Shown here: positions 1 to 64,000 of the stretch, piece by piece
Layout of the letters: the number at the start of each line of letters is the position of its first letter
How positions within the stretch are numbered: position 1 is the first letter of the stretch
Assembly: GCA_963832755.1 (NCBI GenBank)
Contig: CAWHVM010000003.1
Location: 521,420 to 585,419, forward strand
From: an uncultured Acidobacteriaceae bacterium
Lineage (GTDB): Bacteria; Acidobacteriota; Terriglobia; Terriglobales; Acidobacteriaceae
Length of the DNA stretch: 64,000 nt
Direction of reading: 5' to 3'
Translations under genes and position numbers: made by a program
The notes under the pieces: generated by a model
Told to the model about the DNA's origin: nothing
The model's database searches: none
Seen by the model: the letters and a program-made list of their open reading frames with translations, nothing else

Positions 1-206
1 GATGGCAGGTCGTTGGTGACGCCCTCCATGTGATAGCCGGAGGCCAGTCCTGGATCCATCATCATTATGCTCAAAATATCCCAGTAGCCGTGCCCGGCCG
101 GGCAAGAGATCGTTGACTGAATCTGGCTAAAAGCACGGGGCGCCAACGGCGAACATGCTGCCACGGCCAGCACCGCAAAGACAAAAATATACCTGCGTAT
201 TCTCAT
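1..206 (-). CDS. hypothetical exported protein, N-terminal fragment (gene continues past the left edge)
   Basis: Own translation of the minus strand from ATG at 206-204 gives MRIRRYIFVFAVLAVAACSPLAPRAFSQIQ..., a signal-peptide-like N-terminus. The frame stays open to base 1, so it is absent from the ORF track. Confidence 0.4.
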   Translation of the reverse strand, partial: MRIRRYIFVFAVLAVAACSPLAPRAFSQIQSTISCPAGHGYWDILSIMMMDPGLASGYHMEGVTNDLP

Positions 207-533
207 TACGTAATCTCCTGGCTTGCTTCCTCGCGATGGGCCGGACGTAGCTGGCAGACAAAACAGTCGAGGTGGCAACAACATAAATCGAACGCACGTC
301 AATACGGTAGATTACTTAGGTATGCTCGAGAAGAATACTTAGGGCATTCGACTGACATTGTTGGATCGGTACCGCCCATTTTGGGATCGCGATGGATGAC
401 GCAATCTTCTAAAATTCTGGGATTGCGAGCAAGTTATTCGAAACCACGAGCGATTAGCAATTGTCGCCTCAAGCGACGTTTAGCGAATAATTACGGAGGT
501 AACGGGGGAGCGTCCCGCCGCAGATTCTTGACT

Positions 534-2482
534 TCACTGCGAAGGATCCAATTCCTCCAGTGCCGTGCGGGCTTCTGTTAGATTCGGATCAAGACTCAAA
601 GCTCTCTCATACGAGATCAACGCGTCGGGCACGCGTCCCGCCGTTCGCTGCAGGTTTCCCAGTTGAAGATAGAGCTTGGCGTCCGGATGCTCGGCAGTCG
701 CGCGGGAAAGCGCAGCGATCGCTTCCTCCAAGGAGGGCATCTTCTCTTCTTTGTCGACTCGGGCAAGGCCTTTCAGGGCATCCTGATCGCCGGGATCAAT
801 TGTCAGACATTCGTTGTAAGAGTTTCGCGCGAGAGCAAATTGGCGCAACACCCGGTACACTCCTCCCAGATTGATCAATGCTCTCTTCCTCAAAAACTGG
901 CTGCGCGTTACCTGCAGCGCCGCCTGATATTCCTGAATGGCCTCTTGCAGGTTGCCTTGCGTCTCGCGGCAAAAGCCAAGGTCGATATGTCCGAGAGTGT
1001 CTTGTGGATTAATGCGCACGGCATTCTGGAAATGAAGTCGCGCTTCTGGAGCGCACTTTTGCCCGGTCGCCCGGAATGCCTCCTGCAGCAGCGCCGTCCC
1101 CACAATGTCCTCCGCCACGTAATTGTCTGGAGTCACTTGCAAGGAGTGCGTGAATAATGCCTGGCTGCTTTCCCAGTTTTGCAGCTGCCTGCGAGTCAGA
1201 AAAGATAGTACGAGGAGAACGGTACAAGCTACCGCCGCGCTCCATCGGGGCTCAAATCGGATTTTCTGTAACAGGTCTGCCAGGCCCCACACGGCAGCTA
1301 TGAAGATTCCCACAGAGGGCAGGTAGGCATAGCGATCGGCCATTCCCTGCTCGCCCACCTGGACGATCCCGATCATCGGCACCAGTGTTCCCAAAAACCA
1401 CAACCACCCGAATAACAAATAAGCCCGCGACCGCCGCTCCCGCCACACCAGAATGCCGATAGCAATTAAGAATGCCAGGCACAAGGCCGCCTGCCAGATC
1501 GCCAGCCGCGAGCCTTGTGGCGCGTAGAATACGGAAAGACGCATCGGCCAGACAAGCTTCCACAAATACATCACATAGGAAAAAAGCGCGTTCACCACGC
1601 GGTCCCGCAGCGGAAAAGCCTCCATCGTCTTCATGGCTATGCGGTGCTGCGCGATCACCGTCACAACGCAACTGGCTGCGCTCAGCGCAAACAGCGGCAG
1701 CTTTTCTCTGAACAATCGATACGGCGGAAACTCAGGCAAAGACGGCGTCTCCGAAGGCGATTGCCAATCGTTGTTCCGTTGCAGCTTAATCCGTTGCAGC
1801 GGCCAGTAATCCATCAACAGCAGAATGAACGGAAACGTGACTGCCATCGGTTTGGCCGCAAGCGCCAGCGCAAACAGCGCGTCCACGCACAAGTGCCGGC
1901 CGATGCCAGGTTTTCGCGCGTACCAGAGATAGGCCCAGAGTGCGAGCAGCAGGAACAACATGCACAACACGGTTTTCGTTCAGCGACCCAGGCGACGCTT
2001 TCAACGTTGACCGGATGCAACCCAAACAGCATGGCCACCATCAGGCTGCGCCCGATCTTGCCCGTCATGCGCGACAGCAGCAGAAACAAGATCACCGCCT
2101 CCATGGCGTGCAGCAACAAGCTGGTAAAGTGGTGCCCGCCAGCATCGAGGCCGAAAAGTTCACAATCGAGAGCGTGCGACATCCAGGTTAGCGGATGCCA
2201 ATTCGAGAACTGCACGGAAGTCAGCGCCCAGCGTAGAGTCCCAAGCGTAAGCCCTTGCTGTACCTGCTGGTTCTGGCTGACGTAGTCCACGTCGTCATAA
2301 ATAACGAAGGGATGTCGCAATGCCGGAAAATACACGGCAAGAACCGCAACCGCCAGCAGCAGGCAGAGCGCCCATGTACGCCACTGCTCCCCTTGTGGCG
2401 AGCGCGGTGCGGCGTCGCTGGTCTTGCGGCGCACTGGCCGTGACCCAGCCGTCGCCCTGCGTGAGATTGTTTTCTTAGGCAT
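534..2482 (-). pseudogene. TMTC/PMT-like polytopic membrane glycosyltransferase with C-terminal TPR repeats, interrupted by a 1-nt frameshift near 1966-1981
   Basis: ORF 1814..2482 ends ...GLHPVNVESVAWVAERK in good sequence. ORF 534..1970 begins VLCMLFLLLALWAYLWYARKP, followed by TM segments and a TPR-like C-terminus. The two are consecutive parts of one protein in different frames. Confidence 0.7.
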
Positions 2483-2661
2483 CGCGCCAGCGAGGAATCA
2501 TCACAAATCAGGCCCTCAATTCAGGCCCCAAACTCTAATCCAATGTAACGGAAATCCGTCGGCAAGGTCAGCAACCCCCGGGACAAACTGGATTCCTGTT
2601 CAGCGGAAAACTCTAATCCGAAGCGAGCTGAGAGTGCGCTAACTGAATTGCGTCCACTGCA

Positions 2662-3612
2662 TTAGAACTTTGCCGCGGCAGACCTACGGGACTGAGGTAT
2701 ATCTTCCGGCGGGCAGCTGAGCACATTTTTGATCTGCTGGCGCAGCCAGCGATTGGCAGGATCATTCTCCACGCTTTCATGCCAGTACATATGGGCCTCG
2801 AGTGGATTGGTCTTCAAGGGAAATGGATAGATTCGGTTGCCCAGTCCGGCGTTGAGCATCAGCGCATGCCCCCGTGAAAGTGTCAGAAGAAAATCGGTTT
2901 CGCTGACCACGCGGCAGGCGGAAAAGTTATGTTGGCAGCGCAGAATGATCTTCCTGCGAAAGCCTAACCGGCTGAGTTCTACATCGATGAGACTGGGACC
3001 ATAGCGGCGCGAAGAGACCAATACGTGGGGCTGCGCCAGATAGGTGTCGAGACTGAGGGTGCGGGAGATTCCGGGATGGCCGGTGCGGGCCATCACCATG
3101 AACGGCTCACGGAGCACACGTTTCTGATGAATGGGTTCACTGGTGGTTATCGGGATGTCGATGGCCAGATCGAGGGAGCCGCTGGCCAGCTCGGCTTCCA
3201 GGTCCCGGCGTTTGACGCGGGAGGTAGTGATCGACATCTCCGGCGCCTCGCGTTCCAGGCGTTGCAGCAGGGTGGGAAGGGCCAGGGACTCGATGTATTC
3301 CCAGACCGAGATGTGGAAGTTGCGGCGAGTATGCCGGGGATCGAATTTGTGGCTTTCGCTGAGGTTCACCTCCAGTATCTGCAGCGCCTGGCGTACCTGG
3401 TCGATGATGTTGCGGGTGAAGGGCGTGGGTACCATGTGGGCCCCGCGGCGTATGAACAAGGGGTCTTTCAAGAGATCGCGCAGGCGCTTCAAGGCGTGGC
3501 TGATGGCAGGCTGAGTGAGGTTCAACTGGTGGCCGGCGCGGGTAATGTTTCCCTCGCGATAGATGGCCTCCAGCACGACAAAGAGGTTCAGGTCAACCTG
3601 GCTTAAATGCAC
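2662..3612 (-). CDS. LysR-family transcriptional regulator
   Basis: N-terminal [48 protein letters not shown]. Length 316 aa. Divergent from the acyl-CoA dehydrogenase gene. Confidence 0.9.
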
Positions 3613-3638
3613 GAAACATATATTACTTGATTCGTATG

Positions 3639-3653
3639 ATTCATTTGATGAAT
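3639..3653. promoter_or_regulatory. candidate LysR box (T-N11-A inverted repeat ATTCATTTGATGAAT) in the LysR/ACAD divergent region
   Basis: Inverted repeat with perfect 6-nt arms (6-3-6), 26 nt from the LysR start and 51 nt from the ACAD start. The identical 15-mer (reverse complement) recurs at 9488-9502. Confidence 0.5.
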
Positions 3654-3703
3654 TGAGGGGAAATGGTTACGCTGGGTTCCCTGTGCAGAGCACAGCGGCC
3701 ACG

Positions 3704-4936
3704 ATGGATTTTACGACTTCATCCCGCGCACAGAATTATCTGCAACGGCTTGGGGCTTTCATGCAGGAACACGTGTTGCCCGGGGAAGCCAAATACTGCG
3801 GCGAAATACGGAATGTTTCCGACTGGCGCACTTGGAAACAGCCCGCGATCATGGAAGAACTCAAAGCCAAAGCCAGGGCTGCGGGGCTGTGGAATCTGTT
3901 TCTTCCCGAAAAAGAGTACGGCGCGGGGCTGACGAATGTGGAATATGCCCCGTTAGCCGAAATGATGGGGCGGTGTTCCATTTCGCCTGAGGTTTTCAAC
4001 TGCAACGCTCCCGACACAGGGAATATGGAGGTGCTGGCCAAATACGGCTCTCCCGAGCAGAAACAGCGCTGGCTGAAAGCGCTCCTGGCGGGCGAGATTC
4101 GTTCCGCCTTCTGCATGAGCGAGCCGGACGTAGCATCTTCGGACGCGACCAACATGCAGGCCACGGCCGTCATCGAAGGCGACAAGGTGGTGCTGAACGG
4201 ACGGAAGTGGTGGAGTTCCGGCGTGGGGCATCCTCATTGCCGGCTGCTGATCTTCATGGGCCTGACGGACAGCGGGGCGCCGAAGTATCAACGGCACTCG
4301 ATGGTCTTGGTCCCGCTGGATACGCCGGGAGTGAATATCTTGCGCATGGTGCCGGTTTTTGGCGGTTATGACGCTCCGTTCGGCCATGGAGAGGTGAGCT
4401 TCATCAATGTGCGTGTGCCGGTGGAGAACATCATCGCCGGGCCGGGACGTGGGTTTGAGATTGCGCAGGGCCGGCTGGGGCCGGGGCGAATTCATCACTG
4501 CATGCGAACCCTGGGGGCGGCGGAACGTGCGCTGGAACTGCTTTGCCGGCGCTCGCTAGCGCGAGTCGCATTCGGCAAGCCTTTGGCGGAGTTGGGAGGA
4601 AATGCGGATTTGATCGCCAATGCGCGCATCATGATCGAGCAGGCGCGCCTGCTGACTCTGAAAGCGGCTTGGATGATCGATCAACACGGCGCCAAGGGGG
4701 CGAAAAGCGAGATCTCGCAAATCAAGGTGGTCGTGCCCAATATAGCCCTGGCGATTATCGATCAGGCGATCCAAATGCACGGAGGAGCCGGCGTATCAGA
4801 GGATTTTCCGCTGGCAGAGATGTTCGCTTCGATACGGACGTTGCGCATTGCCGATGGCCCCGACGAAGTGCATCGGGCGCTGATCGCCAAGCTGGAATTG
4901 AATAAATATAAGGCGAAGAATCTCCAAGCATCCTGA
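3704..4936 (+). CDS. acyl-CoA dehydrogenase, FadE2 / ACAD10-ACAD11 C-terminal-domain type
   Basis: Start trimmed to ATG 3704 ([23 protein letters not shown]). Motifs [47 protein letters not shown] and [11 protein letters not shown] are typical of this ACAD subfamily. Confidence 0.88.
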
Positions 4937-4950
4937 ATCCGCTGCAGCGA

Positions 4951-5787
4951 TCACCTGCCCTTAAAGGCTGGGGAGCGCTTCTCCAGGAAGTGGGCAACGC
5001 CTTCCTTGAAATCCTCGCTGTGCAAACTTGCCACCATTTCCTCCACGGCAAGATCGAACGACTCAGCCAAAGTTTGGAACATGGCCCCGTAGACCTGGCG
5101 CTTGATCACTCGCAAGGAGCGCGGACTTACCCGCGATGCAAGATCGGCGGCATACTCGTGGATCTTGTCGAGAAAGGTCTCCGGAGCGAAGACCTGATTC
5201 ACCAGCCCCATGCGCAAGGCTTCAGCGGCGTTGATTTGGCGGGCGGAAAATAGCAGGTCGAGAGCGTTGGGAAGTCCGACGATCCGCGGGAGCATCCAGG
5301 CCATGCCGTATTCGGCGATCAGCCCGCGCTGGGCGAACGTGGTCGAGAAGCGGGCAGCTTCGGAGGCCAGGCGCAGATCGCAATAGAGCGCGATCACCAG
5401 ACCAAGGCCCACCACCGGACCGTTGATGGCGGCGAGAACCGGTTTTTCAACGCCCAGGAGATAAGAATATTTCTTCTGGAAATCGGGCAAGACACCCTGG
5501 CGTTGAGGGGAACTGCCGCCTAATCGAGAGGCGGCCTCCCGCTCACTGCCCGGCAAACCCTGGGCGGCGACGGAGGAGAGCAGAAACATGTCGGCGCCGG
5601 CGCAGAAGCCGCGTCCCGCGCCGGTCAGCACGATAACGCGGACGCCATCGTCGCGTCCGCCTTCCTCCAAGCTGGCGCGAACTTCCTTTTCCATGGTGGC
5701 GGTCCAGGCATTGAGCTTGTCCGGACGGTTCAACGTAATCGTCGCGACTCGATCCGCGACTGCGTAGATCGTTTCCTGCGTGGGCAT
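4951..5787 (-). CDS. enoyl-CoA hydratase/isomerase (crotonase) family protein
   Basis: Start trimmed to MPTQETIYAVADRVATITLNRPDKLNAW. Also carries VLTGAGRGFCAGADM. Lies 16 nt downstream of the TBDR gene on the same strand. Confidence 0.9.
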   Translation of the reverse strand: MPTQETIYAVADRVATITLNRPDKLNAWTATMEKEVRASLEEGGRDDGVRVIVLTGAGRGFCAGADMFLLSSVAAQGLPGSEREAASRLGGSSPQRQGVLPDFQKKYSYLLGVEKPVLAAINGPVVGLGLVIALYCDLRLASEAARFSTTFAQRGLIAEYGMAWMLPRIVGLPNALDLLFSARQINAAEALRMGLVNQVFAPETFLDKIHEYAADLASRVSPRSLRVIKRQVYGAMFQTLAESFDLAVEEMVASLHSEDFKEGVAHFLEKRSPAFKGR

Positions 5788-5803
5788 CTTATTTACCGCC
5801 GCC

Positions 5804-8800
5804 TCAGAACGAGAGGCGCACCCCGAGTTGGATCTGGCGTTTCGGAAATGCGGAAGTGAAAGCCAGAGGTGTGCTGGGCGTACCCGTCCCGCCACCTGCA
5901 TTGGACGGTCGAATCCCATGGACGTTAAACGTCGTTTCACCCGTCCCGCCAATGGACGTGGGAAGAGCGAAAAGAGGGCCCACTTCGTCGTTTACGCTGG
6001 CAAAATTTGTCCGGTTTGCGATGTTGAATCCTTCCGCCGTGAACTGCAGGTCCGCCTTCTCGCCTAATTTATGTCCCCAAGTCAGGCGCATGTCGAAGTC
6101 GACGTAGTTGGGGCCAAGACCGGTGTCGCGCGGGGCTCCGATGGGACGTTCGTTGGTGGTGTGATTGTCGCCGTTAACCTCGCCTCCGGCCAGCAGGTTG
6201 AAAGGGTGTCCGCTGTGGTAAGAGAAAATGGGAGACAGCTGAAATCCTGATAGCACGCTCCCTTTCCAGGGACTGTCGAGCACTCCGGCAATCACCACTT
6301 TGTGCCGCTCATCAAACTCGGAAAGAGCACGATCCAAGTTAAGATTCGTGGGATCCTGCGGCCCGTAGTCGGAGTTGTAATCCGTGGATGTGTCAATGCC
6401 TTTACTCCAGGTGTAATTCCCGAACAGCGTGAAGTGATCGCTGAAGCGCTTCTTGACTTCCACGATGCCGCCCTCGTAAAGAGCATACGACTGGGAGCTG
6501 TATTGGTTGTTCTGGATAACCAGCGGATTCACAGAGCATTGTTGGGTATTGCAGGGCAAGCCCTCAGGGCTACCCGGTATTGGGTCGGCCCCAACGGCCG
6601 ACGTATTCCAGTTGCGATAGGAAACCGTCTGACCGTTGGCCAGGGTTACCGAGGTAAACGGCGCCGGCAGCAGATTGGTATCGATGGCGACCGGCAGGTG
6701 CTGGGTGTGCGTATAGATACCGCTCAGAGAAATCGAGAGCCCGGGTCCGAGCTGGCGCTCAATTCCAAAGGAAGCCTGCTGGGCGATGGGGGGGCGATAA
6801 TTCGGCTGATTGACGAAAAACGCCTGCAATGGAGCGACCGGACCGCTGTTCGTAACATTGATGCCGAACTGGGCCACAGCAGCCGGCGTGATGCAGGCCT
6901 CATTCCCCGCGGTCGGGGTCGTGCAAGCGATCAAGTTGTTCGGCGCCCCCCCCGCGAAGAGTGTCGGGAAAATAACCTCTGGTCCTTGTATGCCCAACGC
7001 CGGAACCCCACCGAGCGGGTCAGCATAGATAGAAATTTCCCGGTTGCAAGGGCTAGCGCCGGGCATACCGTTGTAAGGGGGGATGAAGGTGCCGAATTGG
7101 GCGATGCCGCAGATGGCGCCGAGATTTGCGACTTGGCCCGCTCCTGCGGTGTTCTCGACCGCAGATTTATTCTTATTTACAACCCCCAGACTCAAGTCGA
7201 CGTCGGGGATCTGTACGTCCACCGGTCCGTAAAAGATTCCGTACCCACCCCGGACCACGGTCTTGTGATCCTTGAACGGATCCCACGCGAAGGAAACCCT
7301 GGGTCCAAAATCCTTCTTATACGTGGTCAACGGGAGGAATTGCGTGTCCAAGTCGTAGCGCAGGCCGTAGTTCAAAGTGAAGTTTGGCGCTATCTGCCAG
7401 GAGTCCTGCTCGTAGAACGAGGTCAGCGGCCGCGTGTAATACGGGTAGGTCGGATCTCCGAAACCCTGCTGGTAAAGCTGGGGCACTCCAAACGATGCCG
7501 CTTGCAACGGGTTGATGGTGGTGGCAGCCAGCGGCGTGCCCGCTCCAGTGATCAAGAATCCGGGAAGCGACCCGAACACAAAACGACCGGGGAAATAGGT
7601 GTGGGATTCCGTGTGATTGCCGCGCAACAACTCGTAAGCGCCGAACTTAAAAGTGTGATTGCCCTGAATCTTGGTGAAATTGTCGGCGAATTCGTAGCGC
7701 CGCAGGATGCTAAGGTTGGGTATGAAGACGCTCGTTCCCAAGTTATTGATAAAGCTCGGAATCTGAATCCCCACCTCTGCCGGCACGTTGGGAATCACGT
7801 TAAAGCTGAAGTAGTCCAACTGCACCCGGGCTTCGTTCTGCGTGCTCGGACTGAGCTGGCGATACCAGGTGGCTTGCATGGTATTGTCGTAGTCGTGGGT
7901 CGAACTTCCCGCCGAAAAAGCCGTGAGAGACTGCACATCCGGCGATTCCTCCAAATCGTGCCCATACCGGTAGGTCAGGGAAAGCTCGTTGTTCGCATTA
8001 AGGCGGTGATCCAAGCGGCCCGACGCCAGGTATTCTCGCGAGTTGTAGGGAAACAGTCCTCCCTCGGTCTCAAACTGGTTTAGAAGGAAGCCATTCAGCG
8101 CGGCCTGAGTCGGCGACATGAAGAACTGCTGGTTCGCGTTGGGATTTGGGTTCAGCGTCAAAATGGTCTGGAGAGCGAAGGCGCATTCCGCCGGCGGCAG
8201 GGTCACGCCCGTGAAGCAGGTCACGCTCGGAGCCGACGAGGTCGCCAGCCCGGCAATAATGTTGTTCTGCGCCGTCGTCGGACGAAAAATATTCGTGTCA
8301 ATCAATAGAGGAACTGCATTTTGCGCATTCTGTCGCAAGCCTTCAAACGCAACAAACAGAAATGTCTTATCCTTCTTAATCGGGAAACCCAGGGTCCCGC
8401 CGAATTGCTGGCGCGTCAAAGTATCCTTAACCGGCGTACCGAGAGAGTCGGTATTGGCAGGATTGAAGGTCTGGCCGGCCTGCAATGCCTGGGTGAACGA
8501 AAACGGATTTTGGGCGTCCATGGCGTCATTACGGAAAAAACCATAGAGGCCGCCGTGAACATGGTTGGTGCCCGATTTAGTCACGATATTGATGGAAGCA
8601 CCGGTGGCGCCCCCAAGGTCCGCGCCGTAGTTGCTGCGATTGATCTGAAACTCCTGCACCGCGTCCTGGCTAACGGTCAGGCGCTCGCCGCCGCTATCGC
8701 CTGAGGTTTCGCCGCCGTCTATCGTGATGCTGTTTCCTCTACCATTGCTGCCGTAGAAGGAGAGACCGCTGGTGGGCGTTTGTTTGACGCGATAATCCTG

Positions 8801-9313
8801 GTCATCCGTCAGGCGAGTGGAATCGGAGACACCGGGCGCGAGCAACGTAAAGGTAAGGTAATCGCGCCGGTCAATGGGAAGATCGGTGATGTACTGCAGG
8901 TTGACCGCGTCGGCCTGGCTTCCTCGTTCGGTTTCCACCACCGGCGGTTGATCTGTAACCTCGACCACCGTGGCGACCTGCGACGGTTTCAGCTTGAAAT
9001 CGGAGACGACAGTTTGTCCCACGGCAACCGTGACGGCTTTTCGAATCTCGGTGGCAAAACCAGCCAGTTCTGCGCTGACGTCGTAAGTGGCGGGCGGCAA
9101 CCCCGCGAAGCGGAACTGGCCGGCGCCATTGGTGGCTCCCGCGCGCTTCAGACCGGTTTGGGTCTCGATCACATTGACGACAACCTTGGGCAACACTGCG
9201 CCGGAAGAGTCCGTTACTGTGCCGGTGATCTCTCCCGATGAGCCGACGCCCTGCGCGTAAGCGATAGAGGTTGCGCACAAAAGGCACACAAGAACGCATG
9301 CGATGTTCTTCAT
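5804..9313 (-). CDS. TonB-dependent outer-membrane receptor with carboxypeptidase-regulatory-like N-terminal domain
   Basis: Start trimmed to MKNIACVLVCLLCATSIAYAQG (signal peptide). Followed by ITGTVTDSSGAVLPKVVVNV...AGQFRFAGLPPATYDV and a long beta-barrel body with C-terminal ...QLGVRLSF. Confidence 0.9.
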   Translation of the reverse strand: MKNIACVLVCLLCATSIAYAQGVGSSGEITGTVTDSSGAVLPKVVVNVIETQTGLKRAGATNGAGQFRFAGLPPATYDVSAELAGFATEIRKAVTVAVGQTVVSDFKLKPSQVATVVEVTDQPPVVETERGSQADAVNLQYITDLPIDRRDYLTFTLLAPGVSDSTRLTDDQDYRVKQTPTSGLSFYGSNGRGNSITIDGGETSGDSGGERLTVSQDAVQEFQINRSNYGADLGGATGASINIVTKSGTNHVHGGLYGFFRNDAMDAQNPFSFTQALQAGQTFNPANTDSLGTPVKDTLTRQQFGGTLGFPIKKDKTFLFVAFEGLRQNAQNAVPLLIDTNIFRPTTAQNNIIAGLATSSAPSVTCFTGVTLPPAECAFALQTILTLNPNPNANQQFFMSPTQAALNGFLLNQFETEGGLFPYNSREYLASGRLDHRLNANNELSLTYRYGHDLEESPDVQSLTAFSAGSSTHDYDNTMQATWYRQLSPSTQNEARVQLDYFSFNVIPNVPAEVGIQIPSFINNLGTSVFIPNLSILRRYEFADNFTKIQGNHTFKFGAYELLRGNHTESHTYFPGRFVFGSLPGFLITGAGTPLAATTINPLQAASFGVPQLYQQGFGDPTYPYYTRPLTSFYEQDSWQIAPNFTLNYGLRYDLDTQFLPLTTYKKDFGPRVSFAWDPFKDHKTVVRGGYGIFYGPVDVQIPDVDLSLGVVNKNKSAVENTAGAGQVANLGAICGIAQFGTFIPPYNGMPGASPCNREISIYADPLGGVPALGIQGPEVIFPTLFAGGAPNNLIACTTPTAGNEACITPAAVAQFGINVTNSGPVAPLQAFFVNQPNYRPPIAQQASFGIERQLGPGLSISLSGIYTHTQHLPVAIDTNLLPAPFTSVTLANGQTVSYRNWNTSAVGADPIPGSPEGLPCNTQQCSVNPLVIQNNQYSSQSYALYEGGIVEVKKRFSDHFTLFGNYTWSKGIDTSTDYNSDYGPQDPTNLNLDRALSEFDERHKVVIAGVLDSPWKGSVLSGFQLSPIFSYHSGHPFNLLAGGEVNGDNHTTNERPIGAPRDTGLGPNYVDFDMRLTWGHKLGEKADLQFTAEGFNIANRTNFASVNDEVGPLFALPTSIGGTGETTFNVHGIRPSNAGGGTGTPSTPLAFTSAFPKRQIQLGVRLSF

Positions 9314-9487
9314 AGTGGCCAGCCGCTTTCTTCCAATCTGCAGAGTTGCCAGGTCGGAACAGTTTTTGACAGTGACTTCCCCAGCTCTTCGGATCAGATG
9401 GAATGAGAGCGTACGATTCCCAGCGCTTCTTGCCGTTCCGGAGCGCCCAATCTTCACAATGCGCGCGAGCGTATCTGCATTTGCGAA

Positions 9488-9502
9488 ATTCATCAAATGA
9501 AT
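9488..9502. promoter_or_regulatory. second copy of the LysR-box 15-mer (ATTCATCAAATGAAT) upstream of the TBDR-crotonase unit
   Basis: Exact reverse complement of 3639-3653. Lies 175 nt upstream of the TBDR start codon (9313). Confidence 0.45.
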
Positions 9503-9568
9503 TGTTTTGATGATGAAGTATGCTTGCGGGGAATGTCGGCTTCCGCGCGTGCTCCCAGAGAGAATGGC

Positions 9569-10395
9569 TCATAACCTTGATGTTTCGGGGACCACTTCTT
9601 CGCCAGTCGATGAGGAAAGGAATGCGAGTATCTCGTTGTGTGCCGCTTGAGTCTGGTCGGTGAGAAACAGATGGCCCGCGCGTTCGAACAACACGAGTTC
9701 TGCGCCGGGAATGCGTGCCGCGATCATTTCCCCGTTGCCCGGTGGGACTAGCCGGTCGGTCTTCCCATGCATCACAAGGGTTGGAGCCGTGATCCGGGAC
9801 AAGCGGCTGAAGGACTCCCACGCGAGAATCGCCTGCAGTTGCGCGAGATAACCTGCCGGGGTGGTCGGCCGGGGGCGACGTTGGGCGATGTCTTCGTCGA
9901 TCATGCGCCTCGGGGTCGCGGCATCATAGATAAAGGGGATGGCGGCTTCGACTGCTTGTTCCCAGCTCATCTGGCTGGTGGCTTTCAGCATCTCGAGGGC
10001 AGCGGGTTCGGCACGCTGGGCGTTCGGCCCGCCGGCTGCGGTGCAGCCGAGAATGAGAGACTGCACGCGGGAGGGATACTGCACGCGAATTCCTGGGCGA
10101 TCATGCCGCCCATCGATACGCCAAAGACGTGGGCGGTAGGAACTCCGGCGGCGTCGAGCACGGCCGCAGCATCGGAAGCCATGCCGGCGATCGAGTAAGG
10201 ACCCGAAGGCACATCGCTCCGTCCGACGCCTCGATTGTCGAATGCGATGGAGCGGTAGGAAGGCGACAGCACGGGCCGAGTGCGATGCCACATGCTGGAT
10301 GGGTAGCCCAGGCCCATGATCAGCAAGACAGGCGCGCCCGTTCCCTGCTCATCCCAATAGATTCTGGTTCCCTGGTTATCCGCAAATGGCATCAA
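9569..10395 (-). pseudogene. alpha/beta-fold hydrolase interrupted by a 1-nt deletion near 10082-10084
   Basis: ORF 9985..10395 reads MMPFADNQGTRIYWDEQGTGAPVLLIMGLG...GVSMGGMIAQEFA and then degenerates. ORF 9569..10291 resumes in another frame with QYPSRVQSLILGCTAAGG...VMHGKTDRLVP...AGHLFLTD. Confidence 0.7.
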
Positions 10396-10453
10396 TGAAC
10401 TCCCGCAAAGAAATTTGCAGGCGCGCTTAGAAGTTACGACTGGCGGCGGTGAA

Positions 10454-11461
10454 TCACTCCGCCGCTATCTTGAGAATCAGTTTCCCGAAGTTTTCCCCGT
10501 CGAACAGCCTGACCAACGTGTCGGGAAAGGTTTGTAGTCCTTCGACGATATCCTCGCGCGCCTTGAGTTTGCCTGCCGCCATCCAGCCCGCGATTTCACG
10601 GACTGCCTCGGCATAGCGGCTAGCGTAGTCAAAGACCAGCATGCCTTTCATCGTCGCGCGATTCACCAATAGCGACATGTAATTGCGCGGGCCCTGGACA
10701 GGACCAGTATTGTTGTATTGCGAAATGGCGCCGCAGATCACGATGCGAGCGCCGCGCGCGAGGTTCGCGAGAGCAGCATCGAGGATGTCGCCGCCGACGT
10801 TGTCGAAATAAACGTTCATCCCCGCCGGGCAGGATTTCCGTAGCGCTGCGACCACGTCTTCGGATTTGTAATCGATGGCCGCGTCGAATCCGAGGTCGGT
10901 GACTAGATAACGGCACTTGTTGGCGCCGCCGGCAATGCCAACCGTCCGGCAGCCTTTGATTTTGGCAATCTGGCCTACGATGGCGCCAACGGCCCCGGCC
11001 GCCGAGACAACTACCGTGTCGCCCGGTTGGGGCTGGCCTGTTTCCAGCAATCCGAAATACGCCGTCATCCCCGTCATGCCCAACGCGCTGAGGAAAGTTG
11101 GGAGCGGCGCCAGATGGGGGTCAATCTCAGTCAAGCCCTTTCCGTCGGAGATGAAATATTCCTGCACTCCAAATGTTCCCGAGACATGCTTGCCTGTGGG
11201 GAAAAGCGGGTTCCTGGAGGCAACCACCTTGCCCAACGCCAAAGCGCGCATCACCTCACCGATGGCAACCGGTGGGACGTAGGACCGGCTCTGGTTCATC
11301 CAGCCACGCATGGCCGGGTCGAGCGAAATAAACAACACCTGGATCAGCACTTCGCCTTCGTTAGGCTCCCGAACTGTTTCTTCGACGTAGTCCCAATCTG
11401 TGCGCTTGGGCAGTCCCACCGGGCGGGCAGCGAGAGTGAATTTGTGATTGACGAGTCCCAT
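10454..11461 (-). CDS. NADP-dependent oxidoreductase, MDR family (YncB / alkenal-enone reductase type)
   Basis: Start trimmed to MGLVNHKFTLAARPVGLPKRTDWDY. Contains GDTVVVSAAGAVGAIVGQIAKIKGCRTVGIAGG. Confidence 0.88.
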   Translation of the reverse strand: MGLVNHKFTLAARPVGLPKRTDWDYVEETVREPNEGEVLIQVLFISLDPAMRGWMNQSRSYVPPVAIGEVMRALALGKVVASRNPLFPTGKHVSGTFGVQEYFISDGKGLTEIDPHLAPLPTFLSALGMTGMTAYFGLLETGQPQPGDTVVVSAAGAVGAIVGQIAKIKGCRTVGIAGGANKCRYLVTDLGFDAAIDYKSEDVVAALRKSCPAGMNVYFDNVGGDILDAALANLARGARIVICGAISQYNNTGPVQGPRNYMSLLVNRATMKGMLVFDYASRYAEAVREIAGWMAAGKLKAREDIVEGLQTFPDTLVRLFDGENFGKLILKIAAE

Positions 11462-11515
11462 GATGGTTTCCTTTCCGTTGCAACAGATTCTTCTCAACTT
11501 GTCAGACCTGATTTG

Positions 11516-13285
11516 TCAGAGCTGGTATCGTTCACTGGACAAAAGCCGAGCCGCAATCTGACGGCGCAGCGCGATGGAGTTCACGGGCGTGTGATCCGCG
11601 TAGCCGCGCACGGATGTGAGGTGCTTGCGCAATATGTCTCCGTCGCAGCAGGCGCTCAGCACCGTGCGCGCGAACGTCTCAATCCGGGCGATGGCATCGC
11701 GCAGGTACACGGCGCAGAGGTCGAGGCTGTTCGCTTCTTTTCCAGCCGCAGCCAGCTTTTGGCTGCGCAGCAGGCTGGATTCCATGGCGAAGACTTCCAG
11801 CGTGATGTCGGACAGGTTCATGATCACCTCCTGCTGCTTCTCCAGCTGCACGCCAAATTTTTCGTGGGCGACTGCAAGGGTCAGGAGGGCGATGGTTTTT
11901 GCGTTGCGCACGAGGTGATCTTCTTCGGTAACGCAAGGCTTTTCATTCGAGAGGCTGGGTTTCTCGCTGTTCAAGACGGACTGGGCCGCTTCGAACAGAG
12001 GCAACTGCCCACGGGCCGCCCGCTTCAAAGGCATGCCCATAATAACGAACCGGTTGATTTCGTTGGTGCCTTCAAAGAGGCGATTGATGCGCGAATCACG
12101 GTAGGCCCGCTCGACTGCGTAGTCCTGATGAAAACCATAACCGCCATGGATCTGGACGCCTTCGTCCACTACGTAGTCGAGCATCTCAGAGGCGAAGACT
12201 TTCACCATCGAGCATTCTGCCGCGTACTCCTCGAGCGCCTGCATCTCTGAACTCTGCCCCGGTTCGCCGGAACTGGTGTGCTTCTGATGTTCGATCAGGC
12301 CGGCAACACGCCAGACCATGGACTCCGCTGCAAAAATCCGAATGGCCATTTCGGCAAGCTTGTGCTGAATGGCACCGAACTCTGCAATGGCCGAGCCAAA
12401 GGCTTTTCTTTGCTTGGCATACTTGATGCAGATGGCGAGCACATTCTTGGCGGCGCCGACGGAGGCAGGACCAAGTTTCAAGCGTCCGATATTGAGCACG
12501 TTGAAAGCAATGACGTGACCGCGCCCGATTTCTCCTAGAACGTTTTCGACGGGAACCGGGACGTTATCGAGATAAACCGCCGTGGTGGAGCTACCGCGAA
12601 TGCCCATCTTGTGCTCCTCGGCACCGCTGCTGACGCCGGGAAAGGCTCGCTCCACGAGAAAGGCGGTGAACTTTTCGCCTCCGACTTTGGCGAAGACGGT
12701 GAACAGATCGGCTGCGCCACCGTTGGTGATCCACATTTTCTGGCCGTTGAGAATGTAATGCTTGCCATCGGGAGCCAGGTCGGCGCGAGTGCGCGCGGCA
12801 AGAGCGTCAGAACCAGCTAACGGCTCCGTGAGGGCATAGGCAGCCAGGAGTTCCACCCGCGCCAATCGCGGCAGGTATTTCTTCTTCTGCTCAGGGGTGC
12901 CGAAGTACACAATGGGAAGTGTGCCGATGCCAGTGTGCGCGGAGTGCCAGCCGGCGTAGGAGGCGTCGCGTCCCATGTGCTCGGCCGCGACCATCAGCGA
13001 GGGCAAGTCCATCTCCATGCCGCCAAATTCCTCTGGAATAGTCATGCCCGTGAGCCCGAGTTCCGTGGACTTGCGCAGTACCGCGAGAGCGAGGCCCGGC
13101 TGTTTCTCGCGGATGGCGGGAAGATTGGGCTCGACTTCACTGGCCCAGAACTCATCGATCATGCGGCCGACGGCAAGATGCTCGTCGGTGAGATCTTCCG
13201 GAGTGAACACCTGGGCGGGAAGAACATCTTCAAAGAGAAAAGCTGAACCTCTTGTCTTGCCGGAAACTTGTGTTAGTGTCGTCAT
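11516..13285 (-). CDS. long-form acyl-CoA dehydrogenase (about 590 aa, FadE-like with extra C-terminal domain)
   Basis: Start MTTLTQVSGKTRGSAFLFEDVLPAQVFTPEDLTDEH, with GGAGG 10 nt upstream. Motifs YALTEPLAGSDA, QKMWITNGG and VQIHGGYGF. Confidence 0.9.
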   Translation of the reverse strand: MTTLTQVSGKTRGSAFLFEDVLPAQVFTPEDLTDEHLAVGRMIDEFWASEVEPNLPAIREKQPGLALAVLRKSTELGLTGMTIPEEFGGMEMDLPSLMVAAEHMGRDASYAGWHSAHTGIGTLPIVYFGTPEQKKKYLPRLARVELLAAYALTEPLAGSDALAARTRADLAPDGKHYILNGQKMWITNGGAADLFTVFAKVGGEKFTAFLVERAFPGVSSGAEEHKMGIRGSSTTAVYLDNVPVPVENVLGEIGRGHVIAFNVLNIGRLKLGPASVGAAKNVLAICIKYAKQRKAFGSAIAEFGAIQHKLAEMAIRIFAAESMVWRVAGLIEHQKHTSSGEPGQSSEMQALEEYAAECSMVKVFASEMLDYVVDEGVQIHGGYGFHQDYAVERAYRDSRINRLFEGTNEINRFVIMGMPLKRAARGQLPLFEAAQSVLNSEKPSLSNEKPCVTEEDHLVRNAKTIALLTLAVAHEKFGVQLEKQQEVIMNLSDITLEVFAMESSLLRSQKLAAAGKEANSLDLCAVYLRDAIARIETFARTVLSACCDGDILRKHLTSVRGYADHTPVNSIALRRQIAARLLSSERYQL

Positions 13286-13760
13286 GATTGCAATGCCTCC
13301 GCTCGAAATTGACCACCTAAGTTCGTTGAAAGAATTCGAAGGCCGCGAAGCACCCCCGACGGATTGGCTGGTTCTGACCCAAGAGCGCATCCAGAAATTT
13401 GCGGACGCGACCGAAGACTGGCAATGGATTCACGTCAACCCGGAGCGTGCCGCGCGTGAGTCGCCTTACGGCGGCACCATTGCCCACGGCTTCCTTACGC
13501 TTTCGCTGTTGAGCCATTTTGTGCGGCAGTCGATTCGGGTGAGGGATGGAGTCGCGATGGGGATCAACTACGGACTGAATCGTGTGCGCTTTCCCTCGCC
13601 AGTGCGGGCGGGCGCGGCGATCCGCGCACGCGTGACTCTGCTTTCGGTCAAAGAGTCTGCCGAGTTCATGGATGCCGTTCTCTCGGTAACGATTGAGATG
13701 CAAGGCGGGAAGAAGCCCTGCTGCGTGGGGGAATACCTGGCGCGCTATTACCGGGCGTGA
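13284..13760 (+). CDS. MaoC-like (R)-specific enoyl-CoA hydratase / hot-dog fold protein
   Basis: ...PTDWLVLTQERIQKFADATEDWQWIHVNPERAARESPYGGTIAHGFLTLSL. The start is uncertain (ATG 13284, ATG 13293 or TTG about 13326). The 5-prime part of the 261-aa track ORF is antisense to the ACAD. Confidence 0.82.
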   Translation: MIAMPPLEIDHLSSLKEFEGREAPPTDWLVLTQERIQKFADATEDWQWIHVNPERAARESPYGGTIAHGFLTLSLLSHFVRQSIRVRDGVAMGINYGLNRVRFPSPVRAGAAIRARVTLLSVKESAEFMDAVLSVTIEMQGGKKPCCVGEYLARYYRA

Positions 13761-13816
13761 CCACGGGCTGGGTTGGCTCACGCCAGACAAACCGGGAACG
13801 AAGCCGCCGAGGTCCA

Positions 13817-14881
13817 TCATATTTCGCCGCTTTCTGCGCAATGCAGCGATGCGCGCATCAGGACCGCGATGCGATGGGGCATGGTGGCAAAGCGCTCATC
13901 GTGCGTCAGCCCGCGGGCATACCGGTAATAGATCTGCTGCACAATCACCGCGACCTTGAACCGCGCCAAGATCAAATAGAAGACCATGTCGTGGATGTCG
14001 CGTCCGGTGGCTAGAGCGTAGCGTTGCGCGAGCTCGGCGCGAGTTAATGTACCCGCGATCGTAGTCGGAGCGGAGCGGACTTCCTGCAACTCGTCTGGGT
14101 CAGCTGGGTCGGTCCAATAGGCCAAAGTAGTGCCCAGATCGGAGAGCGGGTCGCCCAGCGTACACATCTCCCAGTCGAGAACCCCAACGATTTTCGTAAT
14201 ATCATTCGAGTCGAGCACGACATTGTCATACTTGTAGTCGTTGTGAATCAGGGTCGCGTCGCTGGACGCTGGAATGTGATGCGTGAGCCAGGCGGAAATG
14301 CGTCCGACTTCGGGCAGGTCATGAGTCGCCGCATTGTGATAGCGATCGATCCATCGCTCCACCTGGCGTTCAAGGTAGCCCTGCGGCTTTCCCAAATCGC
14401 CAAGGCCAATCTTGTCGTAATCGAGGCCGTGCAAGCGTACGAGGTTGTCGAGGAACGCTTCGCTGAGTTGGCGTGCCATGGCGGGAGACAGCGATAGGCC
14501 GGGCGCCGGTTCTCGGCGCAGGATGATGCCTCGAATCGGCTCCATGAGATAGAAAGGAGCTGCGAGAACAGAGAGATCGTCGCAATACAGGATCACCTTC
14601 GGAGCAACTGGATAGGCTTCGTGCAACTTGGAGAGCACGCGATATTCGCGACCCATATCATGGGCAGTCTTGACCTGGCTGCCAAAGGGCGGCCGGCGCA
14701 GCACGAATTCTCTGGCGCCCCGAGTCACGCGATAAGTCAGATTCGAATGACCTGAGGGGAACTGCTCGACCGTGACGGGGCCCGAACTGTCGAAATGCCG
14801 GCTCAGATACGCGCTCAGCCGAGCCACATCGAGTTCTTCCCCTGGTCTGACGGCGACGGCACAATCACAAGCGGCAAACAT
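13817..14881 (-). CDS. phosphotransferase (APH / ACAD10-11 N-terminal kinase-like) family protein
   Basis: Start trimmed to MFAACDCAVAVRPGEELD. Contains SGHSNLTYRV, FVLRRPP, ATLIHNDYKYDNVVL and VLDWEMCTLGDPLSDL. Confidence 0.85.
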   Translation of the reverse strand: MFAACDCAVAVRPGEELDVARLSAYLSRHFDSSGPVTVEQFPSGHSNLTYRVTRGAREFVLRRPPFGSQVKTAHDMGREYRVLSKLHEAYPVAPKVILYCDDLSVLAAPFYLMEPIRGIILRREPAPGLSLSPAMARQLSEAFLDNLVRLHGLDYDKIGLGDLGKPQGYLERQVERWIDRYHNAATHDLPEVGRISAWLTHHIPASSDATLIHNDYKYDNVVLDSNDITKIVGVLDWEMCTLGDPLSDLGTTLAYWTDPADPDELQEVRSAPTTIAGTLTRAELAQRYALATGRDIHDMVFYLILARFKVAVIVQQIYYRYARGLTHDERFATMPHRIAVLMRASLHCAESGEI

Positions 14882-14918
14882 GTTCCGAACTTTTCCTCTT
14901 TCCAGAATTGCGAAACTC

Positions 14919-15638
14919 CTACCGATACGTGAGCAGGCACTCGTCCTCGAGATGAGGGTGAGCATTGAACGTACTGAGCGTGAAGCGGCCGCCCGAATTC
15001 AAGAACTCGCTGAACGAGGCGTTGCGCGACATCCACGTCAATTGCAGAGTGTCTGCATCTGACAAGTTCAGGGCTCGCCGCATGGCAACGCCAATGGGAC
15101 CTCCGGAAGTAAAGACTACGCAATCTCCGGCCGGCGTGGCGCTGCTTGCGATGGCCGCGATTCCCCGATCGACGCGCCCGCAGAAATCCCGCCAGGACTC
15201 CACGCCCTCGACCACTAACTCGCCACTCACCCACTTGCCGATCACCACTTCGAACATTTTTTGGAAGTGTTTCTTGCGTTCGCCAGCGTCCTTGCATTGC
15301 TCGAACGCCTGGTGAAGATCGCGCACTTCCTTAAATTTCTCCAGCATCTGTGGCAGACCTGCTTTCAAAACTGCTTCCGCCGGATATTCGTCGAACTCGC
15401 TCATCACCACCAATTCCGGAAACTCACGTCCATATCCTCGATAGGCTTCCTCGATCGCGCGCCCGGTCTGCACCTGCCGCACGCGGGGACCCGACCAGGC
15501 GCGGCTGAAGGCCACTCCGCGGCGTGCCCAGTACTCTCCCAGCAGGCGGGCCTGCTCTTCGCCGTTGGCGCAGAGTTTGTCATAGTTCGGCTCCAGAAAA
15601 GACGCCTGAGCGTGGCGGACTAAAATGACTCGACTCAT
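14919..15638 (-). CDS. histidine phosphatase (phosphoglycerate-mutase-like) family protein
   Basis: N-terminal MSRVILVRHAQASF (RHA/RHG catalytic motif). Length 239 aa. Lies 8 nt downstream of the thiolase gene. Confidence 0.82.
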   Translation of the reverse strand: MSRVILVRHAQASFLEPNYDKLCANGEEQARLLGEYWARRGVAFSRAWSGPRVRQVQTGRAIEEAYRGYGREFPELVVMSEFDEYPAEAVLKAGLPQMLEKFKEVRDLHQAFEQCKDAGERKKHFQKMFEVVIGKWVSGELVVEGVESWRDFCGRVDRGIAAIASSATPAGDCVVFTSGGPIGVAMRRALNLSDADTLQLTWMSRNASFSEFLNSGGRFTLSTFNAHPHLEDECLLTYR

Positions 15639-15646
15639 AATTCCGG

Positions 15647-16834
15647 TCAGCCAGCCCGCTCAAATAGACCTGCCGCGCCTTGACCGCCGCCGACGCACAT
15701 AGTGACGACCCCGTAGCGCACCTTGCGCGCCAGCATCTCGTTGGCGATGGTCCCGACCATACGCGATCCGGTCATGCCAAAGGGATGGCCGATAGAGATC
15801 GAGCCACCATTCACGTTCAGTTTCTCTGGATCAACGCCCAGCCGATCGCGGCAGTAGATCACCTGCACGGCAAACGCTTCGTTGAGTTCCCACAGATCAA
15901 CGTCGTCCATCTTCAGGCCAGTCCGCTGCAATAGCTTCGGTACGGCGAAAACCGGTCCAACGCCCATTTCGTCCGGCTCGCAGCCGGTCACCTGAAAACC
16001 GCGAAAGACAAGCTTGTAGGGAATGCCAAGCTGATCTGCGCGTTGGCGAGACATGAGAAGCGTGGCCGAAGCGCCATCGGAAAGCTGCGAAGAATTCCCA
16101 GCAGTAACCGTTCCCTGGCCGCTATCAGGATCAAAATGTGGTTTCAGCGCGAGCAGGCCGTCAAGAGTTGTGTCGGGACGATTGCATTCGTCATGGTCGG
16201 CGCAGACCTCCTTCTTGTTCACTACAGCATTGGTCTTCTTGTCCAGAATCGCCATCGTAACTTTCATGGGAGCGATCTCTTCGTTGAAGAAACCTTCCCG
16301 CTGAGCGCGAGCCGTACGCTGCTGGCTGAGGAGCGAGTACTCGTCCTGCGCCCGGCGGCTGATTTTGTAGCGCTTGGCGACGACTTCCGCGGTGTTGCCC
16401 ATCACCATGTAGAGCCCCGGCAATTGTTCCGGCATGCGTGGATTGGGGTCGGAACTGCGAGGCGTCATCGTGATGCTCTCCACCCCACCGGCAATCACCG
16501 CCTCGCTGCCGCCTTGGACGATCTGGTAAGCGGCCAGAGCAATCGCCTGCAAGCCGGAGGAACAGAAGCGGTTGATGGTGGTGCCCGCAACCGATGTGGG
16601 CAAGCCCGCGAGCATGGCGGAAATTCGCGCGACGTTGTTGCCTTGCGGACCATGCGGCTGCCCGCAACCGAGCACAACATCTTCCACTTCGCCGCGATCG
16701 AGGTGGGGAGTCTTGCGCAGAACACCCTGAATGCAGTGTGCCGCAAGATCATCCGGGCGCGTCATGTTGAACGAGCCTCGAAACGACTTCGCCAGCGCCG
16801 TGCGCGAGCTGGCAACCACTACGGCTTCTCTCAT
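15647..16834 (-). CDS. acetyl-CoA C-acyltransferase (thiolase)
   Basis: Start trimmed to MREAVVVASSRTALAKSFRGSF. Motifs NRFCSSGLQAI, NVNGGSISIGHPFGMTGSR and MCVGGGQGAAGLFE. Confidence 0.92.
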   Translation of the reverse strand: MREAVVVASSRTALAKSFRGSFNMTRPDDLAAHCIQGVLRKTPHLDRGEVEDVVLGCGQPHGPQGNNVARISAMLAGLPTSVAGTTINRFCSSGLQAIALAAYQIVQGGSEAVIAGGVESITMTPRSSDPNPRMPEQLPGLYMVMGNTAEVVAKRYKISRRAQDEYSLLSQQRTARAQREGFFNEEIAPMKVTMAILDKKTNAVVNKKEVCADHDECNRPDTTLDGLLALKPHFDPDSGQGTVTAGNSSQLSDGASATLLMSRQRADQLGIPYKLVFRGFQVTGCEPDEMGVGPVFAVPKLLQRTGLKMDDVDLWELNEAFAVQVIYCRDRLGVDPEKLNVNGGSISIGHPFGMTGSRMVGTIANEMLARKVRYGVVTMCVGGGQGAAGLFERAG

Positions 16835-16881
16835 AAGTTCCCCAAATCGCACCGAGGTGCGCGCAGGAAGTTCCACGCGCA

Positions 16882-19017
16882 CTACACAGTAACGGCCGGC
16901 TCCTTTTTGAACTCGGCAAACGTCTGGTTGGCCTCCGCGAGGCGCTTCAGCAAAGGAGCTGGCTCCCAGAGTTCTCCCTGTTGTTGGCGGAATTCGCACA
17001 GCCGGTCATAGACGTTTTTCAATCCCACCGTGTCGGCATACCACATCGGACCTCCGCGGTATGCCGGGAACCCATACCCATTCAGGTAGATGATGTCGAT
17101 GTCGACAGCGCGCAGGGCATATCCCTCTTCGAGAATGCGGGCACCCTCATTCACCAAGGCGTAGAGGCAGCGGTCGACTATTTCGGAAGCGGGGATTTTG
17201 CGCTGGGCGATTTCGGCTTCCGCGGACCAGCCGCGAACCAGGGCGGTGACCTCAGGATCGGGCCGGGAGTAGCGGCTCTCGTCGTAGCGGTACCAGCCGG
17301 CCAGCGTCTTCTGTCCGTAACGGCCCATCTCGCATAGACGATCCTCCGCGATGGGCTGGCGAACTCCAGGTTTTTCTAAATCGCGATATTCCTTGCGAAT
17401 GCGCCAGCCCACATCCAGTCCGGCGAGATCGCCGGTCGCGAGTGGTCCCATGGCCATGCCGAACTCGACCAGCGCGTTGTCGACGGCTTCCACGTCCGCG
17501 CCTTCTTCGACCAGGAACTGGGCCTCGCGGCGATAGGGTCCGAACATGCGATTTCCGACAAAGCCCCGGCAGTTCCCCACCAGCACGCCGATCTTGCCCA
17601 GCTTTTTCGAGAGCTGCATGCAGGTTGAGATGACTTCTTTGCTCGTCTCTTTTCCCCGCACAATTTCCAGCAGGCGCATGACGTTGGCCGGGCTGAAGAA
17701 GTGAGTTCCGATTACGGACTCCAGCCGCGAAGTGACGCCGGCAATGGCGTCGATGCTCAATGTAGATGTGTTGCTAGCCAAAATAGCGCCCGGCTTGCAC
17801 GCACGATCCAGATCTTGAAACACCTGCTTCTTAAGCGCCATGCCCTCGAAGACCGCCTCAACCACCATGTCGGCGCTGCCGAAGTTGTCGTAGCTGAGGG
17901 TTGGCGTAATCAGGGCAAGACGCTCGTCCACGAACTGCTGCGTGAAGCGTCCGCGCTGAACTGAGCTGGCATAGTTCTTTCGAATCTTCGCTAGCCCATG
18001 ATCGAGCGCGGGTTGATCAACCTCTTTGAGCAACAGGGGGATCCCGGCATTGGCAAAAACCATGGCGATTCCACCACCCATGGTCCCAGAACCGACGACG
18101 GCCACATTGCGGACTGGACGGACTGCCGTCTCTTTCGGAACGTCGGGAATCTTAGCCACCTCGCGCTCCCCGAAAAAGACATGGATAAGCGCCTTGGATT
18201 GATCGGAGAAGAGACATTCCGTGAAGAGTCTCCGCTCCACCTCGCAACCTTCTTCGAAAGAAAGTTTGGTTGCCGCTTCCACGGCATCAACGGCGGCAAG
18301 TGGCGCTGTAAGACCCCGCTGCTTCTTCCGGACATTCTCGCGCGCAGAAGCGAAAATTGCGGCGTTCTCCTCAGCCGTTCCCAGCTTCTGGGAGCGTTCG
18401 CGTGTTCTTGGCGCTGTTTTTCCGGCGACTTCGCGGGCAAAAGCCACTGCGCCGGCAAGCAGGTCGCCTTCAATTAAGCGATCGATGACACCGAGCCGGA
18501 AGGCTTCTGCTGCGGCAACAGGTTTGCCGTCGGTACACATTTCAAGAGCCTTCGCAACGCCGGCAAGCCGCGGCAGTCGTTGGGTTCCGGCCGCGCCGGG
18601 AATTAGGCCGAGCTTCACTTCGGGCTGGCCGACTTGGGCATCGCTTGAGGCAACGCGATAATGGCCCGCCATCGCCAGCTCCAGCCCTCCGCCAAAAGCC
18701 GCGCCATGGATCGCCATGATCACGGGCTTGTTGCAGTTCTCGATGGCGAGGAGGACCGGGAGAAATCCGGCGCCGCGCGATTTGCCAGAGGTCATCTTTC
18801 CGAATTCTTTAATGTCAGCGCCCGCGACAAACGTGCGTCCGCCGCCAATAAGGACCGCGGCTTTCACGGAGGGATCGCCGCCAATCTGTTGGATAGCCTC
18901 GGCAATCCCCTCGGGCACACCGGGGCTCAGGGCATTCACCGGCGGATTGTCGATGGTGATGATGGCGATGTCTTCGTTTTTGTCTTTGTCTTTGCTCAGC
19001 CGTACCAGACTATTCAT
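16882..19017 (-). CDS. bifunctional enoyl-CoA hydratase / 3-hydroxyacyl-CoA dehydrogenase (FadB/FadJ-like)
   Basis: 711 aa. N-terminal crotonase domain (GGGRTFVAGADIKEF) followed by a HADH Rossmann domain (VAVVGSGTMGGGIA). Confidence 0.92.
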   Translation of the reverse strand: MNSLVRLSKDKDKNEDIAIITIDNPPVNALSPGVPEGIAEAIQQIGGDPSVKAAVLIGGGRTFVAGADIKEFGKMTSGKSRGAGFLPVLLAIENCNKPVIMAIHGAAFGGGLELAMAGHYRVASSDAQVGQPEVKLGLIPGAAGTQRLPRLAGVAKALEMCTDGKPVAAAEAFRLGVIDRLIEGDLLAGAVAFAREVAGKTAPRTRERSQKLGTAEENAAIFASARENVRKKQRGLTAPLAAVDAVEAATKLSFEEGCEVERRLFTECLFSDQSKALIHVFFGEREVAKIPDVPKETAVRPVRNVAVVGSGTMGGGIAMVFANAGIPLLLKEVDQPALDHGLAKIRKNYASSVQRGRFTQQFVDERLALITPTLSYDNFGSADMVVEAVFEGMALKKQVFQDLDRACKPGAILASNTSTLSIDAIAGVTSRLESVIGTHFFSPANVMRLLEIVRGKETSKEVISTCMQLSKKLGKIGVLVGNCRGFVGNRMFGPYRREAQFLVEEGADVEAVDNALVEFGMAMGPLATGDLAGLDVGWRIRKEYRDLEKPGVRQPIAEDRLCEMGRYGQKTLAGWYRYDESRYSRPDPEVTALVRGWSAEAEIAQRKIPASEIVDRCLYALVNEGARILEEGYALRAVDIDIIYLNGYGFPAYRGGPMWYADTVGLKNVYDRLCEFRQQQGELWEPAPLLKRLAEANQTFAEFKKEPAVTV

Positions 19018-19061
19018 CGTAAACTCCGATCATCACTGCCACGTTTCTTCGGAAGTCAAGC

Positions 19062-20657
19062 TCAGATCCATCCCGCCTCCCTGCGCCCCACTCCCCCATA
19101 TTTTTTCCGCAGTTCCTTCTTTAATACCTTCCCCGTAGCAGTCTTGGCCAGGGTCTCGCAGAATTCGATCGATCGCGGGCATTTGTAGTGCGCCAAGTTC
19201 GAGCGGCAGAACTCAATGAGTTCCGCTTCCGTCGCGGCGGATCCTGGTCTTAGAATCACCACGCCTTTGGGGACTTCCCCCCACTTGTCGTCCCCGACTG
19301 CGATCACAGCAGCCTCGTACACGGCAGGATGCGCCAACAACGTTCTCTCTACTTCCAGAGACGAAATATTTTCTCCACCGCTCACAATGATGTCCTTCTT
19401 GCGATCGACGATCAGGATGTAACCGTTTTCCATGACCACGGCCATATCGCCGGTGTGAAACCAACCGCCGCGCAGGGCTTCGGTCGTAGCCTCGGGTTGC
19501 CGCCAATAACCAGCCATCACACTGTCACTGCGCGCAAGGAGTTCACCCATGGTCTCGCCGTCGCGAGGCACGTCCTGGTCCTCGAAATCCACGACCCGCA
19601 ACTCAACTCCTGGATAGGCATAGCCAGTCATCGACTGCAGCAGGTAGCGCTGCTCGGGTTCGCACACTACATCTGGTTTCAGCTCCGCCGTAGCGAGAGA
19701 AGGCGAGCACTCGGTCAGTCCGTATCCGGAAAAACAGTTGCAGCCGAGCTTCTGTTCGACGTCGCGCATTAGAGAAGGGAAAGATGCGGCGCCCCCGATG
19801 GTGATCCACTCCAGGCTGCTCAAGTCATACTTAGAACGTTCCGGACAATTGACCAACGCAGACGCCATGATGGGCACCAGGCTTAAGGAATGGACTCGCT
19901 CCCGCTCCACCAGGCGAAAGATCTCTTGCGGAATAAATCGCGCACTCATGACATGCGTTCCACCCACGAGGGTGACGGTGTGCGCCGCTCCCCAGCCATT
20001 GGCATGGAACAAAGGAATCGTATGCAGGAATACGTCTTTCGACTTTGCCTGGTGGTAGAGAGCTATGTTCATAGCGTGGAGATAGATGTTTCTGTGGGTG
20101 AGCATCACGCCTTTTGGATTGGCGCTGGTGCCGCTCGTGTAGAAGAGTTCGCAAACAGAATCCTCGTCAAATGAAGTGATTTCCGCGCGGTACGGTGTTG
20201 CGGCGTCGAGGAGTTGCTCGTAGTTTTGGGCAGCGAGCCACTCGGCCTGGGGAGTCGCATCGAGCAGGTAGCAGGACTCGACGCTGGTCAGTTTCGAGCG
20301 AAAAGAATCGACTAGACCAAGGAATTCCTGTCCCACAAACAACTTCGTCGCGCCGGAATCGTTCAGGATGAAAGCGAGTTCCTGCGGCGCGAGGCGGTAA
20401 TTCAGCGGCAGCAGGATTGCCCCGGCATCGAGAACTCCAAAGTACGCCTCCAGCAACCGATGACAATTCATGCTAAGAAAAGCAACTCGATCTCCCGCAT
20501 TCACTCCCGCCGCGCGCAGTGCGCCCGCCAATCGGGCCGCGTGATCGGCGAACTGCGTGTAGGTAAATCGCTGGTCCTGGCAAACCACCGCCGTCTTGTT
20601 GGGAAACTGCTGTTCCGCATAACGGAGGAAGCGGACGGGTGTGAGCGGAATATTCAT
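19062..20657 (-). CDS. AMP-dependent acyl-CoA synthetase/ligase
   Basis: 531 aa with FYTSGTSANPKGVMLTHRN, GYGLTE, WFHTGD and DRKKDIIVSGGENI. Confidence 0.9.
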   Translation of the reverse strand: MNIPLTPVRFLRYAEQQFPNKTAVVCQDQRFTYTQFADHAARLAGALRAAGVNAGDRVAFLSMNCHRLLEAYFGVLDAGAILLPLNYRLAPQELAFILNDSGATKLFVGQEFLGLVDSFRSKLTSVESCYLLDATPQAEWLAAQNYEQLLDAATPYRAEITSFDEDSVCELFYTSGTSANPKGVMLTHRNIYLHAMNIALYHQAKSKDVFLHTIPLFHANGWGAAHTVTLVGGTHVMSARFIPQEIFRLVERERVHSLSLVPIMASALVNCPERSKYDLSSLEWITIGGAASFPSLMRDVEQKLGCNCFSGYGLTECSPSLATAELKPDVVCEPEQRYLLQSMTGYAYPGVELRVVDFEDQDVPRDGETMGELLARSDSVMAGYWRQPEATTEALRGGWFHTGDMAVVMENGYILIVDRKKDIIVSGGENISSLEVERTLLAHPAVYEAAVIAVGDDKWGEVPKGVVILRPGSAATEAELIEFCRSNLAHYKCPRSIEFCETLAKTATGKVLKKELRKKYGGVGRREAGWI

Positions 20658-20669
20658 GAGTGCTGACTG

Positions 20670-21440
20670 TTACCAGGCAGTATGGCCTCCGTCTACGACG
20701 AGAACATGGCCCGTCACGTAGGCCGAGGCATCCGAAGCCAGAAAAATTGCCGCACCTTTTAGGTCATGGTCGCTGCCAAAACGGTGAAGAGGAATCTTGG
20801 CCAAAATTGACTCCTTATGGTGCTCAAGAATCCAGCTCGACATGTGCGTAGGAAACCAGCCCGGAGCGATGGCATTAACCTGGATATTGTGCGCCGCCCA
20901 CTTGCACGCCAGATCTTTGGTGAAAGCGATGACTCCGCCTTTGCTGGCGTGGTATCCGATGGCTTGCAGGTCCGAAGAAGCTCCGCCCAGGCCTGCCACC
21001 GAGGCTATGTTGATGATCTTGCCGCGCCCTTGCCCAATCATGGCTTTGCCCACGGCTTGCGAGAACAGAAAAGTTCCAGTGAGGTTCGTGTCCATGACCT
21101 TGTTCCATTGCTCCAGCGTCATTTCTTCCACCGGAGCTCCCCACGAAATCCCTGCATTATTAATAAGGATGTCGATGCGTCCAAAATTCTGCAGAGTCGA
21201 TGCCACCGCTTGCTGAATAGCCGCCGGATCTTTTACGTCGCAGCCGAGGGCGAGGGTCTTGATACCCAGGCTGGCCAACTCGACGGCCGCCTCGTCGCAC
21301 CGCTCCTTCTTTCGGGCGCACAGCACCAGATTCGCTCCCATCTCCGCCAATCCTTCGGCCATCTGGCGGCCAAGACCGATGGAGCCACCGGTGATGATGG
21401 CGACGCGCCCGCTAAGATCGAACAACTGCCTGGCATTCAC
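20670..21440 (-). CDS. SDR-family oxidoreductase
   Basis: GTG start. Motifs VAIITGGSIGLG, NNAG and YHASKGG. 256 aa. Confidence 0.9.
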   Translation of the reverse strand: MNARQLFDLSGRVAIITGGSIGLGRQMAEGLAEMGANLVLCARKKERCDEAAVELASLGIKTLALGCDVKDPAAIQQAVASTLQNFGRIDILINNAGISWGAPVEEMTLEQWNKVMDTNLTGTFLFSQAVGKAMIGQGRGKIINIASVAGLGGASSDLQAIGYHASKGGVIAFTKDLACKWAAHNIQVNAIAPGWFPTHMSSWILEHHKESILAKIPLHRFGSDHDLKGAAIFLASDASAYVTGHVLVVDGGHTAW

Positions 21441-21481
21441 GTAGCGAAGGCCCCCAATCTGATGTTCCGCCCTGGTACAAA

Positions 21482-21512
21482 GTGATAGTCAATATCACAA
21501 TTTAGCGACTAA
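21482..21512. promoter_or_regulatory. 31-bp operator-like box GTGATAGTCAATATCACAATTTAGCGACTAA upstream of the SDR-to-APH operon
   Basis: Contains the perfect inverted repeat GTGATA-N5-TATCAC. 27/31 identical to 23428-23458, which lies upstream of the TetR gene. Sits 42 nt upstream of the SDR start. Confidence 0.55.
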
Positions 21513-21566
21513 CGTCAATTCAGAGTTTTCCGGAGTGCTGGGAAGTGGCCTTGAGGGTCAGCGGCC

Positions 21567-22589
21567 TCACGGACTAACACGCAACACGACCCGGCCGGAA
21601 ATTTCCCCTCGGCGCAGCCGCTCAAGGACCTCGTTGGCCTCTGACAAGGGCTGCGTAAACACTTCGCAGTGAACTTTTCCCGCTGCGCCCATGGCGAGAA
21701 TCTCTTGCAGATCCTGTCGTGTGCCGACTGCGGAAGCCTGGATCCGGATTTCGCCCGCTGCCATAAGGATGGGCGGGAAAGAAATATCCTGAGCGGGCAA
21801 GCCCACGGCGAGCAGGATTCCCGTGGGACGAACACAATAAAACGCCATGTCGTAAGCGGCTTTTGCCGCGGACGTAACCAAGGCCACGTGAACTCCGCCC
21901 AGCGAACGCAATTGCTTAATCACCTTGTCCGATGCCGCATTCAGCGTCCTGGAAGCTCCGAGGGACTTCGCCAGGCTGAGTTTCTCTTCGCTGATGTCAA
22001 TTGCGGTTACATCCGCTCCCAGTTCGCGGCCGATCTGAACCGCTATGTGTCCCAGTCCACCCACTCCAAATACCGCTAACCGTTGCCCCGCGGTGATGCG
22101 TGAGTGTTTAAGGGCGCGATAGACAGTGACCCCAGCGCATAGCAGGGGAGCGGCCTGCTCCGAGGCAAGATTATCGGGAATCCTGGCGGCATGGGTAGCG
22201 GGTGCCTTGACAAATTCGGCATACCCGCCATCTACGGTCACACCGGTAATTTGCTGCTGAACGCAGAGGTTTTCGTTGCCCTCACGGCAAAACTCGCACT
22301 TTCCGCAGGTCCAATGGATCCAGGGCACACCGACCCGGTCGCCGATCTTTACCCCCTGCACGTCCAGACCTACCTCGACAATAGTGCCGACCACTTCGTG
22401 CCCGAGGATCAGCGGCTTCTTTACAATCCCAGCCAACTGCGACCAGTCGCCATCCGCGACGTGCAAGTCAGAGTGGCACACGCCGCAAACCTCAACCTTG
22501 ATCAGAACTTCGCTCTCTGTGGGTTTGGGAACAGCGACATCCTGAATCGTAAGCGGGATCTTGAAGTCGCGAAGCACAGCAGCTTTCAT
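21567..22589 (-). CDS. zinc-dependent alcohol dehydrogenase
   Basis: Start trimmed to MKAAVLRDFKIPLTIQDV. Motifs GVCHSDLH, GHEVVGTI and VFGVGGLGH. Confidence 0.9.
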   Translation of the reverse strand: MKAAVLRDFKIPLTIQDVAVPKPTESEVLIKVEVCGVCHSDLHVADGDWSQLAGIVKKPLILGHEVVGTIVEVGLDVQGVKIGDRVGVPWIHWTCGKCEFCREGNENLCVQQQITGVTVDGGYAEFVKAPATHAARIPDNLASEQAAPLLCAGVTVYRALKHSRITAGQRLAVFGVGGLGHIAVQIGRELGADVTAIDISEEKLSLAKSLGASRTLNAASDKVIKQLRSLGGVHVALVTSAAKAAYDMAFYCVRPTGILLAVGLPAQDISFPPILMAAGEIRIQASAVGTRQDLQEILAMGAAGKVHCEVFTQPLSEANEVLERLRRGEISGRVVLRVSP

Positions 22590-22732
22590 CTTCTCCCTCT
22601 GGGGAACCACGCCCTCTAGAACAACGACTAGTCCTCGGAAAACTGAATCGAGTAGTGCCGTGGTCAGCGGCCAGTGCTCAGTAAGCGTCAGTAGGAGCAA
22701 GTCTGCGAAGTGCTTTCACTGACCACTGCAAC

Positions 22733-23416
22733 TCAGGGCTCCAGCCCACGCAGGAAAAACTCCACCGCGCTGAGCACTCGATCCGTGAGCTTGTGCGGTC
22801 CGGTCAAATCAACCGCCCACTGCCGTACGACCGTGTTGTAGAGGCCCTCCATGAATTCCGCCAGGTGGACGATGGGAAAGTCGCGTGTAATCTCGCTTCT
22901 CTTTTGTCCCTGCGCCAGAATCTCTCGCAGCAAACCGACGGTGGCTTCTTCGTGCCCGCGCACTTCCGCGCAGCGCACCGGGTCCATCGCACCAGAAAGC
23001 ACGACCGCCTGCCACAGTTTGCGGTCGGCCTCGGCTTCGCGCGCCATGCTGCCGTAAAGTCGGCGCAAACGCTCGGCCGTCGTGGCATGAGTGGACAATT
23101 CCGAGCGCAGCCGCTCTCTGATGCAGGAGAATCCGCGTTCCCCTACCTCTCGAAGAACCGCATCCTTGCTGGGAAAATAGCGAAAAAAAGTCGGCTGGCT
23201 GATTTCGAGGGTCTGTACAATATCGTCGATCCGGGTGTTCTCGAAACCGCGCTTGCGAAAAAGCTTGATCGAAGTATCGATGATCTGCTGGCGCATGCGG
23301 GTTTTCTTCCGCTCACGAAGCCCTGCTGCCGGAGCGTTTCCCGGTCTATCAGCAACTCGGCGCTCCGCCATCAATCGAGGCATCCTCTCCTCCTGACGCA
23401 TTGCCAGAGAGTTCAT
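22733..23416 (-). CDS. TetR/AcrR-family transcriptional regulator (start uncertain; internal Met codons at 23401, 23383 and 23371)
   Basis: HTH region IDTSIKLFRKRGFENTRIDDIVQTLEISQPTFFRYFPSKDAVL. Confidence 0.87.
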   Translation of the reverse strand: MNSLAMRQEERMPRLMAERRVADRPGNAPAAGLRERKKTRMRQQIIDTSIKLFRKRGFENTRIDDIVQTLEISQPTFFRYFPSKDAVLREVGERGFSCIRERLRSELSTHATTAERLRRLYGSMAREAEADRKLWQAVVLSGAMDPVRCAEVRGHEEATVGLLREILAQGQKRSEITRDFPIVHLAEFMEGLYNTVVRQWAVDLTGPHKLTDRVLSAVEFFLRGLEP

Positions 23417-23427
23417 TCCCAGACAAT

Positions 23428-23458
23428 GTGATAGTCACTATAACAAAATAGCGACTAA
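23428..23458. promoter_or_regulatory. second copy of the operator-like box (GTGATAGTCACTATAACAAAATAGCGACTAA) upstream of the TetR gene
   Basis: 27/31 identity and the same orientation as 21482-21512. Lies 12-57 nt upstream of the candidate TetR starts. Confidence 0.55.
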
Positions 23459-23620
23459 AGCATTATGAGTTGTCCATCAACGTAGGGGCATTTCGAGAGT
23501 TCGGCTGTCTGACGAAAGATACGGATTGCACGGCGAGGCGATGTCGGTGATGGTGCTCAATGCCGCCTACGTGGAAGCGCCCGCTGTGGAGGAGACGCCT
23601 CAAAGTGCTTCGCAGAGGCG

Positions 23621-24478
23621 CTAAAATTGTGCCATCGTCGTTTCAAAAGCCTGAGTCGTTAGACGTTCCAGCGGCCATTTTCGCAACTCCTCTGAGAGCA
23701 CTTCAATTCCCCATGGCCCGCGATATCCAGCGGCTCGCATCGCCGCAATAAAGCCTTTTACATCGAATTCTCCTTCGCCACAGAAACGGCGGTGGTTTAC
23801 GGTGTCTTCGTGCAGGCTCCAGGGACACTCAAACGTGCCGTCGTTTAGTTCGACGCTGATGATGTATTGCGCGGGAATGCGGCGTAGATCGCCGTAAGGA
23901 ATTTTGAGCTTCACGATGTGCCAGGTATCCAGACAAATGCCGCCATTGCTGGCGCCCGCGCCTTCGACGAGATTGAGTGAATCCTCCAATGTCCGGATCA
24001 TGGCGAACGGCATCAACTCGAACCCCACTCGGGTTCCGCGCTCTGCCGCCTCCACGCACAGCTGGGCGAATGCTTCGATCAAGCGCGGCATCGGCGCCGT
24101 TTCCTGATAGAAATCGCCGACCTTCACGTGATGTGCCTGCAAGGCTTCCGCAGCATCGAGCAGCATCTTCTTGCAAATATCGGATTGCCTCTTTCGCTCA
24201 CCGTCGAGGAACCAGTCGGTGAGGAATTCCAGTTCGACGTGCGTGATCCCGTTGTCGTCGAGAATCTGCTTCATCTCCTTGAACGTGCGCGTCCGGAGCA
24301 CATGCGCAAGGTCGGCGTGCCAGATACCAACGCCGGTGAAACCCGCTCTGGCAGCCGATTCCACGCGGTCCCGGAAATCGAAAGGGCTGTGTTCTCTGTC
24401 GGTGTGAGGAAGCCCGCAGGAAATGGTCCAGTAGGAAGCGAGCAGTTCAACCTGGCTCTTCATTTTCGTGGAGGGCAC
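23621..24478 (-). CDS. xylose-isomerase-like TIM-barrel protein (sugar phosphate isomerase/epimerase family)
   Basis: 285 aa with ...GFTGVGIWHADL..., ITHVELEFLTDWF and GFELMPF. Lies 4 nt downstream of E1 beta. Confidence 0.8.
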   Translation of the reverse strand: MPSTKMKSQVELLASYWTISCGLPHTDREHSPFDFRDRVESAARAGFTGVGIWHADLAHVLRTRTFKEMKQILDDNGITHVELEFLTDWFLDGERKRQSDICKKMLLDAAEALQAHHVKVGDFYQETAPMPRLIEAFAQLCVEAAERGTRVGFELMPFAMIRTLEDSLNLVEGAGASNGGICLDTWHIVKLKIPYGDLRRIPAQYIISVELNDGTFECPWSLHEDTVNHRRFCGEGEFDVKGFIAAMRAAGYRGPWGIEVLSEELRKWPLERLTTQAFETTMAQF

Positions 24479-24482
24479 ACTC

Positions 24483-25460
24483 TCACGCGGCCACGGCTTC
24501 CTGCGCCATCACAGATTTCACAGCCTCAATGATCTTGTCTTCATTGGGGACGACGTAGTTTTCCAGTGGTTCGCTGTAAGGGATGGGAGCGTCGAGAGCA
24601 GTCACCATTCTGAGTGCTCGCAAATCTTCGACAGCGTGTTCGGCGATCTCGCCGGCGATCACCGCGGCGGCGGACGAATGCCGCGGCGCCTGATCGACCA
24701 GCACGACACGGCCCGTCTTTTTCACGGAATCGACAATGGTCTTGACATCGAGCGGTGCGAGCGTCCTTGGGTCAACCACCTCGGCGCTAATCCCCTCCGC
24801 TGCCAGCTGTTCAGCAGCGGCCAGCGCCTTCTTCACCATCCAGCCGACGGCCACAATCGTTACGTCGGTGCCGGCGCGTTTGATGTCGGCAACCCCGAGC
24901 GGCACAACATATTCGCCCTCAGGCACTTCGCCTTTATCGAGCGTGAGCATGTAGGGATGCAGATACACGACCGGGTTATCGTCACGAATGGCTGCGGCCA
25001 TCAAGCCCTTCGCATCGGCCGGGGTCGAGGGCACGACAACCTTCAAACCGGGGATGCCCATCATGGTGTGATAAATGCAGTTCGAGTGCTGGCCGGCCCA
25101 TCCCGCGCAGAAGCCGTAGCCGGCTTTGAGCACCACCGGCACGCTCACTTGCCCGCCTGACATGTAGCGCAGGCGAGGAGCTTCGTTGATGACCTGATCG
25201 AAGGCGACCAGCATGAATTCGCTCATCCATAGCTCGACGATAGGACGCAATCCGGTCAAGGCCGCGCCAATTCCAATGCCGATCTCAGCCGTCTCCGAAA
25301 TCGGCGAGAGGCGCACACGCGTTTTGCCGAATTTCTTGAGCATGGGGTCGCGCTCCGTCATGGCCATATTCTGGCCGTAGAAAACCACGTTGTGGTCACG
25401 CTGCATCTCTTCGATGATGGCTGCGGCGATGGCATCGGCGTACATCATTTCTTTGGCCAT
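24483..25460 (-). CDS. TPP-dependent 2-oxoacid/acetoin dehydrogenase E1 component, beta subunit
   Basis: MAKEMMYADAIAAAIIEEMQRDHNVVFYGQN...SPISETAEIGIGIGAALTGLRPIVE. 325 aa. Confidence 0.9.
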   Translation of the reverse strand: MAKEMMYADAIAAAIIEEMQRDHNVVFYGQNMAMTERDPMLKKFGKTRVRLSPISETAEIGIGIGAALTGLRPIVELWMSEFMLVAFDQVINEAPRLRYMSGGQVSVPVVLKAGYGFCAGWAGQHSNCIYHTMMGIPGLKVVVPSTPADAKGLMAAAIRDDNPVVYLHPYMLTLDKGEVPEGEYVVPLGVADIKRAGTDVTIVAVGWMVKKALAAAEQLAAEGISAEVVDPRTLAPLDVKTIVDSVKKTGRVVLVDQAPRHSSAAAVIAGEIAEHAVEDLRALRMVTALDAPIPYSEPLENYVVPNEDKIIEAVKSVMAQEAVAA

Positions 25461-25469
25461 GTTCTCCTC

Positions 25470-26528
25470 CTACGCGTAAACATATTGCAGCGCCTCTTCA
25501 GGCGCGGGCAGCAGGCTTGCCAGGGCGAACTGCGCGGCATCCTCCACCTCAGCGCGAGCGGCAGCTTCAATTCGCCTGGCTGCGGCTTCGGTGAGGGTGC
25601 CGTCTTTCAGCAGGCGTGCACGAAAGCGTTTGATCGGATCCTTGGCTTTCCACTGTTCGAATTCTTTGCGGTTGCCATAGACCGCGACTGCCTCGTGCTC
25701 AGGAAACTGCGTCGGAAGCGGGGGAACGGTGATTACATTGCCGTGGGCGCTGAGCCGATAGAATTTCGTTTCGACCAGACTCGGTCCATGGCCGGCGCGG
25801 GCGCGATCTGCGGCTTTGGCAACAACTTTCTGCACGGCTATGGGATCCGTACCATCAACCGTTGCCCCAGGCATGCTGAAGGCTTGCGCTTTCTTCGACA
25901 ACGGATCGCCGGCAGCGGCATTGGCATCCTCCAGGCTGAAGTGCGTGTACGCCTGGTATTGATTGTTTTCGAGAACGTAGACGATAGGTAGTTTCCACAC
26001 CGCAGCCATGTTGAGTGACTCGTAAAACGCGCCTTGTTTCGAAGCGCCGTCACCAAAGAAGCAGTAGACGATCTGGCCGCTTTTCTTTACCTGCGCGGTG
26101 AGGGCAGCGCCTGTGGCATGGGCGATACTCTGCCCAATAATTCCGGAAGTCCCGGGAAAATACCGGGCCGGGTCGGCAAGGTGCATGGAGCCGCCGAAGC
26201 CGTGGCACAAACCGTCCCTGCGGCCAAACACTTCCGCCATCATCTTCCGCAGCGGAGTTCCGAGAACGATGGGGTATCCATGACAGCGGTAACTGGGCAT
26301 CACGAAATCCGTCTCGCGGCGCGTGGAGAGCGCCCCGACGATGCTGGCTTCAGCGCCGTCGCCCAAGTGAGAGTGTCCCCTGATTACACCGGGATGTTCG
26401 ATGAATGTGCGCTTGATGGACTCTTCGAATTCGCGGATGCGCACCATCTGGGTATACATCCATCGCAGTTGGCCGCTGTTTGCGTTCGTTTTTGGCCGGG
26501 CAGATTTCTTCGCATTCTTTTGGGGCAT
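25470..26528 (-). CDS. TPP-dependent 2-oxoacid/acetoin dehydrogenase E1 component, alpha subunit
   Basis: Start trimmed to MPQKNAKKS, with AGGAGG 6 nt upstream. TPP motif FFGDGASKQGAFYESLNMAAVWKLPIVYVLENNQY. Confidence 0.9.
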   Translation of the reverse strand: MPQKNAKKSARPKTNANSGQLRWMYTQMVRIREFEESIKRTFIEHPGVIRGHSHLGDGAEASIVGALSTRRETDFVMPSYRCHGYPIVLGTPLRKMMAEVFGRRDGLCHGFGGSMHLADPARYFPGTSGIIGQSIAHATGAALTAQVKKSGQIVYCFFGDGASKQGAFYESLNMAAVWKLPIVYVLENNQYQAYTHFSLEDANAAAGDPLSKKAQAFSMPGATVDGTDPIAVQKVVAKAADRARAGHGPSLVETKFYRLSAHGNVITVPPLPTQFPEHEAVAVYGNRKEFEQWKAKDPIKRFRARLLKDGTLTEAAARRIEAAARAEVEDAAQFALASLLPAPEEALQYVYA

Positions 26529-26538
26529 TGGGTGCCTC

Positions 26539-26823
26539 CTACTTCCTCGTTTTTGCAGTCTTTGCAGTCTTAACAATTTTTGCAGTCGATTCCGCGATCT
26601 CGCAGAGCGGATCTCCGACCGGGACCTCGGCCGTTTCATGCGCCAGAAGCTTTGCCAGTATGCCACTGAAAGGCGATTCCAACTCGTAGCTGACTTTTTC
26701 GGTCTCCAACTCGACTAGCGGCTCGCCGGCCTTCACGTGATCGCCTTCGCGCTTGAGCCATCGCACCACCACTGCTTTGGTGCTGGTGACGCCGCCGGAT
26801 TTGGGTACGATCACGCTTGTCAA
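26539..26823 (-). CDS. free-standing lipoyl-attachment-domain protein (no E2 catalytic domain)
   Basis: 94 aa. The sequence ...GEPLVELETEKVSYELESPFSGIL... matches the lipoyl-lysine motif context. Lys-rich tail KIVKTAKTAKTRK. Confidence 0.78.
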   Translation of the reverse strand: MTSVIVPKSGGVTSTKAVVVRWLKREGDHVKAGEPLVELETEKVSYELESPFSGILAKLLAHETAEVPVGDPLCEIAESTAKIVKTAKTAKTRK

Positions 26824-26865
26824 GAGTTGGTCCTCGGCTCAGATCACTGCTTCGCCATTTCACTG

Positions 26866-28440
26866 CTAATGCACTTGCCGTCCGGCATGTTCCCAGTATT
26901 GCGCGCGTATCTTTTTTCTGTCGATCTTGCCGGCTACGGTTTTGGGAATCTCTTCGCAAAATGCAACAGACTTTGGAGCTTTTACTCCTCCCAGCTTCTC
27001 TTTGCAGTGGGAAATAATGGCTGCCTCGCTCAGGGATACTCCCGGGCGAAGTACAACGAATGCCTTGACTGCTTCTCCCCATGTATCATGAGGAACCCCA
27101 ATCACGGCACACTCGTGAATCTCGGGCAGCGCCATCACTGCCGCTTCCACCTCGGCGCAATAGACATTAAAGCCGCCGGAGATGATCATGTCTTTCTTCC
27201 GGTCGACGATGTAGACGTAGCCTTCTTCGTCCAGGTAACCGACATCGCCGGTGTGGTGCCAGCCGTGCGTGCGGATTTCCGCCGTGGCCTCAGGCATCTT
27301 GTAATAGCCGCCACAGATGAGCGAGCCGCGCGCCACGATTTCTCCTCGTTCACCTGCCGGGAGAATTCGGCCGGCATCGTCCATGACGGCGAGGCGCACC
27401 GCCAGTGTGGGCTTGCCGCAACTGGCCAGGCGTTCGGGATGATCACCGCCAGCCGCCGCGGCCACAGTCTTCGCATCGAGAAAGGTCAGGATCATCGGCG
27501 CTTCCGTTTGACCGTAGGACTGACACATGCATGGGCCGAAGACTTCGACCGCGGCCTTCAATTTGTCGGGCGCGACAGGTGATCCCGCCAAAAGAAAACC
27601 GCGAAGGCTTGAGTAGTCAAAGTCGCGCACCTGCGGATGCGCCAGCAGATTGTAAAGCGCGGTTGGCGGAAGATAAAGATGCGTGACGCGATAGTGCTCA
27701 ATATTGCGAAGCACTTCAAGCGCATCAAACTTAGGCATGACGATGTGGGTCGCTCCCACCGAACACATCACGAACGCCAATACTCCCGCAGCATGGGACA
27801 GCGGAGCTGTGTTCAAACACACAGGATGTTCGACATCGCCCCGCCAGCAGTGAGTGGCCATTTCCGTCATCGTGCCCAACGCAAGATTGGTCACACGAAC
27901 GCCCTTCGCTGGACCGGTGGTTCCCCCTGTCGGCACCAGTCCGGCGAGCCGGTCAGGGTTGCCGTAGGCATCGCCCCAATCGGGGACTTTCGCACCCGCT
28001 CCCTGTTTCATGAAAGCCTGCAAGGATGGATATTCCCCATCTTCGCGATCGAGGCAGATGATACCCCGCAAGGAGGGTACGCGCCGTTTGATATCGGCGA
28101 CGCTGTCGCGAAACTGGCTGTGATAGAACAACCACGCCATCTCTACGTAATTCATATATTCTACGTTGGCGTCGATGGCGTTGCGGTAATTGATTGGTAC
28201 CCATACTGCCCCGGATCGCATGATGCCCAGCATGCAAAACAGAACTCTGGCGTCATTGTGCGAGTAAATGCCGGCAGACTCCTGGTCGCGCAATCCGCCG
28301 GCGCAGAGAGCGCGTGCGATGTTTTCGGTTGCGGTGTGCATCTCGCGATAAGACCAGGAAACCTCATCGTCGGCGGCGATGATCGCGGTGCGCTCGAAGT
28401 TGGCCTCGACGCCCTTGTCGAAATAGTCGATCGCACGCAT
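26866..28440 (-). CDS. AMP-dependent synthetase/ligase (class I adenylate-forming enzyme)
   Basis: Start trimmed to MRAIDYFDKGVEANFERTAIIAADD. Motifs PTGGTTGPAKGV, SYGQTE, WHHTGD and DRKKDMIISGGFNV. Confidence 0.9.
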   Translation of the reverse strand: MRAIDYFDKGVEANFERTAIIAADDEVSWSYREMHTATENIARALCAGGLRDQESAGIYSHNDARVLFCMLGIMRSGAVWVPINYRNAIDANVEYMNYVEMAWLFYHSQFRDSVADIKRRVPSLRGIICLDREDGEYPSLQAFMKQGAGAKVPDWGDAYGNPDRLAGLVPTGGTTGPAKGVRVTNLALGTMTEMATHCWRGDVEHPVCLNTAPLSHAAGVLAFVMCSVGATHIVMPKFDALEVLRNIEHYRVTHLYLPPTALYNLLAHPQVRDFDYSSLRGFLLAGSPVAPDKLKAAVEVFGPCMCQSYGQTEAPMILTFLDAKTVAAAAGGDHPERLASCGKPTLAVRLAVMDDAGRILPAGERGEIVARGSLICGGYYKMPEATAEIRTHGWHHTGDVGYLDEEGYVYIVDRKKDMIISGGFNVYCAEVEAAVMALPEIHECAVIGVPHDTWGEAVKAFVVLRPGVSLSEAAIISHCKEKLGGVKAPKSVAFCEEIPKTVAGKIDRKKIRAQYWEHAGRQVH

Positions 28441-28457
28441 GACCAGATTTCCGCTAG

Positions 28458-29567
28458 TCAGTGAGTCAGACGAACCTTGGCGAGACCATGCTCTTCCAAA
28501 ACCCGCAGTATTTCCCGATGTCCAAAGGCTTCCGCGGGAGAAGCAAAACCAACCTTGCGCGGTGCCGCAAGCGCCAGATGGTGTGCCGCAAACGCCTGTA
28601 GCAACCCCGTCTGGCGATAGCAACAGGTGCCGAAGACCACGCACTGCGCGTAATCGGTGGAACCTCGGCCGACCACGACGTCGATGGTGCGCTGCTCGCG
28701 CGGGTTTTCGCGAGGCGGGGTTCCGGCTTGCACCGCATTCGCCATCTCAGCCAGCTTCTTTTCCTGCTCCGCTTTCGGCAGCGGACGAATTTGTTCTTCA
28801 AACATTTTCTCCGTGGCCGCGACGCCTTCCATGATCTGACGATCGAGCAAACCACCCATCGAGCGCACATTCGCGATCTGCGGGTGGTTCTTGAACCAAA
28901 CTGGTTGCGGAAAGCCTCCCCACGCCAGTGCCAATTGAGTTTGCAAGTAACCTGGAATGCTCACATCATAGCGAGTCGCGCGCGGCCAGGCCTTGTATTG
29001 ATTCTGCTCCAGATAATAGGCGTCGGTTTGAATGACTGCAAAAATCGTTTGCGTGGAACCGAATGTCGGAATGCCCTTAAACATGGTGACGGTTTCGAGC
29101 GTATCGATTGCCCCGGATTCCAGGCAAAGTCTGGCCGAGGCGTCGCTGACCGCGCACATAAAGGCAGTGGCTGGCGCGGCGAGAAGGCCGCGCTCGCGGA
29201 ATTTTTCGGCCCATTTCTCCGCGACTTCCCGAATCCAGGCCTGTTCGCCGCCAATATCAATGTAATGGCAACCAGCTTTCAAAGCCGCTTCGATGACTCT
29301 CGGTCCGTTATAGATAAATGGTCCGGCAGTGTTGCAAACCACCTTGGCCCCATCGAAGATACGCGCTAAGTCTTCGAGGGTGCCGGGAGTCTCCACGATC
29401 TCAAAGTCGGCCGTTTCAATTCCCGGGACATGATCCATCACCTGCTTGATTCTCGACGCACTTCTGCCCGCGGCGATGAAAGGTGTGTTGTACTCGCGGA
29501 GGTATTCGACGATCAATCTGCCGGAAAACCCGTTGGCTCCGTAAACCACCACCGGCCTTTTGCTCAT
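28458..29567 (-). CDS. saccharopine-dehydrogenase-like NAD(P)-binding protein
   Basis: MSKRPVVVYGANGFSGRLIVEYL...VVCNTAGPF...HYIDIGGE. 369 aa. Confidence 0.82.
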   Translation of the reverse strand: MSKRPVVVYGANGFSGRLIVEYLREYNTPFIAAGRSASRIKQVMDHVPGIETADFEIVETPGTLEDLARIFDGAKVVCNTAGPFIYNGPRVIEAALKAGCHYIDIGGEQAWIREVAEKWAEKFRERGLLAAPATAFMCAVSDASARLCLESGAIDTLETVTMFKGIPTFGSTQTIFAVIQTDAYYLEQNQYKAWPRATRYDVSIPGYLQTQLALAWGGFPQPVWFKNHPQIANVRSMGGLLDRQIMEGVAATEKMFEEQIRPLPKAEQEKKLAEMANAVQAGTPPRENPREQRTIDVVVGRGSTDYAQCVVFGTCCYRQTGLLQAFAAHHLALAAPRKVGFASPAEAFGHREILRVLEEHGLAKVRLTH

Positions 29568-29816
29568 GTGCGACAGCTCCTAGGAAGGTAGTCTGTTGTT
29601 GGCCTATGCACCATTCCGCCGGGGCGACCCCTCGAAGCAAAACTTGAAGCGCAACGCCGCCGGCCCCGGCGAATGGCCGCACCCGCCTGTTGGCTAGCGT
29701 GAACCCGGCGCGCCAAGCCAAACGAATCCCTCTGGTTCAGAGGCCGATTGTAGGCTAAAGTATCTTTTTTGCTAGTAGGCACTTTTTTGTAACCTTTGAT
29801 CCTGAAGGAGACTAAT

Positions 29817-30215
29817 GTGGAAGAATTTTACTGCCCCGTGAAGCTGACCACAGACGTGATTGGCGGCAAGTGGAAACCGCTGATCCTCTTTTATCTCGAA
29901 GGCGGGACCAAACGATTTGGGGAGCTTCGCAAACTAATTCCGGGAATGACTAAGAAAATGCTGACCCAACATCTGCGTGACCTGGAACGCGATGAAGTCA
30001 TTCGCCGGAAAGTCTATGCCGTGGTGCCGCCAAAGGTGGAATATTCGCTGACCAAACATGGAGAAAGCCTCAAGCCCATCCTCAAGCTCATGTCGGCGTG
30101 GGGCGCGAAGCACCGCAAGCGGTACGGTATTCCAAAGAGCAAGAACCGGCCGTTGACGCTCCCAAATTCTCCAAGACAATCCGCGGCCTCGCAGCAGACG
30201 CTGTCAAGCGGCTAG
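29817..30215 (+). CDS. HxlR-family transcriptional regulator
   Basis: [58 protein letters not shown] prefer the GTG at 29817 (AAGGAG 6 nt upstream) over the TTG at 29796. Confidence 0.87.
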
Positions 30216-30239
30216 CCCACAGACAGAGTGCGACGACCC

Positions 30240-31346
30240 TCAGGCGCGCTTCCACGTCACAGCAGGCGGACCCCAAACTTCCTCGGCGGTTTCGGCGACC
30301 AGGCGTAGCTTGGCCTCCTCATCGGCCACGCTTACCAGGTTGCCCTCGATCGTAGATGCAAAACCGCACTGCGGACTGAGCGCCAGCCGCTCCAAAGGGA
30401 TGAACTGCGAGGCTTGCTCGATGCGCTGTTTCAGTTCGTCCTTGCTCTCCAGGGCTGGCTTTTTGGAGCTGACGAGCCCCAGGACGACCGTGCGATCTTC
30501 GGGAACCTGGCGCAGTGGCTCGAAACCGCCCGAACGCTCATCGTCATATTCAAGCAGAAAGCGGTGAAAACGCGTTTTCTGAAACACCTTGGTGATCGGG
30601 CCATAATCGCCGGAAGCATAGAACCGGCTTTGATTATTGCCGCGGCAAAGGTGCAGGCCAAAAATAACGCCCGGATGATTGCCAATGACCGCATTGTCCA
30701 TTTCGGTGGAAAGATCGAGCAACCGGTCGGGATCATTGCCACGCTGGCGGTATCCCTCGCGCAACCGAGGGTCGAGCAAAGCGGCATATTGCGGCGAGTC
30801 AATCTGAATATATGTGCATCCCAGGCGGATTAACTCTTCCACTTCGTCCCGCAAGATGTCCACCAGATCGGCCAGATAACCGTCAATCTTGGGATAAGCG
30901 GCAGACGACTTCTTGTTGTCGTAATAAGCGGCTGCCTGCTGGGCGCTGATCATGGTTGTTTTTGCAGGATGATTTGTACGTGCCCGTAAATAGGTAAACT
31001 CCTCGGCGCACAAGGGGCGTTTCCGGCGGAGTTTAGAAACCACGACCGGCCGGGGCTGCACTACCTCCTCGCCTTTTTCGTTGCGGAAAGGAATGGCCCA
31101 TCCGCCGAACTTATCGAAGCCCTCCACGGCATCGATCAAGTGCCCGTAGAAAGCGTAGCGGCGCATCTCGCCGTCGGTGAGCATTTCCAGCCCGGCGCGC
31201 TTCTGCAACTCGACGGCTTCGTCAACCGCCCTGTCCTCGAGAGACTTGAACTCCGAATGGCCGATCTGGCCTTTCTCATGACGTTCGCGAGCGTCCTTCA
31301 AATACGAAGGTCGCAACAGACTTCCGACAACGTCGCTTCGATACAC
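30240..31346 (-). CDS. short cobalamin-independent methionine-synthase-like (MetE C-terminal/Meth_synt_2) zinc methyltransferase
   Basis: 368 aa. MYRSDVVGSLLRPSYLKDARE...LTDGEMRR. Putative Zn ligands in GLHLCRGN and LSPQCGF. Confidence 0.82.
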   Translation of the reverse strand: MYRSDVVGSLLRPSYLKDARERHEKGQIGHSEFKSLEDRAVDEAVELQKRAGLEMLTDGEMRRYAFYGHLIDAVEGFDKFGGWAIPFRNEKGEEVVQPRPVVVSKLRRKRPLCAEEFTYLRARTNHPAKTTMISAQQAAAYYDNKKSSAAYPKIDGYLADLVDILRDEVEELIRLGCTYIQIDSPQYAALLDPRLREGYRQRGNDPDRLLDLSTEMDNAVIGNHPGVIFGLHLCRGNNQSRFYASGDYGPITKVFQKTRFHRFLLEYDDERSGGFEPLRQVPEDRTVVLGLVSSKKPALESKDELKQRIEQASQFIPLERLALSPQCGFASTIEGNLVSVADEEAKLRLVAETAEEVWGPPAVTWKRA

Positions 31347-31358
31347 AAGACCTCCTCT

Positions 31359-33527
31359 TCAATGCTTTTGGACATGGGCATCCTGATTGCGGCGAAAGAT
31401 CACGTACGCGCGGATTGCGATGGCATCATCGCGAGAAAGTTCCTTGGAGAAAGAAACCATTCCTTGTGATTGCAAATCGCCCCGCAACACAATCTCGAAC
31501 CAGGTGTCATCGGTGAGGGTGCTGCTGCGCCGCAAATCGGGCAGCACTCCTCCGCTCACGGCGACATCGCCGTGGCATCCGGCACAATATCTTTGAAAAA
31601 GCCGTTCGCCGTTGTGAACGGTTGCAGAACTCGCTCGATTCGGCAGCGCCGTCAGCGGTGGCGGCTCGGTGGCTTGCAGGGGCGGCAGGCTGGCCTTTCC
31701 TCCGAGTTCGAAAACCAGCATGCGGCTGACGTTGCGTACGCGCCCGGAGGCGAAAGAAACCTCGCCCGCGGCCAGCGGGAACACGCCGCCCCAACCGGCA
31801 AGGACAGCTACATACTGTTTGCCGTCGGCCTCGTAGGTCACTGGGCCGGCCATCACTCCGGTCTGAGCTGCGAATGACCACAGCTTCTCGCCCGCGTCGG
31901 CATGGTAAGCTTCGAAGTTTCCGCTGGCTGTTCCTTCAAAAACCAGATTTCCCGCCGTCGCAAGCGTTCCGCCATTCCAGGGTCCGGGCCGCTCAATCGT
32001 CCAGACAGCCCTTTGCTGCACTGGATCCCAGGCCACTAGTTTTCCTCTCACCGTCCCGAGAATTGCTTTTTTCGCTTTCGGATCCTGCGGCAAGCCTGCC
32101 GCCACTACATCGATGCCGTAATTCGGAGCCAGCTTCTTCGCTTCGAAAATGTCGGGCAGTTTGTATTTGAAGCCGGCATCGTTGACCGGAATGTAGGCAA
32201 GATGGGTGACTGGGCTGTACGACATCGGTTGCCAACTGTGCGCCCCGATGGGCCCAGGCACGATGGGTGCAGGATCGGCCCCAGCGTACCTCGCAACGGC
32301 GGTTTCGATGGGACGACCGGTTCTCAGGTCTACTCCGCTCGCCCAGTTGACAAACGTGTACGGCTTGGCGGAAATAAGGGCGCCGTTCGTGCGGTCGATG
32401 ACATAGAAGAAGCCATTTTTCGGCGCCTGCATTAAGACTTTACGAGTACGCCCATCGATGTTGAGATCGGCGAGGATGATGTCTTCGTCGGAGTCGAAAT
32501 CCCACGCGTCGCCGGGGTCTTCCTGATAGTGCCAGATGTACTCTCCGGTCTCCATTTTGAGCGCAACAATGGAGCAGGTGAGCAAATTGTCGCCGCCCTT
32601 CGGGCTGCGAAATTTTTCGCTCCACGGAGTACCGTTGCCGGTGCCGATGTAGAGCTGATCGAGTTCGGGATCATACGCCATCGCGTTCCACACTGTGCCG
32701 CCGCCTCCGAGCTTCCACCACTCACCACTCCAGGTCCGGGCAGCTTTTGCGAGAATCGGACTTTCGAACGGCTTCGAGGGGTCGCCTGGCACGGTGTAAA
32801 AGCGCCATACCAATTTTCCGGTGTCGCTGTCATAGGCCGAAACGTAACCGCGCACTCCAAATTCCCCGCCTCCATTGCCGATAAATACTTTGCCCTTGAT
32901 TATTCGGGGAGCGCCGGTGATGGTGTAGCGAAAATTGGGATCGATGGTAAGCGTTTCCCAAACAAGATGGCCGGTCTTCCTATCCAGAGCGATCAGGCGT
33001 CCATCGAGGGTGCCGAAAAATATTCTGCCGTTCCAGGCCGCAACTCCCCGGTTCACCACGTCACAACATGCGTTCACTGCCCAATTGCCGGGGACTTTGG
33101 GATCATAGGACCAAAGCAGTTGCCCGGTGGCGGCATTCAACGCGAAGACTTTGCTCCATGCGCTGGTAAAGTACATCACGCCCTCGACCACGATCGGAGT
33201 TGCTTCCTGGCCTCGGTTCGTGTCCAGGTCGTAATGCCAGGCCAATCCGAGCTGCGAGATATTCTGATCATTAATCTGAGTCAACGGGCTGAAATGCTGC
33301 TCGCCGTAAGTGCGGCCGTAGGTCATCCAGTTTCCCGGCTCGCGATCGGGATTGGTGATGCGGGATTCGTTTACATCCGCAGGTCGGACTGGGTTCACAG
33401 AAGCGACTTTTGTTTGACGGCACGACGAGATCGATGCGAGGACAACTGTGATCGCGAGAAGTCTGATGGTGCGATCCAAGTGGGTTTTCGGATTTCCCAT
33501 TCGCATTGAGGCAGACGTACGAGTCAA
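31359..33527 (-). CDS. PQQ-dependent quinohemoprotein alcohol dehydrogenase (C-terminal cytochrome c domain), probable lipoprotein
   Basis: Vicinal Cys ring NACCDVVNRG, W-rich propeller repeats, and C-terminal haem site YCAGCHG. N-terminus ...VVLASISSC is lipobox-like. The start may be M1, M8 or M10. Confidence 0.9.
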   Translation of the reverse strand: MTRTSASMRMGNPKTHLDRTIRLLAITVVLASISSCRQTKVASVNPVRPADVNESRITNPDREPGNWMTYGRTYGEQHFSPLTQINDQNISQLGLAWHYDLDTNRGQEATPIVVEGVMYFTSAWSKVFALNAATGQLLWSYDPKVPGNWAVNACCDVVNRGVAAWNGRIFFGTLDGRLIALDRKTGHLVWETLTIDPNFRYTITGAPRIIKGKVFIGNGGGEFGVRGYVSAYDSDTGKLVWRFYTVPGDPSKPFESPILAKAARTWSGEWWKLGGGGTVWNAMAYDPELDQLYIGTGNGTPWSEKFRSPKGGDNLLTCSIVALKMETGEYIWHYQEDPGDAWDFDSDEDIILADLNIDGRTRKVLMQAPKNGFFYVIDRTNGALISAKPYTFVNWASGVDLRTGRPIETAVARYAGADPAPIVPGPIGAHSWQPMSYSPVTHLAYIPVNDAGFKYKLPDIFEAKKLAPNYGIDVVAAGLPQDPKAKKAILGTVRGKLVAWDPVQQRAVWTIERPGPWNGGTLATAGNLVFEGTASGNFEAYHADAGEKLWSFAAQTGVMAGPVTYEADGKQYVAVLAGWGGVFPLAAGEVSFASGRVRNVSRMLVFELGGKASLPPLQATEPPPLTALPNRASSATVHNGERLFQRYCAGCHGDVAVSGGVLPDLRRSSTLTDDTWFEIVLRGDLQSQGMVSFSKELSRDDAIAIRAYVIFRRNQDAHVQKH

Positions 33528-34109
33528 TCACACGTCGAAGAAAACTGTTTCCCGATCTCCCTGAAGTCGCACATCGAACCGCCAATATCCGGGACGGGCA
33601 GACTCTGGTCGGGCTGTTAACGTGTCGCGCCGCTCAGGTGGAATCAACTGGAGGATCGGATCCTCGTCGTTGGCGGCATCTCCGGCGAAATAAACTCGCG
33701 TGTAGAGCTGCTTCAGCATTCCGCGAGCGAAAACCGCCAGGGTCAGATGCGGCGCTTGCAAATTACCGTTGGGAACACGTCCAGGCCTTATCGTTTCCAG
33801 TAAGCAACTGCCATCTTCTCCGGTGGCGATGCGGCCAAAGCCGATCCATCCCGGGTCGGGCGTTTTGGGTTGCGGGTCGTCGGGATGGTTGTATTTTCCG
33901 TTCGAGTCGGCTTGCCAAATTTCCAGCATCGCATCGTCAACCGGGGCGCCGTCACCGTCGAGTACACGAAAGGTGATCCAGACGCGCTCGCCCCTAGCCT
34001 GCGGACCCGCGACACACCCGATGCGGTGTTCGTCGGTGGTCAGCTCAATCCGGAAATATGGGCCAACCGTCTGCGAGGGTGTCGGGACCAGATTCGTATC
34101 AGGTTTCAA
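33528..34109 (-). CDS. pcaG: protocatechuate 3,4-dioxygenase alpha subunit
   Basis: MKPDTNLVPTPSQTVGPYFRIELTT...LEIWQADSNGKYNHPDD. 193 aa. Overlaps the pcaH stop by 11 nt. Confidence 0.9.
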   Translation of the reverse strand: MKPDTNLVPTPSQTVGPYFRIELTTDEHRIGCVAGPQARGERVWITFRVLDGDGAPVDDAMLEIWQADSNGKYNHPDDPQPKTPDPGWIGFGRIATGEDGSCLLETIRPGRVPNGNLQAPHLTLAVFARGMLKQLYTRVYFAGDAANDEDPILQLIPPERRDTLTARPESARPGYWRFDVRLQGDRETVFFDV

Positions 34110-34824
34110 AAGGTGTGGCCTCCGGCCCGCGCAGCACGATGTCGAATTTGAAACCCTTCGCCCATTGCGGCCGCGTAGTCTCCAGATCGAACTTCGAAAT
34201 CAGCCGCAGTCTGGCTCGTTCATCCGGTATGGATTGGAAGATGGGATCGTAGTCGAACAGTGGATCACCGGGAAAATACATCTGCGTCACCAGACGCGAG
34301 ATAAAAGCCGTCCCGAAGACTGAAAAGTGAATATGCGCGGGGCGCCACGCGTTGAAGTGATTGTTCCAGGGGTATGCTCCGGGCTTGATGGTGATGAAGC
34401 GGTACGCGCCGTTTTCATCGGTCATGGTTCGACCGGCGCCACTGAAATTGGGATCGAGCGGGGCGGGATGCTGGTCGCCGATGTGTTTGTACCTTCCGGC
34501 GGAGTTCGCCTGCCAAATCTCGATGAGTGCGTTGGGAATAGCCCGCCCGTTACTGTCGAGCACGCGTCCGCTCACGATGATGCGCTCGCCGATCGGCTCA
34601 CCAGAGTGCTGGCAGGTCAGATCGTGATCGTTTTCCCCAACCTTGTCATGCCCAAAAATGGGTCCGGCAATCTCCGACAGGGTGTGTGGCAGAATGACGA
34701 GAGGCTTGAGTGGCGCGCGTTTAATGGTCGTCCGATAAGGCTCATACAAAGAGGGTGGCTGACTGCCCTTGGGCGGCCGAGCATAGGCCTTGACTGAAAC
34801 TCGCGCGTTCACCCCGGAATCCAT
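34099..34824 (-). CDS. pcaH: protocatechuate 3,4-dioxygenase beta subunit
   Basis: Start trimmed to MDSGVNARVSV. Contains IEIWQANSAGRYKHIGDQH...NAWRPAHIHFSVFG. 241 aa. Confidence 0.9.
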   Translation of the reverse strand: MDSGVNARVSVKAYARPPKGSQPPSLYEPYRTTIKRAPLKPLVILPHTLSEIAGPIFGHDKVGENDHDLTCQHSGEPIGERIIVSGRVLDSNGRAIPNALIEIWQANSAGRYKHIGDQHPAPLDPNFSGAGRTMTDENGAYRFITIKPGAYPWNNHFNAWRPAHIHFSVFGTAFISRLVTQMYFPGDPLFDYDPIFQSIPDERARLRLISKFDLETTRPQWAKGFKFDIVLRGPEATPFET

Positions 34825-34937
34825 GCCACTCCAATTCCCGGCGCGCGCGGATTGGGTGTTGCGGCCACCCGCAAGAACCCAAGTCCCTCGCTTCGCTCGG
34901 GATGACAAGCAAAAAAGATAGTCCACTGCTGCGCCGT

Positions 34938-36431
34938 TCAAACTCGCGCGCACACCGACTTGCCTTCGGTATACAACTCTAACGCCGGTTTGCCCCACTC
35001 GCGTCCCCAACCCGACTGCTTGTATCCCCCGAAAGGCAGAGCGGAATCGAAGACGTTGTAGCAGTTGATCCAAACCGTCCCAGCTTTCAACTTCTTCGCC
35101 AGGAGATGTGCCTTGCTGATGTCGCGTGTCCATACGGCTGAGGCCAGACCGTAAATGCTGTCGTTGGCGAAGCCTGCCACTTCACCCAGGTCGCCGAACG
35201 GAATCGCCGTTACCACCGGACCGAAAATTTCTTCGCGGACTACTTTCATGCCCGGCTTCACGTCGACCAGCACCGTCGGTTCAACAAAGTATCCAGGGCC
35301 ATCGATCTTCTTGCCACCGATCACCGCTTTAGCGCCGTCCTTACTGCCGGAATCGAGATAGCCGCAGACTCGATCTTGCTGTTCTTTTGAAACCAGTGGC
35401 CCCATGTTGTTGGCGGGATCAATTCCCGGACCGATGTGAAAACTCTTGGTGAAGTCGGCAACGCCTTCCACCACTTTGTCGAAAATGCTCTTATGTGCAA
35501 ACAGTCGCGAGCCGGCGGCGCAGATTTCGCCCTGGTTAAAGAAAATCGCCATGGCGCTGCCCGGGATAGCCTGTTCCAAGTCGGCATCCGCAAGAACAAC
35601 GTTGGGTGACTTGCCTCCCAACTCCAGCGAAACCTTTTTCAGATTTCCGCTGGCGGCGTTCAGAATGATCTTGCCAACTTCGGTCGATCCAGTGAAAGCA
35701 ATCTTGTCTACATCCGGATGGGCGGCGAGCGCAGCGCCCGCGGTTTCGCCAAAACCCGGCACAATGTTGACCACACCCTCGGGGAAGCCTGCCTCCATGA
35801 CCAACTCCCCAAGTCGCAGCGCGGTCAAAGGAGTTTGTTCGGCGGGTTTCAAAACAACGGTGCAGCCCACGGCCAAGGCTGGACCCAGCTTCATCGACGC
35901 CATAATCAGCGGAAAATTCCACGGAATAATCTGACCCGCAACCCCCACCGGCTCGCGTAGCGTATAAGCCAGGTATTGTCCCCCCGGCGCAGAAATCGGA
36001 ATGGTGGCGCCTTCCACCTTTGTCGCCCAGCCCGCATAGTACCGAAACGCGTCCGACACGGTCGGGATGTCCACAATACGGGAGAAGAAGACTGGTTTAC
36101 CGTTGTCCAGAGTTTCCAGTTCGGCCAATTCTTCGTGATGCTGGTCAACCAAATCGGCCAGTTTCCACAGCAGTCTGCCTCGTTCCGACGGCGACATCTC
36201 CTGCCATGGGCCGGATTCGAAAGCCTTACGCGCAGCTTTGACCGCCAGATCGATGTCGGCTTTATCCCCTTCCGCTACCCGGGCCAACACCTCGCCCGTG
36301 GCTGGGTTGTACGTCTCAAAGGTCTTGCCGGAAACCGCATCAACCCATTTGCCCCCGATCAACATTTTCCGGGGTTTGGCGATGAACTCGCTAACACTGC
36401 TTTGTATTTGCGGCATTACTGTGGTGGCCAT
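34938..36431 (-). CDS. NAD(P)-dependent aldehyde dehydrogenase
   Basis: 497 aa. Motifs FTGSTEVGK, ELGGKSP and FFNQGEICAAGSR. AGGAGG 5 nt upstream of the ATG. Confidence 0.92.
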   Translation of the reverse strand: MATTVMPQIQSSVSEFIAKPRKMLIGGKWVDAVSGKTFETYNPATGEVLARVAEGDKADIDLAVKAARKAFESGPWQEMSPSERGRLLWKLADLVDQHHEELAELETLDNGKPVFFSRIVDIPTVSDAFRYYAGWATKVEGATIPISAPGGQYLAYTLREPVGVAGQIIPWNFPLIMASMKLGPALAVGCTVVLKPAEQTPLTALRLGELVMEAGFPEGVVNIVPGFGETAGAALAAHPDVDKIAFTGSTEVGKIILNAASGNLKKVSLELGGKSPNVVLADADLEQAIPGSAMAIFFNQGEICAAGSRLFAHKSIFDKVVEGVADFTKSFHIGPGIDPANNMGPLVSKEQQDRVCGYLDSGSKDGAKAVIGGKKIDGPGYFVEPTVLVDVKPGMKVVREEIFGPVVTAIPFGDLGEVAGFANDSIYGLASAVWTRDISKAHLLAKKLKAGTVWINCYNVFDSALPFGGYKQSGWGREWGKPALELYTEGKSVCARV

Positions 36432-36604
36432 GTTTCCTCCTGCTTGTACCGGCTCAGCCTGAATTTTAATTTCTCGTGCGCTTTATTAGATGCTTCATGC
36501 CCGAACCCAGGCCGGTCAAGATAATCATCGAATTCTTGCTTGCGCAGCCAAGCACCGTGATTTTCAGGCTGGCGGATCGGAGGGATGGTCTTGGAGTTGC
36601 CCAT
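36416..36604 (-). CDS. possible small hypothetical protein (62 aa), translationally overlapping the ALDH start
   Basis: MGNSKTIPPIRQPENHGAWLRKQEFDDYLDRPGFGHEASNKAHEKLKFRLSRYKQEETWPPQ. GGAG 8 nt upstream of the ATG. The stop overlaps the ALDH ATG by 16 nt. No recognisable family. Confidence 0.3.
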   Translation of the reverse strand: MGNSKTIPPIRQPENHGAWLRKQEFDDYLDRPGFGHEASNKAHEKLKFRLSRYKQEETWPPQ

Positions 36605-36765
36605 GCTCTGATCTCCCCAATCCGCGGGAGGAATGCCCCTTGATCCTGCTGAGTGCAGAGGCAAGGAGGGATTTGCATGGCACTTGCGATTGAAGGTGAA
36701 CTCTGTTTCTCAGCAAATTCTCGAATTGCACCGCCACCCAAAACCCCTGCCACGCTTCGCCCGGT

Positions 36766-37197
36766 TCACTTTGCCTGTATCGATCCAAGGTATCGGTTGA
36801 GATTGGCAATGCGCATCGTAAGCAGCTCTTCGTGGCCCTGGCTCATCTTCCAGAATACCGGGCCCCAGATGGGCATGTCCTGACCGTGCGCCACCAGCAT
36901 GGTCTGGCCGCGAAGAATACTGGTGACTTTATCCGCGGGGTACTTCCCGCCATTTTGCTTGGCCAACATGGTTAGATCTGCCGGAGCCTGCTTTAGGGCA
37001 CCAGCCGCGGGACCGTCTCCCTTGGCGTCTTTGCCGTGGCAGGAGGCGCAGTAGCTCATGAACATTTCCTTACCCGAAGCCGGTGAGGTGGCGGCCGCCG
37101 TTGTGTGCTTTACAGTGGGCGTGGCCTCCTGTCCAGCGGAAGTAACCGGAACTGCGAGCGCCAATGCGGCCAGGAAACTCAGGTATCGAAATCTCAT
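36766..37197 (-). CDS. mono-haem c-type cytochrome, exported
   Basis: Start trimmed to MRFRYLSFLAALALAVPVTSAGQ (signal peptide). Haem site CASCHG and distal-Met context DMPIWG. Confidence 0.85.
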   Translation of the reverse strand: MRFRYLSFLAALALAVPVTSAGQEATPTVKHTTAAATSPASGKEMFMSYCASCHGKDAKGDGPAAGALKQAPADLTMLAKQNGGKYPADKVTSILRGQTMLVAHGQDMPIWGPVFWKMSQGHEELLTMRIANLNRYLGSIQAK

Positions 37198-37233
37198 GAA
37201 ACCCTCCCCATCAGAAACCCTCAAGCAAGCCCC

Positions 37234-37260
37234 CCAGGCGCGAAGGGTATATGCGCCTGG
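37234..37260 (-). terminator. 8-bp perfect-stem hairpin between the TBDR stop and the cytochrome c start (no U-tract)
   Basis: CCAGGCGC-N11-GCGCCTGG, 17 nt downstream of the TBDR stop. Not followed by a T-run, so its function as a terminator is doubtful. Confidence 0.25.
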
Positions 37261-37276
37261 GAGTTATACCCTCGCC

Positions 37277-40200
37277 TCAAAACGTGAATCTCACAGAGAA
37301 CTGAAGCTGTCGCGGAGTGAACGCCGTGCGCGGCAGTCCGAAATTTGTATTGGGCGTCGTTGGGATGAACAGAGTCGTTCCGATCGGGGTGGGGGCCACT
37401 GACCCCCCGGGAACCGAGGTCCCACCGTTCGGGCAGGTCACAGATGCAGAGCCCTGCTGAATCGCCCTAGTCATGGCGTCGTTGTAATGCTGTGGAACGC
37501 CTCCGCAAAACACAGGTGAGCCGTAAACACTCGTAACCTCATCATAGTTTGCCCGGTTTAGCAGGTTGAAGGCATCAAACGCGAGATTCGCGGTGAAGCG
37601 GTCGTTGATATGCACCGCGCGGGTTACGCGCAGGTCCCAGTTGTAATACGGATCGCCGATATACGTGTTGCGCGGAATCATGGTCTGGCAGTCTTGCACG
37701 TCGGGACATGAGCCGGCAATGAACGACGAGCCGCCGACGCGGTCGGTGGAGCCGCCGGCGACATCGTTCAGAGTGTTGCTGCCGTAAAAAATGGTGAAGG
37801 GCCGGCCGGATTGCAAGGTGACGATATTGCTCAACTCAAAATTCCGCCAGGGCCCATTTTGCGGCGCAATAGCGGTAAAGTTGGCCACCACGCGATGCCG
37901 GGCATCCTGGTTGGAGTTGGCGCGTTCCGCCGCATAATCAAACTGGTTGGGCGGCAGGTTGATGAAGGTAGTAAAGTTGCCATTGTCGATGGTGTGGGAA
38001 TAAGTGTAGTTGGCCGTCAGGTTGAAAAACTTTCCACGCTCCAGCACGGTCAGCGTTCCGCCGTGGTAAATGGCATTGGCAACGTCGTTGTTGTAGTCTT
38101 CCAGCCCTGAGCTGATGGTTCGCAGGCCGGAGCCGAGAGCCCCGCCGAAGAAGGGCCCTAGACCGGCAAGGGCACCCGTGCCCAGGGTCGGCGTTCCGGT
38201 GCAAGGCGAGAGTGTGCCATCGGCATTGAGCCATCCCGGCACCCATTCCGGCAGCGGGTCGGTGACTGCCGACTTGGTGGTGCCCGCTGGGCAGGGGACG
38301 TTGAGGTTGTTCCCGCGAACCAACTTGTGGGCCTCCACGAACAGATAGCTCAGCTGGAGTGCAAAACCCCGGCCGAGCTGGTGATCAATCTCGAAGCTGC
38401 CCTGCTCGGCATAAGGCGCCCGCGCGTTGTGGTCCATGCCGCCCTCGCCAATGCCGCAGGCTCCAGTGGTAAAGCAGGTGCCGGCCATCTCTACAGAGGG
38501 GAAGGCCGTGTTATAGGCTCCCGTTTGTATGATGTTGGCCGCAAGACAAGGCGCCTCCGGAACACCAGCACAGGGTGAGCCGGGAGGGCCCGGCGATGGC
38601 GGGTCTGCCAGAAGCTGGTACCCCTGCCCAGCCTGCGCTAGATTGGACGCGATATTGGGAAACTTCTGGGGCTGAATTCCGGCGCCGCTGCAAATGGCTG
38701 ATACACCCGATGTCGCCTGATTGCCGCATTGATACCCTGCCACGATCTTCTGCGTATTGGGCACGAAGAAGAAAGTCAGATTTTGCCGGTCGAAGAAAAT
38801 CCCGAATCCCGCGCGAAGCACGGTGCTGCTGTTGGGAGCATAAGCTAGCCCAATACGCGGCTGAAATTCGTTGTAGTCATTGTTCACGAATGCTGCCAGG
38901 CCGGTTTCATAATCCCATCGCAGGCCATAGTTCACGGTTAATTTGGGATTTAGCTTCCATTGATCCTGGGCAAACACGCCCCAGTATCCATGGTTGATAT
39001 TCCGGGTGAAGCCGCCAAGGAGCGAGGGAGGGTAGGCATTGGCCCATGTTGAATTGGGGAACCCACCGCCGTTTAGCGGATTGGCTGTGGTAACTGTCGG
39101 AATGCAGGGTGTAGGGCCGGAGGCATCGCCGCTACAGGCGGTGGGACTGGTTGGCAGTGGAGTGCCTGCGTACATGAAGACCACGCCATTGTCTTGAGGG
39201 ACGGCGCAGGTATCAGCGGAAGTGCCCAAACCGGTTCCCGCAGTCGGATAGGCGCCACCGAAGTTCGAATTGAAATACTGGGCGAAATCAGTGAAACAAG
39301 AAATGCCAGGTATTAACAGCCGAGTCGGCATGAAGCCGGGGTAACCTTCCACGCTGCTCAGCCAGTTGCCGTCAACCCCAAATTTCGCAAGGTGATTGCC
39401 CTTGACCCAGGATAGCGACTCGGAGAGCTGGGCTCGGGTCTCGTAGAGCCGGTCGTTGGTTCCGAAATTATGCCCCAGTTCGAGATCATTCAGGATGCTG
39501 AAGTCCGGCTGGCCCGTAGCCCCGGGAAAGTTGTAGTGCCGCCGCGCGTATTGCGCGAGCACCGTATTAACCAGATTGGGTTTCAATGACGAGTTCACTG
39601 TGGCGACCACCGCCTGGTCGCGAATGTAAAGGTCGCGGCCGCCGCTGGGCACACCAACTCCTCCGCCATCCAGTGTTTGCCCCACCAGTTGGTTCGTTGA
39701 TCGGCTGTCCTCCACGTCGTAACGAAAGGCCAGACGGTTATTCGTGGTCAGTTGATGGTCGATTCTGGCAAAACCGGAATCGTCGTTGGCGGTTTTTAGA
39801 AAGCCTTGCAGAAATCCGAAGGCCTGGCCCTGAGTGATGTTGGCTGGATTGCCGGCGAAATTTGGCAGACAGGTGCTGACCGCGCCGAGGCAGCCCTCGG
39901 GAGCCAGCCCCATCAGCGCCTTAGCCTGGTCTATGAGCAAAATGTTGTTGACCAGATCGGGCGGATACACCGGCGACTGGGCGCTGCGTTTGCCTTCATA
40001 GTTCACAAAGAAGAAAGTCTTGTCTTTGACCAAGGGACCGCCGAGCGAGGCCCCGAACGAGTTTTGCCGAACAGCGTCGGGCAGCGGGGGAGGCTGCAGC
40101 GGTGAGTGCGCGTCGAAGGCGTTGTTTTGAAAAAACTCGTAGAGCGAACCATGCAAATTGTTGGTGCCTGACTTGGTCACGATATTGACGATTCCGCCCA

Positions 40201-40915
40201 TGGCGCGGCCATACTCCGCGCCAAAGCTGTTGTTCACGACGCGGAACTCTTGGACCGATTCCTGGGGCGGCGTCGCGCGCTGGATGCCGCTGGCGGAGTT
40301 TACGAAGTCGGCGCCATCCACCGTGATCTCATTGCTAAACGAACGCATGCCGCCAAACGAGATCTGCGTCACCTCAAACTCGGTGAAGGTCGTTCCCAGG
40401 CTGGTCCGACTGGTGGCCACACCGGGAGTGAGGAGGGCAAAGTCCGTGAACACACGGTTGCTAATGGGCAAGTCCTCAATCTGTTGGGTTTCTACGACCT
40501 GGCTGATCTCGGTTTTGGTGGGCTCGATGAGGGGGGCTTCCGTGGTTACGGTGACGGTTTCGGAAGCTGCCGCAACCTTCAAAGTGGGGCTGACGGTGAG
40601 AACCTGACCAACGGTCATGACAATGCCAGTCTGCTGATACTTGGCGAAGCCGCTTGCGGTAATTGTCAGCTCGTATTTCCCAGGAGGAAGGTTCGGGACC
40701 ACGAAAAAACCTGTGGTATTTGTGGTCGCCTGAAAAGTCTGGTTGGTGTCGGGGTCGCGCACAACCACCCGCGCGCTAACTACCGCTCGCCCCGCAGGGT
40801 CCAGGACCGTGCCGTTCAGTTGAGCGAAGCTAACAGCTTGGGCCGCTGCCGATGGTGCAGACGCTCCCAGTACAGCGAGAAGGTAAAGAACAACACCCAA
40901 CCAGCGTGTTCTCAT
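37277..40915 (-). CDS. TonB-dependent outer-membrane receptor with carboxypeptidase-regulatory-like N-terminal domain (second copy of this architecture)
   Basis: Start trimmed to MRTRWLGVVLYLLAVLGASAPSAAAQA. Followed by LNGTVLDPAGRAVVSARVVVRD...TGFFVVPNLPPGKYEL and C-terminal ...QLQFSVRFTF. Confidence 0.9.
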   Translation of the reverse strand: MRTRWLGVVLYLLAVLGASAPSAAAQAVSFAQLNGTVLDPAGRAVVSARVVVRDPDTNQTFQATTNTTGFFVVPNLPPGKYELTITASGFAKYQQTGIVMTVGQVLTVSPTLKVAAASETVTVTTEAPLIEPTKTEISQVVETQQIEDLPISNRVFTDFALLTPGVATSRTSLGTTFTEFEVTQISFGGMRSFSNEITVDGADFVNSASGIQRATPPQESVQEFRVVNNSFGAEYGRAMGGIVNIVTKSGTNNLHGSLYEFFQNNAFDAHSPLQPPPLPDAVRQNSFGASLGGPLVKDKTFFFVNYEGKRSAQSPVYPPDLVNNILLIDQAKALMGLAPEGCLGAVSTCLPNFAGNPANITQGQAFGFLQGFLKTANDDSGFARIDHQLTTNNRLAFRYDVEDSRSTNQLVGQTLDGGGVGVPSGGRDLYIRDQAVVATVNSSLKPNLVNTVLAQYARRHYNFPGATGQPDFSILNDLELGHNFGTNDRLYETRAQLSESLSWVKGNHLAKFGVDGNWLSSVEGYPGFMPTRLLIPGISCFTDFAQYFNSNFGGAYPTAGTGLGTSADTCAVPQDNGVVFMYAGTPLPTSPTACSGDASGPTPCIPTVTTANPLNGGGFPNSTWANAYPPSLLGGFTRNINHGYWGVFAQDQWKLNPKLTVNYGLRWDYETGLAAFVNNDYNEFQPRIGLAYAPNSSTVLRAGFGIFFDRQNLTFFFVPNTQKIVAGYQCGNQATSGVSAICSGAGIQPQKFPNIASNLAQAGQGYQLLADPPSPGPPGSPCAGVPEAPCLAANIIQTGAYNTAFPSVEMAGTCFTTGACGIGEGGMDHNARAPYAEQGSFEIDHQLGRGFALQLSYLFVEAHKLVRGNNLNVPCPAGTTKSAVTDPLPEWVPGWLNADGTLSPCTGTPTLGTGALAGLGPFFGGALGSGLRTISSGLEDYNNDVANAIYHGGTLTVLERGKFFNLTANYTYSHTIDNGNFTTFINLPPNQFDYAAERANSNQDARHRVVANFTAIAPQNGPWRNFELSNIVTLQSGRPFTIFYGSNTLNDVAGGSTDRVGGSSFIAGSCPDVQDCQTMIPRNTYIGDPYYNWDLRVTRAVHINDRFTANLAFDAFNLLNRANYDEVTSVYGSPVFCGGVPQHYNDAMTRAIQQGSASVTCPNGGTSVPGGSVAPTPIGTTLFIPTTPNTNFGLPRTAFTPRQLQFSVRFTF

Positions 40916-41169
40916 AAGATCCCCTTCCTGAGCGAATCTTCCCAGTAATCGACCAATGACGCGGCCTAACCAGCCGGTCGAAGGCACAGCTAAGAATCCA
41001 GTAGATGACATCCCGAGCAGAAAATCGCACCCACCTGCGATTCCCCACAAAAAGTCCGCCAATCTTTACTATGTTCCGATGCATACTGTCAACACAAAAA
41101 TGTATACAGGAATCGATCCAGGCATAAATCGTTGTTGGTTTTGGTTGAACTTAGGTGAATGGCTCGAAT

Positions 41170-42051
41170 TTACTGTATGCAATCAGCGATCAACGGACAC
41201 CGGGCCACGGCCAACAGATCCCCAAGGCTGCGCAGGACGCGATGTGGCCTTCTGCCCTTAGGCTGCCTCGCCCAATCGGATGCTTGGCAGATGCCGGTGG
41301 TCACCCCGAAGCCCACGGCGCTGCCTCGCCGGGCCATAATCATTTCGACCAGGGGATCGTCCCCGACAACCCCCACCCTACTCATGGGGACGCCCAGCTT
41401 TTTCGCCGCTAACCTCAGTGCGTGGAGCGAAGGTTTCCCGGTAAGAACCATGGGCGCGCGGGTGATCCTGCGCACCGCTGCTGAGATCGCATACGAGTAC
41501 CCCATGGTCTTGCCCCCGGCAGTGGCGAAAAATGGCACATCAGAAGCCACATAGAGCTGCGCGCCATTCCAGATGGCCTTCGCGGCGGCTTCTATATCTT
41601 TCATCCTGCAGTCGGGATGCCACCCGATATAGACGGCATCGACCCGGTCAGTGCCTTCGTCGTGAGTGAAGACCGTCTGCATTCCCACCCCTGCCAGAGC
41701 GTGCCCGACGCCGGGGGTTCCTAACACTAGAACTCGTTTAACGCCTCGGCGCGGCATGATATCGGCGGCCACGCTGGAAGGGTTAAGCAGAGCATCATCG
41801 GAGATCGGCAGGCCGACCGCGCGCAGTTTCGGTGCCTGTTCAGAGGAGGGATAGTTCGTTCCATTGGTGAAGACAACATAACGAATGCCGCGCGTATTCA
41901 ATTCGCTAAGTAACTCAATGGCGCCCGGCAGCACCTGATAGCCGCTCAGGGAACGGTCGGTTAGCACCAAGGTTCCATCGAGATCGAACAGGAAGGCCTT
42001 GACCGGTCTGAGCCGCGCATCACTCTTGCTAAGGCTGGGCCGGTGTTTCAT
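41170..42051 (-). CDS. HAD-superfamily (IIA/NagD-like) phosphatase
   Basis: FLFDLDGTLVL (DxD nucleophile motif), VVFTNGTN and VVGDDPL. Its ATG overlaps the carboxyltransferase stop (ATGA). Confidence 0.83.
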   Translation of the reverse strand: MKHRPSLSKSDARLRPVKAFLFDLDGTLVLTDRSLSGYQVLPGAIELLSELNTRGIRYVVFTNGTNYPSSEQAPKLRAVGLPISDDALLNPSSVAADIMPRRGVKRVLVLGTPGVGHALAGVGMQTVFTHDEGTDRVDAVYIGWHPDCRMKDIEAAAKAIWNGAQLYVASDVPFFATAGGKTMGYSYAISAAVRRITRAPMVLTGKPSLHALRLAAKKLGVPMSRVGVVGDDPLVEMIMARRGSAVGFGVTTGICQASDWARQPKGRRPHRVLRSLGDLLAVARCPLIADCIQ

Positions 42052-43541
42052 GCCGTCGCCTTGCCGCGCACTGGCGAGCCTTTTAGCAGCAGTCGAAAGC
42101 CAGACTTCTCAACCGACAGGCGTGCGATGTCTCGCCGCGACGCAAGCCCGCGAAGCAACTTCAGCACCGGGGCGATTTCCGGGTTGTAGGTTTGCGGCGC
42201 GGGCCCAGCGGCTTTCATGGCGTCGACTTGCCCGGCGGGCATGGTCGCACGCAGCAGGAACTCCTCGTCGCTCAATTCCAGCCCGATTCGCCTTCGCAAC
42301 TCGGCCAGAGGCGGCATGTCCGGCTCCTGCCGAAGCTCGCGGGTTCGGGGCAAGGAGTCGATACGGTCCAGCACTTCCGGCGCAATCGGCAGATTGGGTT
42401 TTCCGAATCGGCCCAAGGCGTAGCGAATCACTTCGTCCGGCACAATGGCGTAGCGTTCTTTGTCCTTGCGGGTGATGTTCATCACCGCCTGGGTCAGCAG
42501 CATCTGCGAGAAGGGGGTCATTACAATCGGCCAGCCTAATTCCTGGCGCACCCGGCCTATTTCTTCGATGACTGCGCTCTCTAGGTGCGCGAGACCGCTT
42601 TCCGCTAAGTGCCGCCGCATGGTGCCCGTCATGCCTCCGGGCAACTGGTGATGAAAGTATGCTGCGTCGAAAGGCTGCGGGCAGCCAGCAGGAAGTCCTT
42701 CCGCTTCTGCCAGGCGGGTGAAATAGCGGCCAACTTCAGCCAGAGCCTGATCGTCGATATCGATCTGGTGGCCGAGTTCGCGCAGATTAGCGACAACGCG
42801 TCCGGCGGGCGGATTGGATATTCCGTCGCTCGCGGCGCCCGAAGCGCACTGCACCGTGCCAACGCCCCACTCCGGAGCGTCCATGTAGACCAACTCGCCG
42901 AGACCAATCGTGCAATGGGAGTGGAGTTCCAAAGGCTTGTCGCCCATCACCGCCTTGACCGCCGGAATCATCGTGCGTGCGCGCGGCGGCGTCAGAAGGC
43001 CGCCGGGGTCCTTGATATAAAGGGCATCGACATCCGGACTCGCGGCAAGTTTGCGGGCACGCTCTACGTAGCGCGCGTCATCGTCAATAGGGCTTACCGT
43101 GAACACTAAAGCGGCGATGACATACTCGCCGCCAACCTGCTTGATCGTGTGCGCGCAGGCGACATTGGAATCGGCGTTGTTCATGGGATCAGCCAGCGCA
43201 AAGCGGCGGATCCCGTTTTTCACCAGCGTCGCGAACGCCAGCCTCATGAATTCAGGGCTGGCCGTTTCCCAGGAAATAAAGCGGAACCCTGTCGAGAGAA
43301 ATTGAAGTGGCGTATTCGGCGTAGCCTTCGCCATCAGCCGAATTCTCTCCCACGGGTCTTCCCTCTTGTAGCGGACCGCAACGCCCATGTGCGTGGAGGT
43401 CGTAAAGTCAATCGCCTTGAACCCCACACGGTCCATGACGGGCGCAATGGTCAGGGTTTTTGCCGTGTCGATGCCCAGCGCCGCCCAAAGACTCTGGTTG
43501 CCGTCGCGGAGTGAGGTCTCAACGATCTGAATCGTAGCCAC
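42048..43541 (-). CDS. biotin-dependent carboxyltransferase subunit, pyruvate-carboxylase-B / oxaloacetate-decarboxylase-alpha / transcarboxylase-5S type, without a biotinyl domain
   Basis: GTG start. IVETSLRDGNQSLWA...EDPWERIRLMAKATPNTPLQFL...YIKDPGGLLTP...LELHSHCTIGLG. 497 aa. Confidence 0.87.
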   Translation of the reverse strand: MATIQIVETSLRDGNQSLWAALGIDTAKTLTIAPVMDRVGFKAIDFTTSTHMGVAVRYKREDPWERIRLMAKATPNTPLQFLSTGFRFISWETASPEFMRLAFATLVKNGIRRFALADPMNNADSNVACAHTIKQVGGEYVIAALVFTVSPIDDDARYVERARKLAASPDVDALYIKDPGGLLTPPRARTMIPAVKAVMGDKPLELHSHCTIGLGELVYMDAPEWGVGTVQCASGAASDGISNPPAGRVVANLRELGHQIDIDDQALAEVGRYFTRLAEAEGLPAGCPQPFDAAYFHHQLPGGMTGTMRRHLAESGLAHLESAVIEEIGRVRQELGWPIVMTPFSQMLLTQAVMNITRKDKERYAIVPDEVIRYALGRFGKPNLPIAPEVLDRIDSLPRTRELRQEPDMPPLAELRRRIGLELSDEEFLLRATMPAGQVDAMKAAGPAPQTYNPEIAPVLKLLRGLASRRDIARLSVEKSGFRLLLKGSPVRGKATA

Positions 43542-43544
43542 AGT

Positions 43545-43994
43545 TCAAGCCTCCGGGCGCACGCGCATCAGAACTTCGCCATACTCGACCGCGCCCCCGT
43601 TTTTCACCAGTATTTCGGCCACCTCGCCCTTCACGCCTGCATGGACGGTGTGCATCAGTTTCATGACTTCGATGATGCCGACCACTGTTTGCTCAACGAC
43701 CTTCGATCGCAACTCTACGAACGGAGGCTCACCCGGCTTGGGTGCAATGTAGAAGATTCCGATGAGAGGAGCAGGAATTTCTAACAAGCCCGGTTCGGAT
43801 GGCGGCTTTGGTTTCGTTTGTAGCGGCGAATGGGGTGGAGCCGCCGGCGCCGGCGGAGGATCGGCAACTTGCCGGAATGCCGACCCGCGCTGGAGGTTCA
43901 GCTTGACGCCATCGATCTCCAGCGTCAATTCCTCGAAGCTCGACTCCTCGAGGATGCGCATGATCTCGGCCACATCTTTGGCCGTGAGCGTCAA
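43545..43994 (-). CDS. biotin carboxyl carrier protein (BCCP)
   Basis: C-terminal VVGIIEVMKLMHTVHAGVKGEVAEILVKNG (biotinyl-Lys context). I prefer the TTG start at 43994, with GGAGG 6 nt upstream, overlapping the upstream stop (TTGA). Confidence 0.8.
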   Translation of the reverse strand: MTLTAKDVAEIMRILEESSFEELTLEIDGVKLNLQRGSAFRQVADPPPAPAAPPHSPLQTKPKPPSEPGLLEIPAPLIGIFYIAPKPGEPPFVELRSKVVEQTVVGIIEVMKLMHTVHAGVKGEVAEILVKNGGAVEYGEVLMRVRPEA

Positions 43995-45040
43995 CGCCGG
44001 CCTCCAAAGATGTTCATCACGTGCAGAAGAGGGTTCTCCGCCGGCTTCGCAATCGGAGTTTTGTCTTTCCCGGACCACACCGTTTCCGGGCGGCTTTGCA
44101 ACAGAAAGATTTCGCCCCGGTGATCAATCGCCCACTCGATGTCCCGAGGCCTCCCATAATGGCCTTCGACTCTGCGGCCAATTTCTGCCAGCGCATTCAA
44201 CTCCGCGTCGCTGATCGACGGCGCACGGCGAAGGTCTTCCGGCGTTTCTATGGGCTTGATCCCGCCGTTCTCAGCGGGCACGTGTTGTATGCGCTTATCG
44301 GAAATGTCACGCACCGAAATTTGCCCGGTAATTTTGCCAATCACGAAGCGATCCGGAGTGACTTCGCCGCCTACTACCGCCGAGCCCAGACCCCAGGCCG
44401 ATTCGATAGTGATCACGGAGCGGTCGCCTGTTAGCGGGCTGCGCGTGAACATCACTCCCGCCGAGCGCGCTTCGACCATTTTTTGGATGACGACCGCAAT
44501 CGCCACTCCGTTTTCCGGAGTGCGGTCTTTAAGGCGGTACGAGATCGAGGGAACCGAATAGAGGCTGGCCCAACAAGAGCGCACGTAGTTCAAAACCGGC
44601 TCGACGCCCTTCACCCAAAGATAAGTATCCTGCAGACCGGCGAAACTGGCCTCCTCTGAATCCTCCGATGTAGCCGAAGAGCGCACCGCCAGTGGGCAAT
44701 TGAGATCCGGTGCGCACAACTCCTCATGCGCCGCCACGATGTCTGCGCAAACGTCTTCCGGCAACGGCGCGCTCTTGACGCGGCTGCGAAGTTCTTCGGA
44801 AAGCAGGCGGATTCCTTTCAGGTCGTGCAGCGACAGCACCTCCACACGCGAGCGGATCGGTTTTTCTCTTTCGATCCCGGCCAGGACGCGTTCAAACCCC
44901 TGGGTGGTTACGACGAAACCGGGCGGCACCGCGATATTGGCGCGCGTCAACTCGCCTAATGAGCCGCCCTTGCCTCCGACTGTGGCGCGATCGGCGAGCG
45001 TGATATCGGCAAACCAACTGATGTTCGCGGTGGAACGCAT
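43991..45040 (-). CDS. PEP-synthase/PPDK N-terminal ATP-grasp-type subunit (phenylphosphate-synthase beta, PpsB-like)
   Basis: Start trimmed to MRSTANISWFADITLADRATVGGKGGSLGEL. Contains VAVRSSATSEDSEEASFAGLQDTYL and DIEWAIDHRGEIFLLQSRPET. 349 aa with no mobile His domain. Confidence 0.85.
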   Translation of the reverse strand: MRSTANISWFADITLADRATVGGKGGSLGELTRANIAVPPGFVVTTQGFERVLAGIEREKPIRSRVEVLSLHDLKGIRLLSEELRSRVKSAPLPEDVCADIVAAHEELCAPDLNCPLAVRSSATSEDSEEASFAGLQDTYLWVKGVEPVLNYVRSCWASLYSVPSISYRLKDRTPENGVAIAVVIQKMVEARSAGVMFTRSPLTGDRSVITIESAWGLGSAVVGGEVTPDRFVIGKITGQISVRDISDKRIQHVPAENGGIKPIETPEDLRRAPSISDAELNALAEIGRRVEGHYGRPRDIEWAIDHRGEIFLLQSRPETVWSGKDKTPIAKPAENPLLHVMNIFGGRR

Positions 45041-45062
45041 GGTAGCTGTTCGATCCGGCTGT

Positions 45063-45611
45063 TCAGATATAAAGCTGTTTATTAATCGGAATGCCGTGCT
45101 CCCGGCAATAGCTCTCGTAGTGATTGATGAACCACCAGACATCGACCGTTTCGACGAAATTGCCGTTGTCGTCGTAAAACTCCAGCGGTCCCTGGAGCCA
45201 ACCAAACAGCTTGACGCCGTTGGGGTGGTCGCTCACGAGGGTATGGACCAGCCCCGGCGTCTCGTAGATGAAGCCGCCCGGGCCGGCAACCCAATCGTAT
45301 TCGAGATAGCGGGCGCTGCCCTCGAGGCAGATCATTACGACCGTTCCGCGATGCTTGTGCGTGCCAATCACGCCAGCAGACTTTATCCAGAGAATGTTGC
45401 TAAAGATGTTATGGCGAGTATCGAAAAGAAGATGGCGGATTGCCGCATTGGGGCCGAACGGCACCCACGGACTCTCTTGTTCTGAAGAGCCGACGAAGGT
45501 GCCCGGTATGCCGTGCCGCTTGATCACATCCGCATAGGCTTCAGGTACGTCCACGATTTTGTAAGCCGTAGACGGCGGAGCCGTCATTTTGGTAATGCTC
45601 GATGTCGTCAT
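45063..45611 (-). CDS. cupin, 2,4'-dihydroxyacetophenone-dioxygenase (DAD)-like, paralog 1
   Basis: Start trimmed to MTTSSITKM, with GAGGAGG 8 nt upstream. Contains ESPWVPFGPN...THKHRGTVVMICLEGSARYLEYDW...HTLVSD. About 60% identical by eye to 62509-63003. Confidence 0.78.
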   Translation of the reverse strand: MTTSSITKMTAPPSTAYKIVDVPEAYADVIKRHGIPGTFVGSSEQESPWVPFGPNAAIRHLLFDTRHNIFSNILWIKSAGVIGTHKHRGTVVMICLEGSARYLEYDWVAGPGGFIYETPGLVHTLVSDHPNGVKLFGWLQGPLEFYDDNGNFVETVDVWWFINHYESYCREHGIPINKQLYI

Positions 45612-45733
45612 AGTGTGCGCCTCCTCATGCAGCTTGACCGGGCTATTGACTCTGTGCCGGCTCCAGTTCGGGTTTTTGCAACCAAACGTCAACCAAAAGG
45701 CGCAAGAAACGCAAGAAACGGAGTGATAAACCC

Positions 45734-46234
45734 CTATCCCGCACGGCAGGCAGCCTCCATCGTGGCTTTGGCAGCATTCAATGTTGCCTGGGTCTCGCGT
45801 GCGATTTTACGTTTTGCGATTAAGTTGAGGAGCTTGGCTTTCAGGGTTGTCGTCGAGTAATAGTGGCTAATTTCCACCCTGGTTGACCGATGGCCGAGTG
45901 TTTGGAACGTCGTTTCCACTCTGTAATCGCTGAGAATCTTGCTGATACCGAATGTGTCCTCCGGCAACACAGTGACAATCTTTTGCAGCGGGATAATTTC
46001 GATGTCCTTCTCGATGCACGTGTGCTTCCCGCCCGCAAGATGACACTGATATGACGCGCCCGGCTCGCGGAGGGTCTTGCCAGAAAGAAGATCAACCTTG
46101 ACCACGCGAGGATGGAACTCCGGGATCTTCGTGAGATCCATGCTGAACGACCACACCGCTTCCAAAGGCGCATTGATGATGACTTCCTGCTTGGATCGAA
46201 ACGGTGGCTGCAAATCTTGCCTCCAAATTAGCAC
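45734..46234 (-). CDS. SRPBCC (START/polyketide-cyclase-like) ligand-binding-fold protein
   Basis: 166 aa. The sequence ...SKQEVIINAPLEAVWSFSMDLTKIPEFHP... is typical of the SRPBCC N-terminus. Confidence 0.68.
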   Translation of the reverse strand: MLIWRQDLQPPFRSKQEVIINAPLEAVWSFSMDLTKIPEFHPRVVKVDLLSGKTLREPGASYQCHLAGGKHTCIEKDIEIIPLQKIVTVLPEDTFGISKILSDYRVETTFQTLGHRSTRVEISHYYSTTTLKAKLLNLIAKRKIARETQATLNAAKATMEAACRAG

Positions 46235-46279
46235 GAAAACTCAAGCCCAAAACAACCTTGGCTATTCATCGGACAAGTT

Positions 46280-48100
46280 CTACTGAAGAATCGTCACCAC
46301 GCCCCTCCCGCCATCCACGCGAACGCGCTGACCGTCTTTGACCTTCTGCGTAGCTGTGCCTGTACCCACCACTGCCGGCAATCCATATTCCCGCGCCACG
46401 ATCGCCGCGTGGCTCATCGAGCCGCCGATGTCGGAGACGGCTGCCGCAATCTTTTGAAAAACCGGCGCCCAACTCGGGTTGGTAACGTGGCAGACCAGAA
46501 TGTCGCCACGGCGCAGGCGATCAATTTCGTCCACCGACATCACCACCCGGGCAACGCCCTCGACTACGCCGTTGGAAGCGGCGAATCCCTTGATCTCATT
46601 GGAATCCGGCTTCTCGCCGGCGGCCAGCCATGAATCCAGGTTTTCACGCGTAATGCCCCACAGCATGACAATGGCCGGATCATCAATGACATCGGGCACC
46701 GGTCCCAGCGCGGGCGGAGTTTCGTGCTTGGCCCACTCGGCAATCGCCGCTTTGCGCTCATTCACGATCGGCGTCCAGCGTGCGGGACCACGTGGCGCAG
46801 ACCCGTTCGACCAGGAGATCATGAGATCGATAATCGCCGCCTCGACTTCGTAGTGCGTAAGGTGAAAAACGTCCTCGGCGCTGGGGAAGAAGCCACGCTC
46901 GGCCAATAGCGCCCCGAATTCCCGAATCTTGTTAAAGAACAGATTGGTGTACCAATGCTCACAATAGAATTTGTGCCCTTCGACATAGGGGAACACACGA
47001 TGCGTGAGTTGGATCATCTGGTCATACGCGGCGCGGTCCTGGTCGCTATTGAGCAGGTCGCGGTAGGCGTTAATGAGCTGCTGGCGTTCCGCCATCAGTT
47101 TGGCGATCGGCCGCTCGATACGCTCGCCGGCTTTAAGGTTGGCGATGTAACCGGGCAGCGAGGCGAAGGGCATCGAGAGATCGTCGTTCCAAGAACGATG
47201 GTAGTGGTAGAAGCCGTCGCCAACGTTGATGTTGAACCAGGGGTCGCGCGAGACGGCCAGTTCTTCGAGCCACTTCCGGCCAGATTCGGACCGCTCCATA
47301 GATCGGATAATTTCTCCGGGAGCGACGCCGTCGCGGAAAAGGTGATCTACGCCTAGTTCGATGGCGCATTTGGCGAGACGCCTGAGTTCGTCGTCGGGAC
47401 GAAAGATTTCCGCTTCCATGCCTGCCACCATGCGGGCCACCGTCTGGTCGCTGATTTCCGGGAATGCCTTTTTACAGAAATCGAAGAACGTAAGATAGGC
47501 GCCGTAACCGAGCAGCAGAAACTCGAAGTGATGGTGCCACATGCGGAAGTAGCCTTCGAGGGTCTTTTGGTAAATGTCGAGGAGGTAGTGGTTAGACGCG
47601 ATGCCGCGTCCCGCGTGCACGTGCTCCAGAGGTTCGAACTCGGGCAGCACAAGCTTCGGCAGCGCCTCGGCTTCCCGGATCAGAGCCAGCATCTTGTTTT
47701 TCCATTGCGCAAATAGTTCTTCCCAGTGTTCGTAGTAATAGAAAGCCCGTTGCTGGAATTCCTTTGTGCGCCGCGCGATTTCGGCGGGATCGGTTACGGA
47801 GTTGCCGCCGATGTAGATCCGTCCGTTGATGATGCGATAGTCAATTCCCAGCGTCGTCGGTAGGCTGTGCACGCGCGTGTTGGCCGCGCCCAAGGCGCAA
47901 TAAGCGGCTTCCGCGGTGGTGACATCGAAAGCGCTCATTGGTTCCGGGAAATGCATGGAGTTGTAAAACCAGAAGCGTTCGTCATCTTCCTTGGCGAACT
48001 GCATGTAATAGGGATAGGCGGCTTGCGCCGTTTCCGTGCCCGGGATGACCTTCAAGGAACTCGGAAGCGGAAACCCTCGAGCTTTGACGGTTGTGCTCAT
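46280..48100 (-). CDS. PEP-utilising-enzyme mobile-domain subunit (phenylphosphate-synthase alpha, PpsA-like)
   Basis: Start trimmed to MSTTVKARGFPLPSS. The C-terminus GVVEGVARVV...GDILVCHVTNPSWAPVFQKIAAAVSDIGGSMSHAAIVAREYGLPAVVG carries the phospho-histidine swivel domain. 606 aa. Confidence 0.85.
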   Translation of the reverse strand: MSTTVKARGFPLPSSLKVIPGTETAQAAYPYYMQFAKEDDERFWFYNSMHFPEPMSAFDVTTAEAAYCALGAANTRVHSLPTTLGIDYRIINGRIYIGGNSVTDPAEIARRTKEFQQRAFYYYEHWEELFAQWKNKMLALIREAEALPKLVLPEFEPLEHVHAGRGIASNHYLLDIYQKTLEGYFRMWHHHFEFLLLGYGAYLTFFDFCKKAFPEISDQTVARMVAGMEAEIFRPDDELRRLAKCAIELGVDHLFRDGVAPGEIIRSMERSESGRKWLEELAVSRDPWFNINVGDGFYHYHRSWNDDLSMPFASLPGYIANLKAGERIERPIAKLMAERQQLINAYRDLLNSDQDRAAYDQMIQLTHRVFPYVEGHKFYCEHWYTNLFFNKIREFGALLAERGFFPSAEDVFHLTHYEVEAAIIDLMISWSNGSAPRGPARWTPIVNERKAAIAEWAKHETPPALGPVPDVIDDPAIVMLWGITRENLDSWLAAGEKPDSNEIKGFAASNGVVEGVARVVMSVDEIDRLRRGDILVCHVTNPSWAPVFQKIAAAVSDIGGSMSHAAIVAREYGLPAVVGTGTATQKVKDGQRVRVDGGRGVVTILQ

Positions 48101-48221
48101 GCGTGCCTTCTGATCGCCGGCTTCGTTTCGCGCGGAGATTATACCCCGACCCGCAACGCTCTTTGCAGACAGTTTCGCCTGGATGCGCGATGAATCCAGT
48201 TGCAGGAGCCGACAACGGAGA

Positions 48222-48755
48222 TCATCGGCGTCCATTTCGTGAGCCGGCGAAGCCCCGATCAAGAGGCGCGCGGCTTTCGTCATTGTTCAGGTGAACGAAT
48301 TTCTTCAGAAGCTGCATAAAAATCTTTTGCTCTTCGCGGTTCAGCGCCTGCAGCAGGCGGCTGGCGAGAAAGGCGCTGCGGGGAATGAGCTTTTTCACGA
48401 GGGCAGCCCCTCTCGGACTCAGGTGAAGTAGGCGAAAGCGTTTGCTCTTCATCGGCATCATCCTGAGCACAAGTCCCCGCTCTTCCAGCCGCACCGCAAG
48501 ATCTGCGGCGGTGGAAGTATCGAGCGCACAAAACTTCGCCAGCGTGACTTGATCAATCCCCGGGTGCTCCTGAAGAACTCGGAGCACGCAATATTGGATG
48601 GGAGTTACTCCGTTGCCCATCGTCGAGTGAAACAACGAAACCGCGATCTGCTGAGCGCGCCGGATCAAGTGGCCCGGTTCGTCGTACACTTCGCCAATGG
48701 CCCCGTTGTTCCGGCGAAGGTTAGGCGTGGAAGATCGTTTGGCAGTAAGGCTCAT
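48222..48755 (-). CDS. MarR-family transcriptional regulator
   Basis: Start trimmed to MSLTAKRSS. Winged helix ...PIQYCVLRVLQEHPGIDQVTLAKFCALDTSTAADLAVRLEERGLV. Divergent from the Fcs-like ligase and upstream of the PpsA-like gene. Confidence 0.85.
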   Translation of the reverse strand: MSLTAKRSSTPNLRRNNGAIGEVYDEPGHLIRRAQQIAVSLFHSTMGNGVTPIQYCVLRVLQEHPGIDQVTLAKFCALDTSTAADLAVRLEERGLVLRMMPMKSKRFRLLHLSPRGAALVKKLIPRSAFLASRLLQALNREEQKIFMQLLKKFVHLNNDESRAPLDRGFAGSRNGRR

Positions 48756-48798
48756 GCTGGCACTATTGTAAGAGAAGACAGTCGGCTCGTCCCACCGC

Positions 48799-50709
48799 TT
48801 GCCGGGCTGGGATACATCCATTAAGCTCATCCCATTGAGTACACTGAACCATAGTACGAGGTTTGAACACGTTCCGCACCGGCCGGTGCGTTTCTTTTCG
48901 CCGGGGGTTGAGGTGATTCGCCGTGCGGACGGCAGTTTGCGGATGCGCTCCGTAGAACCCTTGCAGAATTACGACTCTCGCGTGGGGGATTGGCTGGACC
49001 GCTGGGCGGCGGAAGCACCCGATCGCATCTTCATCGTCGAGCAGACTCCAAACGGAGAGCGCAGCATCGCTTACGGAGAAGCGCGGGAGTCGGTGCTGTT
49101 TCTGGCCGAGGGATTGCTCGGCTATGGGCTCGGTCCAGAGCGACCGCTCGCCATTCTCGCTGAAAATGGAATTGATCACGCCCTCATCATGTTGGCCGCG
49201 CTTTATGTAGGTATCCCGGTCGCCCCCATCGCCCCTGCTTACGCCCTTCAATCGATCGATTATGTGAAGCTGTCCCATGCTTTTAAGTTGCTGACCCCCG
49301 GAATGGTGGTGGCCGATGACGGCGCGCTTTACGACAAACCGATTGAACACGCTCTGAACGCTGATATTCCGCTGATCGCTCTCCGCAACGCTGTGGCATC
49401 CACGAAATGGTGCGACCTGGCGTCGCTCAAAGGGGATGGAAGTCATCAGGATGAGGTGCGCGCAGCAGCGGCGCGGGTTGATCGGCAAACGATCGCCAAG
49501 TTTCTGTTCACCTCCGGCTCCACGGGCATGCCAAAAGTCGTCGTCAACACGCATGGCATGATCTGCAGCAACTCGCAGATGAAGCGGCAGGTGGCGCCGT
49601 GCCTGGTGGAAGAACCGCCCGTGATGGTCGATTGGGCTCCGTGGAACCATACCGCGGGCAGCAACAGCAATTTCAGCATCATCCTTCACAATGGCGGCAC
49701 GCTGTATATCGACCCCGGAAAGCCGACTCCCGCGAGGTTTGCCGCCAGCCTGGAACTTCTGCGACGAGTATCGCCGACCATCTACTTCAATGTGCCCCGC
49801 GGCTACGAGCTGTTGGTTCCGCACCTGGAGGCCGACCGCGCTTTTCGCGAGCATTTTTTCCGTCGGCTGAAATTTCTGTGGTATGCCGCGGCGTCGATGC
49901 AGCCGGCGACCTGGTTCGATCTGGAACGGCTTGCCGTGGAAACGGTCGGGCACAGGATTCTAACCGTGAGCGGCCTCGGCATGACCGAGACCGCGCCCAT
50001 TGCGCTCTTCGGCAACGCCAAAGCAAATGGCCCGGGGGTGGTCGGCATACCGGTCGCGGGCGTCGAACTCAAGCTCATCCCCGACGACAACAGCTTTGAA
50101 GTGCGGTATCGAGGCCCGAACGTCACTCCAGGCTACTGGCGCGATCCCGCGGCAACCGCGGCTGTTTTCGATGAGGAAGGCTTCCTGCGCTCCGGCGATT
50201 TGCTGAGTTTTATCGATCCGGAGCGGCCGCAGGCGGGTCTGCGTTTCGATGGCAGGATGAATGAAGTTTTCAAGCTGGATTCGGGCACCAAGGTCAGCGC
50301 CGGCAAGTTGCGCCTGGACGCGCTGGATATGCTGCGCCCGCTGGCGCAGGAAGTGGTGGTCGCCGGAGCTGGCCGCAAAGATGTGCGCATTCTTATCTTT
50401 CCCGACTGGGAGGTGTGCGCCGCCACAGCTGGCTTAGATGGCGCCGCTAGACCCGCACAAATCGCCGCCAACTCAACTGTCCGGGCGATGTTCTACGAAC
50501 GCCTCGCCAAAGTCTACTCTGCCGGAACCGGCAGCTCCAACCGCATCGTGGCTGGGCTGCTGGTGGAAGACCCACCATCAAGCGCGGCTGGCGAGCTAAC
50601 GGAGAAAGGCACGGTGAACAGTCGCGCCTTGCAGCGGAACCGGCCCGAACTTCTCGAAGCTTTGTTCGGAGATACAGATGAACGAGTGTTGCGTGTAGGA
50701 CGCGCTTAA
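48799..50709 (+). CDS. fcs: feruloyl-CoA-synthetase-like AMP-dependent ligase (start uncertain; TTG at 48799 or 48835)
   Basis: N-terminal ...VEVIRRADGSLRMRSVEPLQNYDSRVGDWLDRWAAEAPDRIFI resembles Fcs-type hydroxycinnamate-CoA ligases. Also FTSGSTGMPKVV and GLGMTE. About 625-636 aa. Confidence 0.75.
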   Translation: MPGWDTSIKLIPLSTLNHSTRFEHVPHRPVRFFSPGVEVIRRADGSLRMRSVEPLQNYDSRVGDWLDRWAAEAPDRIFIVEQTPNGERSIAYGEARESVLFLAEGLLGYGLGPERPLAILAENGIDHALIMLAALYVGIPVAPIAPAYALQSIDYVKLSHAFKLLTPGMVVADDGALYDKPIEHALNADIPLIALRNAVASTKWCDLASLKGDGSHQDEVRAAAARVDRQTIAKFLFTSGSTGMPKVVVNTHGMICSNSQMKRQVAPCLVEEPPVMVDWAPWNHTAGSNSNFSIILHNGGTLYIDPGKPTPARFAASLELLRRVSPTIYFNVPRGYELLVPHLEADRAFREHFFRRLKFLWYAAASMQPATWFDLERLAVETVGHRILTVSGLGMTETAPIALFGNAKANGPGVVGIPVAGVELKLIPDDNSFEVRYRGPNVTPGYWRDPAATAAVFDEEGFLRSGDLLSFIDPERPQAGLRFDGRMNEVFKLDSGTKVSAGKLRLDALDMLRPLAQEVVVAGAGRKDVRILIFPDWEVCAATAGLDGAARPAQIAANSTVRAMFYERLAKVYSAGTGSSNRIVAGLLVEDPPSSAAGELTEKGTVNSRALQRNRPELLEALFGDTDERVLRVGRA

Positions 50710-50798
50710 TCTCAATCGGGTTCCAGGGGGAAATCCCCTGTATTCTGCTGGGGCTACGCAACAGATCCATCTTTAGCATATGACAAAATTGGTACATG

Positions 50799-50812
50799 TT
50801 CCGTATACTGAA
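50799..50812. promoter_or_regulatory. near-palindrome TTCCGTATACTGAA overlapping a -10-like TATACT, upstream of ligM
   Basis: 13/14 match to the perfect palindrome at 53148-53161. ATGACA (50780-50785)-N18-TATACT (50804-50809) looks like a sigma-70-type promoter. Lies 47 nt upstream of the ligM ATG. Confidence 0.42.
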
Positions 50813-50858
50813 CGCCGCCTAGATTCTCGCATGATGTATCAAGAGATGGGGTGCTGAG

Positions 50859-52256
50859 ATGAAACCGAACAGTCTGGAAGATTTGCTGCAGACGGTGGCA
50901 AGCCCCGTGACGATGTTGCGCAATTCACAGATCGGCGCTTACGTCTATCCGGTGGTTCCGTACGAGTACTCCAATTGGCGCGACGAACAACGCGCCTGGC
51001 GCGAGACCGCGGTTCTCTTCGACCAGTCGCACCATATGGTGAACATCTACGTCGAAGGCCGCGATGCGCTGCGAATGTTCTCCCATCTCGCAACCAACAG
51101 TTTTGCAAACTTCCCCGTCAATCGCGCCAAACAATTCGCACCTTGCACCTACGATGGCTTTGTCATCGGCGACGGCATTCTCTTTCATCTGGAAGAAAAC
51201 CGGCTGGTTTTTGTGGGGCGCGCGCCGGCCGCCAACTGGATTCAGTTTCACGCTGAAACCGGCGGCTATGCCGTGAAAATCGAAAAGGACGACAGGTCCC
51301 CTTCCAATCCGAAAGGCAAGGCTGTTTTTCGCAGCTGCTACCGTTACCAGATTCAAGGCCCGAATGCGCTGCAGATTCTGGAAAAACTGAACCGCGGGCC
51401 GGTCCCCGAGATCAAGTTCTTCCACATGGGTGCGATCAACATCGCCGGACGCAAGGTCCGCGCGCTGCGCCACGGCATGGCCGGCGCTCCTGGGCTTGAG
51501 ATCTGGGGGCCATACGAGGAGCGCGAGGAGATTCGGGCGGCGATTGTTGATGCGGGCAGCGATTTTGGCCTTTACGAAGTCGGAGCCAGAGCTTACTCCA
51601 CCAATACCCTGGAATCGGGATGGATTCCGTCTCCGCTTCCTGCGGTCTACACCGGCGAGAAGATGAAGGCCTACAGGCAGTGGCTGCCTGCCACCAGCTA
51701 CGAAGGAACGGGTTCGATCGGCGGCAGCTTCGAGTCCGATGACATCGAGAACTATTACATGTCGCCATTTGCTCTGGGTTATGGGCCGTTCATCAAATTC
51801 GACCACGATTTCGTCGGGAAAGAAGCGCTCCAGAAAATGGCCGGCGAACCGCAGAGGAGGAAGGTGACCTTCGCCTGGAATGCCGAGGATGTATTGAAGA
51901 TTTTCGCATCGATGTTTGAGGCGGGCGACATTTACAAGTATATCGATCTGCCGCAATCAAACTATACGTCCGCCTCCTACGACAAGGTCCTATCGGGAGG
52001 AAAAACGGTCGGGTTCTCCATGTTCGCGGGTTACAGCTATAACGAGCGCTCGATGCTCTCTCTGGGAGTCGTTGATCCGGATGTTGAAACCGGCACGGAA
52101 GTCAGGCTTGTATGGGGTGAGGCCGGAGGCGGCACGAAGAAGATCACCGTCGAGAGGCATAAACAAACGGAGATTCGTGCCATCGTCAGCCCGGTGCCTT
52201 ATTCCAAAGTCGCACGAGAGACATATGCAAGAGGATGGCGGACGGTTCAAGTGTGA
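50859..52256 (+). CDS. ligM: tetrahydrofolate-dependent aryl O-demethylase (vanillate/3-O-methylgallate O-demethylase, GcvT-fold)
   Basis: MLRNSQIGAYVYPVVPYEYSNWRDEQRAWRETAVLFDQSHHM...GRAPAANWIQFHAETGGYAVKIEKDDRSPSNP...LRHGMAGAPGLEIWGPYE...NTLESGWIPSPLPAVYTGEKMKAYRQWL. This is closely collinear with Sphingobium SYK-6 LigM as I remember it. Confidence 0.88.
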   Translation: MKPNSLEDLLQTVASPVTMLRNSQIGAYVYPVVPYEYSNWRDEQRAWRETAVLFDQSHHMVNIYVEGRDALRMFSHLATNSFANFPVNRAKQFAPCTYDGFVIGDGILFHLEENRLVFVGRAPAANWIQFHAETGGYAVKIEKDDRSPSNPKGKAVFRSCYRYQIQGPNALQILEKLNRGPVPEIKFFHMGAINIAGRKVRALRHGMAGAPGLEIWGPYEEREEIRAAIVDAGSDFGLYEVGARAYSTNTLESGWIPSPLPAVYTGEKMKAYRQWLPATSYEGTGSIGGSFESDDIENYYMSPFALGYGPFIKFDHDFVGKEALQKMAGEPQRRKVTFAWNAEDVLKIFASMFEAGDIYKYIDLPQSNYTSASYDKVLSGGKTVGFSMFAGYSYNERSMLSLGVVDPDVETGTEVRLVWGEAGGGTKKITVERHKQTEIRAIVSPVPYSKVARETYARGWRTVQV

Positions 52257-53140
52257 GAAGAAGATGTAGACGGTGCCGATAGAGACCTTTCGGCAGCAAT
52301 CCAATCCATAGTTTTTCTAAAGCCGCCAAAAATGTAGAAGTGCAGACCCGCGATGCCGAGCTTCCTGCCATCGCCGTCCGCCATAGAGGCCGCAAGTCCG
52401 CGGATAATCGGTTCGGGCCCTCTCTCCACGAGAATCTTGGCGAAGGATGGGTTTTCCTTCAGGACGTGCAGCGAGTTGCCTACTCCGCAGCGCACGGCAT
52501 ACCGCATGAGGGTTAACAAGCTGGCCGGGCCGGCCAACCCAATTCGTATCGGAACCTCTATACCGCGCGCCCGAACTGCTCGCACCCATTCGATCACGGG
52601 TTCAGCTTTGAAACAGAATTGCGTAATGATCGAAAGTTTCAGCCCCTCCGTGCGCGCGAAGCTGACTTTTGCCGCGAGCGCTTCATCCAGGATCTTCTCA
52701 GAGATGTGAGGGTTGCCTTCGGGAAAACCGCCGACCGCCATGCGAGTGATGCCGACTCTTTGAAACGCGCCGGTTTGCATGACCGCCAGGCTGCTGTCGT
52801 AGGGTCCGGCCGGTGTGGCCCGGTCGCCCCCGATGATCAGAATGCGATCCACGCCTGCATCCTTCAATTGCCCTGCCAGCCGCTGGAGCTGTGCCGCGCT
52901 CTGCAGATGACGCGCGCCCACGTGCGGTGTGGGGATGTGACCTGCACGCTTCAAACTTGCGGCCGGCGCGATCATATCCATTGGGTTTGATCCGGGAATC
53001 CAGGCCAGGGAGACTTCGGTGCCGGGATCGAGACGTTCTGCCGCTGCCTGCAAAGTTTTGGCGTCGCCCGGATTCAACTCAATCGAGTGGCCGCGCAGAA
53101 GTTCAATGACCGAAGCAGTTACAGAGTCTATGGCAGGCAT
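52247..53140 (-). CDS. metF: 5,10-methylenetetrahydrofolate reductase
   Basis: 297 aa. ...VDRILIIGGDRATPAGPYDSS...FPEGNPH...IITQFCF. Convergent with ligM, with the 3-prime ends overlapping by 10 nt. Confidence 0.85.
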   Translation of the reverse strand: MPAIDSVTASVIELLRGHSIELNPGDAKTLQAAAERLDPGTEVSLAWIPGSNPMDMIAPAASLKRAGHIPTPHVGARHLQSAAQLQRLAGQLKDAGVDRILIIGGDRATPAGPYDSSLAVMQTGAFQRVGITRMAVGGFPEGNPHISEKILDEALAAKVSFARTEGLKLSIITQFCFKAEPVIEWVRAVRARGIEVPIRIGLAGPASLLTLMRYAVRCGVGNSLHVLKENPSFAKILVERGPEPIIRGLAASMADGDGRKLGIAGLHFYIFGGFRKTMDWIAAERSLSAPSTSSSHT

Positions 53141-53147
53141 TGCAATA

Positions 53148-53161
53148 TTCAGTATACTGAA
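53148..53161. promoter_or_regulatory. perfect 14-bp palindrome TTCAGTATACTGAA between metF and the extradiol dioxygenase operon
   Basis: Lies 8 nt upstream of the metF ATG and 173 nt upstream of the dioxygenase ATG. Embeds TATACT on both strands. ATGGCA (53130-53135)-N17-TATACT is present on the plus strand. Confidence 0.45.
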
Positions 53162-53333
53162 TGCCGGTACATTTGCTCATGCGATCTGAGTATTGTCAAG
53201 CACGATGTTTGCATCCGTGCTTCTCGGTGCACCGAATCTGTAGGGAACAATTGGCCCCTTTCAGTTTGACAACTTGTTCGCGATCAGAGCTATAGTGAGT
53301 GTGCTTAACCCTTCTGCGAGGGGACCGTGGCGG

Positions 53334-54401
53334 ATGTCCCAGCGAGCCGGCAACGAAGGAAGCAATCGTCGAATCAGCCGCGCTCCCAAAGGTGGAATTG
53401 TGGAACACGAGCCGATCCTGGATCTCGCTCATCTCGGCCACTTGGAACTTCTCACTCCCAAGCTGGAAGAGAGCCTGCGGTTTTTCGTGCAGGTTATGGG
53501 CATGACCGAGAGCGGCCGGCAGGGCGACTCGGTCTACTTGCACGCCTATGACGATTATGAGCGGCATTCTCTGAAGCTCACGGCATCCAAACTGCCGGGC
53601 TTGGGCCATGTAGCTTATCGCGCACGAAGTCCGCAAGCGCTCGAACGGCGCGTGGCGGCTCTCAAAGGGTCGGGCTTTGACATAGGCTGGACAGAAGACG
53701 ACCTGGCGCATGGCCCGGCGTTTCTCTGCCAGGACCCGGACGGACACAGAATCGAGCTTTACTACGAAACCCAGTGGTATGAGGCGCCGCCTGAGTTGCG
53801 GCCTGCACTCAAGAACCAGGCGCAGAAATTTCCAGCGCGTGGCATCAATGTGCGCCGCCTCGACCATTGGAATGGGCTCGCGGCCGATGTTAAAGCGAAC
53901 CGCGAGTTTTTCGAAAAGTACCTAGGCTTTCGTTTGACCGAGCAAATTGTCATGGACGACGGCTCGGAAGCCGGCATGTGGATGACGTGTACGAACAAGA
54001 GCTACGATTTCGCCTACACGCGCGACCACACCGGCACGAAGGGGCGTTTCCACCATATAACCTATGCCGTCAATAGTCGTGAAGAAGTTCTGCTTGCGGC
54101 CGATATCTGCCTGGAAAATGGCGTTTACATTGAAACCGGTCCGCATAAGCATGCCATTCAACAAACCTTCTTCTTATATGTTTACGAACCTGGGGGCAAC
54201 CGCGTTGAGATTGCCAATGCCGGCGCACGTCTGATTTTGGCGCCGGACTGGAAGCCAATCCGGTGGAGCGAAGCGGAACGGAAGAAAGGACAAGCCTGGG
54301 GACTCAAGACGATCGAATCGTTCCATACCTACGGAACGCCGCCGGTGGAGTGCGCAAACAAAGACGTTGCCGCAAGGTCAAATACGAAACACAATGAATA
54401 G
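53334..54401 (+). CDS. type I (vicinal-oxygen-chelate) extradiol ring-cleavage dioxygenase, catechol-2,3-dioxygenase-like
   Basis: LAHLGHLELLTPKLEESLRFF...GLGHVAYR...HITYAV...GPHKHAIQQTFFLYVYEPGGNRVE. The start is uncertain (ATG 53334, or a downstream GTG in IVEHEP). Confidence 0.85.
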   Translation: MSQRAGNEGSNRRISRAPKGGIVEHEPILDLAHLGHLELLTPKLEESLRFFVQVMGMTESGRQGDSVYLHAYDDYERHSLKLTASKLPGLGHVAYRARSPQALERRVAALKGSGFDIGWTEDDLAHGPAFLCQDPDGHRIELYYETQWYEAPPELRPALKNQAQKFPARGINVRRLDHWNGLAADVKANREFFEKYLGFRLTEQIVMDDGSEAGMWMTCTNKSYDFAYTRDHTGTKGRFHHITYAVNSREEVLLAADICLENGVYIETGPHKHAIQQTFFLYVYEPGGNRVEIANAGARLILAPDWKPIRWSEAERKKGQAWGLKTIESFHTYGTPPVECANKDVAARSNTKHNE

Positions 54402-55113
54402 CAAACGCACAGCCCTCGTCGTGAGCGCCCATTCGGCAGATTTTGTGTGGCGGGCAGGCGGAGCAATCGCATTGTATGCCGGCCGCGGCTGGGACGTTAC
54501 GGTTGTTTGTCTGTCGTTCGGGGAGCGCGGCGAATCGGCGAAACTGTGGCGCGAGCCCGGTATGACGATGGAGAAAGTCAAGAGCAACAGGAAAGATGAG
54601 GCAACGCGCGCGGCGGAAATTCTTGGGGCCAAGGTGATTTTCTTCGATGTTGGCGATTATCCCATGAGAATTCCTGACAGTATGCTTTACGAACTAGCTG
54701 CGCTATACCGAAAGATTCGCCCGGAGTTTGTGCTCACGCACTCACTGAAAGATCCTTACAATTTCGATCATCCGCTGGTTTCTCATGCGGCACAGGAGGC
54801 GCGCATCGTGGCGCAGGCGCATGGACACGAACCGGGCACGCCGGTAATCGGCGCGCCGCCGGTATTCCTGTTCGAACCACACCAGCCGGAACAGTGTGAA
54901 TTTAAGCCGCAAGTACTGCTTGATATCACTCCGGTTTGGCCCAAAAAATATGAGGCCTTCAAAGCCATGAACGCCCAGGAGCATCTCTGGCACTACTACG
55001 AGAGGGTTGCCCTGCAGCGCGGTGTGCAGGCCTCGCGCAATTCCAATCGCACCATCCAGTATGGAGAAGCCTATCAGCGCGTATTTCCGCAGGTCACGGA
55101 GGAACTCGCATGA
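54394..55113 (+). CDS. galB: LmbE/PIG-L-fold zinc hydrolase-like protein, GalB-type 4-oxalomesaconate hydratase candidate
   Basis: [28 protein letters not shown]...[12 protein letters not shown]. The ATG overlaps the dioxygenase stop by 8 nt. Its position directly before the aldolase and tautomerase genes mirrors the Pseudomonas putida gal cluster. Confidence 0.72.
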
Positions 55114-55787
55114 ACGAACCGGTCGTGGTTCGCAATGTGGAGCAGCCGCCTGCCGAAGTCGTTGCCGCCCTGGAGAAGTTCGGTGTGACCACGGTGCACG
55201 AAGCGCAAGGACGTTGCGGCCTACTCGCTTCCTACATGCGCCCAATTTTTCCTGGCGCCACCATCGCCGGCCCGGCGGTGACCGTGTCGCTTCCTCCCGG
55301 CGACAACCTGATGATCCACGTGGCCGTCGAAGTGTGCTGCGCGGGAAATATTCTCATCGTTGCTCCAACTTCACCCTGTACAGACGGCTATTTCGGCGAG
55401 CTGCTCGCTACCTCCCTGCGTGCTCACGGCGTGAAGGGACTTGTGATTGACGCAGGTTGTCGCGACATCCGCCCTCTGACGGAAATGAAGTTTCCCGTCT
55501 GGAGCCGGGCCATCCATTCGCAAGGAACCGTGAAGAGCACGCTGGGGTCGGTGAATGTTCCGGTGGTGTGTGCGGGCGCAGTGGTGGAAGCCGGTGATGT
55601 GATTGTCGCCGATGATGACGGAGTCGTCGTGGTGCGGCGGACCGTTGCGCGTGAAGTAGCCGCTGCGGCAGAACAGCGGGCTCGCAAAGAAGATGCCACT
55701 CGAGAGCGGCTGGCCCGAGGTGAACTCGGTCTAGACATCTACGGCTTGCGCAAGAAGGTCGTGGACCTGGGATTGAAATACATCTGA
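55110..55787 (+). CDS. galC: RraA-fold 4-carboxy-4-hydroxy-2-oxoadipate aldolase / oxaloacetate decarboxylase (GalC/LigK type)
   Basis: ...[16 protein letters not shown]...[11 protein letters not shown]...[27 protein letters not shown]...[15 protein letters not shown] overlap with the upstream gene. Confidence 0.85.
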
Positions 55788-55799
55788 AGTTTTTTTGCA

Positions 55800-56936
55800 A
55801 TGTCGCGAACCTTGCAAATTGCCATCCCTTGTACACTGATGCGCGGCGGCACGTCTAAAGGGCCTTTCTTCCTGGCCAGCGACCTGCCAAGCGATGCGCA
55901 AACACGCGACCGGGTGTTGCTGGCTGCGATGGGATCTCCCGACCCCAGGCAAATCGACGGCGTCGGCGGCGCGGATCCTTTGACCAGCAAGGTGGCCATC
56001 GTCTCCCGTTCTTCGCGGCCCGAGATTGATGTCGATTATCTCTTTGCTCAAGTTTCTGTGGATCGGTCGCTGGTCGACGTTACGCCCACGTGCGGAAACA
56101 TGCTGGCAGGCGTCGGACCCTTTGCCATCGAACGTGGCCTGATTGCGGCCAGGGATCCAGTTACTGCGGTCACGATTTATATGGTGAACACCGGAACCGT
56201 GGCCGTGGCTCATGTGCCCACGCCCGGCGACGAAGTAACCTACGCCGGAGAAACGTCGATTGCCGGAGTTCCGGGCACGGCGGCCGCGATCCGCATCGAT
56301 TTCCGCGATACAGCAGGTGCAGTTTGTGGCGCTCTGCTGCCGACCGGCAAGATGCTCGACCAGTTCGACGGAATCGAGGCGACCCTGATTGATAACGGCA
56401 TGCCGATGGTTGTGCTGCGCGCTTCGGATTTCGGCAAATCTGGATACGAAACCCCTGCCGAGCTGAACTCCGACCAACAACTTAAAACGCGTCTGGAAGC
56501 GATTCGTATTCTGGCGGGCGAGCGCATGGGCTTGGGCGACGTGCGTTCGAAAGTAGTTCCGAAAATGACTTTGATCGCACCCCCGCAATCCGGCGGGCAC
56601 GTAATGACGCGCACATTTATTCCGCACAAATGTCACGCGGCCATCGGAGTTTTGATGGCGGTGACGGTGGGCACGGCGTGCATTCTTCCGGGCTCAGTCG
56701 CGCGTGGCATCGTGCGCTCGCAAAATGGGGCAGTGCAACGGCTCTCGATTGAGCATCCCAGCGGCGAATTTTCGGTTGAGTTTCAGGTGGAGCACTACGG
56801 CGGTGAACTGAAAGTGATCCGCTCGAGTCTGATTCGAACAGCGCGCGCGCTTTTTCGCGGCGAACTGCTAGTGCCGGCAAGCGTGTGGGAGGGAAACAAG
56901 ATCCTGACCTCCGCCGATGTTTCGCGAACCACGTAA
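55800..56936 (+). CDS. galD: PrpF-family isomerase, 4-oxalomesaconate tautomerase (GalD/LigU type)
   Basis: MSRTLQIAIPCTLMRGGTSKGPFFLASDLP...SPDPRQIDGVGGADPLTSKVAIV...TPTCGNM. 378 aa. Confidence 0.83.
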   Translation: MSRTLQIAIPCTLMRGGTSKGPFFLASDLPSDAQTRDRVLLAAMGSPDPRQIDGVGGADPLTSKVAIVSRSSRPEIDVDYLFAQVSVDRSLVDVTPTCGNMLAGVGPFAIERGLIAARDPVTAVTIYMVNTGTVAVAHVPTPGDEVTYAGETSIAGVPGTAAAIRIDFRDTAGAVCGALLPTGKMLDQFDGIEATLIDNGMPMVVLRASDFGKSGYETPAELNSDQQLKTRLEAIRILAGERMGLGDVRSKVVPKMTLIAPPQSGGHVMTRTFIPHKCHAAIGVLMAVTVGTACILPGSVARGIVRSQNGAVQRLSIEHPSGEFSVEFQVEHYGGELKVIRSSLIRTARALFRGELLVPASVWEGNKILTSADVSRTT

Positions 56937-56953
56937 CACACATCGTAGGAAAC

Positions 56954-57245
56954 ATGCATCCCACGAAATCCATTGATCGGGTAGCTATCATCGGCTTTGG
57001 TGAAGCCGGCGGTATTTTCGCTCACGATTTCGCCAAGCAAATGAGTGTCTCTAGTTCTTGACATTCTGTTCCACTCCAAGCGACGGCGACAACCCATGCT
57101 GAGGAACGCGCAAGCGTGCAGTGGTCAATCCACGACGCCGGCCAGGGCCGAGCAAGTGAGCTTGCACCTGCGAATGACAAGTCAGTATGCCGGCGTTACT
57201 CGTTCGACGGATGTTGTGCGGCTCGCACTCGGCAAATTTCTGTAA
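56954..57245 (+). pseudogene. remnant of an NAD(P)-binding (6PGDH-NAD-binding/DUF1932-like) dehydrogenase gene. Only about 36 in-frame codons are intact, followed by degraded sequence.
   Basis: ATG 56954 (AGGA 4 nt upstream) encodes MHPTKSIDRVAIIGFGEAGGIFAHDFAKQ, a Rossmann GxGxxG start, then hits TGA at 57062-57064. Only about 290 nt remain before the convergent GntR gene, whereas this family normally needs about 870 nt. Confidence 0.35.
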
Positions 57246-57965
57246 CTAACGGTCCGGAGCTGAGACTTCTGCAGCTGCCCCCACCGATCGCAAACCCAGC
57301 CTCGAAAGATTCATGCTTACCTTTGCTCCGTGGGCGTGCTCAACCATCAGGGCGGTCACTCGAGAACTCTCACCGTTTTCCAGCGCCTGAACGATGGTGT
57401 GGTGCTGGCGGTGCGAGTAGAGCAGGTGGTCGTACATGCGTGGAAGGTCAATCTTATCGAATGCAATCGCATGCGCCGCCGCAAACGGAATTCGCCCGTT
57501 GCGCTGGATCGCCTCAGCGACTACTTTGCTGCCTGATCCTTCCACGATCAGCGAATGGAATTGCCTATTCATGTCGCCGTATCGCGCTTCGTCCGCCAGA
57601 ACCAAGTGCCCTTTGGCGAAGATCTCATCCCCCTCAAAGAGACACTCATGCAGAGAGTGGATGAGGCGCCGGGGCGGCCCTTGTTCCGCCAACATACGAC
57701 CCGCCAAGCCCTCCAGAGCACCGCGGACGTCAATCGCATCCATGATTTCCTGCGGCGTGAATGCCCTCACAACAAACCCGCGAGTATTCAGCTGAGTCAA
57801 TACGCCTTCCTGTGCGAGGATAGGTAGAGCTTCACGCACCGGGGTTCGGGAAACCCCAAGCTTGGCCGCAAGTTCGACCTCTCTCACTCGCTCGCCTGGA
57901 GGTAGTTCTCCGTGGAGGACCATTTCGCGTATTCTTACGATCACCCGAGAGTTCTTGCCTGCCAT
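57246..57965 (-). CDS. GntR-family (FadR/FCD-type) transcriptional regulator
   Basis: Start trimmed to MAGKNSRVIVRIREMVLHGELPPGERVREVELAAKLGVSRTPVREAL, followed by an all-helical FCD-like C-terminus. Confidence 0.87.
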   Translation of the reverse strand: MAGKNSRVIVRIREMVLHGELPPGERVREVELAAKLGVSRTPVREALPILAQEGVLTQLNTRGFVVRAFTPQEIMDAIDVRGALEGLAGRMLAEQGPPRRLIHSLHECLFEGDEIFAKGHLVLADEARYGDMNRQFHSLIVEGSGSKVVAEAIQRNGRIPFAAAHAIAFDKIDLPRMYDHLLYSHRQHHTIVQALENGESSRVTALMVEHAHGAKVSMNLSRLGLRSVGAAAEVSAPDR

Positions 57966-58131
57966 TTTGTATGCAACCTGGGTAGGCCCGCCATTCAGGG
58001 CTGAAAGTCGCATACATTCTATTCGAATTCTGACGGGCCGAAAAACAATAAGTGAGCTGCAGGCGCGGCCAAGGGGTTACGATTCAATCCGCTTGTCGGC
58101 ACAAGTGAACAGCTTGAAATGGAGGTAACCG

Positions 58132-58863
58132 ATGTCGACCTATGTTTTGGTGCATGGCGCGTGGCGAGGCAGTTGGATCTGGAAGCGAGTCCGCAAAGCG
58201 CTGCAGGCGCACGGACACGAAGTCTTCACGCCCACTTTGACCGGCGTTGGCGAACGCAGCCATCTACTGTCTCCGCAAGTGAACCTTGAAACGCACATCG
58301 CCGATGTGATGAACCTCATTCGAGGGGAAGAGCTCTGCGACGTTGTGTTGTGCGGCCATTCGTACGGGGGGTGTGTCGTGAGCAGCGTGGCCGACCGCAT
58401 TCCAGAAAAGATAGGTGCGCTGGTCTATGTCGACGCATTTGTTCCCGAAAATGGTCAGAGCCTTCATGACACGCTTCCGCCGGAAGCCCGCAACGAACAA
58501 CTTGATGCTGCGAGAAAAGTGGGGGAAGGTTGGAAGACGCCCGCGATTCCCGCACAGGCATTCAACGTCAACTCCCGAGATCGCGATTGGGTGGACCGGC
58601 AGTCGACATCGCATCCCTTAGCGTGCTTTCAACAGCCCGTCCGTCTTACGGGAGCGATGAACCGGATCGGGGACATTACTTATATCATCGCAACCGGCTG
58701 GAGCCCCTCACCGTTCCCGCAGTTTTACGACAAGGCGAAAGCCCGGGGATGGAAGACACTCACTTTGGCATGCGGCCACGATGTGATGCTGGATCAACCG
58801 GAAGAACTTACTCAGGAATTATTGCCGATCTCTTCGCGGTCGGCGCCCGTGCGGCCGGCATAG
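58132..58863 (+). CDS. alpha/beta-fold esterase (SABP2/methyl-esterase-like)
   Basis: MSTYVLVHGAWRGSWIWKRV...VVLCGHSYGG (GxSxG nucleophile elbow). 243 aa. Confidence 0.83.
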   Translation: MSTYVLVHGAWRGSWIWKRVRKALQAHGHEVFTPTLTGVGERSHLLSPQVNLETHIADVMNLIRGEELCDVVLCGHSYGGCVVSSVADRIPEKIGALVYVDAFVPENGQSLHDTLPPEARNEQLDAARKVGEGWKTPAIPAQAFNVNSRDRDWVDRQSTSHPLACFQQPVRLTGAMNRIGDITYIIATGWSPSPFPQFYDKAKARGWKTLTLACGHDVMLDQPEELTQELLPISSRSAPVRPA

Positions 58864-58920
58864 CTCGATCCGGAGGCAAATGGCTTTTAGGGTCGACGCG
58901 ATGGCAGGCCTCGCTTGCGC

Positions 58921-59769
58921 TCAGGCCTCCAGCCGAAACAAGCGCATCGCATTTTCTTTCAGGATCAGCGGACGCACTTCGTCACGGATAGACAGCTTCT
59001 GGAAATCGGCCAGCCATCGATCGGGCGAAATCAACGGATAGTCGGAGCCGAACAACACTTTGTGCTTAAGCAGCGTGTTTGCATATTGCACGAGTATCGG
59101 CGGGAAGTACTTCGGCGACCAGCCCGAGAGATCGATGTATACCTGGGGCTTGTGCAGACACACGGAGATGGCCTCGTCCTGCCAGGGAAATGAGGGGTGC
59201 GCCATGATGATCGGCATGTCGGGGAAGTCGACGGCCACATCGTCGATATCCATGGGGTTGCCATACTTCAAGTGAACCCCGCCGCCCCCGGGCAACCCCG
59301 CGCCGATGCCGCTGTGCCCAGTATGAAAGATCACCGGCAATTTGGCTTGGTTGATGACTTCATAAAATGGATACGCCAGCTTGTCATTGGGATGGAACTG
59401 CTGCACCGGCGGATGGAGTTTGAAACCGCGAATCCCGCCCGCGGCAATTAACCGTTTCGCCTCTTCCACCGCTGCTTTGCCGCGCATGGGGTCTACGCTG
59501 GCGAAGGCGAACATGATATCGGAGTTTTCCGCGGCGAAGGCCGCGACCTCGTCGTTCGGAATGGGCGTGCGTCCGGTGAGCCGTTCGTCCACGCTGAAAA
59601 TCACACAGCCGATCTTGCGCGAGCGGTAGTATTCGGCTAGCGCGTGGCGGTCGCGGTCCACGCCGGAATTGCCGAAGTATTTTTTGGCGGCTTCGTTGGC
59701 CGCATTCTTGCCCTCATCATTTTCAAGGTGGACATGCACATCGATGGCGATCAGGTCACGAGCGTTCAT
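58921..59769 (-). CDS. amidohydrolase-2 (COG2159-type TIM-barrel metal-dependent hydrolase/decarboxylase) family protein
   Basis: AIDVHVHL..., FKLHPP, VIFHTGHSG and LFGSDYP. The ATG overlaps the pcaL stop (ATGA). Confidence 0.83.
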   Translation of the reverse strand: MNARDLIAIDVHVHLENDEGKNAANEAAKKYFGNSGVDRDRHALAEYYRSRKIGCVIFSVDERLTGRTPIPNDEVAAFAAENSDIMFAFASVDPMRGKAAVEEAKRLIAAGGIRGFKLHPPVQQFHPNDKLAYPFYEVINQAKLPVIFHTGHSGIGAGLPGGGGVHLKYGNPMDIDDVAVDFPDMPIIMAHPSFPWQDEAISVCLHKPQVYIDLSGWSPKYFPPILVQYANTLLKHKVLFGSDYPLISPDRWLADFQKLSIRDEVRPLILKENAMRLFRLEA

Positions 59770-60965
59770 TTCTTCGCCTCGTGGGGCGGCTGTAATGCCG
59801 GCTGCAATCCTGCGTCTTCAAGCTCTTTCTGGGCGATGTGAAACGCCGTGTTGGATGCGGGCACGCCCGCATAGATTGCGGTCTGAAGAAGGAGCTCTTT
59901 CACATCGCATGGCTCCAATTCGTGCCGCAATCCAGCGCGCAGGTGCAGAGCAAACTCTTCCCATCGTCCCAGTGCCGCCGTGGTTGCAAGCACAAGCAAT
60001 CGTCGCGTCCGCGCATCCAATGCCGGACGTGTCCAAATGGTTCCCCACGCGTACCGCGTAATCAAATCCTGAAACTCGCGATTGAAATCGTTCGTTGCCG
60101 CAGTGGCCCGATCGACGTAATCCTCGCCCAACGTTGCGCGGCGCATGGCCAATCCTGCTTCAAGACGTTGAGCGTCATCCAGTTCGGGCCGCAGAAATTC
60201 GAGCAACGTTGCAAGAAAAGACCTGGGCCGCTCCAGGTTAGAAAGATGAGCTGCCGGCAAGTGCAGAGAACGCGCGTTCGGAATTTGCTGCGCCAGGACT
60301 TCGCCGTTACCTGCCCAGGGAGTCGAAACATCGCGATCCCCTGAAATTACCAGCGTCGGAACACGAATGTTCCGCAGGGTCTCCCGCGAATCGAAGTCGC
60401 GCAGCGCGGCGCAACATCCGGCATATCCACTGGGATCTGTTCCCAACAAGGCCAACTTCACCATGCTGGCGTGCACATTGGAGCTGACTAGAGTTTGCGG
60501 CGAGAAAAATCGCTGCATCGCCATATCAACAATCGCAGCCATCCCTCCCTCACTTACCATTTTGATTCGCGTTTCCCAGTTGCTGCGCTCCCCAAATTTT
60601 GGTGCGGTGTTAGCAAGAATCAGCCTTGTAAGGCGATCTGCGGCGTTCACGCCAAGCCACTGGCCAATGGCGCCTCCCATCGAGAGGCCGCAGAAGGCAA
60701 ACTGCCGAATGCCCAGGGAATCGGCTAGGGCCAGAACGTCGCGCCCAAGCAATTCAATCGAGTATTCGCCTTTGGTTGCTTCGGAAGCGCCATGGCCGCG
60801 CGTGTCATATCGCAGGACCTGAAAATGGGCAAGCAAATCGAGGGCTTGCGGTGTCCACATCGCATGATCGGTGCCGATCGAATGGGAAAGCACCAGCACC
60901 GGCTTTCCAGGCACTCCCGCGAGTCTGTAGAACAGCCGCGTGTCGTTGCAATTGGCGAATGGCAA
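59766..60965 (-). CDS. pcaL: fused 3-oxoadipate enol-lactonase / 4-carboxymuconolactone decarboxylase
   Basis: TTG start (GGGGGAG 9 nt upstream). N-terminal alpha/beta hydrolase part (VLVLSHSIGTDHAMW, GLSMGG). C-terminal PcaC part (RYAWGTIWTRPALDARTRRLLVLATTAALGRWEEF...AIYAGVPA). Confidence 0.9.
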   Translation of the reverse strand: MPFANCNDTRLFYRLAGVPGKPVLVLSHSIGTDHAMWTPQALDLLAHFQVLRYDTRGHGASEATKGEYSIELLGRDVLALADSLGIRQFAFCGLSMGGAIGQWLGVNAADRLTRLILANTAPKFGERSNWETRIKMVSEGGMAAIVDMAMQRFFSPQTLVSSNVHASMVKLALLGTDPSGYAGCCAALRDFDSRETLRNIRVPTLVISGDRDVSTPWAGNGEVLAQQIPNARSLHLPAAHLSNLERPRSFLATLLEFLRPELDDAQRLEAGLAMRRATLGEDYVDRATAATNDFNREFQDLITRYAWGTIWTRPALDARTRRLLVLATTAALGRWEEFALHLRAGLRHELEPCDVKELLLQTAIYAGVPASNTAFHIAQKELEDAGLQPALQPPHEAKK

Positions 60966-60968
60966 GTT

Positions 60969-62327
60969 TTATCGCTCCCCCTCTTCGGAGGTCGCACTCT
61001 TCAGCAGAGCCTGGCGGAACTCTTCCGCAGAACCGAGGTACTGTTCCGGAATCTCGAGCTGGTCAAGCACAGAACGATTCAGGCGCGAACTGACTTCCGG
61101 CAACTCTGCCAACAGCGCAGAGAGAGCTTTGTTCTGCGCAGTGCTCTTTTGTATTGTCTCTTCCAGGAGCTTGTGGGCAACGTCACGCCCCAATTCGGCG
61201 GCCAGCAGCATCATCGCCCGCTCAGCGAAGATCAGGCCCTTAGTGTTTGCGATGTTCTGCCGCATTCGTGCCGGGTCCACCGAAAGCCCCTCGGCAACTT
61301 CCGCCATCGATGACGCCGCTGCCCCTGTCGATTGAATCACGGCCGCTACCGTCGGCCACTCAGATTGCCAGCCGCCGACGGCTCGTTCGTGCTCCTGCAC
61401 CATGGCTGAAAGAAAATTCGCTACCAGCCCGGGAACTCGCTCAGCCGCGGCAAGAGTCAGTGCGCAAGCGATTGGATTTCGTTTGTGCGGCATGGCGGAA
61501 GATCCGCCTCTGCCGTCGCCACCCGGTTCGGCCACTTCGGCCACTTCGCTCTGCATCAGCAAGCTGATGTCACGCGCCATCTTACCCAGCGAACCGGTCA
61601 GTACTCCGCAACAGCAGACCAGATTCGCCAACCGGTCGCGATGCGTATGCCAGGGCGCTTCGGGGCAGCGCATTCCAAGTTCTTCGGCGAGGGCGCGAGC
61701 CACAACCGTTCCCTTATCTGCCAACGATGCCAACGTTCCCGATGCGCCGCCGAATTGAAGAACCAGGGCTTCATCGAACGCGCTCTCCAGACGCTTTTCA
61801 CTTCGACTCAGCGCCCCCAGCCAGCCCGCGGCTTTCAAGCCGAACGTCACGGGCGGGGCTGCCTGCATCAGAGTTCGGCCCAGCATGACGGTGGCTTTGT
61901 GCCGCTCGGAAAGGTCAATCAATGCCTTTTCCAGCCGCCTTAGATCGCCGGCAAGGATGGTCTGTGAACGCTTTAGTAAAAGAACCAGCCCAGTGTCGGC
62001 AACGTCCTGGCTGGTAGCACCCCAGTGCACCCAGCCCGCGGCTTCAGGGGCTGCGGCCCTCACCTTCTCAGTCAAAGCCTTCACCAAAGGAATTCCGGGC
62101 GTGCCTGCGCGAAACATGCTATGCGCGAGAGCGTGGATATCGAATTCACCAGCATGGGCGGCTGCGGCGATGCGATCGGCGGCGGACTTCGGCACAATGC
62201 CTGCACGCGCCTCTGCGCGTGCGAGCGCCACTTCAAAATCCAGCATCGCTTGCAGAATGGAGATGTCCGAGAACACTTCGGCAAGTGGCTCGGTTGTGGC
62301 TAGACTCTCGATCAGACGCGCTGCCAA
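60969..62327 (-). CDS. pcaB: 3-carboxy-cis,cis-muconate cycloisomerase
   Basis: TTG start (GAGGGAG 5 nt upstream). ...FSDISILQAMLDFEVALARAEA...HWGATSQDV...GSSAMPHKRNP (fumarate-lyase-superfamily signature). Confidence 0.9.
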   Translation of the reverse strand: MAARLIESLATTEPLAEVFSDISILQAMLDFEVALARAEARAGIVPKSAADRIAAAAHAGEFDIHALAHSMFRAGTPGIPLVKALTEKVRAAAPEAAGWVHWGATSQDVADTGLVLLLKRSQTILAGDLRRLEKALIDLSERHKATVMLGRTLMQAAPPVTFGLKAAGWLGALSRSEKRLESAFDEALVLQFGGASGTLASLADKGTVVARALAEELGMRCPEAPWHTHRDRLANLVCCCGVLTGSLGKMARDISLLMQSEVAEVAEPGGDGRGGSSAMPHKRNPIACALTLAAAERVPGLVANFLSAMVQEHERAVGGWQSEWPTVAAVIQSTGAAASSMAEVAEGLSVDPARMRQNIANTKGLIFAERAMMLLAAELGRDVAHKLLEETIQKSTAQNKALSALLAELPEVSSRLNRSVLDQLEIPEQYLGSAEEFRQALLKSATSEEGER

Positions 62328-62508
62328 AGCTGCTCCCTCAGTGCGGCATTATACGTGCGCCGGCTTCGAGAACAACGTCAACTTTGCAGACTCGCAGGCG
62401 CAAAGAGAGATGGCTCGTCTTCCGCCCCCGTCTTCCGCGAAAGATAAGCCGACATTGCCAGACGCGCCCAGTTGGATTAGATTATGGCGGTCGCAGGTAG
62501 CAGACCCT

Positions 62509-63003
62509 ATGCCCATTCTCGATGGCAAGAGCAGTATGGATGCAGTCGTGCGCGAATATGCTTTCCCTGATATCCACATCGGGGCCAGCGAGGATGAATC
62601 TCCCTGGGTTCCTTTCCGGCCGAATGTGTTTATTCGTCATCTCGCATTCGACGTGCGAACGAACATGTACGCGAATGTTCTATGGGTGAAGTCGGGAGGC
62701 ATGTTGGGCCGGCATCGCCATCGTGGACGAGTTTTTGGTTATACCCTGGAAGGAAGTTGGCGTTACCTCGAATACGACTGGGTGGCTCGAGCCGGCAGCT
62801 ACGTGCAGGAAAGTCCGGGCGCGATTCATACTTTGGTTTCCGACCAGGGCATGAAGACGGTTTTCTGGCTCAACGGATCGCTGGAGTTTTTTGACGAAAA
62901 CGATGGCCTGCTTGAGACGCTCGATGTCTTCTGGTTTATCGATCACTACCTTAGCTATTGCCGCGAGAACGGTATCCCGATCAACAAGAAACTGTTTGTG
63001 TGA
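62509..63003 (+). CDS. cupin, 2,4'-dihydroxyacetophenone-dioxygenase (DAD)-like, paralog 2 (alternative start ATG 62410)
   Basis: MPILDGKSSMDAVVREYAFPDIHIGASEDESPWVPFRPN...RHRHRGRVFGYTLEGSWRYLEYDW...HTLVSD...YCRENGIPINKKLFV. The 5-prime part of the 372-aa track ORF is antisense to pcaB. Confidence 0.78.
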   Translation: MPILDGKSSMDAVVREYAFPDIHIGASEDESPWVPFRPNVFIRHLAFDVRTNMYANVLWVKSGGMLGRHRHRGRVFGYTLEGSWRYLEYDWVARAGSYVQESPGAIHTLVSDQGMKTVFWLNGSLEFFDENDGLLETLDVFWFIDHYLSYCRENGIPINKKLFV

Positions 63004-63070
63004 GTTGCCGCCACAGACGGGTCCGGCGTTATAGTTTGGCCTGCAGTGTGGCATGCTATGATGCGGCGGC

Positions 63071-64000
63071 ATGGACCGCTCCCCCCGTTACGAAAATAGC
63101 CTGATCGCGGTTCTGTTTTTCACCTGGGGCACGGTCTTTCTGGGCCGGATGTCGGCGCTATACCTCGCGCCCTATTTCGCGCCGGAATTTCATCTCAGCC
63201 ACGGACAAGTGGGCACTGTGGCATCAGTGCTGGCCATCACCTGGGCGGTATCGACTTTTTTTTTCGGCGCCTTGTCCGACCGCGTGGGCCGCAAGCCCGT
63301 GCTGGTTCCCGCGGTGTTTGCCTTTTCCCTCCTGTCCTGGGCATCCGGACTGGTTCATAGCTTTCCTCAACTGCTGCTGGTGCGGGCGCTGATGGGAGCG
63401 GCAGGGGGACCGGCCTGGTCCACGATGACGGCGCTCATCGAAGAGTCCTCGCCGCACGATCGCCGTGGACGAAACATAGGTCTGGTGGTCAGCGCGGCGG
63501 CGCTGGTCGGCCTGGCTGCCGCCCCGGTGCTGACAACCCAGGTGGCGGCGCGTTGGGGTTGGCGGCCCGCATTCTTCGTGACCGGCATTCCCGGACTGCT
63601 GATGACAGTTCTGCTTTGGAGGTTTATAAAAGAGCCGGCCGCGAGCAACGGTATCCATGAAAAGCCGTCGGCCTCAGAGTACCTTTCCATCCTCCGCTAT
63701 CGCAACATGTGGCTGTGTTGCTTGGGAGCGGCTGGATTCATGTCGTGGTTGTTTGCGGTAAATGTGTTCGCGCCACTCTACATCACGGAAGTTGTTCACG
63801 AGTCCGCAACCACAGCCGGGTTCCTCCTCGGCGCCAGCGGACTGGGCAGCTTCTTTCTGGGCTTTCTGCTTCCGTCACTCTCCGACCGATGGGGCCGCAA
63901 ACCCCTTTTGCTGCTGATGGCGGCCATGTCTGCGGTAGTGCCGCTCGCTTTCCTCGTGCCCGCGCTGTATGTGTATCCGGTGGTGCTGGCGTTGATCGTT
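63071..64000 (+). CDS. MFS transporter (aromatic-acid/H+ symporter-like), 3-prime end beyond the window
   Basis: Own translation from ATG 63071: MDRSPRYENSLIAVLFFTWGTVFLG...FFFGALSDRVGRKPVL (MFS motif A)...SLSDRWGRKPLLL. Open for 310 codons to the window end, so absent from the ORF track. Confidence 0.85.
   Translation, partial: MDRSPRYENSLIAVLFFTWGTVFLGRMSALYLAPYFAPEFHLSHGQVGTVASVLAITWAVSTFFFGALSDRVGRKPVLVPAVFAFSLLSWASGLVHSFPQLLLVRALMGAAGGPAWSTMTALIEESSPHDRRGRNIGLVVSAAALVGLAAAPVLTTQVAARWGWRPAFFVTGIPGLLMTVLLWRFIKEPAASNGIHEKPSASEYLSILRYRNMWLCCLGAAGFMSWLFAVNVFAPLYITEVVHESATTAGFLLGASGLGSFFLGFLLPSLSDRWGRKPLLLLMAAMSAVVPLAFLVPALYVYPVVLALIV

Follow-up and report, generated by a model that had tools for sequence, protein, structure and literature searches.

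Genes of the operon

The window, a 64-kb stretch of DNA from a Candidatus Sulfotelmatobacter-like soil acidobacterium (Terriglobia), carries six close-packed minus-strand ORFs separated along the operon by 17, 42, 7, 9 and 4 nt, Table 1. An ORF check of the window confirmed all six, and their products exceed the Pfam cut-offs by a wide margin in a profile search. The divergent HxlR gene lies 228 nt from the first operon gene. Both checks bear out the layout given in an earlier note on this DNA, namely six tightly packed minus-strand genes with a divergent HxlR regulator. The ligase ORF could extend upstream to 28644.

Table 1. Positions in the window of the operon genes, the divergent regulator and two recurrent neighbours.
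Feature	Position	Strand	Description
DUF5938/Sacchrp_dh_NADP oxidoreductase	28458-29567	-	369 aa, first operon gene; Pfam DUF5938 (1.9e-80) and Sacchrp_dh_NADP
AMP-binding ligase (ANL superfamily)	26866-28440	-	524 aa from ATG; Pfam AMP-binding and AMP-binding_C
Free-standing lipoyl carrier protein	26539-26823	-	94 aa, TTG start; Pfam Biotin_lipoyl (1e-17)
E1 alpha, TPP-dependent	25470-26531	-	353 aa from ATG; Pfam E1_dh (6.6e-66)
E1 beta	24483-25460	-	325 aa; Pfam Transket_pyr and Transketolase_C
Xylose-isomerase-like TIM barrel	23621-24478	-	285 aa; Pfam AP_endonuc_2 (7e-27)
HxlR-family transcriptional regulator	29796-30215	+	divergent; Pfam HxlR (3.6e-34)
MetE-like Meth_synt_2 protein	30240-31346	-	recurrent neighbour, outside core; Pfam and NCBIfam
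PQQ-dependent alcohol dehydrogenase with cytochrome c domain	31359-33527	-	recurrent neighbour, outside core; Pfam and NCBIfam

E1 alpha retains an intact TPP motif (GDG-X26-NN) and a YRLSAH loop bearing the catalytic His; compared with human PDHA1, the active-site loop contains an 11-residue insertion. In E1 beta, the residues that match Glu59 (PISE) and His128 (QHS) of G. stearothermophilus are conserved. Against the best NCBIfam PDH model, the equivalog TIGR03182, E1 alpha scores 295 bits (cut-off 394), and E1 beta likewise falls below the cut-off of its best PDH model, a subfamily model. The pair appears to be of the acetoin/pyruvate-dehydrogenase type, where sequence alone does not separate acetoin-type from 2-oxoacid-type enzymes. 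The earlier note had allowed that it might simply be the housekeeping PDH, BCKDH or acetoin E1. Because both subunits score below the PDH cut-offs and are encoded within a catabolic island, housekeeping PDH is effectively ruled out.

By alignment and modelling, the 94-aa protein is a genuine lipoyl domain that stands alone and exposes an invariant lysine. This residue, K43 (ETEKV context, codon at 26695-26697), aligns with K41 of E. coli AceF and is unchanged in 82 of 82 sequences. In the AF2 model (pLDDT 82) it lies where strand 35-40 turns into strand 45-49, at the tip of a hairpin, and superposition of the canonical lipoyl fold with the L2 domain of human PDC gives 1.1 Å over 78 columns. 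Among NCBIfam models the protein matches the AcoC N-terminal lipoyl domain best (9.3e-18). Homologs are 73-110 aa long, and the 94-aa protein contains neither a PSBD nor a catalytic domain. A modifiable lysine, named in the earlier note as a point to check, is thus in place in the alignment and the model, and the role of mobile carrier that had been proposed is plausible, since the protein is a lone lipoyl domain whose lysine is invariant and structurally exposed.

The top Foldseek matches of the DUF5938 protein, whose predicted model is poor in the C-terminal half, are carboxyspermidine dehydrogenase and saccharopine reductase. It gave no match to a flavin-family Pfam entry and has no cysteine that is invariant across phyla. 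More than 3600 homologs were found; the best 120 of these share 76-91% identity, and all source names given among them belong to Terriglobales/Acidobacteriia MAGs. A literature search found no paper mentioning DUF5938. The ligase is below all NCBIfam equivalog cut-offs; its nearest PDB entries are M. tuberculosis FadD8 (4e-85) and feruloyl-CoA synthetase, which suggests a FadD8-like or feruloyl-CoA-synthetase-like acyl-CoA ligase. The TIM barrel resembles Lmo2234 and the N-domain of the dehydroshikimate dehydratase QuiC (PDB 2g0w, 1.6e-24; 5hmq, 3e-18; NCBIfam QuiC, 5.7e-21).

No E2 core or E3 had been noticed in the 64 kb, and this held on closer inspection: tblastn and phmmer searches of the whole window with E. 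coli AceF and Lpd returned nothing at E<1, and the stand-alone E2 of Shinella had no match in the window. As a positive control, the AceF query recovers the Shinella E2 at 7e-26. The absence extends to related genomes, where neither an E2 catalytic domain nor Lpd was found within ±10 kb in 80 genomes, nor in any of the 84 loci searched. A second Biotin_lipoyl protein in the window (43545-44078) is the BCCP of a carboxylase and was rejected as an E2.

The operon is set in a large lignin-aromatic catabolic island. This includes PcaHG, an aldehyde dehydrogenase, the PQQ alcohol dehydrogenase, a LigM-like O-demethylase, PcaB and PcaDC, together with LigK/LigU-like genes and an Hpe/Acv-like acetovanillone carboxylase cluster.

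Conservation and modular organization

The census covered 80 species-level Terriglobia genomes with E1 alpha orthologs (71-93% identity). The lipoyl gene lies directly upstream of E1 alpha in 77 of 78 cases, and E1 beta follows E1 alpha directly in all 77 loci scored. This conservation far exceeds chance expectation; the synteny is not accidental. The flanks of the lipoyl-E1 alpha/beta block come in at least three architectures. The DUF5938-ligase pair is found just upstream in 44/59 loci (75%) and the ligase upstream of E1 in 45/59, while eight of the 59 lack both genes. A divergent HxlR homolog is located upstream in 48/59 related loci, and in three loci without the pair (L031, L032 and L036) HxlR immediately precedes the lipoyl-E1 alpha/beta genes. 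PQQ-dehydrogenase homologs occur in 38/59 loci and, in type-B Acidobacteria, directly adjoin the E1-lipoyl module. The TIM barrel follows E1 beta in only 26/67 loci and is an optional, variable accessory gene; in other lineages c16, a MetE-like gene and an MTHFR-like gene stand at this position. Of the six-gene unit proposed in the earlier note, the lipoyl-E1 alpha-E1 beta core is thus near-invariant in Terriglobia, whereas the full set is modular and the TIM barrel, although present in this operon, is not a regular member.

DUF5938 and the ligase form an independent, widespread cassette. It is separable because it is found without E1 or lipoyl genes in three phyla, and the E1-lipoyl genes are found without it. 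Other Acidobacteria (loci L002-L004) have the pair alone. DUF5938 adjoins an AMP ligase in Variovorax, Azoarcus, Tsukamurella and Phyllobacterium. In Alpha- and Betaproteobacteria an SDR and a thiolase, in some of the SCP2 type, accompany the pair, whereas Tsukamurella (Actinobacteria) has only SDR-DUF5938-ligase. In these proteobacterial and actinobacterial cassettes DUF5938 shows 36-52% identity across no less than 95% of its length and the ligase follows it directly, except in Burkholderia, where the two are three genes apart with thiolase, hydratase and acyl-CoA dehydrogenase genes between them. Unlike the acidobacterial operon, these cassettes lack both E1 and lipoyl genes and are set among beta-oxidation or lva-like genes. 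The acidobacterial locus is a composite catabolic operon made of separable modules.

Relation to known lipoyl-dependent systems

A close parallel is the acetoin dehydrogenase system (AcoA/AcoB, AcoC, AcoL). Both have a tandem heterotetramer-type TPP E1 alpha/beta with a lipoyl domain, for which AcoC is the top NCBIfam match, and Aco systems also manage without a CAT-like E2 core, AcoC consisting of lipoyl, PSBD and alpha/beta-hydrolase domains (locus L091). The acetoin system is catabolic and inducible and cleaves a C-C bond beside a carbonyl, features that the present operon would share. In contrast to AcoC, the lipoyl domain is here a separate protein encoded upstream of E1 alpha and has no PSBD or fused hydrolase. 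AcoL is missing, the regulator is of the HxlR type, and the setting is aromatic rather than butanediol catabolism. The E1 subunits of the operon resemble those of the PDH/BCKDH complexes (E1 alpha2beta2) in fold, TPP motif and catalytic His and Glu, and its lipoyl-lysine domain is folded like theirs; the operon differs in its sub-cut-off E1 scores, the insertion in E1 alpha and the absence of an E2 catalytic core, PSBD or E3 within ±10 kb across the 80 genomes.

The glycine cleavage H-protein is a small soluble lipoylated carrier that works with a decarboxylase in the absence of any structural core and shuttles between the P, T and L proteins. We propose the same free-shuttle concept for the operon's carrier, although the fold families differ (PF01597 for H-protein, PF00364 here), as do the partners: a PLP enzyme there and a TPP enzyme here, with T-protein as the known off-loading partner there and only candidate proteins here.

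The same three-gene module, with a lipoyl protein of ~80 aa, is present on three megaplasmids of sphingomonads (Sphingobium RAC03, Novosphingobium PP1Y and N. resinovorum) and in Shinella; these clusters are annotated but unstudied. Like the acidobacterial loci, the sphingomonad versions have no E2 and adjoin a PQQ dehydrogenase. The alphaproteobacterial clusters differ in gene order (E1 alpha-E1 beta-lipoyl), in an E1 alpha that is only ~40% identical and in having no DUF5938-ligase pair. Shinella differs further in that its module sits in a sugar cluster with lipA and a separate 225-aa E2 catalytic protein. A literature search found no publication on an E2-less E1/lipoyl system. The E1 pair with its free lipoyl carrier is an uncharacterized variant of the acetoin/2-oxoacid dehydrogenase theme.

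Proposed function and alternatives

The reading that we favour, tentatively and at a little less than an even chance, is Aco/PDH-type oxidative C-C cleavage in lignin-aromatic catabolism, with an H-protein-like free lipoyl shuttle and with off-loading and re-oxidation in trans. The lipoyl protein, E1 alpha and E1 beta would form a first module, a TPP-dependent cleavage enzyme. E1 alpha/beta would cut the C-C bond beside the carbonyl of a side-chain intermediate (a 2-oxoacid, alpha-ketol or alpha-diketone) and pass the acyl unit reductively to the lipoyl-lysine of the dedicated carrier, which would diffuse freely with no E2 core to tether it. Gene products from elsewhere in the genome, in the simplest case the housekeeping E2 and E3, would then hand the acyl group on to CoA and re-oxidise the dihydrolipoyl group. 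We infer, rather than observe, which class of substrate is used, which way the reaction runs and that both later steps occur in trans. Use of the housekeeping E2 is speculative because canonical E1 alpha/beta docks to its E2 through the PSBD, which the carrier lacks. The DUF5938 oxidoreductase and the ligase, often accompanied by a thiolase, may form a second module, an acid-activating and reducing cassette that works at a different point in the pathway; the TIM barrel would be a third, optional one, with the HxlR-type regulator controlling the unit. The earlier suggestion of alpha-hydroxyketone, alpha-diketone or 2-oxoacid cleavage is consistent with the lignin-aromatic setting and the AcoC-like lipoyl domain.

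Off-loading by a non-canonical acyltransferase encoded nearby is unlikely. The AcoC-like nature of the lipoyl domain and the domain make-up of AcoC itself speak for it. Type-B loci, moreover, encode an alpha/beta hydrolase of 241 aa that among NCBIfam models matches the hydrolase part of AcoC best (8.8e-12), and an SCP2-type thiolase gene separates their ligase and lipoyl genes; the TIM barrel is a further candidate. However, no candidate is universally linked to lipoyl-E1 alpha/beta, and the TIM barrel occurs in only 26/67 loci. The nearest AcoC-like hydrolase in the window is 30 kb away (58132-58863), that at 9569-10291 is PcaD-like, and a phmmer query with the AcoC C-terminal domain retrieved only PcaD-like proteins. 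We consider it improbable that E1 alpha/beta is a non-oxidative decarboxylase, carboligase or transketolase-like enzyme, the lipoyl protein being vestigial or serving another enzyme. E1-type and transketolase-type enzymes are able to catalyse non-oxidative reactions, and the lack of a local E2 or E3 would fit, but the near-constant position of the lipoyl gene, its invariant lysine and well-conserved fold, and the recurrence of the pairing in Alphaproteobacteria argue against it. Chance juxtaposition, or a plain housekeeping PDH/BCKDH E1, is hardly credible. PDH E1 families are indeed nearest to both subunits; however, the census effectively refutes this reading, synteny being held in 80 species-level genomes despite rearranged flanks, and the E1 scores, the surrounding catabolic island and the HxlR regulator also contradict it.

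Two further schemes give the cassette a direct part in lipoyl chemistry. The earlier note had the ligase replace E2 chemistry and the Rossmann protein re-oxidise lipoamide: acyl-dihydrolipoyl would be hydrolysed, the ligase would re-activate the acid to acyl-CoA and DUF5938 would re-oxidise or reduce the carrier. Five co-linear genes (gaps 7-42 nt) that co-occur in 44/59 genomes, and again the missing local E2 and E3, agree with such a cycle. Neither role is supported, and we regard the cycle as a poor prospect: the cassette occurs without lipoyl or E1 genes in three phyla, the E1-lipoyl genes occur without the cassette in 8/59 acidobacterial loci and in sphingomonads, and DUF5938 has a saccharopine-reductase/carboxyspermidine-dehydrogenase fold with no flavin-family Pfam match and no cysteine conserved across phyla. 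Hydrolysing a thioester and remaking it at the expense of ATP would also be energetically wasteful. Very improbable is a CAR-like or biosynthetic route, in which the ligase loads an acyl group on the dihydrolipoyl carrier for reduction by DUF5938, or E1 runs as a carboligase. An A-domain-like ligase, a thiol carrier and a Rossmann reductase would formally resemble CAR, but the ligase and DUF5938 lack a lipoyl partner in many genomes, the gene context is uniformly catabolic and no ANL enzyme is known to us to charge a lipoyl thiol. The coupling of the cassette to the E1-lipoyl genes in three-quarters of the loci could nevertheless reflect a more direct functional link than our modular view assumes.

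Gene order and modularity of the operon

All six minus-strand ORFs described by the earlier note were recovered at the coordinates it had proposed and belong to the families it had named, well above the Pfam cut-offs. From the DUF5938 gene to the TIM barrel gene they are separated by 17, 42, 7, 9 and 4 nt. A promoter and terminator scan gave no signal exceeding the shuffled expectation. Coordinates are collected in the table, where L-numbers denote loci from other genomes or plasmids.

Features of the window and of the loci compared with it
Sequence	Feature	Coordinates	Strand	Remarks
Window	Beta-oxidation block	11516-21440	minus	acyl-CoA dehydrogenase, APH phosphotransferase, His-phosphatase, thiolase, FadB, ligase, SDR
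Window	AP_endonuc_2 TIM barrel	23621-24478	minus	285 aa; Pfam above cut-off
Window	Transket_pyr + Transketolase_C (E1b)	24483-25460	minus	325 aa; Pfam above cut-off
Window	E1_dh (E1a)	25470-26531	minus	353 aa; Pfam above cut-off
Window	Biotin_lipoyl protein	26539-26823	minus	94 aa; Pfam above cut-off
Window	AMP-binding ligase	26866-28440	minus	524 aa; Pfam above cut-off
Window	DUF5938 + Sacchrp_dh_NADP	28458-29567	minus	369 aa; Pfam above cut-off
Window	HxlR	29796-30215		divergent from operon
Window	MetE-like (Meth_synt_2) protein	30240-31346
Window	PcaHG	33528-35133
Window	Hpe/Acv-like kinase and biotin-carboxylase cluster	41170-48283	minus	HAD hydrolase, carboxyltransferase (HMGL-like + PYC_OADA), BCCP, PPDK_N kinase subunit, cupin, SRPBCC, PEP-utilizer protein
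Window	Second Biotin_lipoyl protein	43545-44078		BCCP of a carboxylase
Window	Ring-fission genes	50859-62327		meta route: LigM-like GCV_T O-demethylase, MTHFR, extradiol (glyoxalase-fold) dioxygenase, PIG-L, LigK-like RraA, LigU-like PrpF, Amidohydro_2; ortho route (with PcaHG): PcaDC fusion, PcaB
L002-L004	Variant operon	10001-15159		HxlR, then DUF5938, ligase, DUF6282, PIG-L, RraA-like
L051	Gene of the MetE-like, MTHFR-like and 487-aa protein group	14584-16152
L052	PQQ-dehydrogenase-like gene (c22)	8028-9635		type B
L056	Gene of the MetE-like, MTHFR-like and 487-aa protein group	12074-13537
L066	Gene of the MetE-like, MTHFR-like and 487-aa protein group	13521-14531
L089	Shinella plasmid module	3060-12602		E1a, E1b, 80-aa lipoyl, GlpD, class II aldolase, 225-aa E2 catalytic protein
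L090	Sphingomonad megaplasmid module	3284-11232
L092	Azoarcus KH32C plasmid cassette	6693-15752
L095	Sphingomonad megaplasmid module	8905-13642
L096	Sphingomonad megaplasmid module	8947-13655

Synteny was assessed in 80 loci from different species-level genomes, obtained by an E1a scan of genome contigs. These were chosen at an E1a similarity of at least 71%, and the conservation described is that within one class. Greedy ORF calling gave spurious antisense ORFs in the high-GC loci (clusters c14 and c20); we therefore located the genes by tblastn and six-frame phmmer, scoring each only where the flank was sufficient. Homologs of E1a at 71-93% identity and of DUF5938 at 76-91% came almost all from Terriglobia MAGs, with Candidatus Sulfotelmatobacter the nearest. 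The lipoyl ORF lies directly upstream of E1a in 77/78 loci and E1b lies downstream of it in 77/77. DUF5938 was found within 7 kb upstream on the same strand in 50 of 59 loci and the ligase in 45 of 59; both were present in 44 and neither in eight of these 59. A divergent HxlR gene accompanies 48/59 loci and a PQQ-dehydrogenase homolog 38/59, while the TIM barrel was found in 26/67. Two loci binned as 'Patescibacteria group bacterium' (L064) and 'Candidatus Udaeobacter' (L078) carry E1a at 73-75% with typical acidobacterial neighbours and are probably mis-binned contigs.

At least three kinds of flank can be told apart. Type A, to which the window belongs, has an aldehyde dehydrogenase, PcaHG, a PQQ dehydrogenase and a MetE-like gene upstream and the TIM barrel downstream. 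In type B the upstream genes are PcaHG, IclR and PcaIJ-like CoA transferases, the ligase and lipoyl genes are separated by a PQQ-like gene and an SCP2-type thiolase, and downstream come a 487-aa protein of no known family and genes of the MetE-like and MTHFR-like kinds. Type C has hydantoinase B, URO-D, TetR, Amidohydro_2 and thiolase upstream. Since the core is kept although its flanks are rearranged, a chance juxtaposition is excluded.

The six genes do not travel as the single unit that the earlier note had envisaged. The DUF5938-ligase pair is separable: in another Terriglobales genome with a 76% identical DUF5938 protein, HxlR-DUF5938-ligase is followed by DUF6282, PIG-L and RraA in place of lipoyl-E1ab-TIM. 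This variant ties the cassette to genes of the meta-cleavage lower-pathway type. In L031, L032 and L036 HxlR is followed directly by lipoyl-E1ab, and in L054, L065 and L083 DUF5938 is present without the ligase. Plasmids of Phyllobacterium, Variovorax, Azoarcus KH32C, Burkholderia cenocepacia and Tsukamurella encode DUF5938 proteins (36-52% identity), mostly as an SDR-DUF5938-AMP ligase-thiolase ('lipid-transfer protein') cassette; the cassettes have beta-oxidation or APH/His-phosphatase/acyl-CoA-dehydrogenase genes around them, and none includes E1 or lipoyl genes. From these distributions we conclude that lipoyl protein, E1a and E1b are the invariant functional unit, that DUF5938 and the ligase form a second one and that the TIM barrel is accessory.

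Look-alikes of the core were found on three sphingomonad megaplasmids, where E1a, E1b, a lipoyl protein of ∼ 80 aa and a PQQ dehydrogenase occur without an E2, as a sister, so far unstudied, to the module of the Acidobacteria. It is surrounded by genes for a TonB receptor and SDRs, and an ABM monooxygenase, a cupin and an M24 peptidase are annotated in RAC03 only. On the Shinella plasmid, a system resembling a 2-oxoacid dehydrogenase is split, its E2 catalytic domain standing alone, and lies among sugar genes with lipA and two sugar kinases nearby; it may encode a lipoyl-dependent ketose-phosphate cleavage pathway. The module, whose function is a prediction, is conserved across Terriglobia and has analogues in Alphaproteobacteria. 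An E1 and its lipoyl arm have been kept, and the core dropped, in at least 80 acidobacterial species.

The lipoyl protein, E1 and their neighbours

The modifiable lysine held up in a structural check. K43 of the lipoyl protein aligns with K41 of AceF, the E. coli E2, and is invariant in 82/82 sequences; in an AF2 model (pLDDT 82), which superposes on the human PDC L2 domain with 1.1 Å over 78 columns, it is placed in the turn joining strand 35-40 to strand 45-49. The protein is thus a lipoyl domain whose lysine, at the tip of a β-hairpin, is the predicted site of lipoylation. Its best NCBIfam match is the N-terminal lipoyl domain of AcoC, the E2 of the acetoin dehydrogenase system (9.3e-18). 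It matched PF00364 Biotin_lipoyl and E2-type lipoyl domains only, and not the GCV_H fold (PF01597), which sets it apart from the glycine-cleavage H-protein. No peripheral subunit-binding domain (PSBD) was found in the lipoyl proteins (73-110 aa), whose tail is short, variable, modelled with low confidence and not conserved. A search of 50%-identity representatives was dominated by multi-lipoyl E2s through their summed repeat scores, leaving only short single-stretch matches as informative; these comprise ∼ 15 clusters of single-domain proteins of 88-136 aa with 55-78% identity.

Both E1 subunits retain their catalytic motifs. Aligned to human PDHA1 (170 bits), E1a keeps the TPP-binding GDG...NN motif as GDGA...ENN, and its YRLSAH corresponds to the YRxxxH loop carrying the active-site His, which we take to resemble its counterpart in G. 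stearothermophilus. PISE and QHS of E1b align with Glu59 (TPP-activating) and His128 (catalytic) of 3duf_B. The nearest NCBIfam models are those of PDH E1, and both subunits fall short of the cut-offs: E1a scored 295 bits against the E1 alpha equivalog (cut-off 394) and E1b 308 bits against the E1 beta subfamily model (cut-off 321). E1a is ∼ 40% identical to plasmid AcoA-like proteins. Relative to PDHA1 it has an 11-residue insertion in the VPPLPTQFPEHEAVAV region (residues ∼ 265-285), directly after the catalytic His loop. In PDH the corresponding loop controls access to the active site and makes contact with the lipoyl domain.

The DUF5938 protein (Pfam 270 bits, cut-off 27) combines an N-terminal Sacchrp_dh_NADP Rossmann domain with a C-terminal DUF5938 domain. 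An exact-sequence look-up gave no match. Its AF2 model reaches good confidence in the Rossmann half alone (pLDDT < 50 for residues 156-302) and is usable at the fold level only; Foldseek matched it to carboxyspermidine dehydrogenase and saccharopine reductase. Its cross-phylum pairing with an acyl-CoA ligase, plus a thiolase in most loci examined, provides a first context for DUF5938. The ligase (AMP-binding and AMP-binding_C in Pfam), whose nearest structures are FadD8 and feruloyl-CoA synthetase, is a generic ANL enzyme resembling one or the other of these two. The TIM barrel resembles Lmo2234 and the N-domain of the dehydroshikimate dehydratase QuiC1.

Proposed cleavage without a local E2 or E3

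Lipoate-dependent oxidative cleavage is textbook chemistry centred on an E2 core. The claim that neither E2 nor E3 is encoded in the 64 kb was borne out. Queried with the AceF catalytic domain and the Shinella E2 by phmmer and tblastn, neither the window nor any of 84 loci gave a CAT-like core at E < 1, the relatives being MAG fragments of ±10 kb; nor did the same fragments or the window contain a homolog of Lpd, the E. coli E3, at E < 1. The AceF query did pick up the Shinella E2 (7e-26), which served as a positive control. Apart from the 94-aa protein, the window's one Biotin_lipoyl protein is a BCCP. The genome probably encodes a shared E3 at another site. The module has the E1 and lipoyl arm of acetoin and 2-oxoacid dehydrogenases, whereas it differs from a complete 2-oxoacid dehydrogenase complex in having no E2 core, PSBD or local E3 and in falling below the cut-offs of the best PDH E1 models. 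From the Aco system it differs in having no AcoC-type fusion of lipoyl domain, PSBD and α/β-hydrolase acyltransferase, although the lipoyl domain itself is AcoC-like. A module built without a core poses the problem of where its acyl group goes and how the carrier is regenerated.

The best-supported reading of these sequences is an Aco/PDH-type oxidative cleavage by E1ab. TPP bound to E1ab would attack the carbonyl of a 2-oxoacid, α-ketol or α-diketone intermediate, CO2 or an aldehyde would be released, and the acyl equivalent would be moved reductively onto lipoyl-K43 of the free carrier. Discharge to CoA and re-oxidation of the carrier would then occur in trans. In vitro, isolated lipoyl domains serve E1, E2 and E3 as competent substrates, and nature itself uses a free lipoyl shuttle in the H-protein, which makes such trans reactions chemically reasonable. 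A serious rival is a non-canonical acyltransferase in place of the E2 core, since in acetoin systems the CAT-like core has already given way to AcoC, which consists of a lipoyl domain, PSBD and α/β hydrolase. No AcoC-type α/β hydrolase is fused or adjacent to the lipoyl domain, and the window's hydrolases are PcaD-like or 30 kb away. An α/β hydrolase cluster of the compared loci (c23) was considered as a split AcoC domain and kept as a rival; it gave a weak profile match only, was missed by phmmer with the real AcoC C-terminus and is unlinked in the window. The 487-aa protein that follows E1b in type-B loci (c16) was rejected as an E2 in disguise: it matches nothing in Pfam, NCBIfam or the PDB, carries a SAM-methyltransferase-like motif, accompanies MetE-like and MTHFR-like genes and does not occur in the window.

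The earlier note had instead let the ligase replace E2 and the Rossmann protein re-oxidise lipoamide. This proposal is disfavoured by the modularity of the operon and by the fold of DUF5938. No cysteine of DUF5938 is conserved across phyla, which together with the fold matches rules out a lipoamide oxidoreductase of the flavoprotein-disulfide type. A wider E2-independent scheme, in which an aryl ketol, diketone or glyoxylate derived from lignin would be cleaved with TPP and the carrier would pass the resulting aroyl or acyl unit to a non-canonical partner, seems unlikely to us; the partner would be a thiolase-like protein, an α/β hydrolase, the ligase or DUF5938. If true, the scheme would constitute a new lipoate-dependent catabolic architecture common to sphingomonads and Acidobacteria, and would add a step to the known bacterial breakdown of lignin.

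The aromatic-catabolic surroundings

The window is a dense aromatic-catabolic island, and its gene content confirms that the operon lies between a beta-oxidation block and lignin-aromatic genes. Upstream are a MetE-like protein, a PQQ/cytochrome c alcohol dehydrogenase, PcaHG, an aldehyde dehydrogenase, a TonB receptor, a LigM-like aminomethyltransferase, MTHFR, an extradiol dioxygenase, PIG-L, LigK-like RraA, LigU-like PrpF, Amidohydro_2, PcaDC, PcaB and the Hpe/Acv-like cluster. Downstream are TetR, ADH, SDR, ligase, FadB, thiolase, His-phosphatase, APH kinase and acyl-CoA dehydrogenase genes, a block that we take to resemble lva/ACAD10-type 4-oxo/4-hydroxy-acid catabolism. On the Azoarcus KH32C plasmid, too, DUF5938-ligase is flanked by thiolase, His-phosphatase, phosphotransferase, SDR and acyl-CoA dehydrogenase genes. 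The window encodes enzymes of both routes of ring fission, the ortho route by PcaHG, a PcaDC fusion and PcaB. Judging by the recurrent neighbours (PQQ alcohol dehydrogenases, an aldehyde dehydrogenase, PcaHG and methyltransferase-like proteins), the substrate would be a methoxylated phenylpropanoid or an aryl-C2/C3 compound with a side chain that is oxidised first and then cleaved.

Given its position amid lignin-aromatic islands, the module may mark an unrecognised side-chain cleavage of lignin-derived ketols, diketones or arylglyoxylates, compounds of interest to lignin valorisation. Its Terriglobia hosts are abundant, poorly cultured soil and peat bacteria. In line with the earlier note, which did not recognise the gene combination as a described pathway, our literature searches found no paper on DUF5938 or on E1ab teamed with a stand-alone lipoyl protein of the E2 type, and no description of the system in work on lipoyl/E1 in lignin catabolism or on the G-diketone and acetovanillone pathways. 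Papers on diketones, acetovanillone and the evolution of β-O-4 cleavage do not mention TPP, lipoyl, E1 or PQQ. Enzyme sets of the Hpe/Acv type phosphorylate and carboxylate acetovanillone and 4-hydroxyacetophenone in Rhodococcus and Sphingobium (PMC9618137; 10.1101/2022.04.28.489975). The Hpe/Acv-like cluster described here occurs in an acidobacterium.

Two further gene groups adjoin the E1 module. In type-B loci a PQQ-dehydrogenase-like gene (L052 and homologs, c22) lies directly upstream of the lipoyl gene; it matches, below cut-off, TIGR04528 'acido-empty-quinoprotein group A', a family defined for Acidobacteria without PQQ synthesis. Small MetE-like proteins recur beside the module, in the window among others. 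After E1b in type B, the MetE-like gene occurs with an MTHFR-like protein (DUF5981) and the 487-aa protein, whose SAM-methyltransferase-like motif is EIGVGLG, and the three could form a non-canonical aryl O-demethylation or methyl-handling system.

Follow-up and report, generated by a model that had tools for sequence, protein, structure and literature searches.

Kinase-carboxylase-phosphatase operons for lignin-derived aryl methyl ketones are known, and the biochemistry of the reference Acv and Hpe systems has been described (PMC9618137; 10.1101/2022.04.28.489975; PMC12167813). In the Hpe system of Rhodococcus rhodochrous GD02 (HpeHI, HpeCBA, HpeD; PMC9618137, PMC12167813), a two-component dikinase with a swivel histidine, a separate biotin carboxyl carrier protein (BCCP), a PycB-type carboxyltransferase (CT), and a NagD-like HAD phosphatase follow the same order as at the locus studied herein, which lies within a window of 64,000 nucleotides (the whole stretch of DNA that was analysed). 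Unlike the GD02 cluster, that of the window has no biotin carboxylase (BC), carries a DAD-like cupin gene and an SRPBCC insertion between its kinase genes, and is flanked by a PRK12582-type acyl-CoA synthetase and a MarR regulator instead of an acetoacetate-CoA-ligase-type HpeE or an amidohydrolase-type HpeF. The acvABCDEF genes of Sphingobium lignivorans SYK-6, compared here through their published description (10.1101/2022.04.28.489975), share the six-gene logic, but their BC, AcvD, has no counterpart in the window. Finally, MarK-type (UPF0261, Tm-1-like) acetovanillone clusters (PMC12624787) have a BCCP-BC-CT-HAD core with CTs 52-57% identical to that of the window, but they retain the BC and use a single-subunit ADP-forming kinase in place of the two-component dikinase. 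What is new, relative to these systems, is an operon that has lost the BC by clean deletion and gained a conserved dioxygenase-like gene; this BC-less variant, which evolved several times, needs an outside carboxylase partner or carboxyl donor.

The locus has the same gene order as the Acv/Hpe cluster (kinase alpha, kinase beta, BCCP, BC, CT, HAD), with the BC alone missing. This gene-for-gene match, at 36-57% identity, bears out the original prediction of an Acv/Hpe-type kinase/biotin carboxylase/phosphatase operon, and the positions it gave were correct for all eight genes on the minus strand as well as for the 3-nt gap, the phospho-His motif, and both overlaps (Table 1). Specifically, a plasmid cluster of Rhizobium leguminosarum (L006), with the order alpha, beta, BCCP, BC, CT, HAD, acetoacetate-CoA ligase, and amidohydrolase, is 57, 51, 45, 54, and 43% identical to the window in alpha, beta, BCCP, CT, and HAD, respectively. 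The corresponding values are 46, 41, 52, 45, and 36% for a collinear Rhodococcus plasmid locus (L007), used as a proxy for the hpe cluster, since the crystallised HpeI of strain GD02 shares 97% identity with the beta subunit of this locus. Kinase alpha scored 785 bits on NF006153 (cut-off 578 bits) and contains the phospho-His motif SDIGGSMSHAAIVAREYG, with the S-x-x-G-G-x-x-x-H pattern defined for HpeH, while the best PDB match of kinase beta was HpeI itself (9GOJ; E = 3.6e-67, 41% identity). The CT, which is 45-57% identical to those of BC-containing clusters, matches PDB 5KS8, 2NX9, and 1RQB, and its RDGNQS, KDPGG, and HSH motifs are invariant across the alignment. Given that the phenol kinases PpsA, CreH, and HpeH are ~45% identical to one another, the kinase alone cannot fix the substrate; from the 36-57% homology of the operon, we infer that its substrates would be 4-hydroxyphenyl methyl ketones.

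Table 1. Features of the operon and its surroundings (positions within the 64,000-nucleotide window)
Feature	Position	Strand	Characteristics
TonB-dependent-type outer-membrane receptor	37277-41062	minus	CarboxypepD_reg, OMP_b-brl_4, Plug; directly downstream of operon
HAD-IIA (NagD-like) phosphatase	41170-42051	minus	293 aa; Hydrolase_6, Hydrolase_like, TIGR01460; HpeD/AcvF counterpart
Carboxyltransferase (CT), PycB/OadA/5S type	42048-43541	minus	497 aa; HMGL-like and PYC_OADA; without biotinyl domain
BCCP	43545-43994	minus	149 aa from TTG; Biotin_lipoyl; TIGR00531 96 bits; EVMKL biotinyl-Lys motif
Kinase beta (HpeI/AcvB-like, ATP-grasp)	43991-45040	minus	349 aa; PPDK_N PF01326, E = 1e-97
DAD-like 3-His cupin	45063-45611	minus	182 aa; clade associated with Acv/Hpe-type clusters
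Insertion carrying SRPBCC ORF	45711-46279	minus	569 bp, strain-specific
SRPBCC ORF	45734-46234	minus	probably 159 aa from TTG 46213, GGAGG upstream
Kinase alpha (HpeH/AcvA-like; substrate-binding and swivel phospho-His domain)	46280-48100	minus	606 aa; PEP-utilizers PF00391 C-terminal
MarR-family regulator	48222-48755	minus	Pfam MarR/MarR_2; first gene of minus-strand block
Acyl-CoA synthetase, PRK12582 type	48799-50709	plus	PF00501; NF009232 649 bits; divergent from MarR
LigM-type vanillate/3-O-methylgallate O-demethylase	50859-52256	plus	NF047885 753 bits (cut-off 580 bits); downstream funnel

The stop of kinase beta overlaps the TTG start of the BCCP gene (TTGA, 43994-43991, with GGAGG 6 nt upstream), the CT and HAD genes share an ATGA overlap (42051-42048), and only a 3-nt gap (ACT) separates the BCCP stop from the GTG start of the CT, at the very point where relatives have the BC. 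At the head of the block, the MarR regulator is 91% identical to a 177-aa MarR at the equivalent position in the related locus L003. A tblastn search of the six frames of the 64-kb window with three BC proteins (the AccC of E. coli and two BCs annotated in related clusters) gave nothing better than E = 0.1; the AccC query is 47% identical to both annotated BCs and thus suitable as a probe. Likewise, when the 58 longest non-shadow ORFs of the window (every one of at least 180 aa, as well as those of BCCP and SRPBCC, which are shorter) were scanned against Pfam, no other biotin enzyme, 12S-type carboxyltransferase, OadB, or UbiD was found, such that both approaches agree with the predicted lack of a BC in the 64 kb. 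In ten BC-less relatives, no BC was found within the 10-kb flank on each side. A synteny survey of Acidobacteriota, suggested along with the prediction, found the BC-less, cupin-containing layout in further acidobacterial assemblies, and because this order recurs in independent assemblies with 88-92% CT identity, it is not an assembly accident.

Across the ~85 related loci, the BC is retained between BCCP and CT in 73, including the sister acidobacterial clade, and is missing in 10 loci plus the window, representing at least three lineages with unlike BCCP|CT junction sequences. In the CT tree, the BC-less acidobacterial clade is sister to the BC-containing acidobacterial clade, and the BC-less loci L035, L054 (from the cultured Novosphingobium sp. 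B 225), and L055 are nested within gamma- and alphaproteobacterial loci that have the BC; all trees were built by neighbour-joining and carry no support values, and many loci derive from MAGs, some with frameshifts. These topologies indicate that the BC-less state is derived, having arisen by clean deletion on at least three occasions in a set of relatives where the BC is otherwise retained. The dN/dS of BCCP was 0.14-0.25 in BC-less loci versus 0.10-0.27 in BC-containing loci, that of CT was 0.05-0.10 in both alike, and the EVMKL motif and BCCP N-terminal domain are equally conserved in the two groups. Such unchanged purifying selection on BCCP and CT after loss of the BC excludes decay. Hence, the idea that the carboxylation route is defunct, with side-chain cleavage now performed by the cupin, and with BCCP and CT persisting as decaying remnants or as a reverse decarboxylase, is already disfavoured by the selection analysis, in which BCCP, CT, and HAD are as constrained as in BC-containing relatives, with dS up to ~2. 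BC loss does coincide with the cupin in most BC-less loci, and no gene of the operon is more constrained than the cupin. However, ORFs and motifs are intact, translational coupling is retained, one locus (L022) is BC-less without a cupin, three (L029, L034, and L044) carry both cupin and BC, and the window contains no OadB-type membrane subunit for a decarboxylase, all of which make a defunct route highly improbable.

As the BC has been excised while BCCP and CT are still coupled and constrained, carboxy-biotin is presumably still made. The most likely source would be a BC encoded elsewhere in the genome that serves the BCCP of the window in trans, either the housekeeping AccC or a further paralogue. 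Multi-subunit biotin carboxylases are comparable, in that one BC serves several CTs, for example, the actinobacterial AccA/AccBC with several AccD. There, as would be the case for the window, a CT with its carrier relies on a BC encoded elsewhere, although in such systems the BC is fused to the BCCP and the variable component is the CT, whereas in the window, a free BCCP lies beside the CT and the BC alone is missing. The BC could, instead, be a dedicated one that was relocated, or be supplied by a second complete acv/hpe-type cluster in the same genome, making this operon part of a split cluster. Dispersal of hpe/acv genes is common (in the literature, clustering of kinase and carboxylase genes is reported for only 52 of 836 genomes), which is a precedent for a trans-acting BC as well. 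In one related locus (L061), the 10 kb upstream of the CT and HAD genes contain neither BCCP nor BC nor kinase, and some acidobacterial genomes harbour a complete cluster of a second, more distant type (L078, L081, and L083; 55% CT identity). Nevertheless, relocation or a second cluster is unlikely: among the 120 best matches to the BC of the sister clade (each at least 80% identical), of which about a quarter were named and the one context checked was a canonical cluster, the named ones were Acidiferrales or unclassified Acidobacteriota and none was Sulfotelmatobacter, and no genome occurs twice among the 80 loci listed.

Alternatively, the cluster may need no BC if its CT loads the BCCP from a carboxyl donor. 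In such an ATP-independent transcarboxylase, the single 5S/PycB-type CT would take the carboxyl from oxaloacetate or another beta-keto acid and then pass it to the phospho-aryl methyl ketone, ping-pong in one active site. This would accommodate at least three independent losses of the BC from clusters in which BCCP and CT are still tightly constrained and translationally coupled, as well as the failure of the search with the sister clade's BC (about a quarter of the matches being named) to detect a relocated dedicated BC. Further, the CT belongs to a family that handles pyruvate and oxaloacetate, pyruvate and the aryl ketone are both methyl ketones, a change from Leu to Val at CT position 149 is seen in three BC-less lineages and in none of 38 BC-containing loci, and Thr at position 218 was lost in all four BC-less lineages. 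Yet these substitutions are conservative, and so small a number could have arisen by chance (~3.5 columns like position 218 are expected), the window has no second, 12S-type carboxyltransferase, and the BCCP N-terminal domain, being as conserved as in BC-containing clusters, fits continued docking of a BC. In addition, every fatty-acid-making bacterium possesses a BC, and we know of no single-CT transcarboxylase of this kind, which leaves transcarboxylation quite unlikely. The purifying selection on BCCP and CT does not itself distinguish a trans-acting BC from transcarboxylation. A trans-acting BC, in turn, leaves one pattern unexplained, namely that BC loss is concentrated in cupin-bearing clusters (9/11 BC-less versus 5/73 BC-containing loci; naive Fisher p = 2.6e-7).

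The cupin itself was expected to be DAD-like, and it matches the DAD structures 4P9G and 5BPX (E = 2e-21). In common with DAD of Alcaligenes sp. 4HAP (PDB 4P9G; PMC4219425), it has the cupin fold, the three iron-binding histidines (His76, His78, and His114), Tyr93, Glu108, Val82, and Phe43, but the two are only ~40% identical. With DAD as outgroup, Acv-associated cupins form a separate clade, throughout which Trp61 of DAD is Phe or Tyr (Phe in the window), Asp63 is Asn, and Phe129 is Gly, and which adds conserved N-terminal (TAPPSTAYKIVDVPE) and C-terminal (GIPINKQLYI) segments. With the para-hydroxyl residues Trp61 and Asp63, and also Phe129, replaced, the substrate should differ from that of DAD, while the retained Tyr93, the proposed holder of the alpha-hydroxyl of the alpha-hydroxyketone, would favour DAD-type chemistry over cleavage of a beta-keto acid. 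The cupin has the lowest dN/dS of the operon (0.03-0.06), and its tree is congruent with that of the CT. It is encoded within or close to Acv-type clusters of Acidobacteriota, Gammaproteobacteria, Sphingomonadales, and Streptomyces, and of the four BC-less lineages, at least three carry it (the contig of the fourth is too short to tell). Elsewhere, its neighbours are LigAB-LigM; MFS, SDR, Zn-ADH, and PQQ-ADH; or a VAO-type flavoprotein. Its most likely role, though more tentatively assigned than the source of the BC, may be to cleave a side-chain ketone, alpha-hydroxylated or of a related kind, and so to yield the same aromatic acid by a path parallel to carboxylation. That it bypasses the CoA-dependent route, as first proposed, found no support: a divergent acyl-CoA synthetase adjoins the operon, and a ligase, ECH/3HCDH, and thiolase set is present in the window, so no such bypass is needed. 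The position of the synthetase is kept in every acidobacterial BC-less locus (L003, L009, L010, L053, L015, L016, and L022).

The SRPBCC gene, too, was first taken as part of the system. Its 569-bp segment, however, is absent from the collinear loci L003, L009, L010, L053, and L091, in which the two flanks meet exactly at the stop codon of kinase alpha, and the SRPBCC protein had no match in any of the ~85 related loci. Copies of the segment occur in unrelated contexts at 86-96% nucleotide identity. Judged by this distribution, the gene is a recent passenger insertion and not a pathway component.

Taken as a whole, we assign a probability of about 60% to an Acv/Hpe-type operon that draws its BC from elsewhere in the genome, with a parallel cupin and a passenger SRPBCC gene. 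The host, a Candidatus Sulfotelmatobacter-like soil acidobacterium, would use it to degrade acetovanillone and 4-hydroxyacetophenone. By homology to HpeHI, the alpha and beta subunits of the dikinase would phosphorylate the phenolic hydroxyl; BCCP and CT, by homology to HpeCBA, would then carboxylate the methyl group of the phospho-ketone to phospho-aroylacetate, from which the HpeD-like HAD phosphatase would remove the phosphate. The product would be shortened to vanillate or 4-hydroxybenzoate, at which point LigM, PcaHG, and the beta-ketoadipate genes of the same island could take over. These downstream genes had been correctly recognised: LigM exceeds its cut-off, and pcaHG, pcaB, and a pcaL-like gene are present in the window. 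On the other side of the operon, the TonB-dependent-type receptor, likewise placed in L001-L003 and L091, is a candidate uptake component.

By homology, the minus-strand operon of the window is an Acv/Hpe-type cluster for aryl methyl ketones that belongs to lineages in which the dedicated biotin carboxylase (BC) has repeatedly been shed, that appears to have kept a working pair of biotin carboxyl carrier protein (BCCP) and carboxyltransferase (CT), and that carries a clade-specific cupin resembling 2,4'-dihydroxyacetophenone dioxygenase (DAD). Its eight open reading frames (ORFs) lie at the coordinates and fall into the families of the original prediction, ORF and profile checks agreeing, and the TTGA overlap, the 3-nt gap between BCCP and CT, and the ATGA overlap between the CT and HAD phosphatase genes are all present as described there. 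The closest relatives (independent assemblies labelled Candidatus Sulfotelmatobacter or Terriglobales, with 88-92% CT identity) repeat the BC-less, cupin-containing gene order. A promoter and terminator scan of the operon gave counts at or below shuffle expectation, the sole feature being a weak hairpin in the tail of an SRPBCC insert. Overall, the predicted Acv/Hpe-type, BC-less operon with a DAD-like cupin stood; the proposed role of the SRPBCC protein as a pathway part did not, and that of the cupin as a bypass of the CoA-dependent route found no support.

Coordinates, strand and basis of assignment for features of the window
Feature	Coordinates	Strand	Basis or remark
MarR	48222-48755	minus	family as originally predicted, Pfam/profile match
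PEP-utilizers swivel subunit (kinase alpha), 606 aa	46280-48100	minus	NF006153, 785 bits against a 578-bit cut-off
SRPBCC insert, 569 bp	45711-46279		directly after the alpha-subunit stop codon
SRPBCC protein	45734-46234	minus	domain match
3' junction of the SRPBCC insert	45712-45729	minus	tandem repeat
Cupin	45063-45611	minus	domain match
PPDK_N ATP-grasp subunit (kinase beta), 349 aa	43991-45040	minus	domain match
BCCP	43545-43994	minus	EVMKL motif; TIGR00531, 96 bits
CT, HMGL-like/PYC_OADA, without biotinyl domain	42048-43541	minus	domain match
CT position 149	43095-43097		
CT position 218	42888-42890		
HAD-IIA hydrolase	41170-42051	minus	TIGR01460, Hydrolase_6, Hydrolase_like
CoA-dependent side-chain gene set	11516-28644		
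PQQ alcohol dehydrogenase	31359-33527		
pcaHG	33528-35133		3,4-cleavage side, with pcaB and pcaL-like fusion
Island with genes of both protocatechuate routes	52247-62327		
RraA-like aldolase	55110-55787		typical of 4,5-cleavage lower pathway
PrpF-family gene	55800-56936		typical of 4,5-cleavage lower pathway
Amidohydro_2 gene	58921-59769		typical of 4,5-cleavage lower pathway

A tblastn search of plasmids with the window CT retrieved clusters at 52-57% identity in which BC is present. Specifically, a cluster on an R. leguminosarum plasmid (L006) runs PEP-utilizing subunit, PEP/pyruvate-binding subunit, BCCP, BC, CT, HAD, acetoacetate-CoA ligase and amidohydrolase, which is the order of acvABCDEF and hpeHICBAD in the literature (10.1101/2022.04.28.489975; PMC9618137); the window proteins are 57% (kinase alpha), 51% (kinase beta), 45% (BCCP), 54% (CT) and 43% (HAD) identical to its products. 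A Rhodococcus plasmid cluster (L007) has the same order, including the ligase and amidohydrolase, and since its beta subunit shares 97% identity with HpeI of strain GD02, the protein of crystal structure PDB 9GOJ, it serves as a proxy for the characterised hpe cluster; here, the identities are 46% for alpha, 41% for beta, 52% for BCCP (C-terminal domain only), 45% for CT and 36% for HAD. The kinase alpha sequence SDIGGSMSH fits the T/S-x-x-G-G-x-x-x-H phospho-His motif of HpeH within a C-terminal swivel domain (PF00391 match). No HpeH structure is present in the PDB, and the matches of kinase alpha there cover the swivel domain only, to PEP synthases and RPH. Kinase beta is an ATP-grasp protein (PF01326 match) whose top PDB match is HpeI, at 41% identity. 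Further, the BCCP is free-standing, with its EVMKL aligned to E[VA]MKLM in all relatives; the CT, of the PycB/5S type and the counterpart of HpeB/AcvE, is 45% identical to the hpe proxy and 54-57% to proteobacterial clusters, and falls within a clade of cluster-associated CTs in a neighbour-joining tree; and a NagD-like HAD-IIA phosphatase lies directly 3' of the CT gene, ATGA-coupled to it and 36-43% identical to its same-position counterparts. Together, the gene order, the identities, the HpeI match and the phospho-His motif assign the locus, as judged by homology, to the Acv/Hpe type in every tested respect bar the BC gene. Unlike the Propionibacterium-type transcarboxylase (12S + 5S + 1.3S), the window has no 12S (Carboxyl_trans) partner among its 58 Pfam-scanned ORFs; unlike the Na+-pumping oxaloacetate decarboxylase OadABG, its CT lacks a fused biotinyl domain and no OadB appears in the Pfam scans; and in contrast to Thauera-type Pps/Ppc, there is no UbiD-family match in the window, the kinase genes being linked to a biotin-type CT and a BCCP instead.

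What Acv/Hpe clusters have between BCCP and CT, and the window does not, is the dedicated ATP-grasp BC (HpeA/AcvD). Its predicted absence from the operon and from all 64 kb was borne out twice over: three valid BC queries against all reading frames gave a best E of 0.1, and Pfam scans of 58 window ORFs (every non-shadow ORF of at least 180 aa, plus the shorter BCCP and SRPBCC ORFs) contained no biotin enzyme besides BCCP and CT, and no 12S-type carboxyltransferase, OadB or UbiD. Nor can the junction of BCCP and CT hide a BC remnant or pseudogene, the intervening DNA being 3 nt. We surveyed related loci by a CT alignment scan with one genome per species (80 of at least 593 candidates, at 53-91% identity), which we annotated by tblastn, the queries being the proteins of the window and references for BC, MarK, ligase and amidohydrolase; many loci come from metagenome-assembled genomes (MAGs), some with frameshifts or doubtful bin labels. 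A BC lies between BCCP and CT in 73 surveyed loci, including eleven acidobacterial ones at 78-81% CT identity. Ten surveyed loci, in addition to the window, are BC-less: four from Sulfotelmatobacter (L003, L009, L010, L053), three from Acidobacteriaceae (L015, L016, L022), and one each from a gammaproteobacterium (L035), the isolate Novosphingobium sp. B 225 (L054) and Alteraurantiacibacter (L055). None has a BC in its flanks, up to 10 kb on each side and less for L055, which lies on a 7.8-kb contig. In the CT tree (neighbour-joining, without support values), the BC-less loci of acidobacteria group together in a single clade, whose sister is the BC-containing acidobacterial clade, while L035 falls among BC-containing Steroidobacteraceae and L054 and L055 among BC-containing Sphingomonadales. 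The BCCP/CT junctions are likewise lineage-specific: Acidobacteria have ...RVRPE[A/V/S]-stop, 3 nt and a start codon, L035 has a stop that overlaps the beginning of CT, L054 has TGATG, and in L055 the overlap is 8 nt long. From the tree placement and these junctions, BC has been cleanly excised at least three times, with the BCCP-CT coupling retained each time. A further fragmented form of the cluster was seen in L061 (10001-12300), where CT and HAD have no BCCP, BC or kinase within 10 kb upstream.

Selection on the remaining carboxylase parts was compared between the BC-less clade and its BC-containing sister clade by Nei-Gojobori dN/dS. The respective ranges are 0.14-0.25 and 0.10-0.27 for BCCP, 0.05-0.10 and 0.04-0.09 for CT, and 0.07-0.15 and 0.07-0.13 for HAD. 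Decay of BCCP and CT is ruled out, dN/dS showing no relaxation. The biotinyl-Lys motif and N-terminal domain of BCCP are conserved, and the RDGNQS, KDPGG and H-x-H motifs of CT are invariant. Low dN/dS and conserved motifs thus indicate that the carboxylase parts are in use; a defunct or reversed carboxylase is disfavoured by the same low ratios and by the absence of OadB from the Pfam scans of the window. A search for convergent CT substitutions in the BC-less lineages brought out only two positions, compatible with chance. At position 149, three BC-less lineages carry Val, as do 0 of 38 BC-containing relatives, where the residue is Leu or Ile; at position 218, Thr is lost in all four BC-less lineages and kept in 27 of the 38. 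These two positions may offer a lead for an altered CT function, although chance could also have produced them. They are the weak signal in favour of a transcarboxylase built on the single CT, with oxaloacetate or another donor and no BC at all, which we regard as distinctly unlikely given that the window holds no 12S partner.

We favour a BC acting from elsewhere in the genome, because a BC is, to our knowledge, universally available, the BCCP docking domain is unchanged, and hpe and acv genes are usually dispersed. In the literature, the latter are clustered in 52 of 836 genomes. It is also conceivable, if unlikely, that the dedicated BC has been relocated, or that a second cluster in the source genome supplies it. 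A search with the sister-clade BC revealed no relocated copy: among the best 120 matches, all at least 80% identical, none of the named ones (a minority) bore the label Sulfotelmatobacter, and the single context sampled had the canonical layout.

With a BC supplied in trans, the following route can be proposed, in which all functions, as well as the substrates acetovanillone and 4-hydroxyacetophenone, are assigned by homology to published enzymology (PMC9618137; 10.1101/2022.04.28.489975; PMC12167813). The kinase would phosphorylate the phenol, BCCP and CT would carboxylate the acetyl methyl group of the phospho-ketone, and HAD would dephosphorylate the product; we infer that the carboxy-biotin would come from the BC encoded elsewhere, which is the weakest link of the scheme. 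The resulting aroylacetate would then be shortened to vanillate or 4-hydroxybenzoate, where LigM, PcaHG, PcaB and the PcaL-like gene, all present in the window island, could take over. A PRK12582-type acyl-CoA synthetase gene is divergently adjacent to the operon and syntenic in all acidobacterial BC-less loci, and the window also has, at 15.6-20.7 kb, a set of ligase, ECH/3HCDH and thiolase genes. The wider side-chain region comprises two acyl-CoA dehydrogenases, APH, His_Phos_1, thiolase, a fused ECH/3HCDH, two AMP-forming ligases, an SDR and a Zn-ADH, along with 2-oxo-acid dehydrogenase-type E1 alpha and beta subunits and a DUF5938/saccharopine-dehydrogenase-like gene. An MTHFR-like gene adjoins LigM, and in close relatives an ECH/3HCDH gene lies between the ligase and LigM, an arrangement not seen in the window.

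DAD (EC 1.13.11.41) catalyses the O2-dependent cleavage of 2,4'-dihydroxyacetophenone to 4-hydroxybenzoate and formate. The window cupin matches the DAD structures of Alcaligenes (4P9G) and Burkholderia (5BPX) at E = 2e-21 and keeps the three iron-ligand histidines (His76, His78 and His114, as HKH plus a later H), in line with the predicted DAD-like identity. Tyr93, Glu108, Val82 and Phe43 are also all kept, and these columns are largely conserved in the Acv-associated clade, with single substitutions in the divergent cupins of L054, L075 and L088. In DAD, Tyr93 contacts the alpha-hydroxyl, Trp61 and Asp63 bind the para-hydroxyl, and Phe129 stacks on the ring (PMC4219425). In contrast to DAD, the window cupin has Phe for Trp61, Asn for Asp63 and Gly for Phe129; across the Acv-associated clade the Asn is invariant, the Trp61 position is Phe, Tyr or Ala, and the Gly is usual. 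The clade further differs from DAD in conserved N- and C-terminal extensions. We therefore read the cupin as a putative DAD-type iron dioxygenase with a remodelled aryl pocket, whose substrate would be an alpha-hydroxy or related side-chain ketone of the guaiacyl or hydroxyphenyl type. The idea that it cleaves aroylacetate and so bypasses the CoA-dependent route found no support, and genes of that route are present in the window. In Novosphingobium sp. B 225 (L054:15-6055), a divergent MFS-cupin-SDR-Zn-ADH unit adjoins a PQQ quinohaemoprotein alcohol dehydrogenase, and the window encodes a PQQ alcohol dehydrogenase too, a hint that the ketone substrate of the cupin may arise by oxidation of alcohol or diol side chains.

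Cupin homologues (56-98% identity) occur in or near Acv-type clusters of Acidobacteriota, Gammaproteobacteria, Sphingomonadales and Streptomyces, in six arrangements. In Acidobacteria and L029 the gene sits between the kinase genes; L034, L044 and L054 have it upstream in divergent orientation, L035 has it as part of a cupin-LigAB-LigM operon, and L075 and L088 have it downstream. The cupin tree, again neighbour-joining without support values and with DAD as the outgroup, mirrors the CT tree, and no other gene of the operon has a dN/dS as low as that of the cupin (0.03-0.06). Further, a cupin is present in 9 of 11 BC-less loci versus 5 of 73 BC-containing ones, an association (naive Fisher p = 2.6e-7) drawn from just three or four independent losses; L022 has neither cupin nor BC, and the contig of L055 is too short to show whether a cupin is present. 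L029, L034 and L044 have cupin and BC together. Specifically, L029 (17-7756, from a gammaproteobacterial MAG) runs kinase alpha, cupin, kinase beta, BCCP, BC, CT and HAD, with the cupin in the same slot as in the window, and is plausibly an intermediate state. Loci with both genes, including this layout, suggest that the cupin may have been acquired before BC was lost. A BC acting in trans gives no reason for the link between the cupin and BC loss. On the basis mainly of this association, the two could be connected: BCCP-CT would work BC-free, as an ATP-independent transcarboxylase or as a CO2-level carboxylase pulled by irreversible later steps, and the cupin would be a new dioxygenase cleaving aroylacetate or a related side-chain intermediate to vanillate or 4-hydroxybenzoate, a cheaper, O2-dependent acetovanillone pathway evolved repeatedly in soil bacteria. 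We consider this a long shot.

When lignin is depolymerised oxidatively, acetovanillone and related aryl methyl ketones are among the major products. Acv/Hpe is the main route known to funnel them, and production strains are being engineered to carry it. Should the pathway run without a BC of its own, engineering might get by with a smaller gene set, and either BCCP-BC pairing would prove promiscuous or an ATP-saving mode of carboxyl transfer may exist. Repeated co-inheritance of the DAD-like cupin clade with the clusters points to an accessory step of aryl-ketone catabolism that has so far gone unrecognised. Acidobacteriota of soil and peat metagenomes carry the variant in abundance, the best 120 CT matches all being at least 81% identical, which ties an uncultured, dominant soil group to lignin-monomer turnover. 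The cultured BC-less Novosphingobium sp. B 225 makes the BC question testable.

The SRPBCC gene, originally proposed as an interposed part of the system, lies in 569 bp that are extra relative to the collinear relatives L003, L009, L010, L053 and L091, and no other related locus surveyed has an SRPBCC gene. Its homologues number more than 1,200, the best 120 at 82-98% identity; short contigs hold many of them, and certain clusters run to hundreds of members. The surroundings of copies at 86-96% nucleotide identity are unrelated to one another (L093:5001-5522; L095:755-1393; L096-L100) and include the inside of a PRTRC/ThiF/Prok-E2 element, the vicinity of outer-membrane-protein fragments, and the space between an acyl-CoA dehydrogenase and a glyoxalase; one homologue is fused to a DUF4096 transposase N-domain. 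Absence from relatives and scattered copies make the SRPBCC gene a passenger, not a conserved pathway component, and rule it out as a ligand-binding part of the pathway. An exact-sequence look-up of the window SRPBCC protein returned no record. The conserved unit consists of GGAGG, a 159-aa ORF and a tail of about 20 nt (GGGGTTTATCA). Neither inverted repeats nor a classical target-site duplication was found around the insert; its 3' junction carries a tandem GTTTCTTGC GTTTCTTGC where relatives have a single GTTTCTT, which is not a flanking target-site duplication. Immediately 3' of the SRPBCC stop lies the weak hairpin, of 5 bp and followed by a T-rich stretch, which could reduce read-through towards the cupin gene.

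Finally, there are ten related loci in which a MarK-type (Tm-1-like/UPF0261) kinase replaces the two-component dikinase beside BCCP-BC-CT-HAD (L004, L005, L008, L058, L062, L069, L070, L076, L079 and L086). An Aromatoleum MAG locus (L062) is of this type, as are plasmids of the bisphenol-A degraders P. putida YC-AE1 and S. yanoikuyae YC-JY1, and the kinase of L005 is preceded by genes for a 3-keto-5-aminohexanoate-cleavage-family protein and a thioesterase.

Follow-up and report, generated by a model that had tools for sequence, protein, structure and literature searches.

Four genes on the plus strand of the 64,000-nucleotide stretch of DNA analyzed here (the window) encode a dioxygenase and the enzymes GalB, GalC and GalD, and are translationally coupled or tightly spaced. 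The product of the first gene (53334..54401, counted from its ATG) is an extradiol dioxygenase of the VOC family (type I) with two domains. The galB ATG at 54394 produces an 8-nt overlap with the stop of the VOC gene, galB (54394..55113) and galC (55110..55787) share an ATGA overlap at 55110-55113, and a gap of 12 nt separates galC from galD (55800..56936). On re-reading the coordinates, these open reading frames and their spacing agree with the preliminary description of this region. That description gave the VOC protein a length of 355 aa; its assignment as a VOC enzyme stands, and the length is probably too great. An alternative GTG start at 53400, with AAGGTGG ahead of it, yields a protein of 333 aa and is likelier than the ATG at 53334, since most homologs are 320-327 aa long. 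Residue numbers given for this enzyme follow the 333-aa form.

GalB is an LmbE/PIG-L-fold 4-oxalomesaconate (OMA; KCH) hydratase with a PF02585 domain, and its match to Pseudomonas putida GalB (5cgz, E-value 1.9e-105) bears out what had been put forward as an LmbE-fold hydratase candidate. GalC (LigK), an RraA-fold CHA (4-carboxy-4-hydroxy-2-oxoadipate) aldolase/oxaloacetate decarboxylase, scores 358 bits against NF006731 and 335 bits against TIGR02798, both above cut-off, while GalD, a PrpF-family 4-oxalomesaconate tautomerase, scores 539 bits against NF033377 (cut-off 440). The 5cgz match and the profile scores identify this downstream trio as genuine GalB, GalC and GalD orthologs. Values of omega were 0.02-0.11 for all four operon genes, including in comparison with a related locus that also lacks the dehydrogenase described below (L003). 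The dehydrogenase-free operon is under strong purifying selection.

Downstream of galD lies a 35-codon remnant of the 5' part of a DUF1932 dehydrogenase gene (56954..57061, plus strand) with the Rossmann motif IIGFGEAGG; relatives carry an intact copy downstream of galD. The preliminary description had listed this remnant separately, without linking it to the operon. A gene for a GntR/FCD-family regulator (57246..58013, minus strand) is kept beside the operon in relatives. Upstream, ligM (50859..52256, plus strand) encodes a tetrahydrofolate-dependent vanillate/3-O-methylgallate O-demethylase (NF047885, 753 bits, cut-off 580) which is the sole LigM/DesA-family member in the genome. Divergent from the VOC operon is a metF-like methylenetetrahydrofolate reductase gene (52247..53140, minus strand; weak MTHFR match), and the same placement is kept in relatives. 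A perfect palindrome, TTCAGTATACTGAA (53148..53161), was found in the metF/VOC intergenic region and recurs in that position in related loci; a second copy, TTCCGTATACTGAA (50799..50812), lies upstream of ligM and is likewise kept. Seven related loci have the palindrome upstream of both ligM and the VOC operon, and three more have it upstream of ligM only. This conserved palindromic operator links the VOC operon with ligM and metF, and the GntR/FCD regulator is its candidate binder.

The VOC protein matched PF00903 in two stretches, corresponding to the two tandem VOC domains of the type I extradiol dioxygenase fold, and a profile search found no PF02900 (LigB) domain in it. An AlphaFold2 model built with an alignment of homologs as input had a pLDDT of 89.9, and a Foldseek structure search returned TM-scores of 0.90 to AphC (7q2a) and 3lm4. 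AphC, a 4-alkylcatechol dioxygenase, is also the closest characterized relative, with 41-45% identity. Predicted Fe ligands H156, H219 and E270 align with H155, H214 and E267 of HPCD, and this 2-His-1-carboxylate triad, like the fold, is common to AphC, XylE (1mpy) and HPCD (1q0c) and is invariant among 86 aligned clade members. Equivalents of HPCD Tyr257, Asn157, Trp192 and His248 are retained as well. HPCD His200, equivalent to XylE His199, is the second-sphere catalytic acid/base histidine of type I extradiol enzymes. The window enzyme has a tyrosine (Tyr202) at this position, as do all 86 clade members and PDB entry 9WGJ, whereas AphC, LapB and HPCD have histidine in this column, where the alignment is ungapped. 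The tyrosine clade is monophyletic (support 100/98), and a histidine-type clade is its sister.

A second distinguishing feature is a basic motif, E293-R-K-K-G-Q-A-W-G, which is invariant in the clade and located at the position of HPCD R292/R293. In HPCD, these two arginines form the pocket that binds the substrate carboxylate. The motif is absent from AphC, where the corresponding residues are acidic or hydrophobic, and its conservation fits a carboxylated substrate. The functions of Tyr202, R294 and K296 are inferred from these alignments. A related structure, 9WGJ (323 aa, approximately 62% identical, E-value 1e-117), has the same NKSYD motif, with tyrosine in place of histidine, and likewise carries E-E-R-K-R-G-Q-A-W-G. 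It was deposited as a "catechol 1,2-dioxygenase", an uninformative label, and we found no paper describing it. Our literature search also found no published assay for any member of the tyrosine clade and no VOC-type gallate, 3-O-methylgallate or protocatechuate 4,5-dioxygenase.

The preliminary description had noted that the window contains no LigAB/GalA homolog and no LigI-type PDC hydrolase. Both absences extend to the whole genome (4.85 Mb, 91% complete), in which PF02900 had no match and no LigI-like PDC hydrolase/lactonase was found. The genome thus lacks both LigAB/GalA-type and LigI-type genes, leaving the VOC enzyme, as had been suggested, the only ring-cleavage candidate to feed GalB, GalC and GalD. 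No intact DUF1932 dehydrogenase occurs elsewhere in the genome, the remnant being its only trace, and a search for protocatechuate-4,5 pathway genes that covered LigI (PDC hydrolase) and DUF1932 (candidate CHMS dehydrogenase) found no intact one. Since the genome also lacks DesA, syringate may not be the substrate source here. The intradiol route was found in the same window (pcaHG, pcaB and pcaL), in agreement with the earlier reading.

To place this operon in a wider context, we compared 84 loci with VOC relatives 58-95% identical to the window enzyme and counted neighbors within 10 kb by tblastn mapping. Of the 84 loci, 50 carried an OMA hydratase, whether GalB- or LigJ-type, a CHA aldolase, or both, the last being the case in 44. 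At least five gene orders are represented among these linked loci, which come from Acidobacteriota and Alphaproteobacteria; VOC-LigM adjacency also occurs in Bryobacterales. Some loci have a GalB-type hydratase and others a true LigJ-type one (2gwg, E-value 6e-70), and this alternation beside the VOC gene pins the shared intermediate to OMA/CHA. A sample of 251 genomes from the class contained only 6 with GalB-type hydratases, and because so rare an enzyme repeatedly adjoins the VOC gene, the association is far from chance. Within this sample, GalB adjoins a GalA-like LigB protein in two genomes (G032 and G103) and the VOC protein in two genomes without a LigB gene, namely the present one (G000) and G133, whose VOC protein is only 58% identical to that of the window and whose gene order is different. 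A LigB-family gene is also absent from Bradyrhizobium jicamae and a Pseudolabrys MAG, both of which carry the cluster. In 23 of the 84 loci none of the partner genes lies within 10 kb. In each of five "orphan" genomes a LigK-type aldolase is encoded elsewhere, approximately 25 kb away in two Bradyrhizobium genomes.

These findings suggest that the operon encodes a complete gallate-type meta-cleavage route in which the VOC enzyme is a non-orthologous gallate/3-O-methylgallate dioxygenase making 4-oxalomesaconate, a reading to which we assign a probability of roughly 60%. The preliminary description had proposed such a replacement, and the linkage of VOC and OMA/CHA enzymes, which is kept in more than one phylum and in several independent gene orders, lends it support. 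A VOC-fold Fe(II) extradiol enzyme would then do the job of LigB-type GalA, DesB and DesZ. LigM, together with MetF-type folate recycling, would convert 3-O-methylgallate to gallate. The VOC enzyme would bind a 4-carboxy-catechol via its vicinal hydroxyls and open the ring beside the third oxygenated carbon, giving 4-oxalomesaconate directly from gallate, or the methyl ester CHMOD or PDC from 3-O-methylgallate. GalD would tautomerize the ring-cleavage product, GalB would hydrate it to CHA, and GalC would split CHA into pyruvate and oxaloacetate. Expression of ligM, metF and the operon would probably be under the common control of a GntR-type repressor that binds the shared palindrome. We infer the substrate (gallate, 3-O-methylgallate or protocatechuate) and the product of the VOC enzyme. 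Counted against the gallate reading are the DUF1932 dehydrogenase at 34 of the 84 loci, for which a route from gallate to OMA has no need, a score above cut-off with the catechol 2,3-dioxygenase profile TIGR03211, the 23 partnerless loci and the lack of DesA.

A less likely alternative is that the clade represents a VOC-type protocatechuate 4,5-dioxygenase, perhaps as broad as LigAB, with the DUF1932 protein acting as CHMS dehydrogenase to give PDC and a LigI- or PcaD-like hydrolase converting PDC to OMA. With the dehydrogenase lost here, all that is left would be a side activity of the gallate type or a pathway in decay, and the remnant could be the trace of an ancestral route of the protocatechuate-4,5 type. 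This reading stays alive because an intact NAD_binding_2/DUF1932 dehydrogenase partners the VOC enzyme in relatives, where it is the commonest immediate neighbor, lying behind the VOC gene or otherwise accompanying it in three gene orders. It is also favored by a second acidobacterial arrangement, in which six genes (VOC, alpha/beta hydrolase, a 232-aa unknown, LigJ, GalC and dehydrogenase) would match six steps, and by LigM, which also converts vanillate to protocatechuate. A true LigI-type PDC hydrolase lies inside the Bradyrhizobium cluster (4d8l, E-value 4.5e-64) and a LigI-like gene inside the G133 cluster, indicating a PDC intermediate there, for which gallate is a poorer fit than 3-O-methylgallate or protocatechuate. 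However, B. jicamae, G133 and the present genome keep the cluster while lacking any such dehydrogenase genome-wide, and purifying selection on the dehydrogenase-free operon is strong. Of 38 cluster-carrying genomes, 34 have PcaH, regardless of the dehydrogenase, so that the ortho route already serves protocatechuate, and this speaks against its being the main substrate. This near-universal presence of PcaH also rules out that the dehydrogenase tracks the absence of the ortho pathway. No characterized member of the dehydrogenase family was found, and our literature search returned nothing on DUF1932.

Cleavage of some other oxygenated aromatic, such as pyrogallol, methoxy- or hydroxy-hydroquinone or 5-substituted protocatechuates, seems improbable. 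Accessory dehydrogenases, esterases or lactonases would then feed the hydratase and aldolase, and it is in keeping with this that accessory genes differ between arrangements, that MetE-like genes adjoin the VOC gene at some loci and that the tyrosine-for-histidine exchange suggests altered chemistry. The GalB/LigJ hydratases and LigK aldolases, on the other hand, are specific for tricarboxylates that retain the ring carboxyl, and the conserved basic motif points the same way. Least probable is a conventional 2,3-dioxygenase for catechol or alkylcatechols that merely adjoins galBCD. The enzyme had been described as catechol-2,3-dioxygenase-like, and its TIGR03211 score of 345 bits narrowly passes the cut-off of 320.2, in line with its resemblance to AphC. 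Judging from the alignment, it is nevertheless not an ordinary catechol 2,3-dioxygenase, because the conserved catalytic histidine is missing; the basic motif, the 8-nt overlap with galB and a linkage to OMA/CHA enzymes kept across phyla and gene orders also speak against this role. No catechol meta-pathway context surrounds the VOC gene, whose neighbors are GalB, GalC and GalD. The idea that such an enzyme might serve a catechol meta pathway encoded elsewhere in the genome was rejected: the only TIGR03216 (2-hydroxymuconate-semialdehyde dehydrogenase) match is the aminomuconate-semialdehyde dehydrogenase of a kynurenine/3-hydroxyanthranilate cluster, so that no 2-hydroxymuconate-semialdehyde dehydrogenase for this pathway was identified in the genome, and a TIGR03217 (4-hydroxy-2-oxovalerate aldolase) match on contig 1 reached 275.9 bits, below its cut-off of 286.

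The proposed gallate-type route follows the same logic as the gal pathway of P. putida KT2440 (GalA, GalD, GalB and GalC), in which cleavage to OMA is followed by tautomerase, hydratase and aldolase to yield pyruvate and oxaloacetate. GalB of the window is orthologous to that of KT2440, and GalC and GalD exceed the NCBIfam equivalog cut-offs. The ring opener differs, being LigB-superfamily GalA in KT2440 and a two-domain VOC enzyme here, as do the regulator (LysR-type GalR versus a likely GntR-type) and the linked genes (galT and galP versus ligM and metF). Sphingobium SYK-6, which uses DesA, LigM, DesZ, DesB and LigAB, shares LigM, which here adjoins the operon, whereas the present genome has neither DesA nor LigI. 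Set beside AphC, XylE and HPCD, the window enzyme differs in lying in an OMA/CHA context rather than in that of a 2-hydroxymuconate-semialdehyde pathway. The 3-O-methylgallate route of Pseudomonas sp. NGC7 (MgaAB, MgaC, MgaD and GalDBC) ends in the same GalD, GalB and GalC as the window operon, has the alpha/beta hydrolase MgaC beside the dioxygenase, as in one related VOC arrangement, and also has a GntR-type repressor (PMC12314914).

We consider the chances about even that the large, multi-phylum clade with tyrosine in place of histidine is the main gallate/3-O-methylgallate ring opener of soil Acidobacteriota and Bradyrhizobium-type Alphaproteobacteria, replacing LigB-type enzymes, using a different mode of proton transfer and O2 activation, and mislabeled as catechol 2,3-dioxygenase. 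The breakdown of tannins and syringyl lignin funnels through gallate and 3-O-methylgallate. Since all published gallate, 3-O-methylgallate and protocatechuate-4,5 dioxygenases are, to our knowledge, LigB-type, surveys keyed on GalA, DesB or LigAB would score such abundant soil bacteria as non-users. If this assignment is true, thousands of "catechol 2,3-dioxygenase" annotations would be corrected, and a single-subunit enzyme would be gained for funneling lignin to PDC or pyruvate. The clade would also provide a natural His-to-Tyr variant for probing the proposed acid/base role in extradiol chemistry. The DUF1932 dehydrogenase partner represents a second directly testable target.

Two further genes of the window were considered as possible pathway members and rejected. 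An alpha/beta hydrolase (58132-58863) has no specific relationship to the VOC-adjacent hydrolase of the second acidobacterial arrangement. An Amidohydro_2 gene (58921-59769) is by sequence neither LigI nor LigJ, its sole PDB relative being 3irs; it forms part of the pcaB-pcaL unit.

The gallate-type meta-cleavage pathway has a non-orthologous variant in the window that is real, conserved and probably functional, with the substrate predicted. The four plus-strand genes were found with the spacing given in the preliminary description: the dioxygenase ORF runs from an ATG at 53334 to 54401 (+), the galB ATG at 54394 creates an 8-nt overlap with the dioxygenase stop, galC overlaps galB by ATGA, and a 12-nt gap separates galC from galD. 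The location of the first ORF stands, but its length of 355 aa is probably too great: since most homologs are 320-327 aa long and an alternative GTG start at 53400 is preceded by AAGGTGG, a 333-aa product is likelier. The other three assignments were borne out. The LmbE-fold hydratase candidate (PIG-L in Pfam and NCBIfam) is of the GalB type, with a match of E 1.9e-105 to the P. putida GalB structure 5cgz; the RraA-like protein exceeds the cut-offs of both models of the aldolase for CHA (4-carboxy-4-hydroxy-2-oxoadipate), NF006731 and TIGR02798; and the PrpF-family protein scores 539 bits with the 4-oxalomesaconate (OMA) tautomerase model NF033377 (cut-off 440). In pairwise comparisons with five relatives, the dioxygenase gene, galB, galC, galD and ligM have dN/dS values of 0.02-0.11.

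Two stretches of the dioxygenase match Glyoxalase/VOC PF00903 in Pfam, and it scores 345 bits with NCBIfam TIGR03211 "catechol 2,3-dioxygenase" (cut-off 320). Its homologs number in the thousands, all labelled "catechol 2,3-dioxygenase". The top PDB relative, with about 62% identity and E 1e-117, is 9WGJ, which bears the label "catechol 1,2-dioxygenase", so a relative has already been crystallized; a literature search found no paper on this entry. Identity is 41-45% to Rhodococcus AphC (7q2a) and 3lm4 and about 25% to LapB, XylE and HPCD. An AlphaFold model built from alignment A1 (pLDDT 89.9) superposes on AphC with a TM score of 0.90. Ungapped HMMER alignments place the Fe ligands at HPCD H155, H214 and E267; equivalents of HPCD N157, W192, H248 and Y257 are retained. 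Tyr202, in the motif N-K-S-Y-D, replaces the acid/base His (HPCD His200), which is present in AphC, LapB and HPCD. All 86 clade members compared (58-100% identical) have this Tyr, as does 9WGJ. In a maximum-likelihood tree, from which four rows with degenerate motifs were excluded, the Tyr sequences form a single clade (support 100/98) whose sister comprises His-type sequences already bearing an E-R-A-R-G-Q-A-W-G motif. The window version, E293-R294-K295-K296-G-Q-A-W-G, has an invariant R294 and a nearly invariant K296 and aligns at HPCD R292/R293, which belong to the HPCD carboxylate pocket, while AphC has S-D-I-D-T-G-L-A-V-G-G at this position. The basic motif fits an anionic, carboxylated substrate.

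The window had been described as lacking LigAB/GalA and LigI homologs, and this extends to the whole host genome (G000; 4.85 Mb, 3 contigs, 91% complete), in which zero matches to LigB-family PF02900 and no LigI-like PDC hydrolase were found. Apart from an unrelated three-repeat ORF, this genome has no two-domain extradiol-type VOC gene other than the dioxygenase gene, and the window ligM is its sole LigM/DesA-family O-demethylase. GalB-type hydratases occur in 6 of the 251 class genomes sampled. GalB adjoins a LigB-family GalA-like gene of about 400 aa in two (G032, G103) and the VOC gene in G000 and G133, both of which lack the LigB family. In G197 the GalB, VOC and LigB genes lie on different contigs each, and G143 lacks LigB matches and, at the threshold applied, a VOC gene. 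LigB genes were also not found in B. jicamae or a cluster-carrying Pseudolabrys MAG.

Gene neighborhoods were mapped by tblastn at 80 loci from species-representative genomes and at individually picked ones. OMA hydratase and/or CHA aldolase genes lie within 10 kb of the VOC gene in 50 of 84 distinct loci, and both in 44. Gene order varies: A, the window type (ligM, divergent metF and VOC-galB-galC-galD, to which a dehydrogenase is added in some); B, a second type from Acidobacteriota (VOC, alpha/beta hydrolase, a 232-aa protein, LigJ-type hydratase, galC, dehydrogenase); C, in Pseudolabrys-type Alphaproteobacteria (galB-galC, ABC transporter, VOC, dehydrogenase); D, in Bradyrhizobium (LigI, TctC, galB, galC, NMT1-like gene, VOC); E, in G133 (galD, LigI-like, galB, galC and a VOC just 58% identical); and F, in Bryobacterales (VOC, ligM and in some also a MetE-like gene). 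The order-B hydratase matches 2gwg and 6dxq at E 6e-70, and the order-D LigI is a true LigI (4d8l, E 4.5e-64). Because some orders have a GalB-type and others a LigJ-type hydratase, the shared intermediates are pinned to OMA/KCH and CHA. All five "orphan" genomes have a LigK-type aldolase; in two Bradyrhizobium genomes, some 25 kb separate galB-galC from the VOC gene. NF033377 is absent genome-wide in four cluster carriers, G251-G254 (loci L057, L046, L083, L020), so there the tautomerase step must be either dispensable or performed by another protein. The 232-aa protein of order B (L020:11886-12584, flanked by the genes for the alpha/beta hydrolase and LigJ-type hydratase), with zero Pfam or NCBIfam matches, is a candidate tautomerase where PrpF-type GalD is absent.

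An NAD_binding_2/DUF1932 dehydrogenase gene lies 3' of galD, galC or VOC in 34 of the 84 loci (e.g. L011:13595-14575, L057:10953-11885) and accompanies the Tyr-type dioxygenase more often than any other partner; its PDB relatives (4ezb, 3qsg, 1i36) are all uncharacterized. All that the window retains of it is a 35-codon 5' fragment that includes the Rossmann motif (56954-57061), and the gene is likewise lost in the closest MAGs (L003-L005).

Conversion of gallate to OMA needs no dehydrogenase, while the protocatechuate 4,5 route requires one (CHMS to PDC) plus a lactonase. A LigAB-like broad dioxygenase with protocatechuate among its substrates is our second-ranked reading. Three results argue against protocatechuate as the principal substrate: the cluster is kept in B. 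jicamae, G133 and G000, which lack the dehydrogenase genome-wide (no further copy in G000); the dehydrogenase-less operon is under purifying selection; and PcaH passes its cut-off in 34 of the 38 genomes that carry the cluster, with or without dehydrogenase. As previously described, the intradiol genes pcaHG, pcaB and pcaL also lie in the window. An ordinary catechol 2,3-dioxygenase, as the homologs are labelled, is unlikely and ranks third; the sole "HMS dehydrogenase" match of G000 belongs to a kynurenine/3-hydroxyanthranilate cluster. On these grounds, and given the LigI and hydrolase context, a gallate/3-O-methylgallate dioxygenase ranks first as the predicted activity. The in-cluster LigI (orders D and E) and alpha/beta hydrolase (order B) fit 3-O-methylgallate cleavage, which yields CHMOD, followed by esterase hydrolysis or cyclization to PDC in SYK-6, N. 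aromaticivorans and Pseudomonas sp. NGC7 (PMC12314914).

Between the divergent metF and VOC genes, the intergenic region contains the palindrome TTCAGTATACTGAA (53148-53161), with a 13/14 identical copy upstream of ligM (50799-50812); 0.02 matches are expected by chance. Ten type-A loci have the pattern TTCNGTATACNGAA upstream of ligM, and seven of them also have it between metF and VOC. Its GT-N2-AC core agrees with GntR-type operators, and the operon is flanked by a conserved GntR/FCD gene. A third, weaker copy, TTGAGTACACTGAA (2 mismatches; 48835-48848), between MarR and fcs-like ligase genes suggests that the regulon may be larger.

Every published dioxygenase for gallate, 3-O-methylgallate or protocatechuate-4,5 cleavage is LigB-type (PMC12314914; PMC4250580), and a full-text literature search found none of the VOC type. 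New here are the gene-order typing, the GalB-type versus LigJ-type hydratase swap, the conserved operator connecting the operon with ligM and metF, the disappearance of the dehydrogenase from the window lineage while purifying selection persists on the remaining genes, and the PcaH co-occurrence test.

Several other genes were noted. A 282-aa Amidohydro_2 protein (58921-59769, minus strand), translationally coupled to pcaL, was ruled out by sequence as LigI or LigJ; its sole solved relative is the uncharacterized BB4693 (3irs). It is 92-96% conserved among related MAGs, is relocated beside ligM in locus L009, and could be a lactonase. The kynurenine pathway cluster lies outside the window (G000:C3:437000-457000, locus L090) beside an rmlBACD set, and encodes a tryptophan 2,3-dioxygenase fusion, a KMO-like monooxygenase, kynureninase, 3-hydroxyanthranilate 3,4-dioxygenase, RidA and the aldehyde dehydrogenase scoring as "HMS dehydrogenase". 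In other bacteria, Meth_synt_2 proteins that resemble MetE and are about 370 aa long recurrently adjoin LigM or the VOC dioxygenase (L001:3574-4707; L039, L024, L089), and one is encoded by the terminal gene of the pcaHG operon in the window (30240-31346, minus strand); they may be a methyl-transfer partner for aryl O-demethylation.
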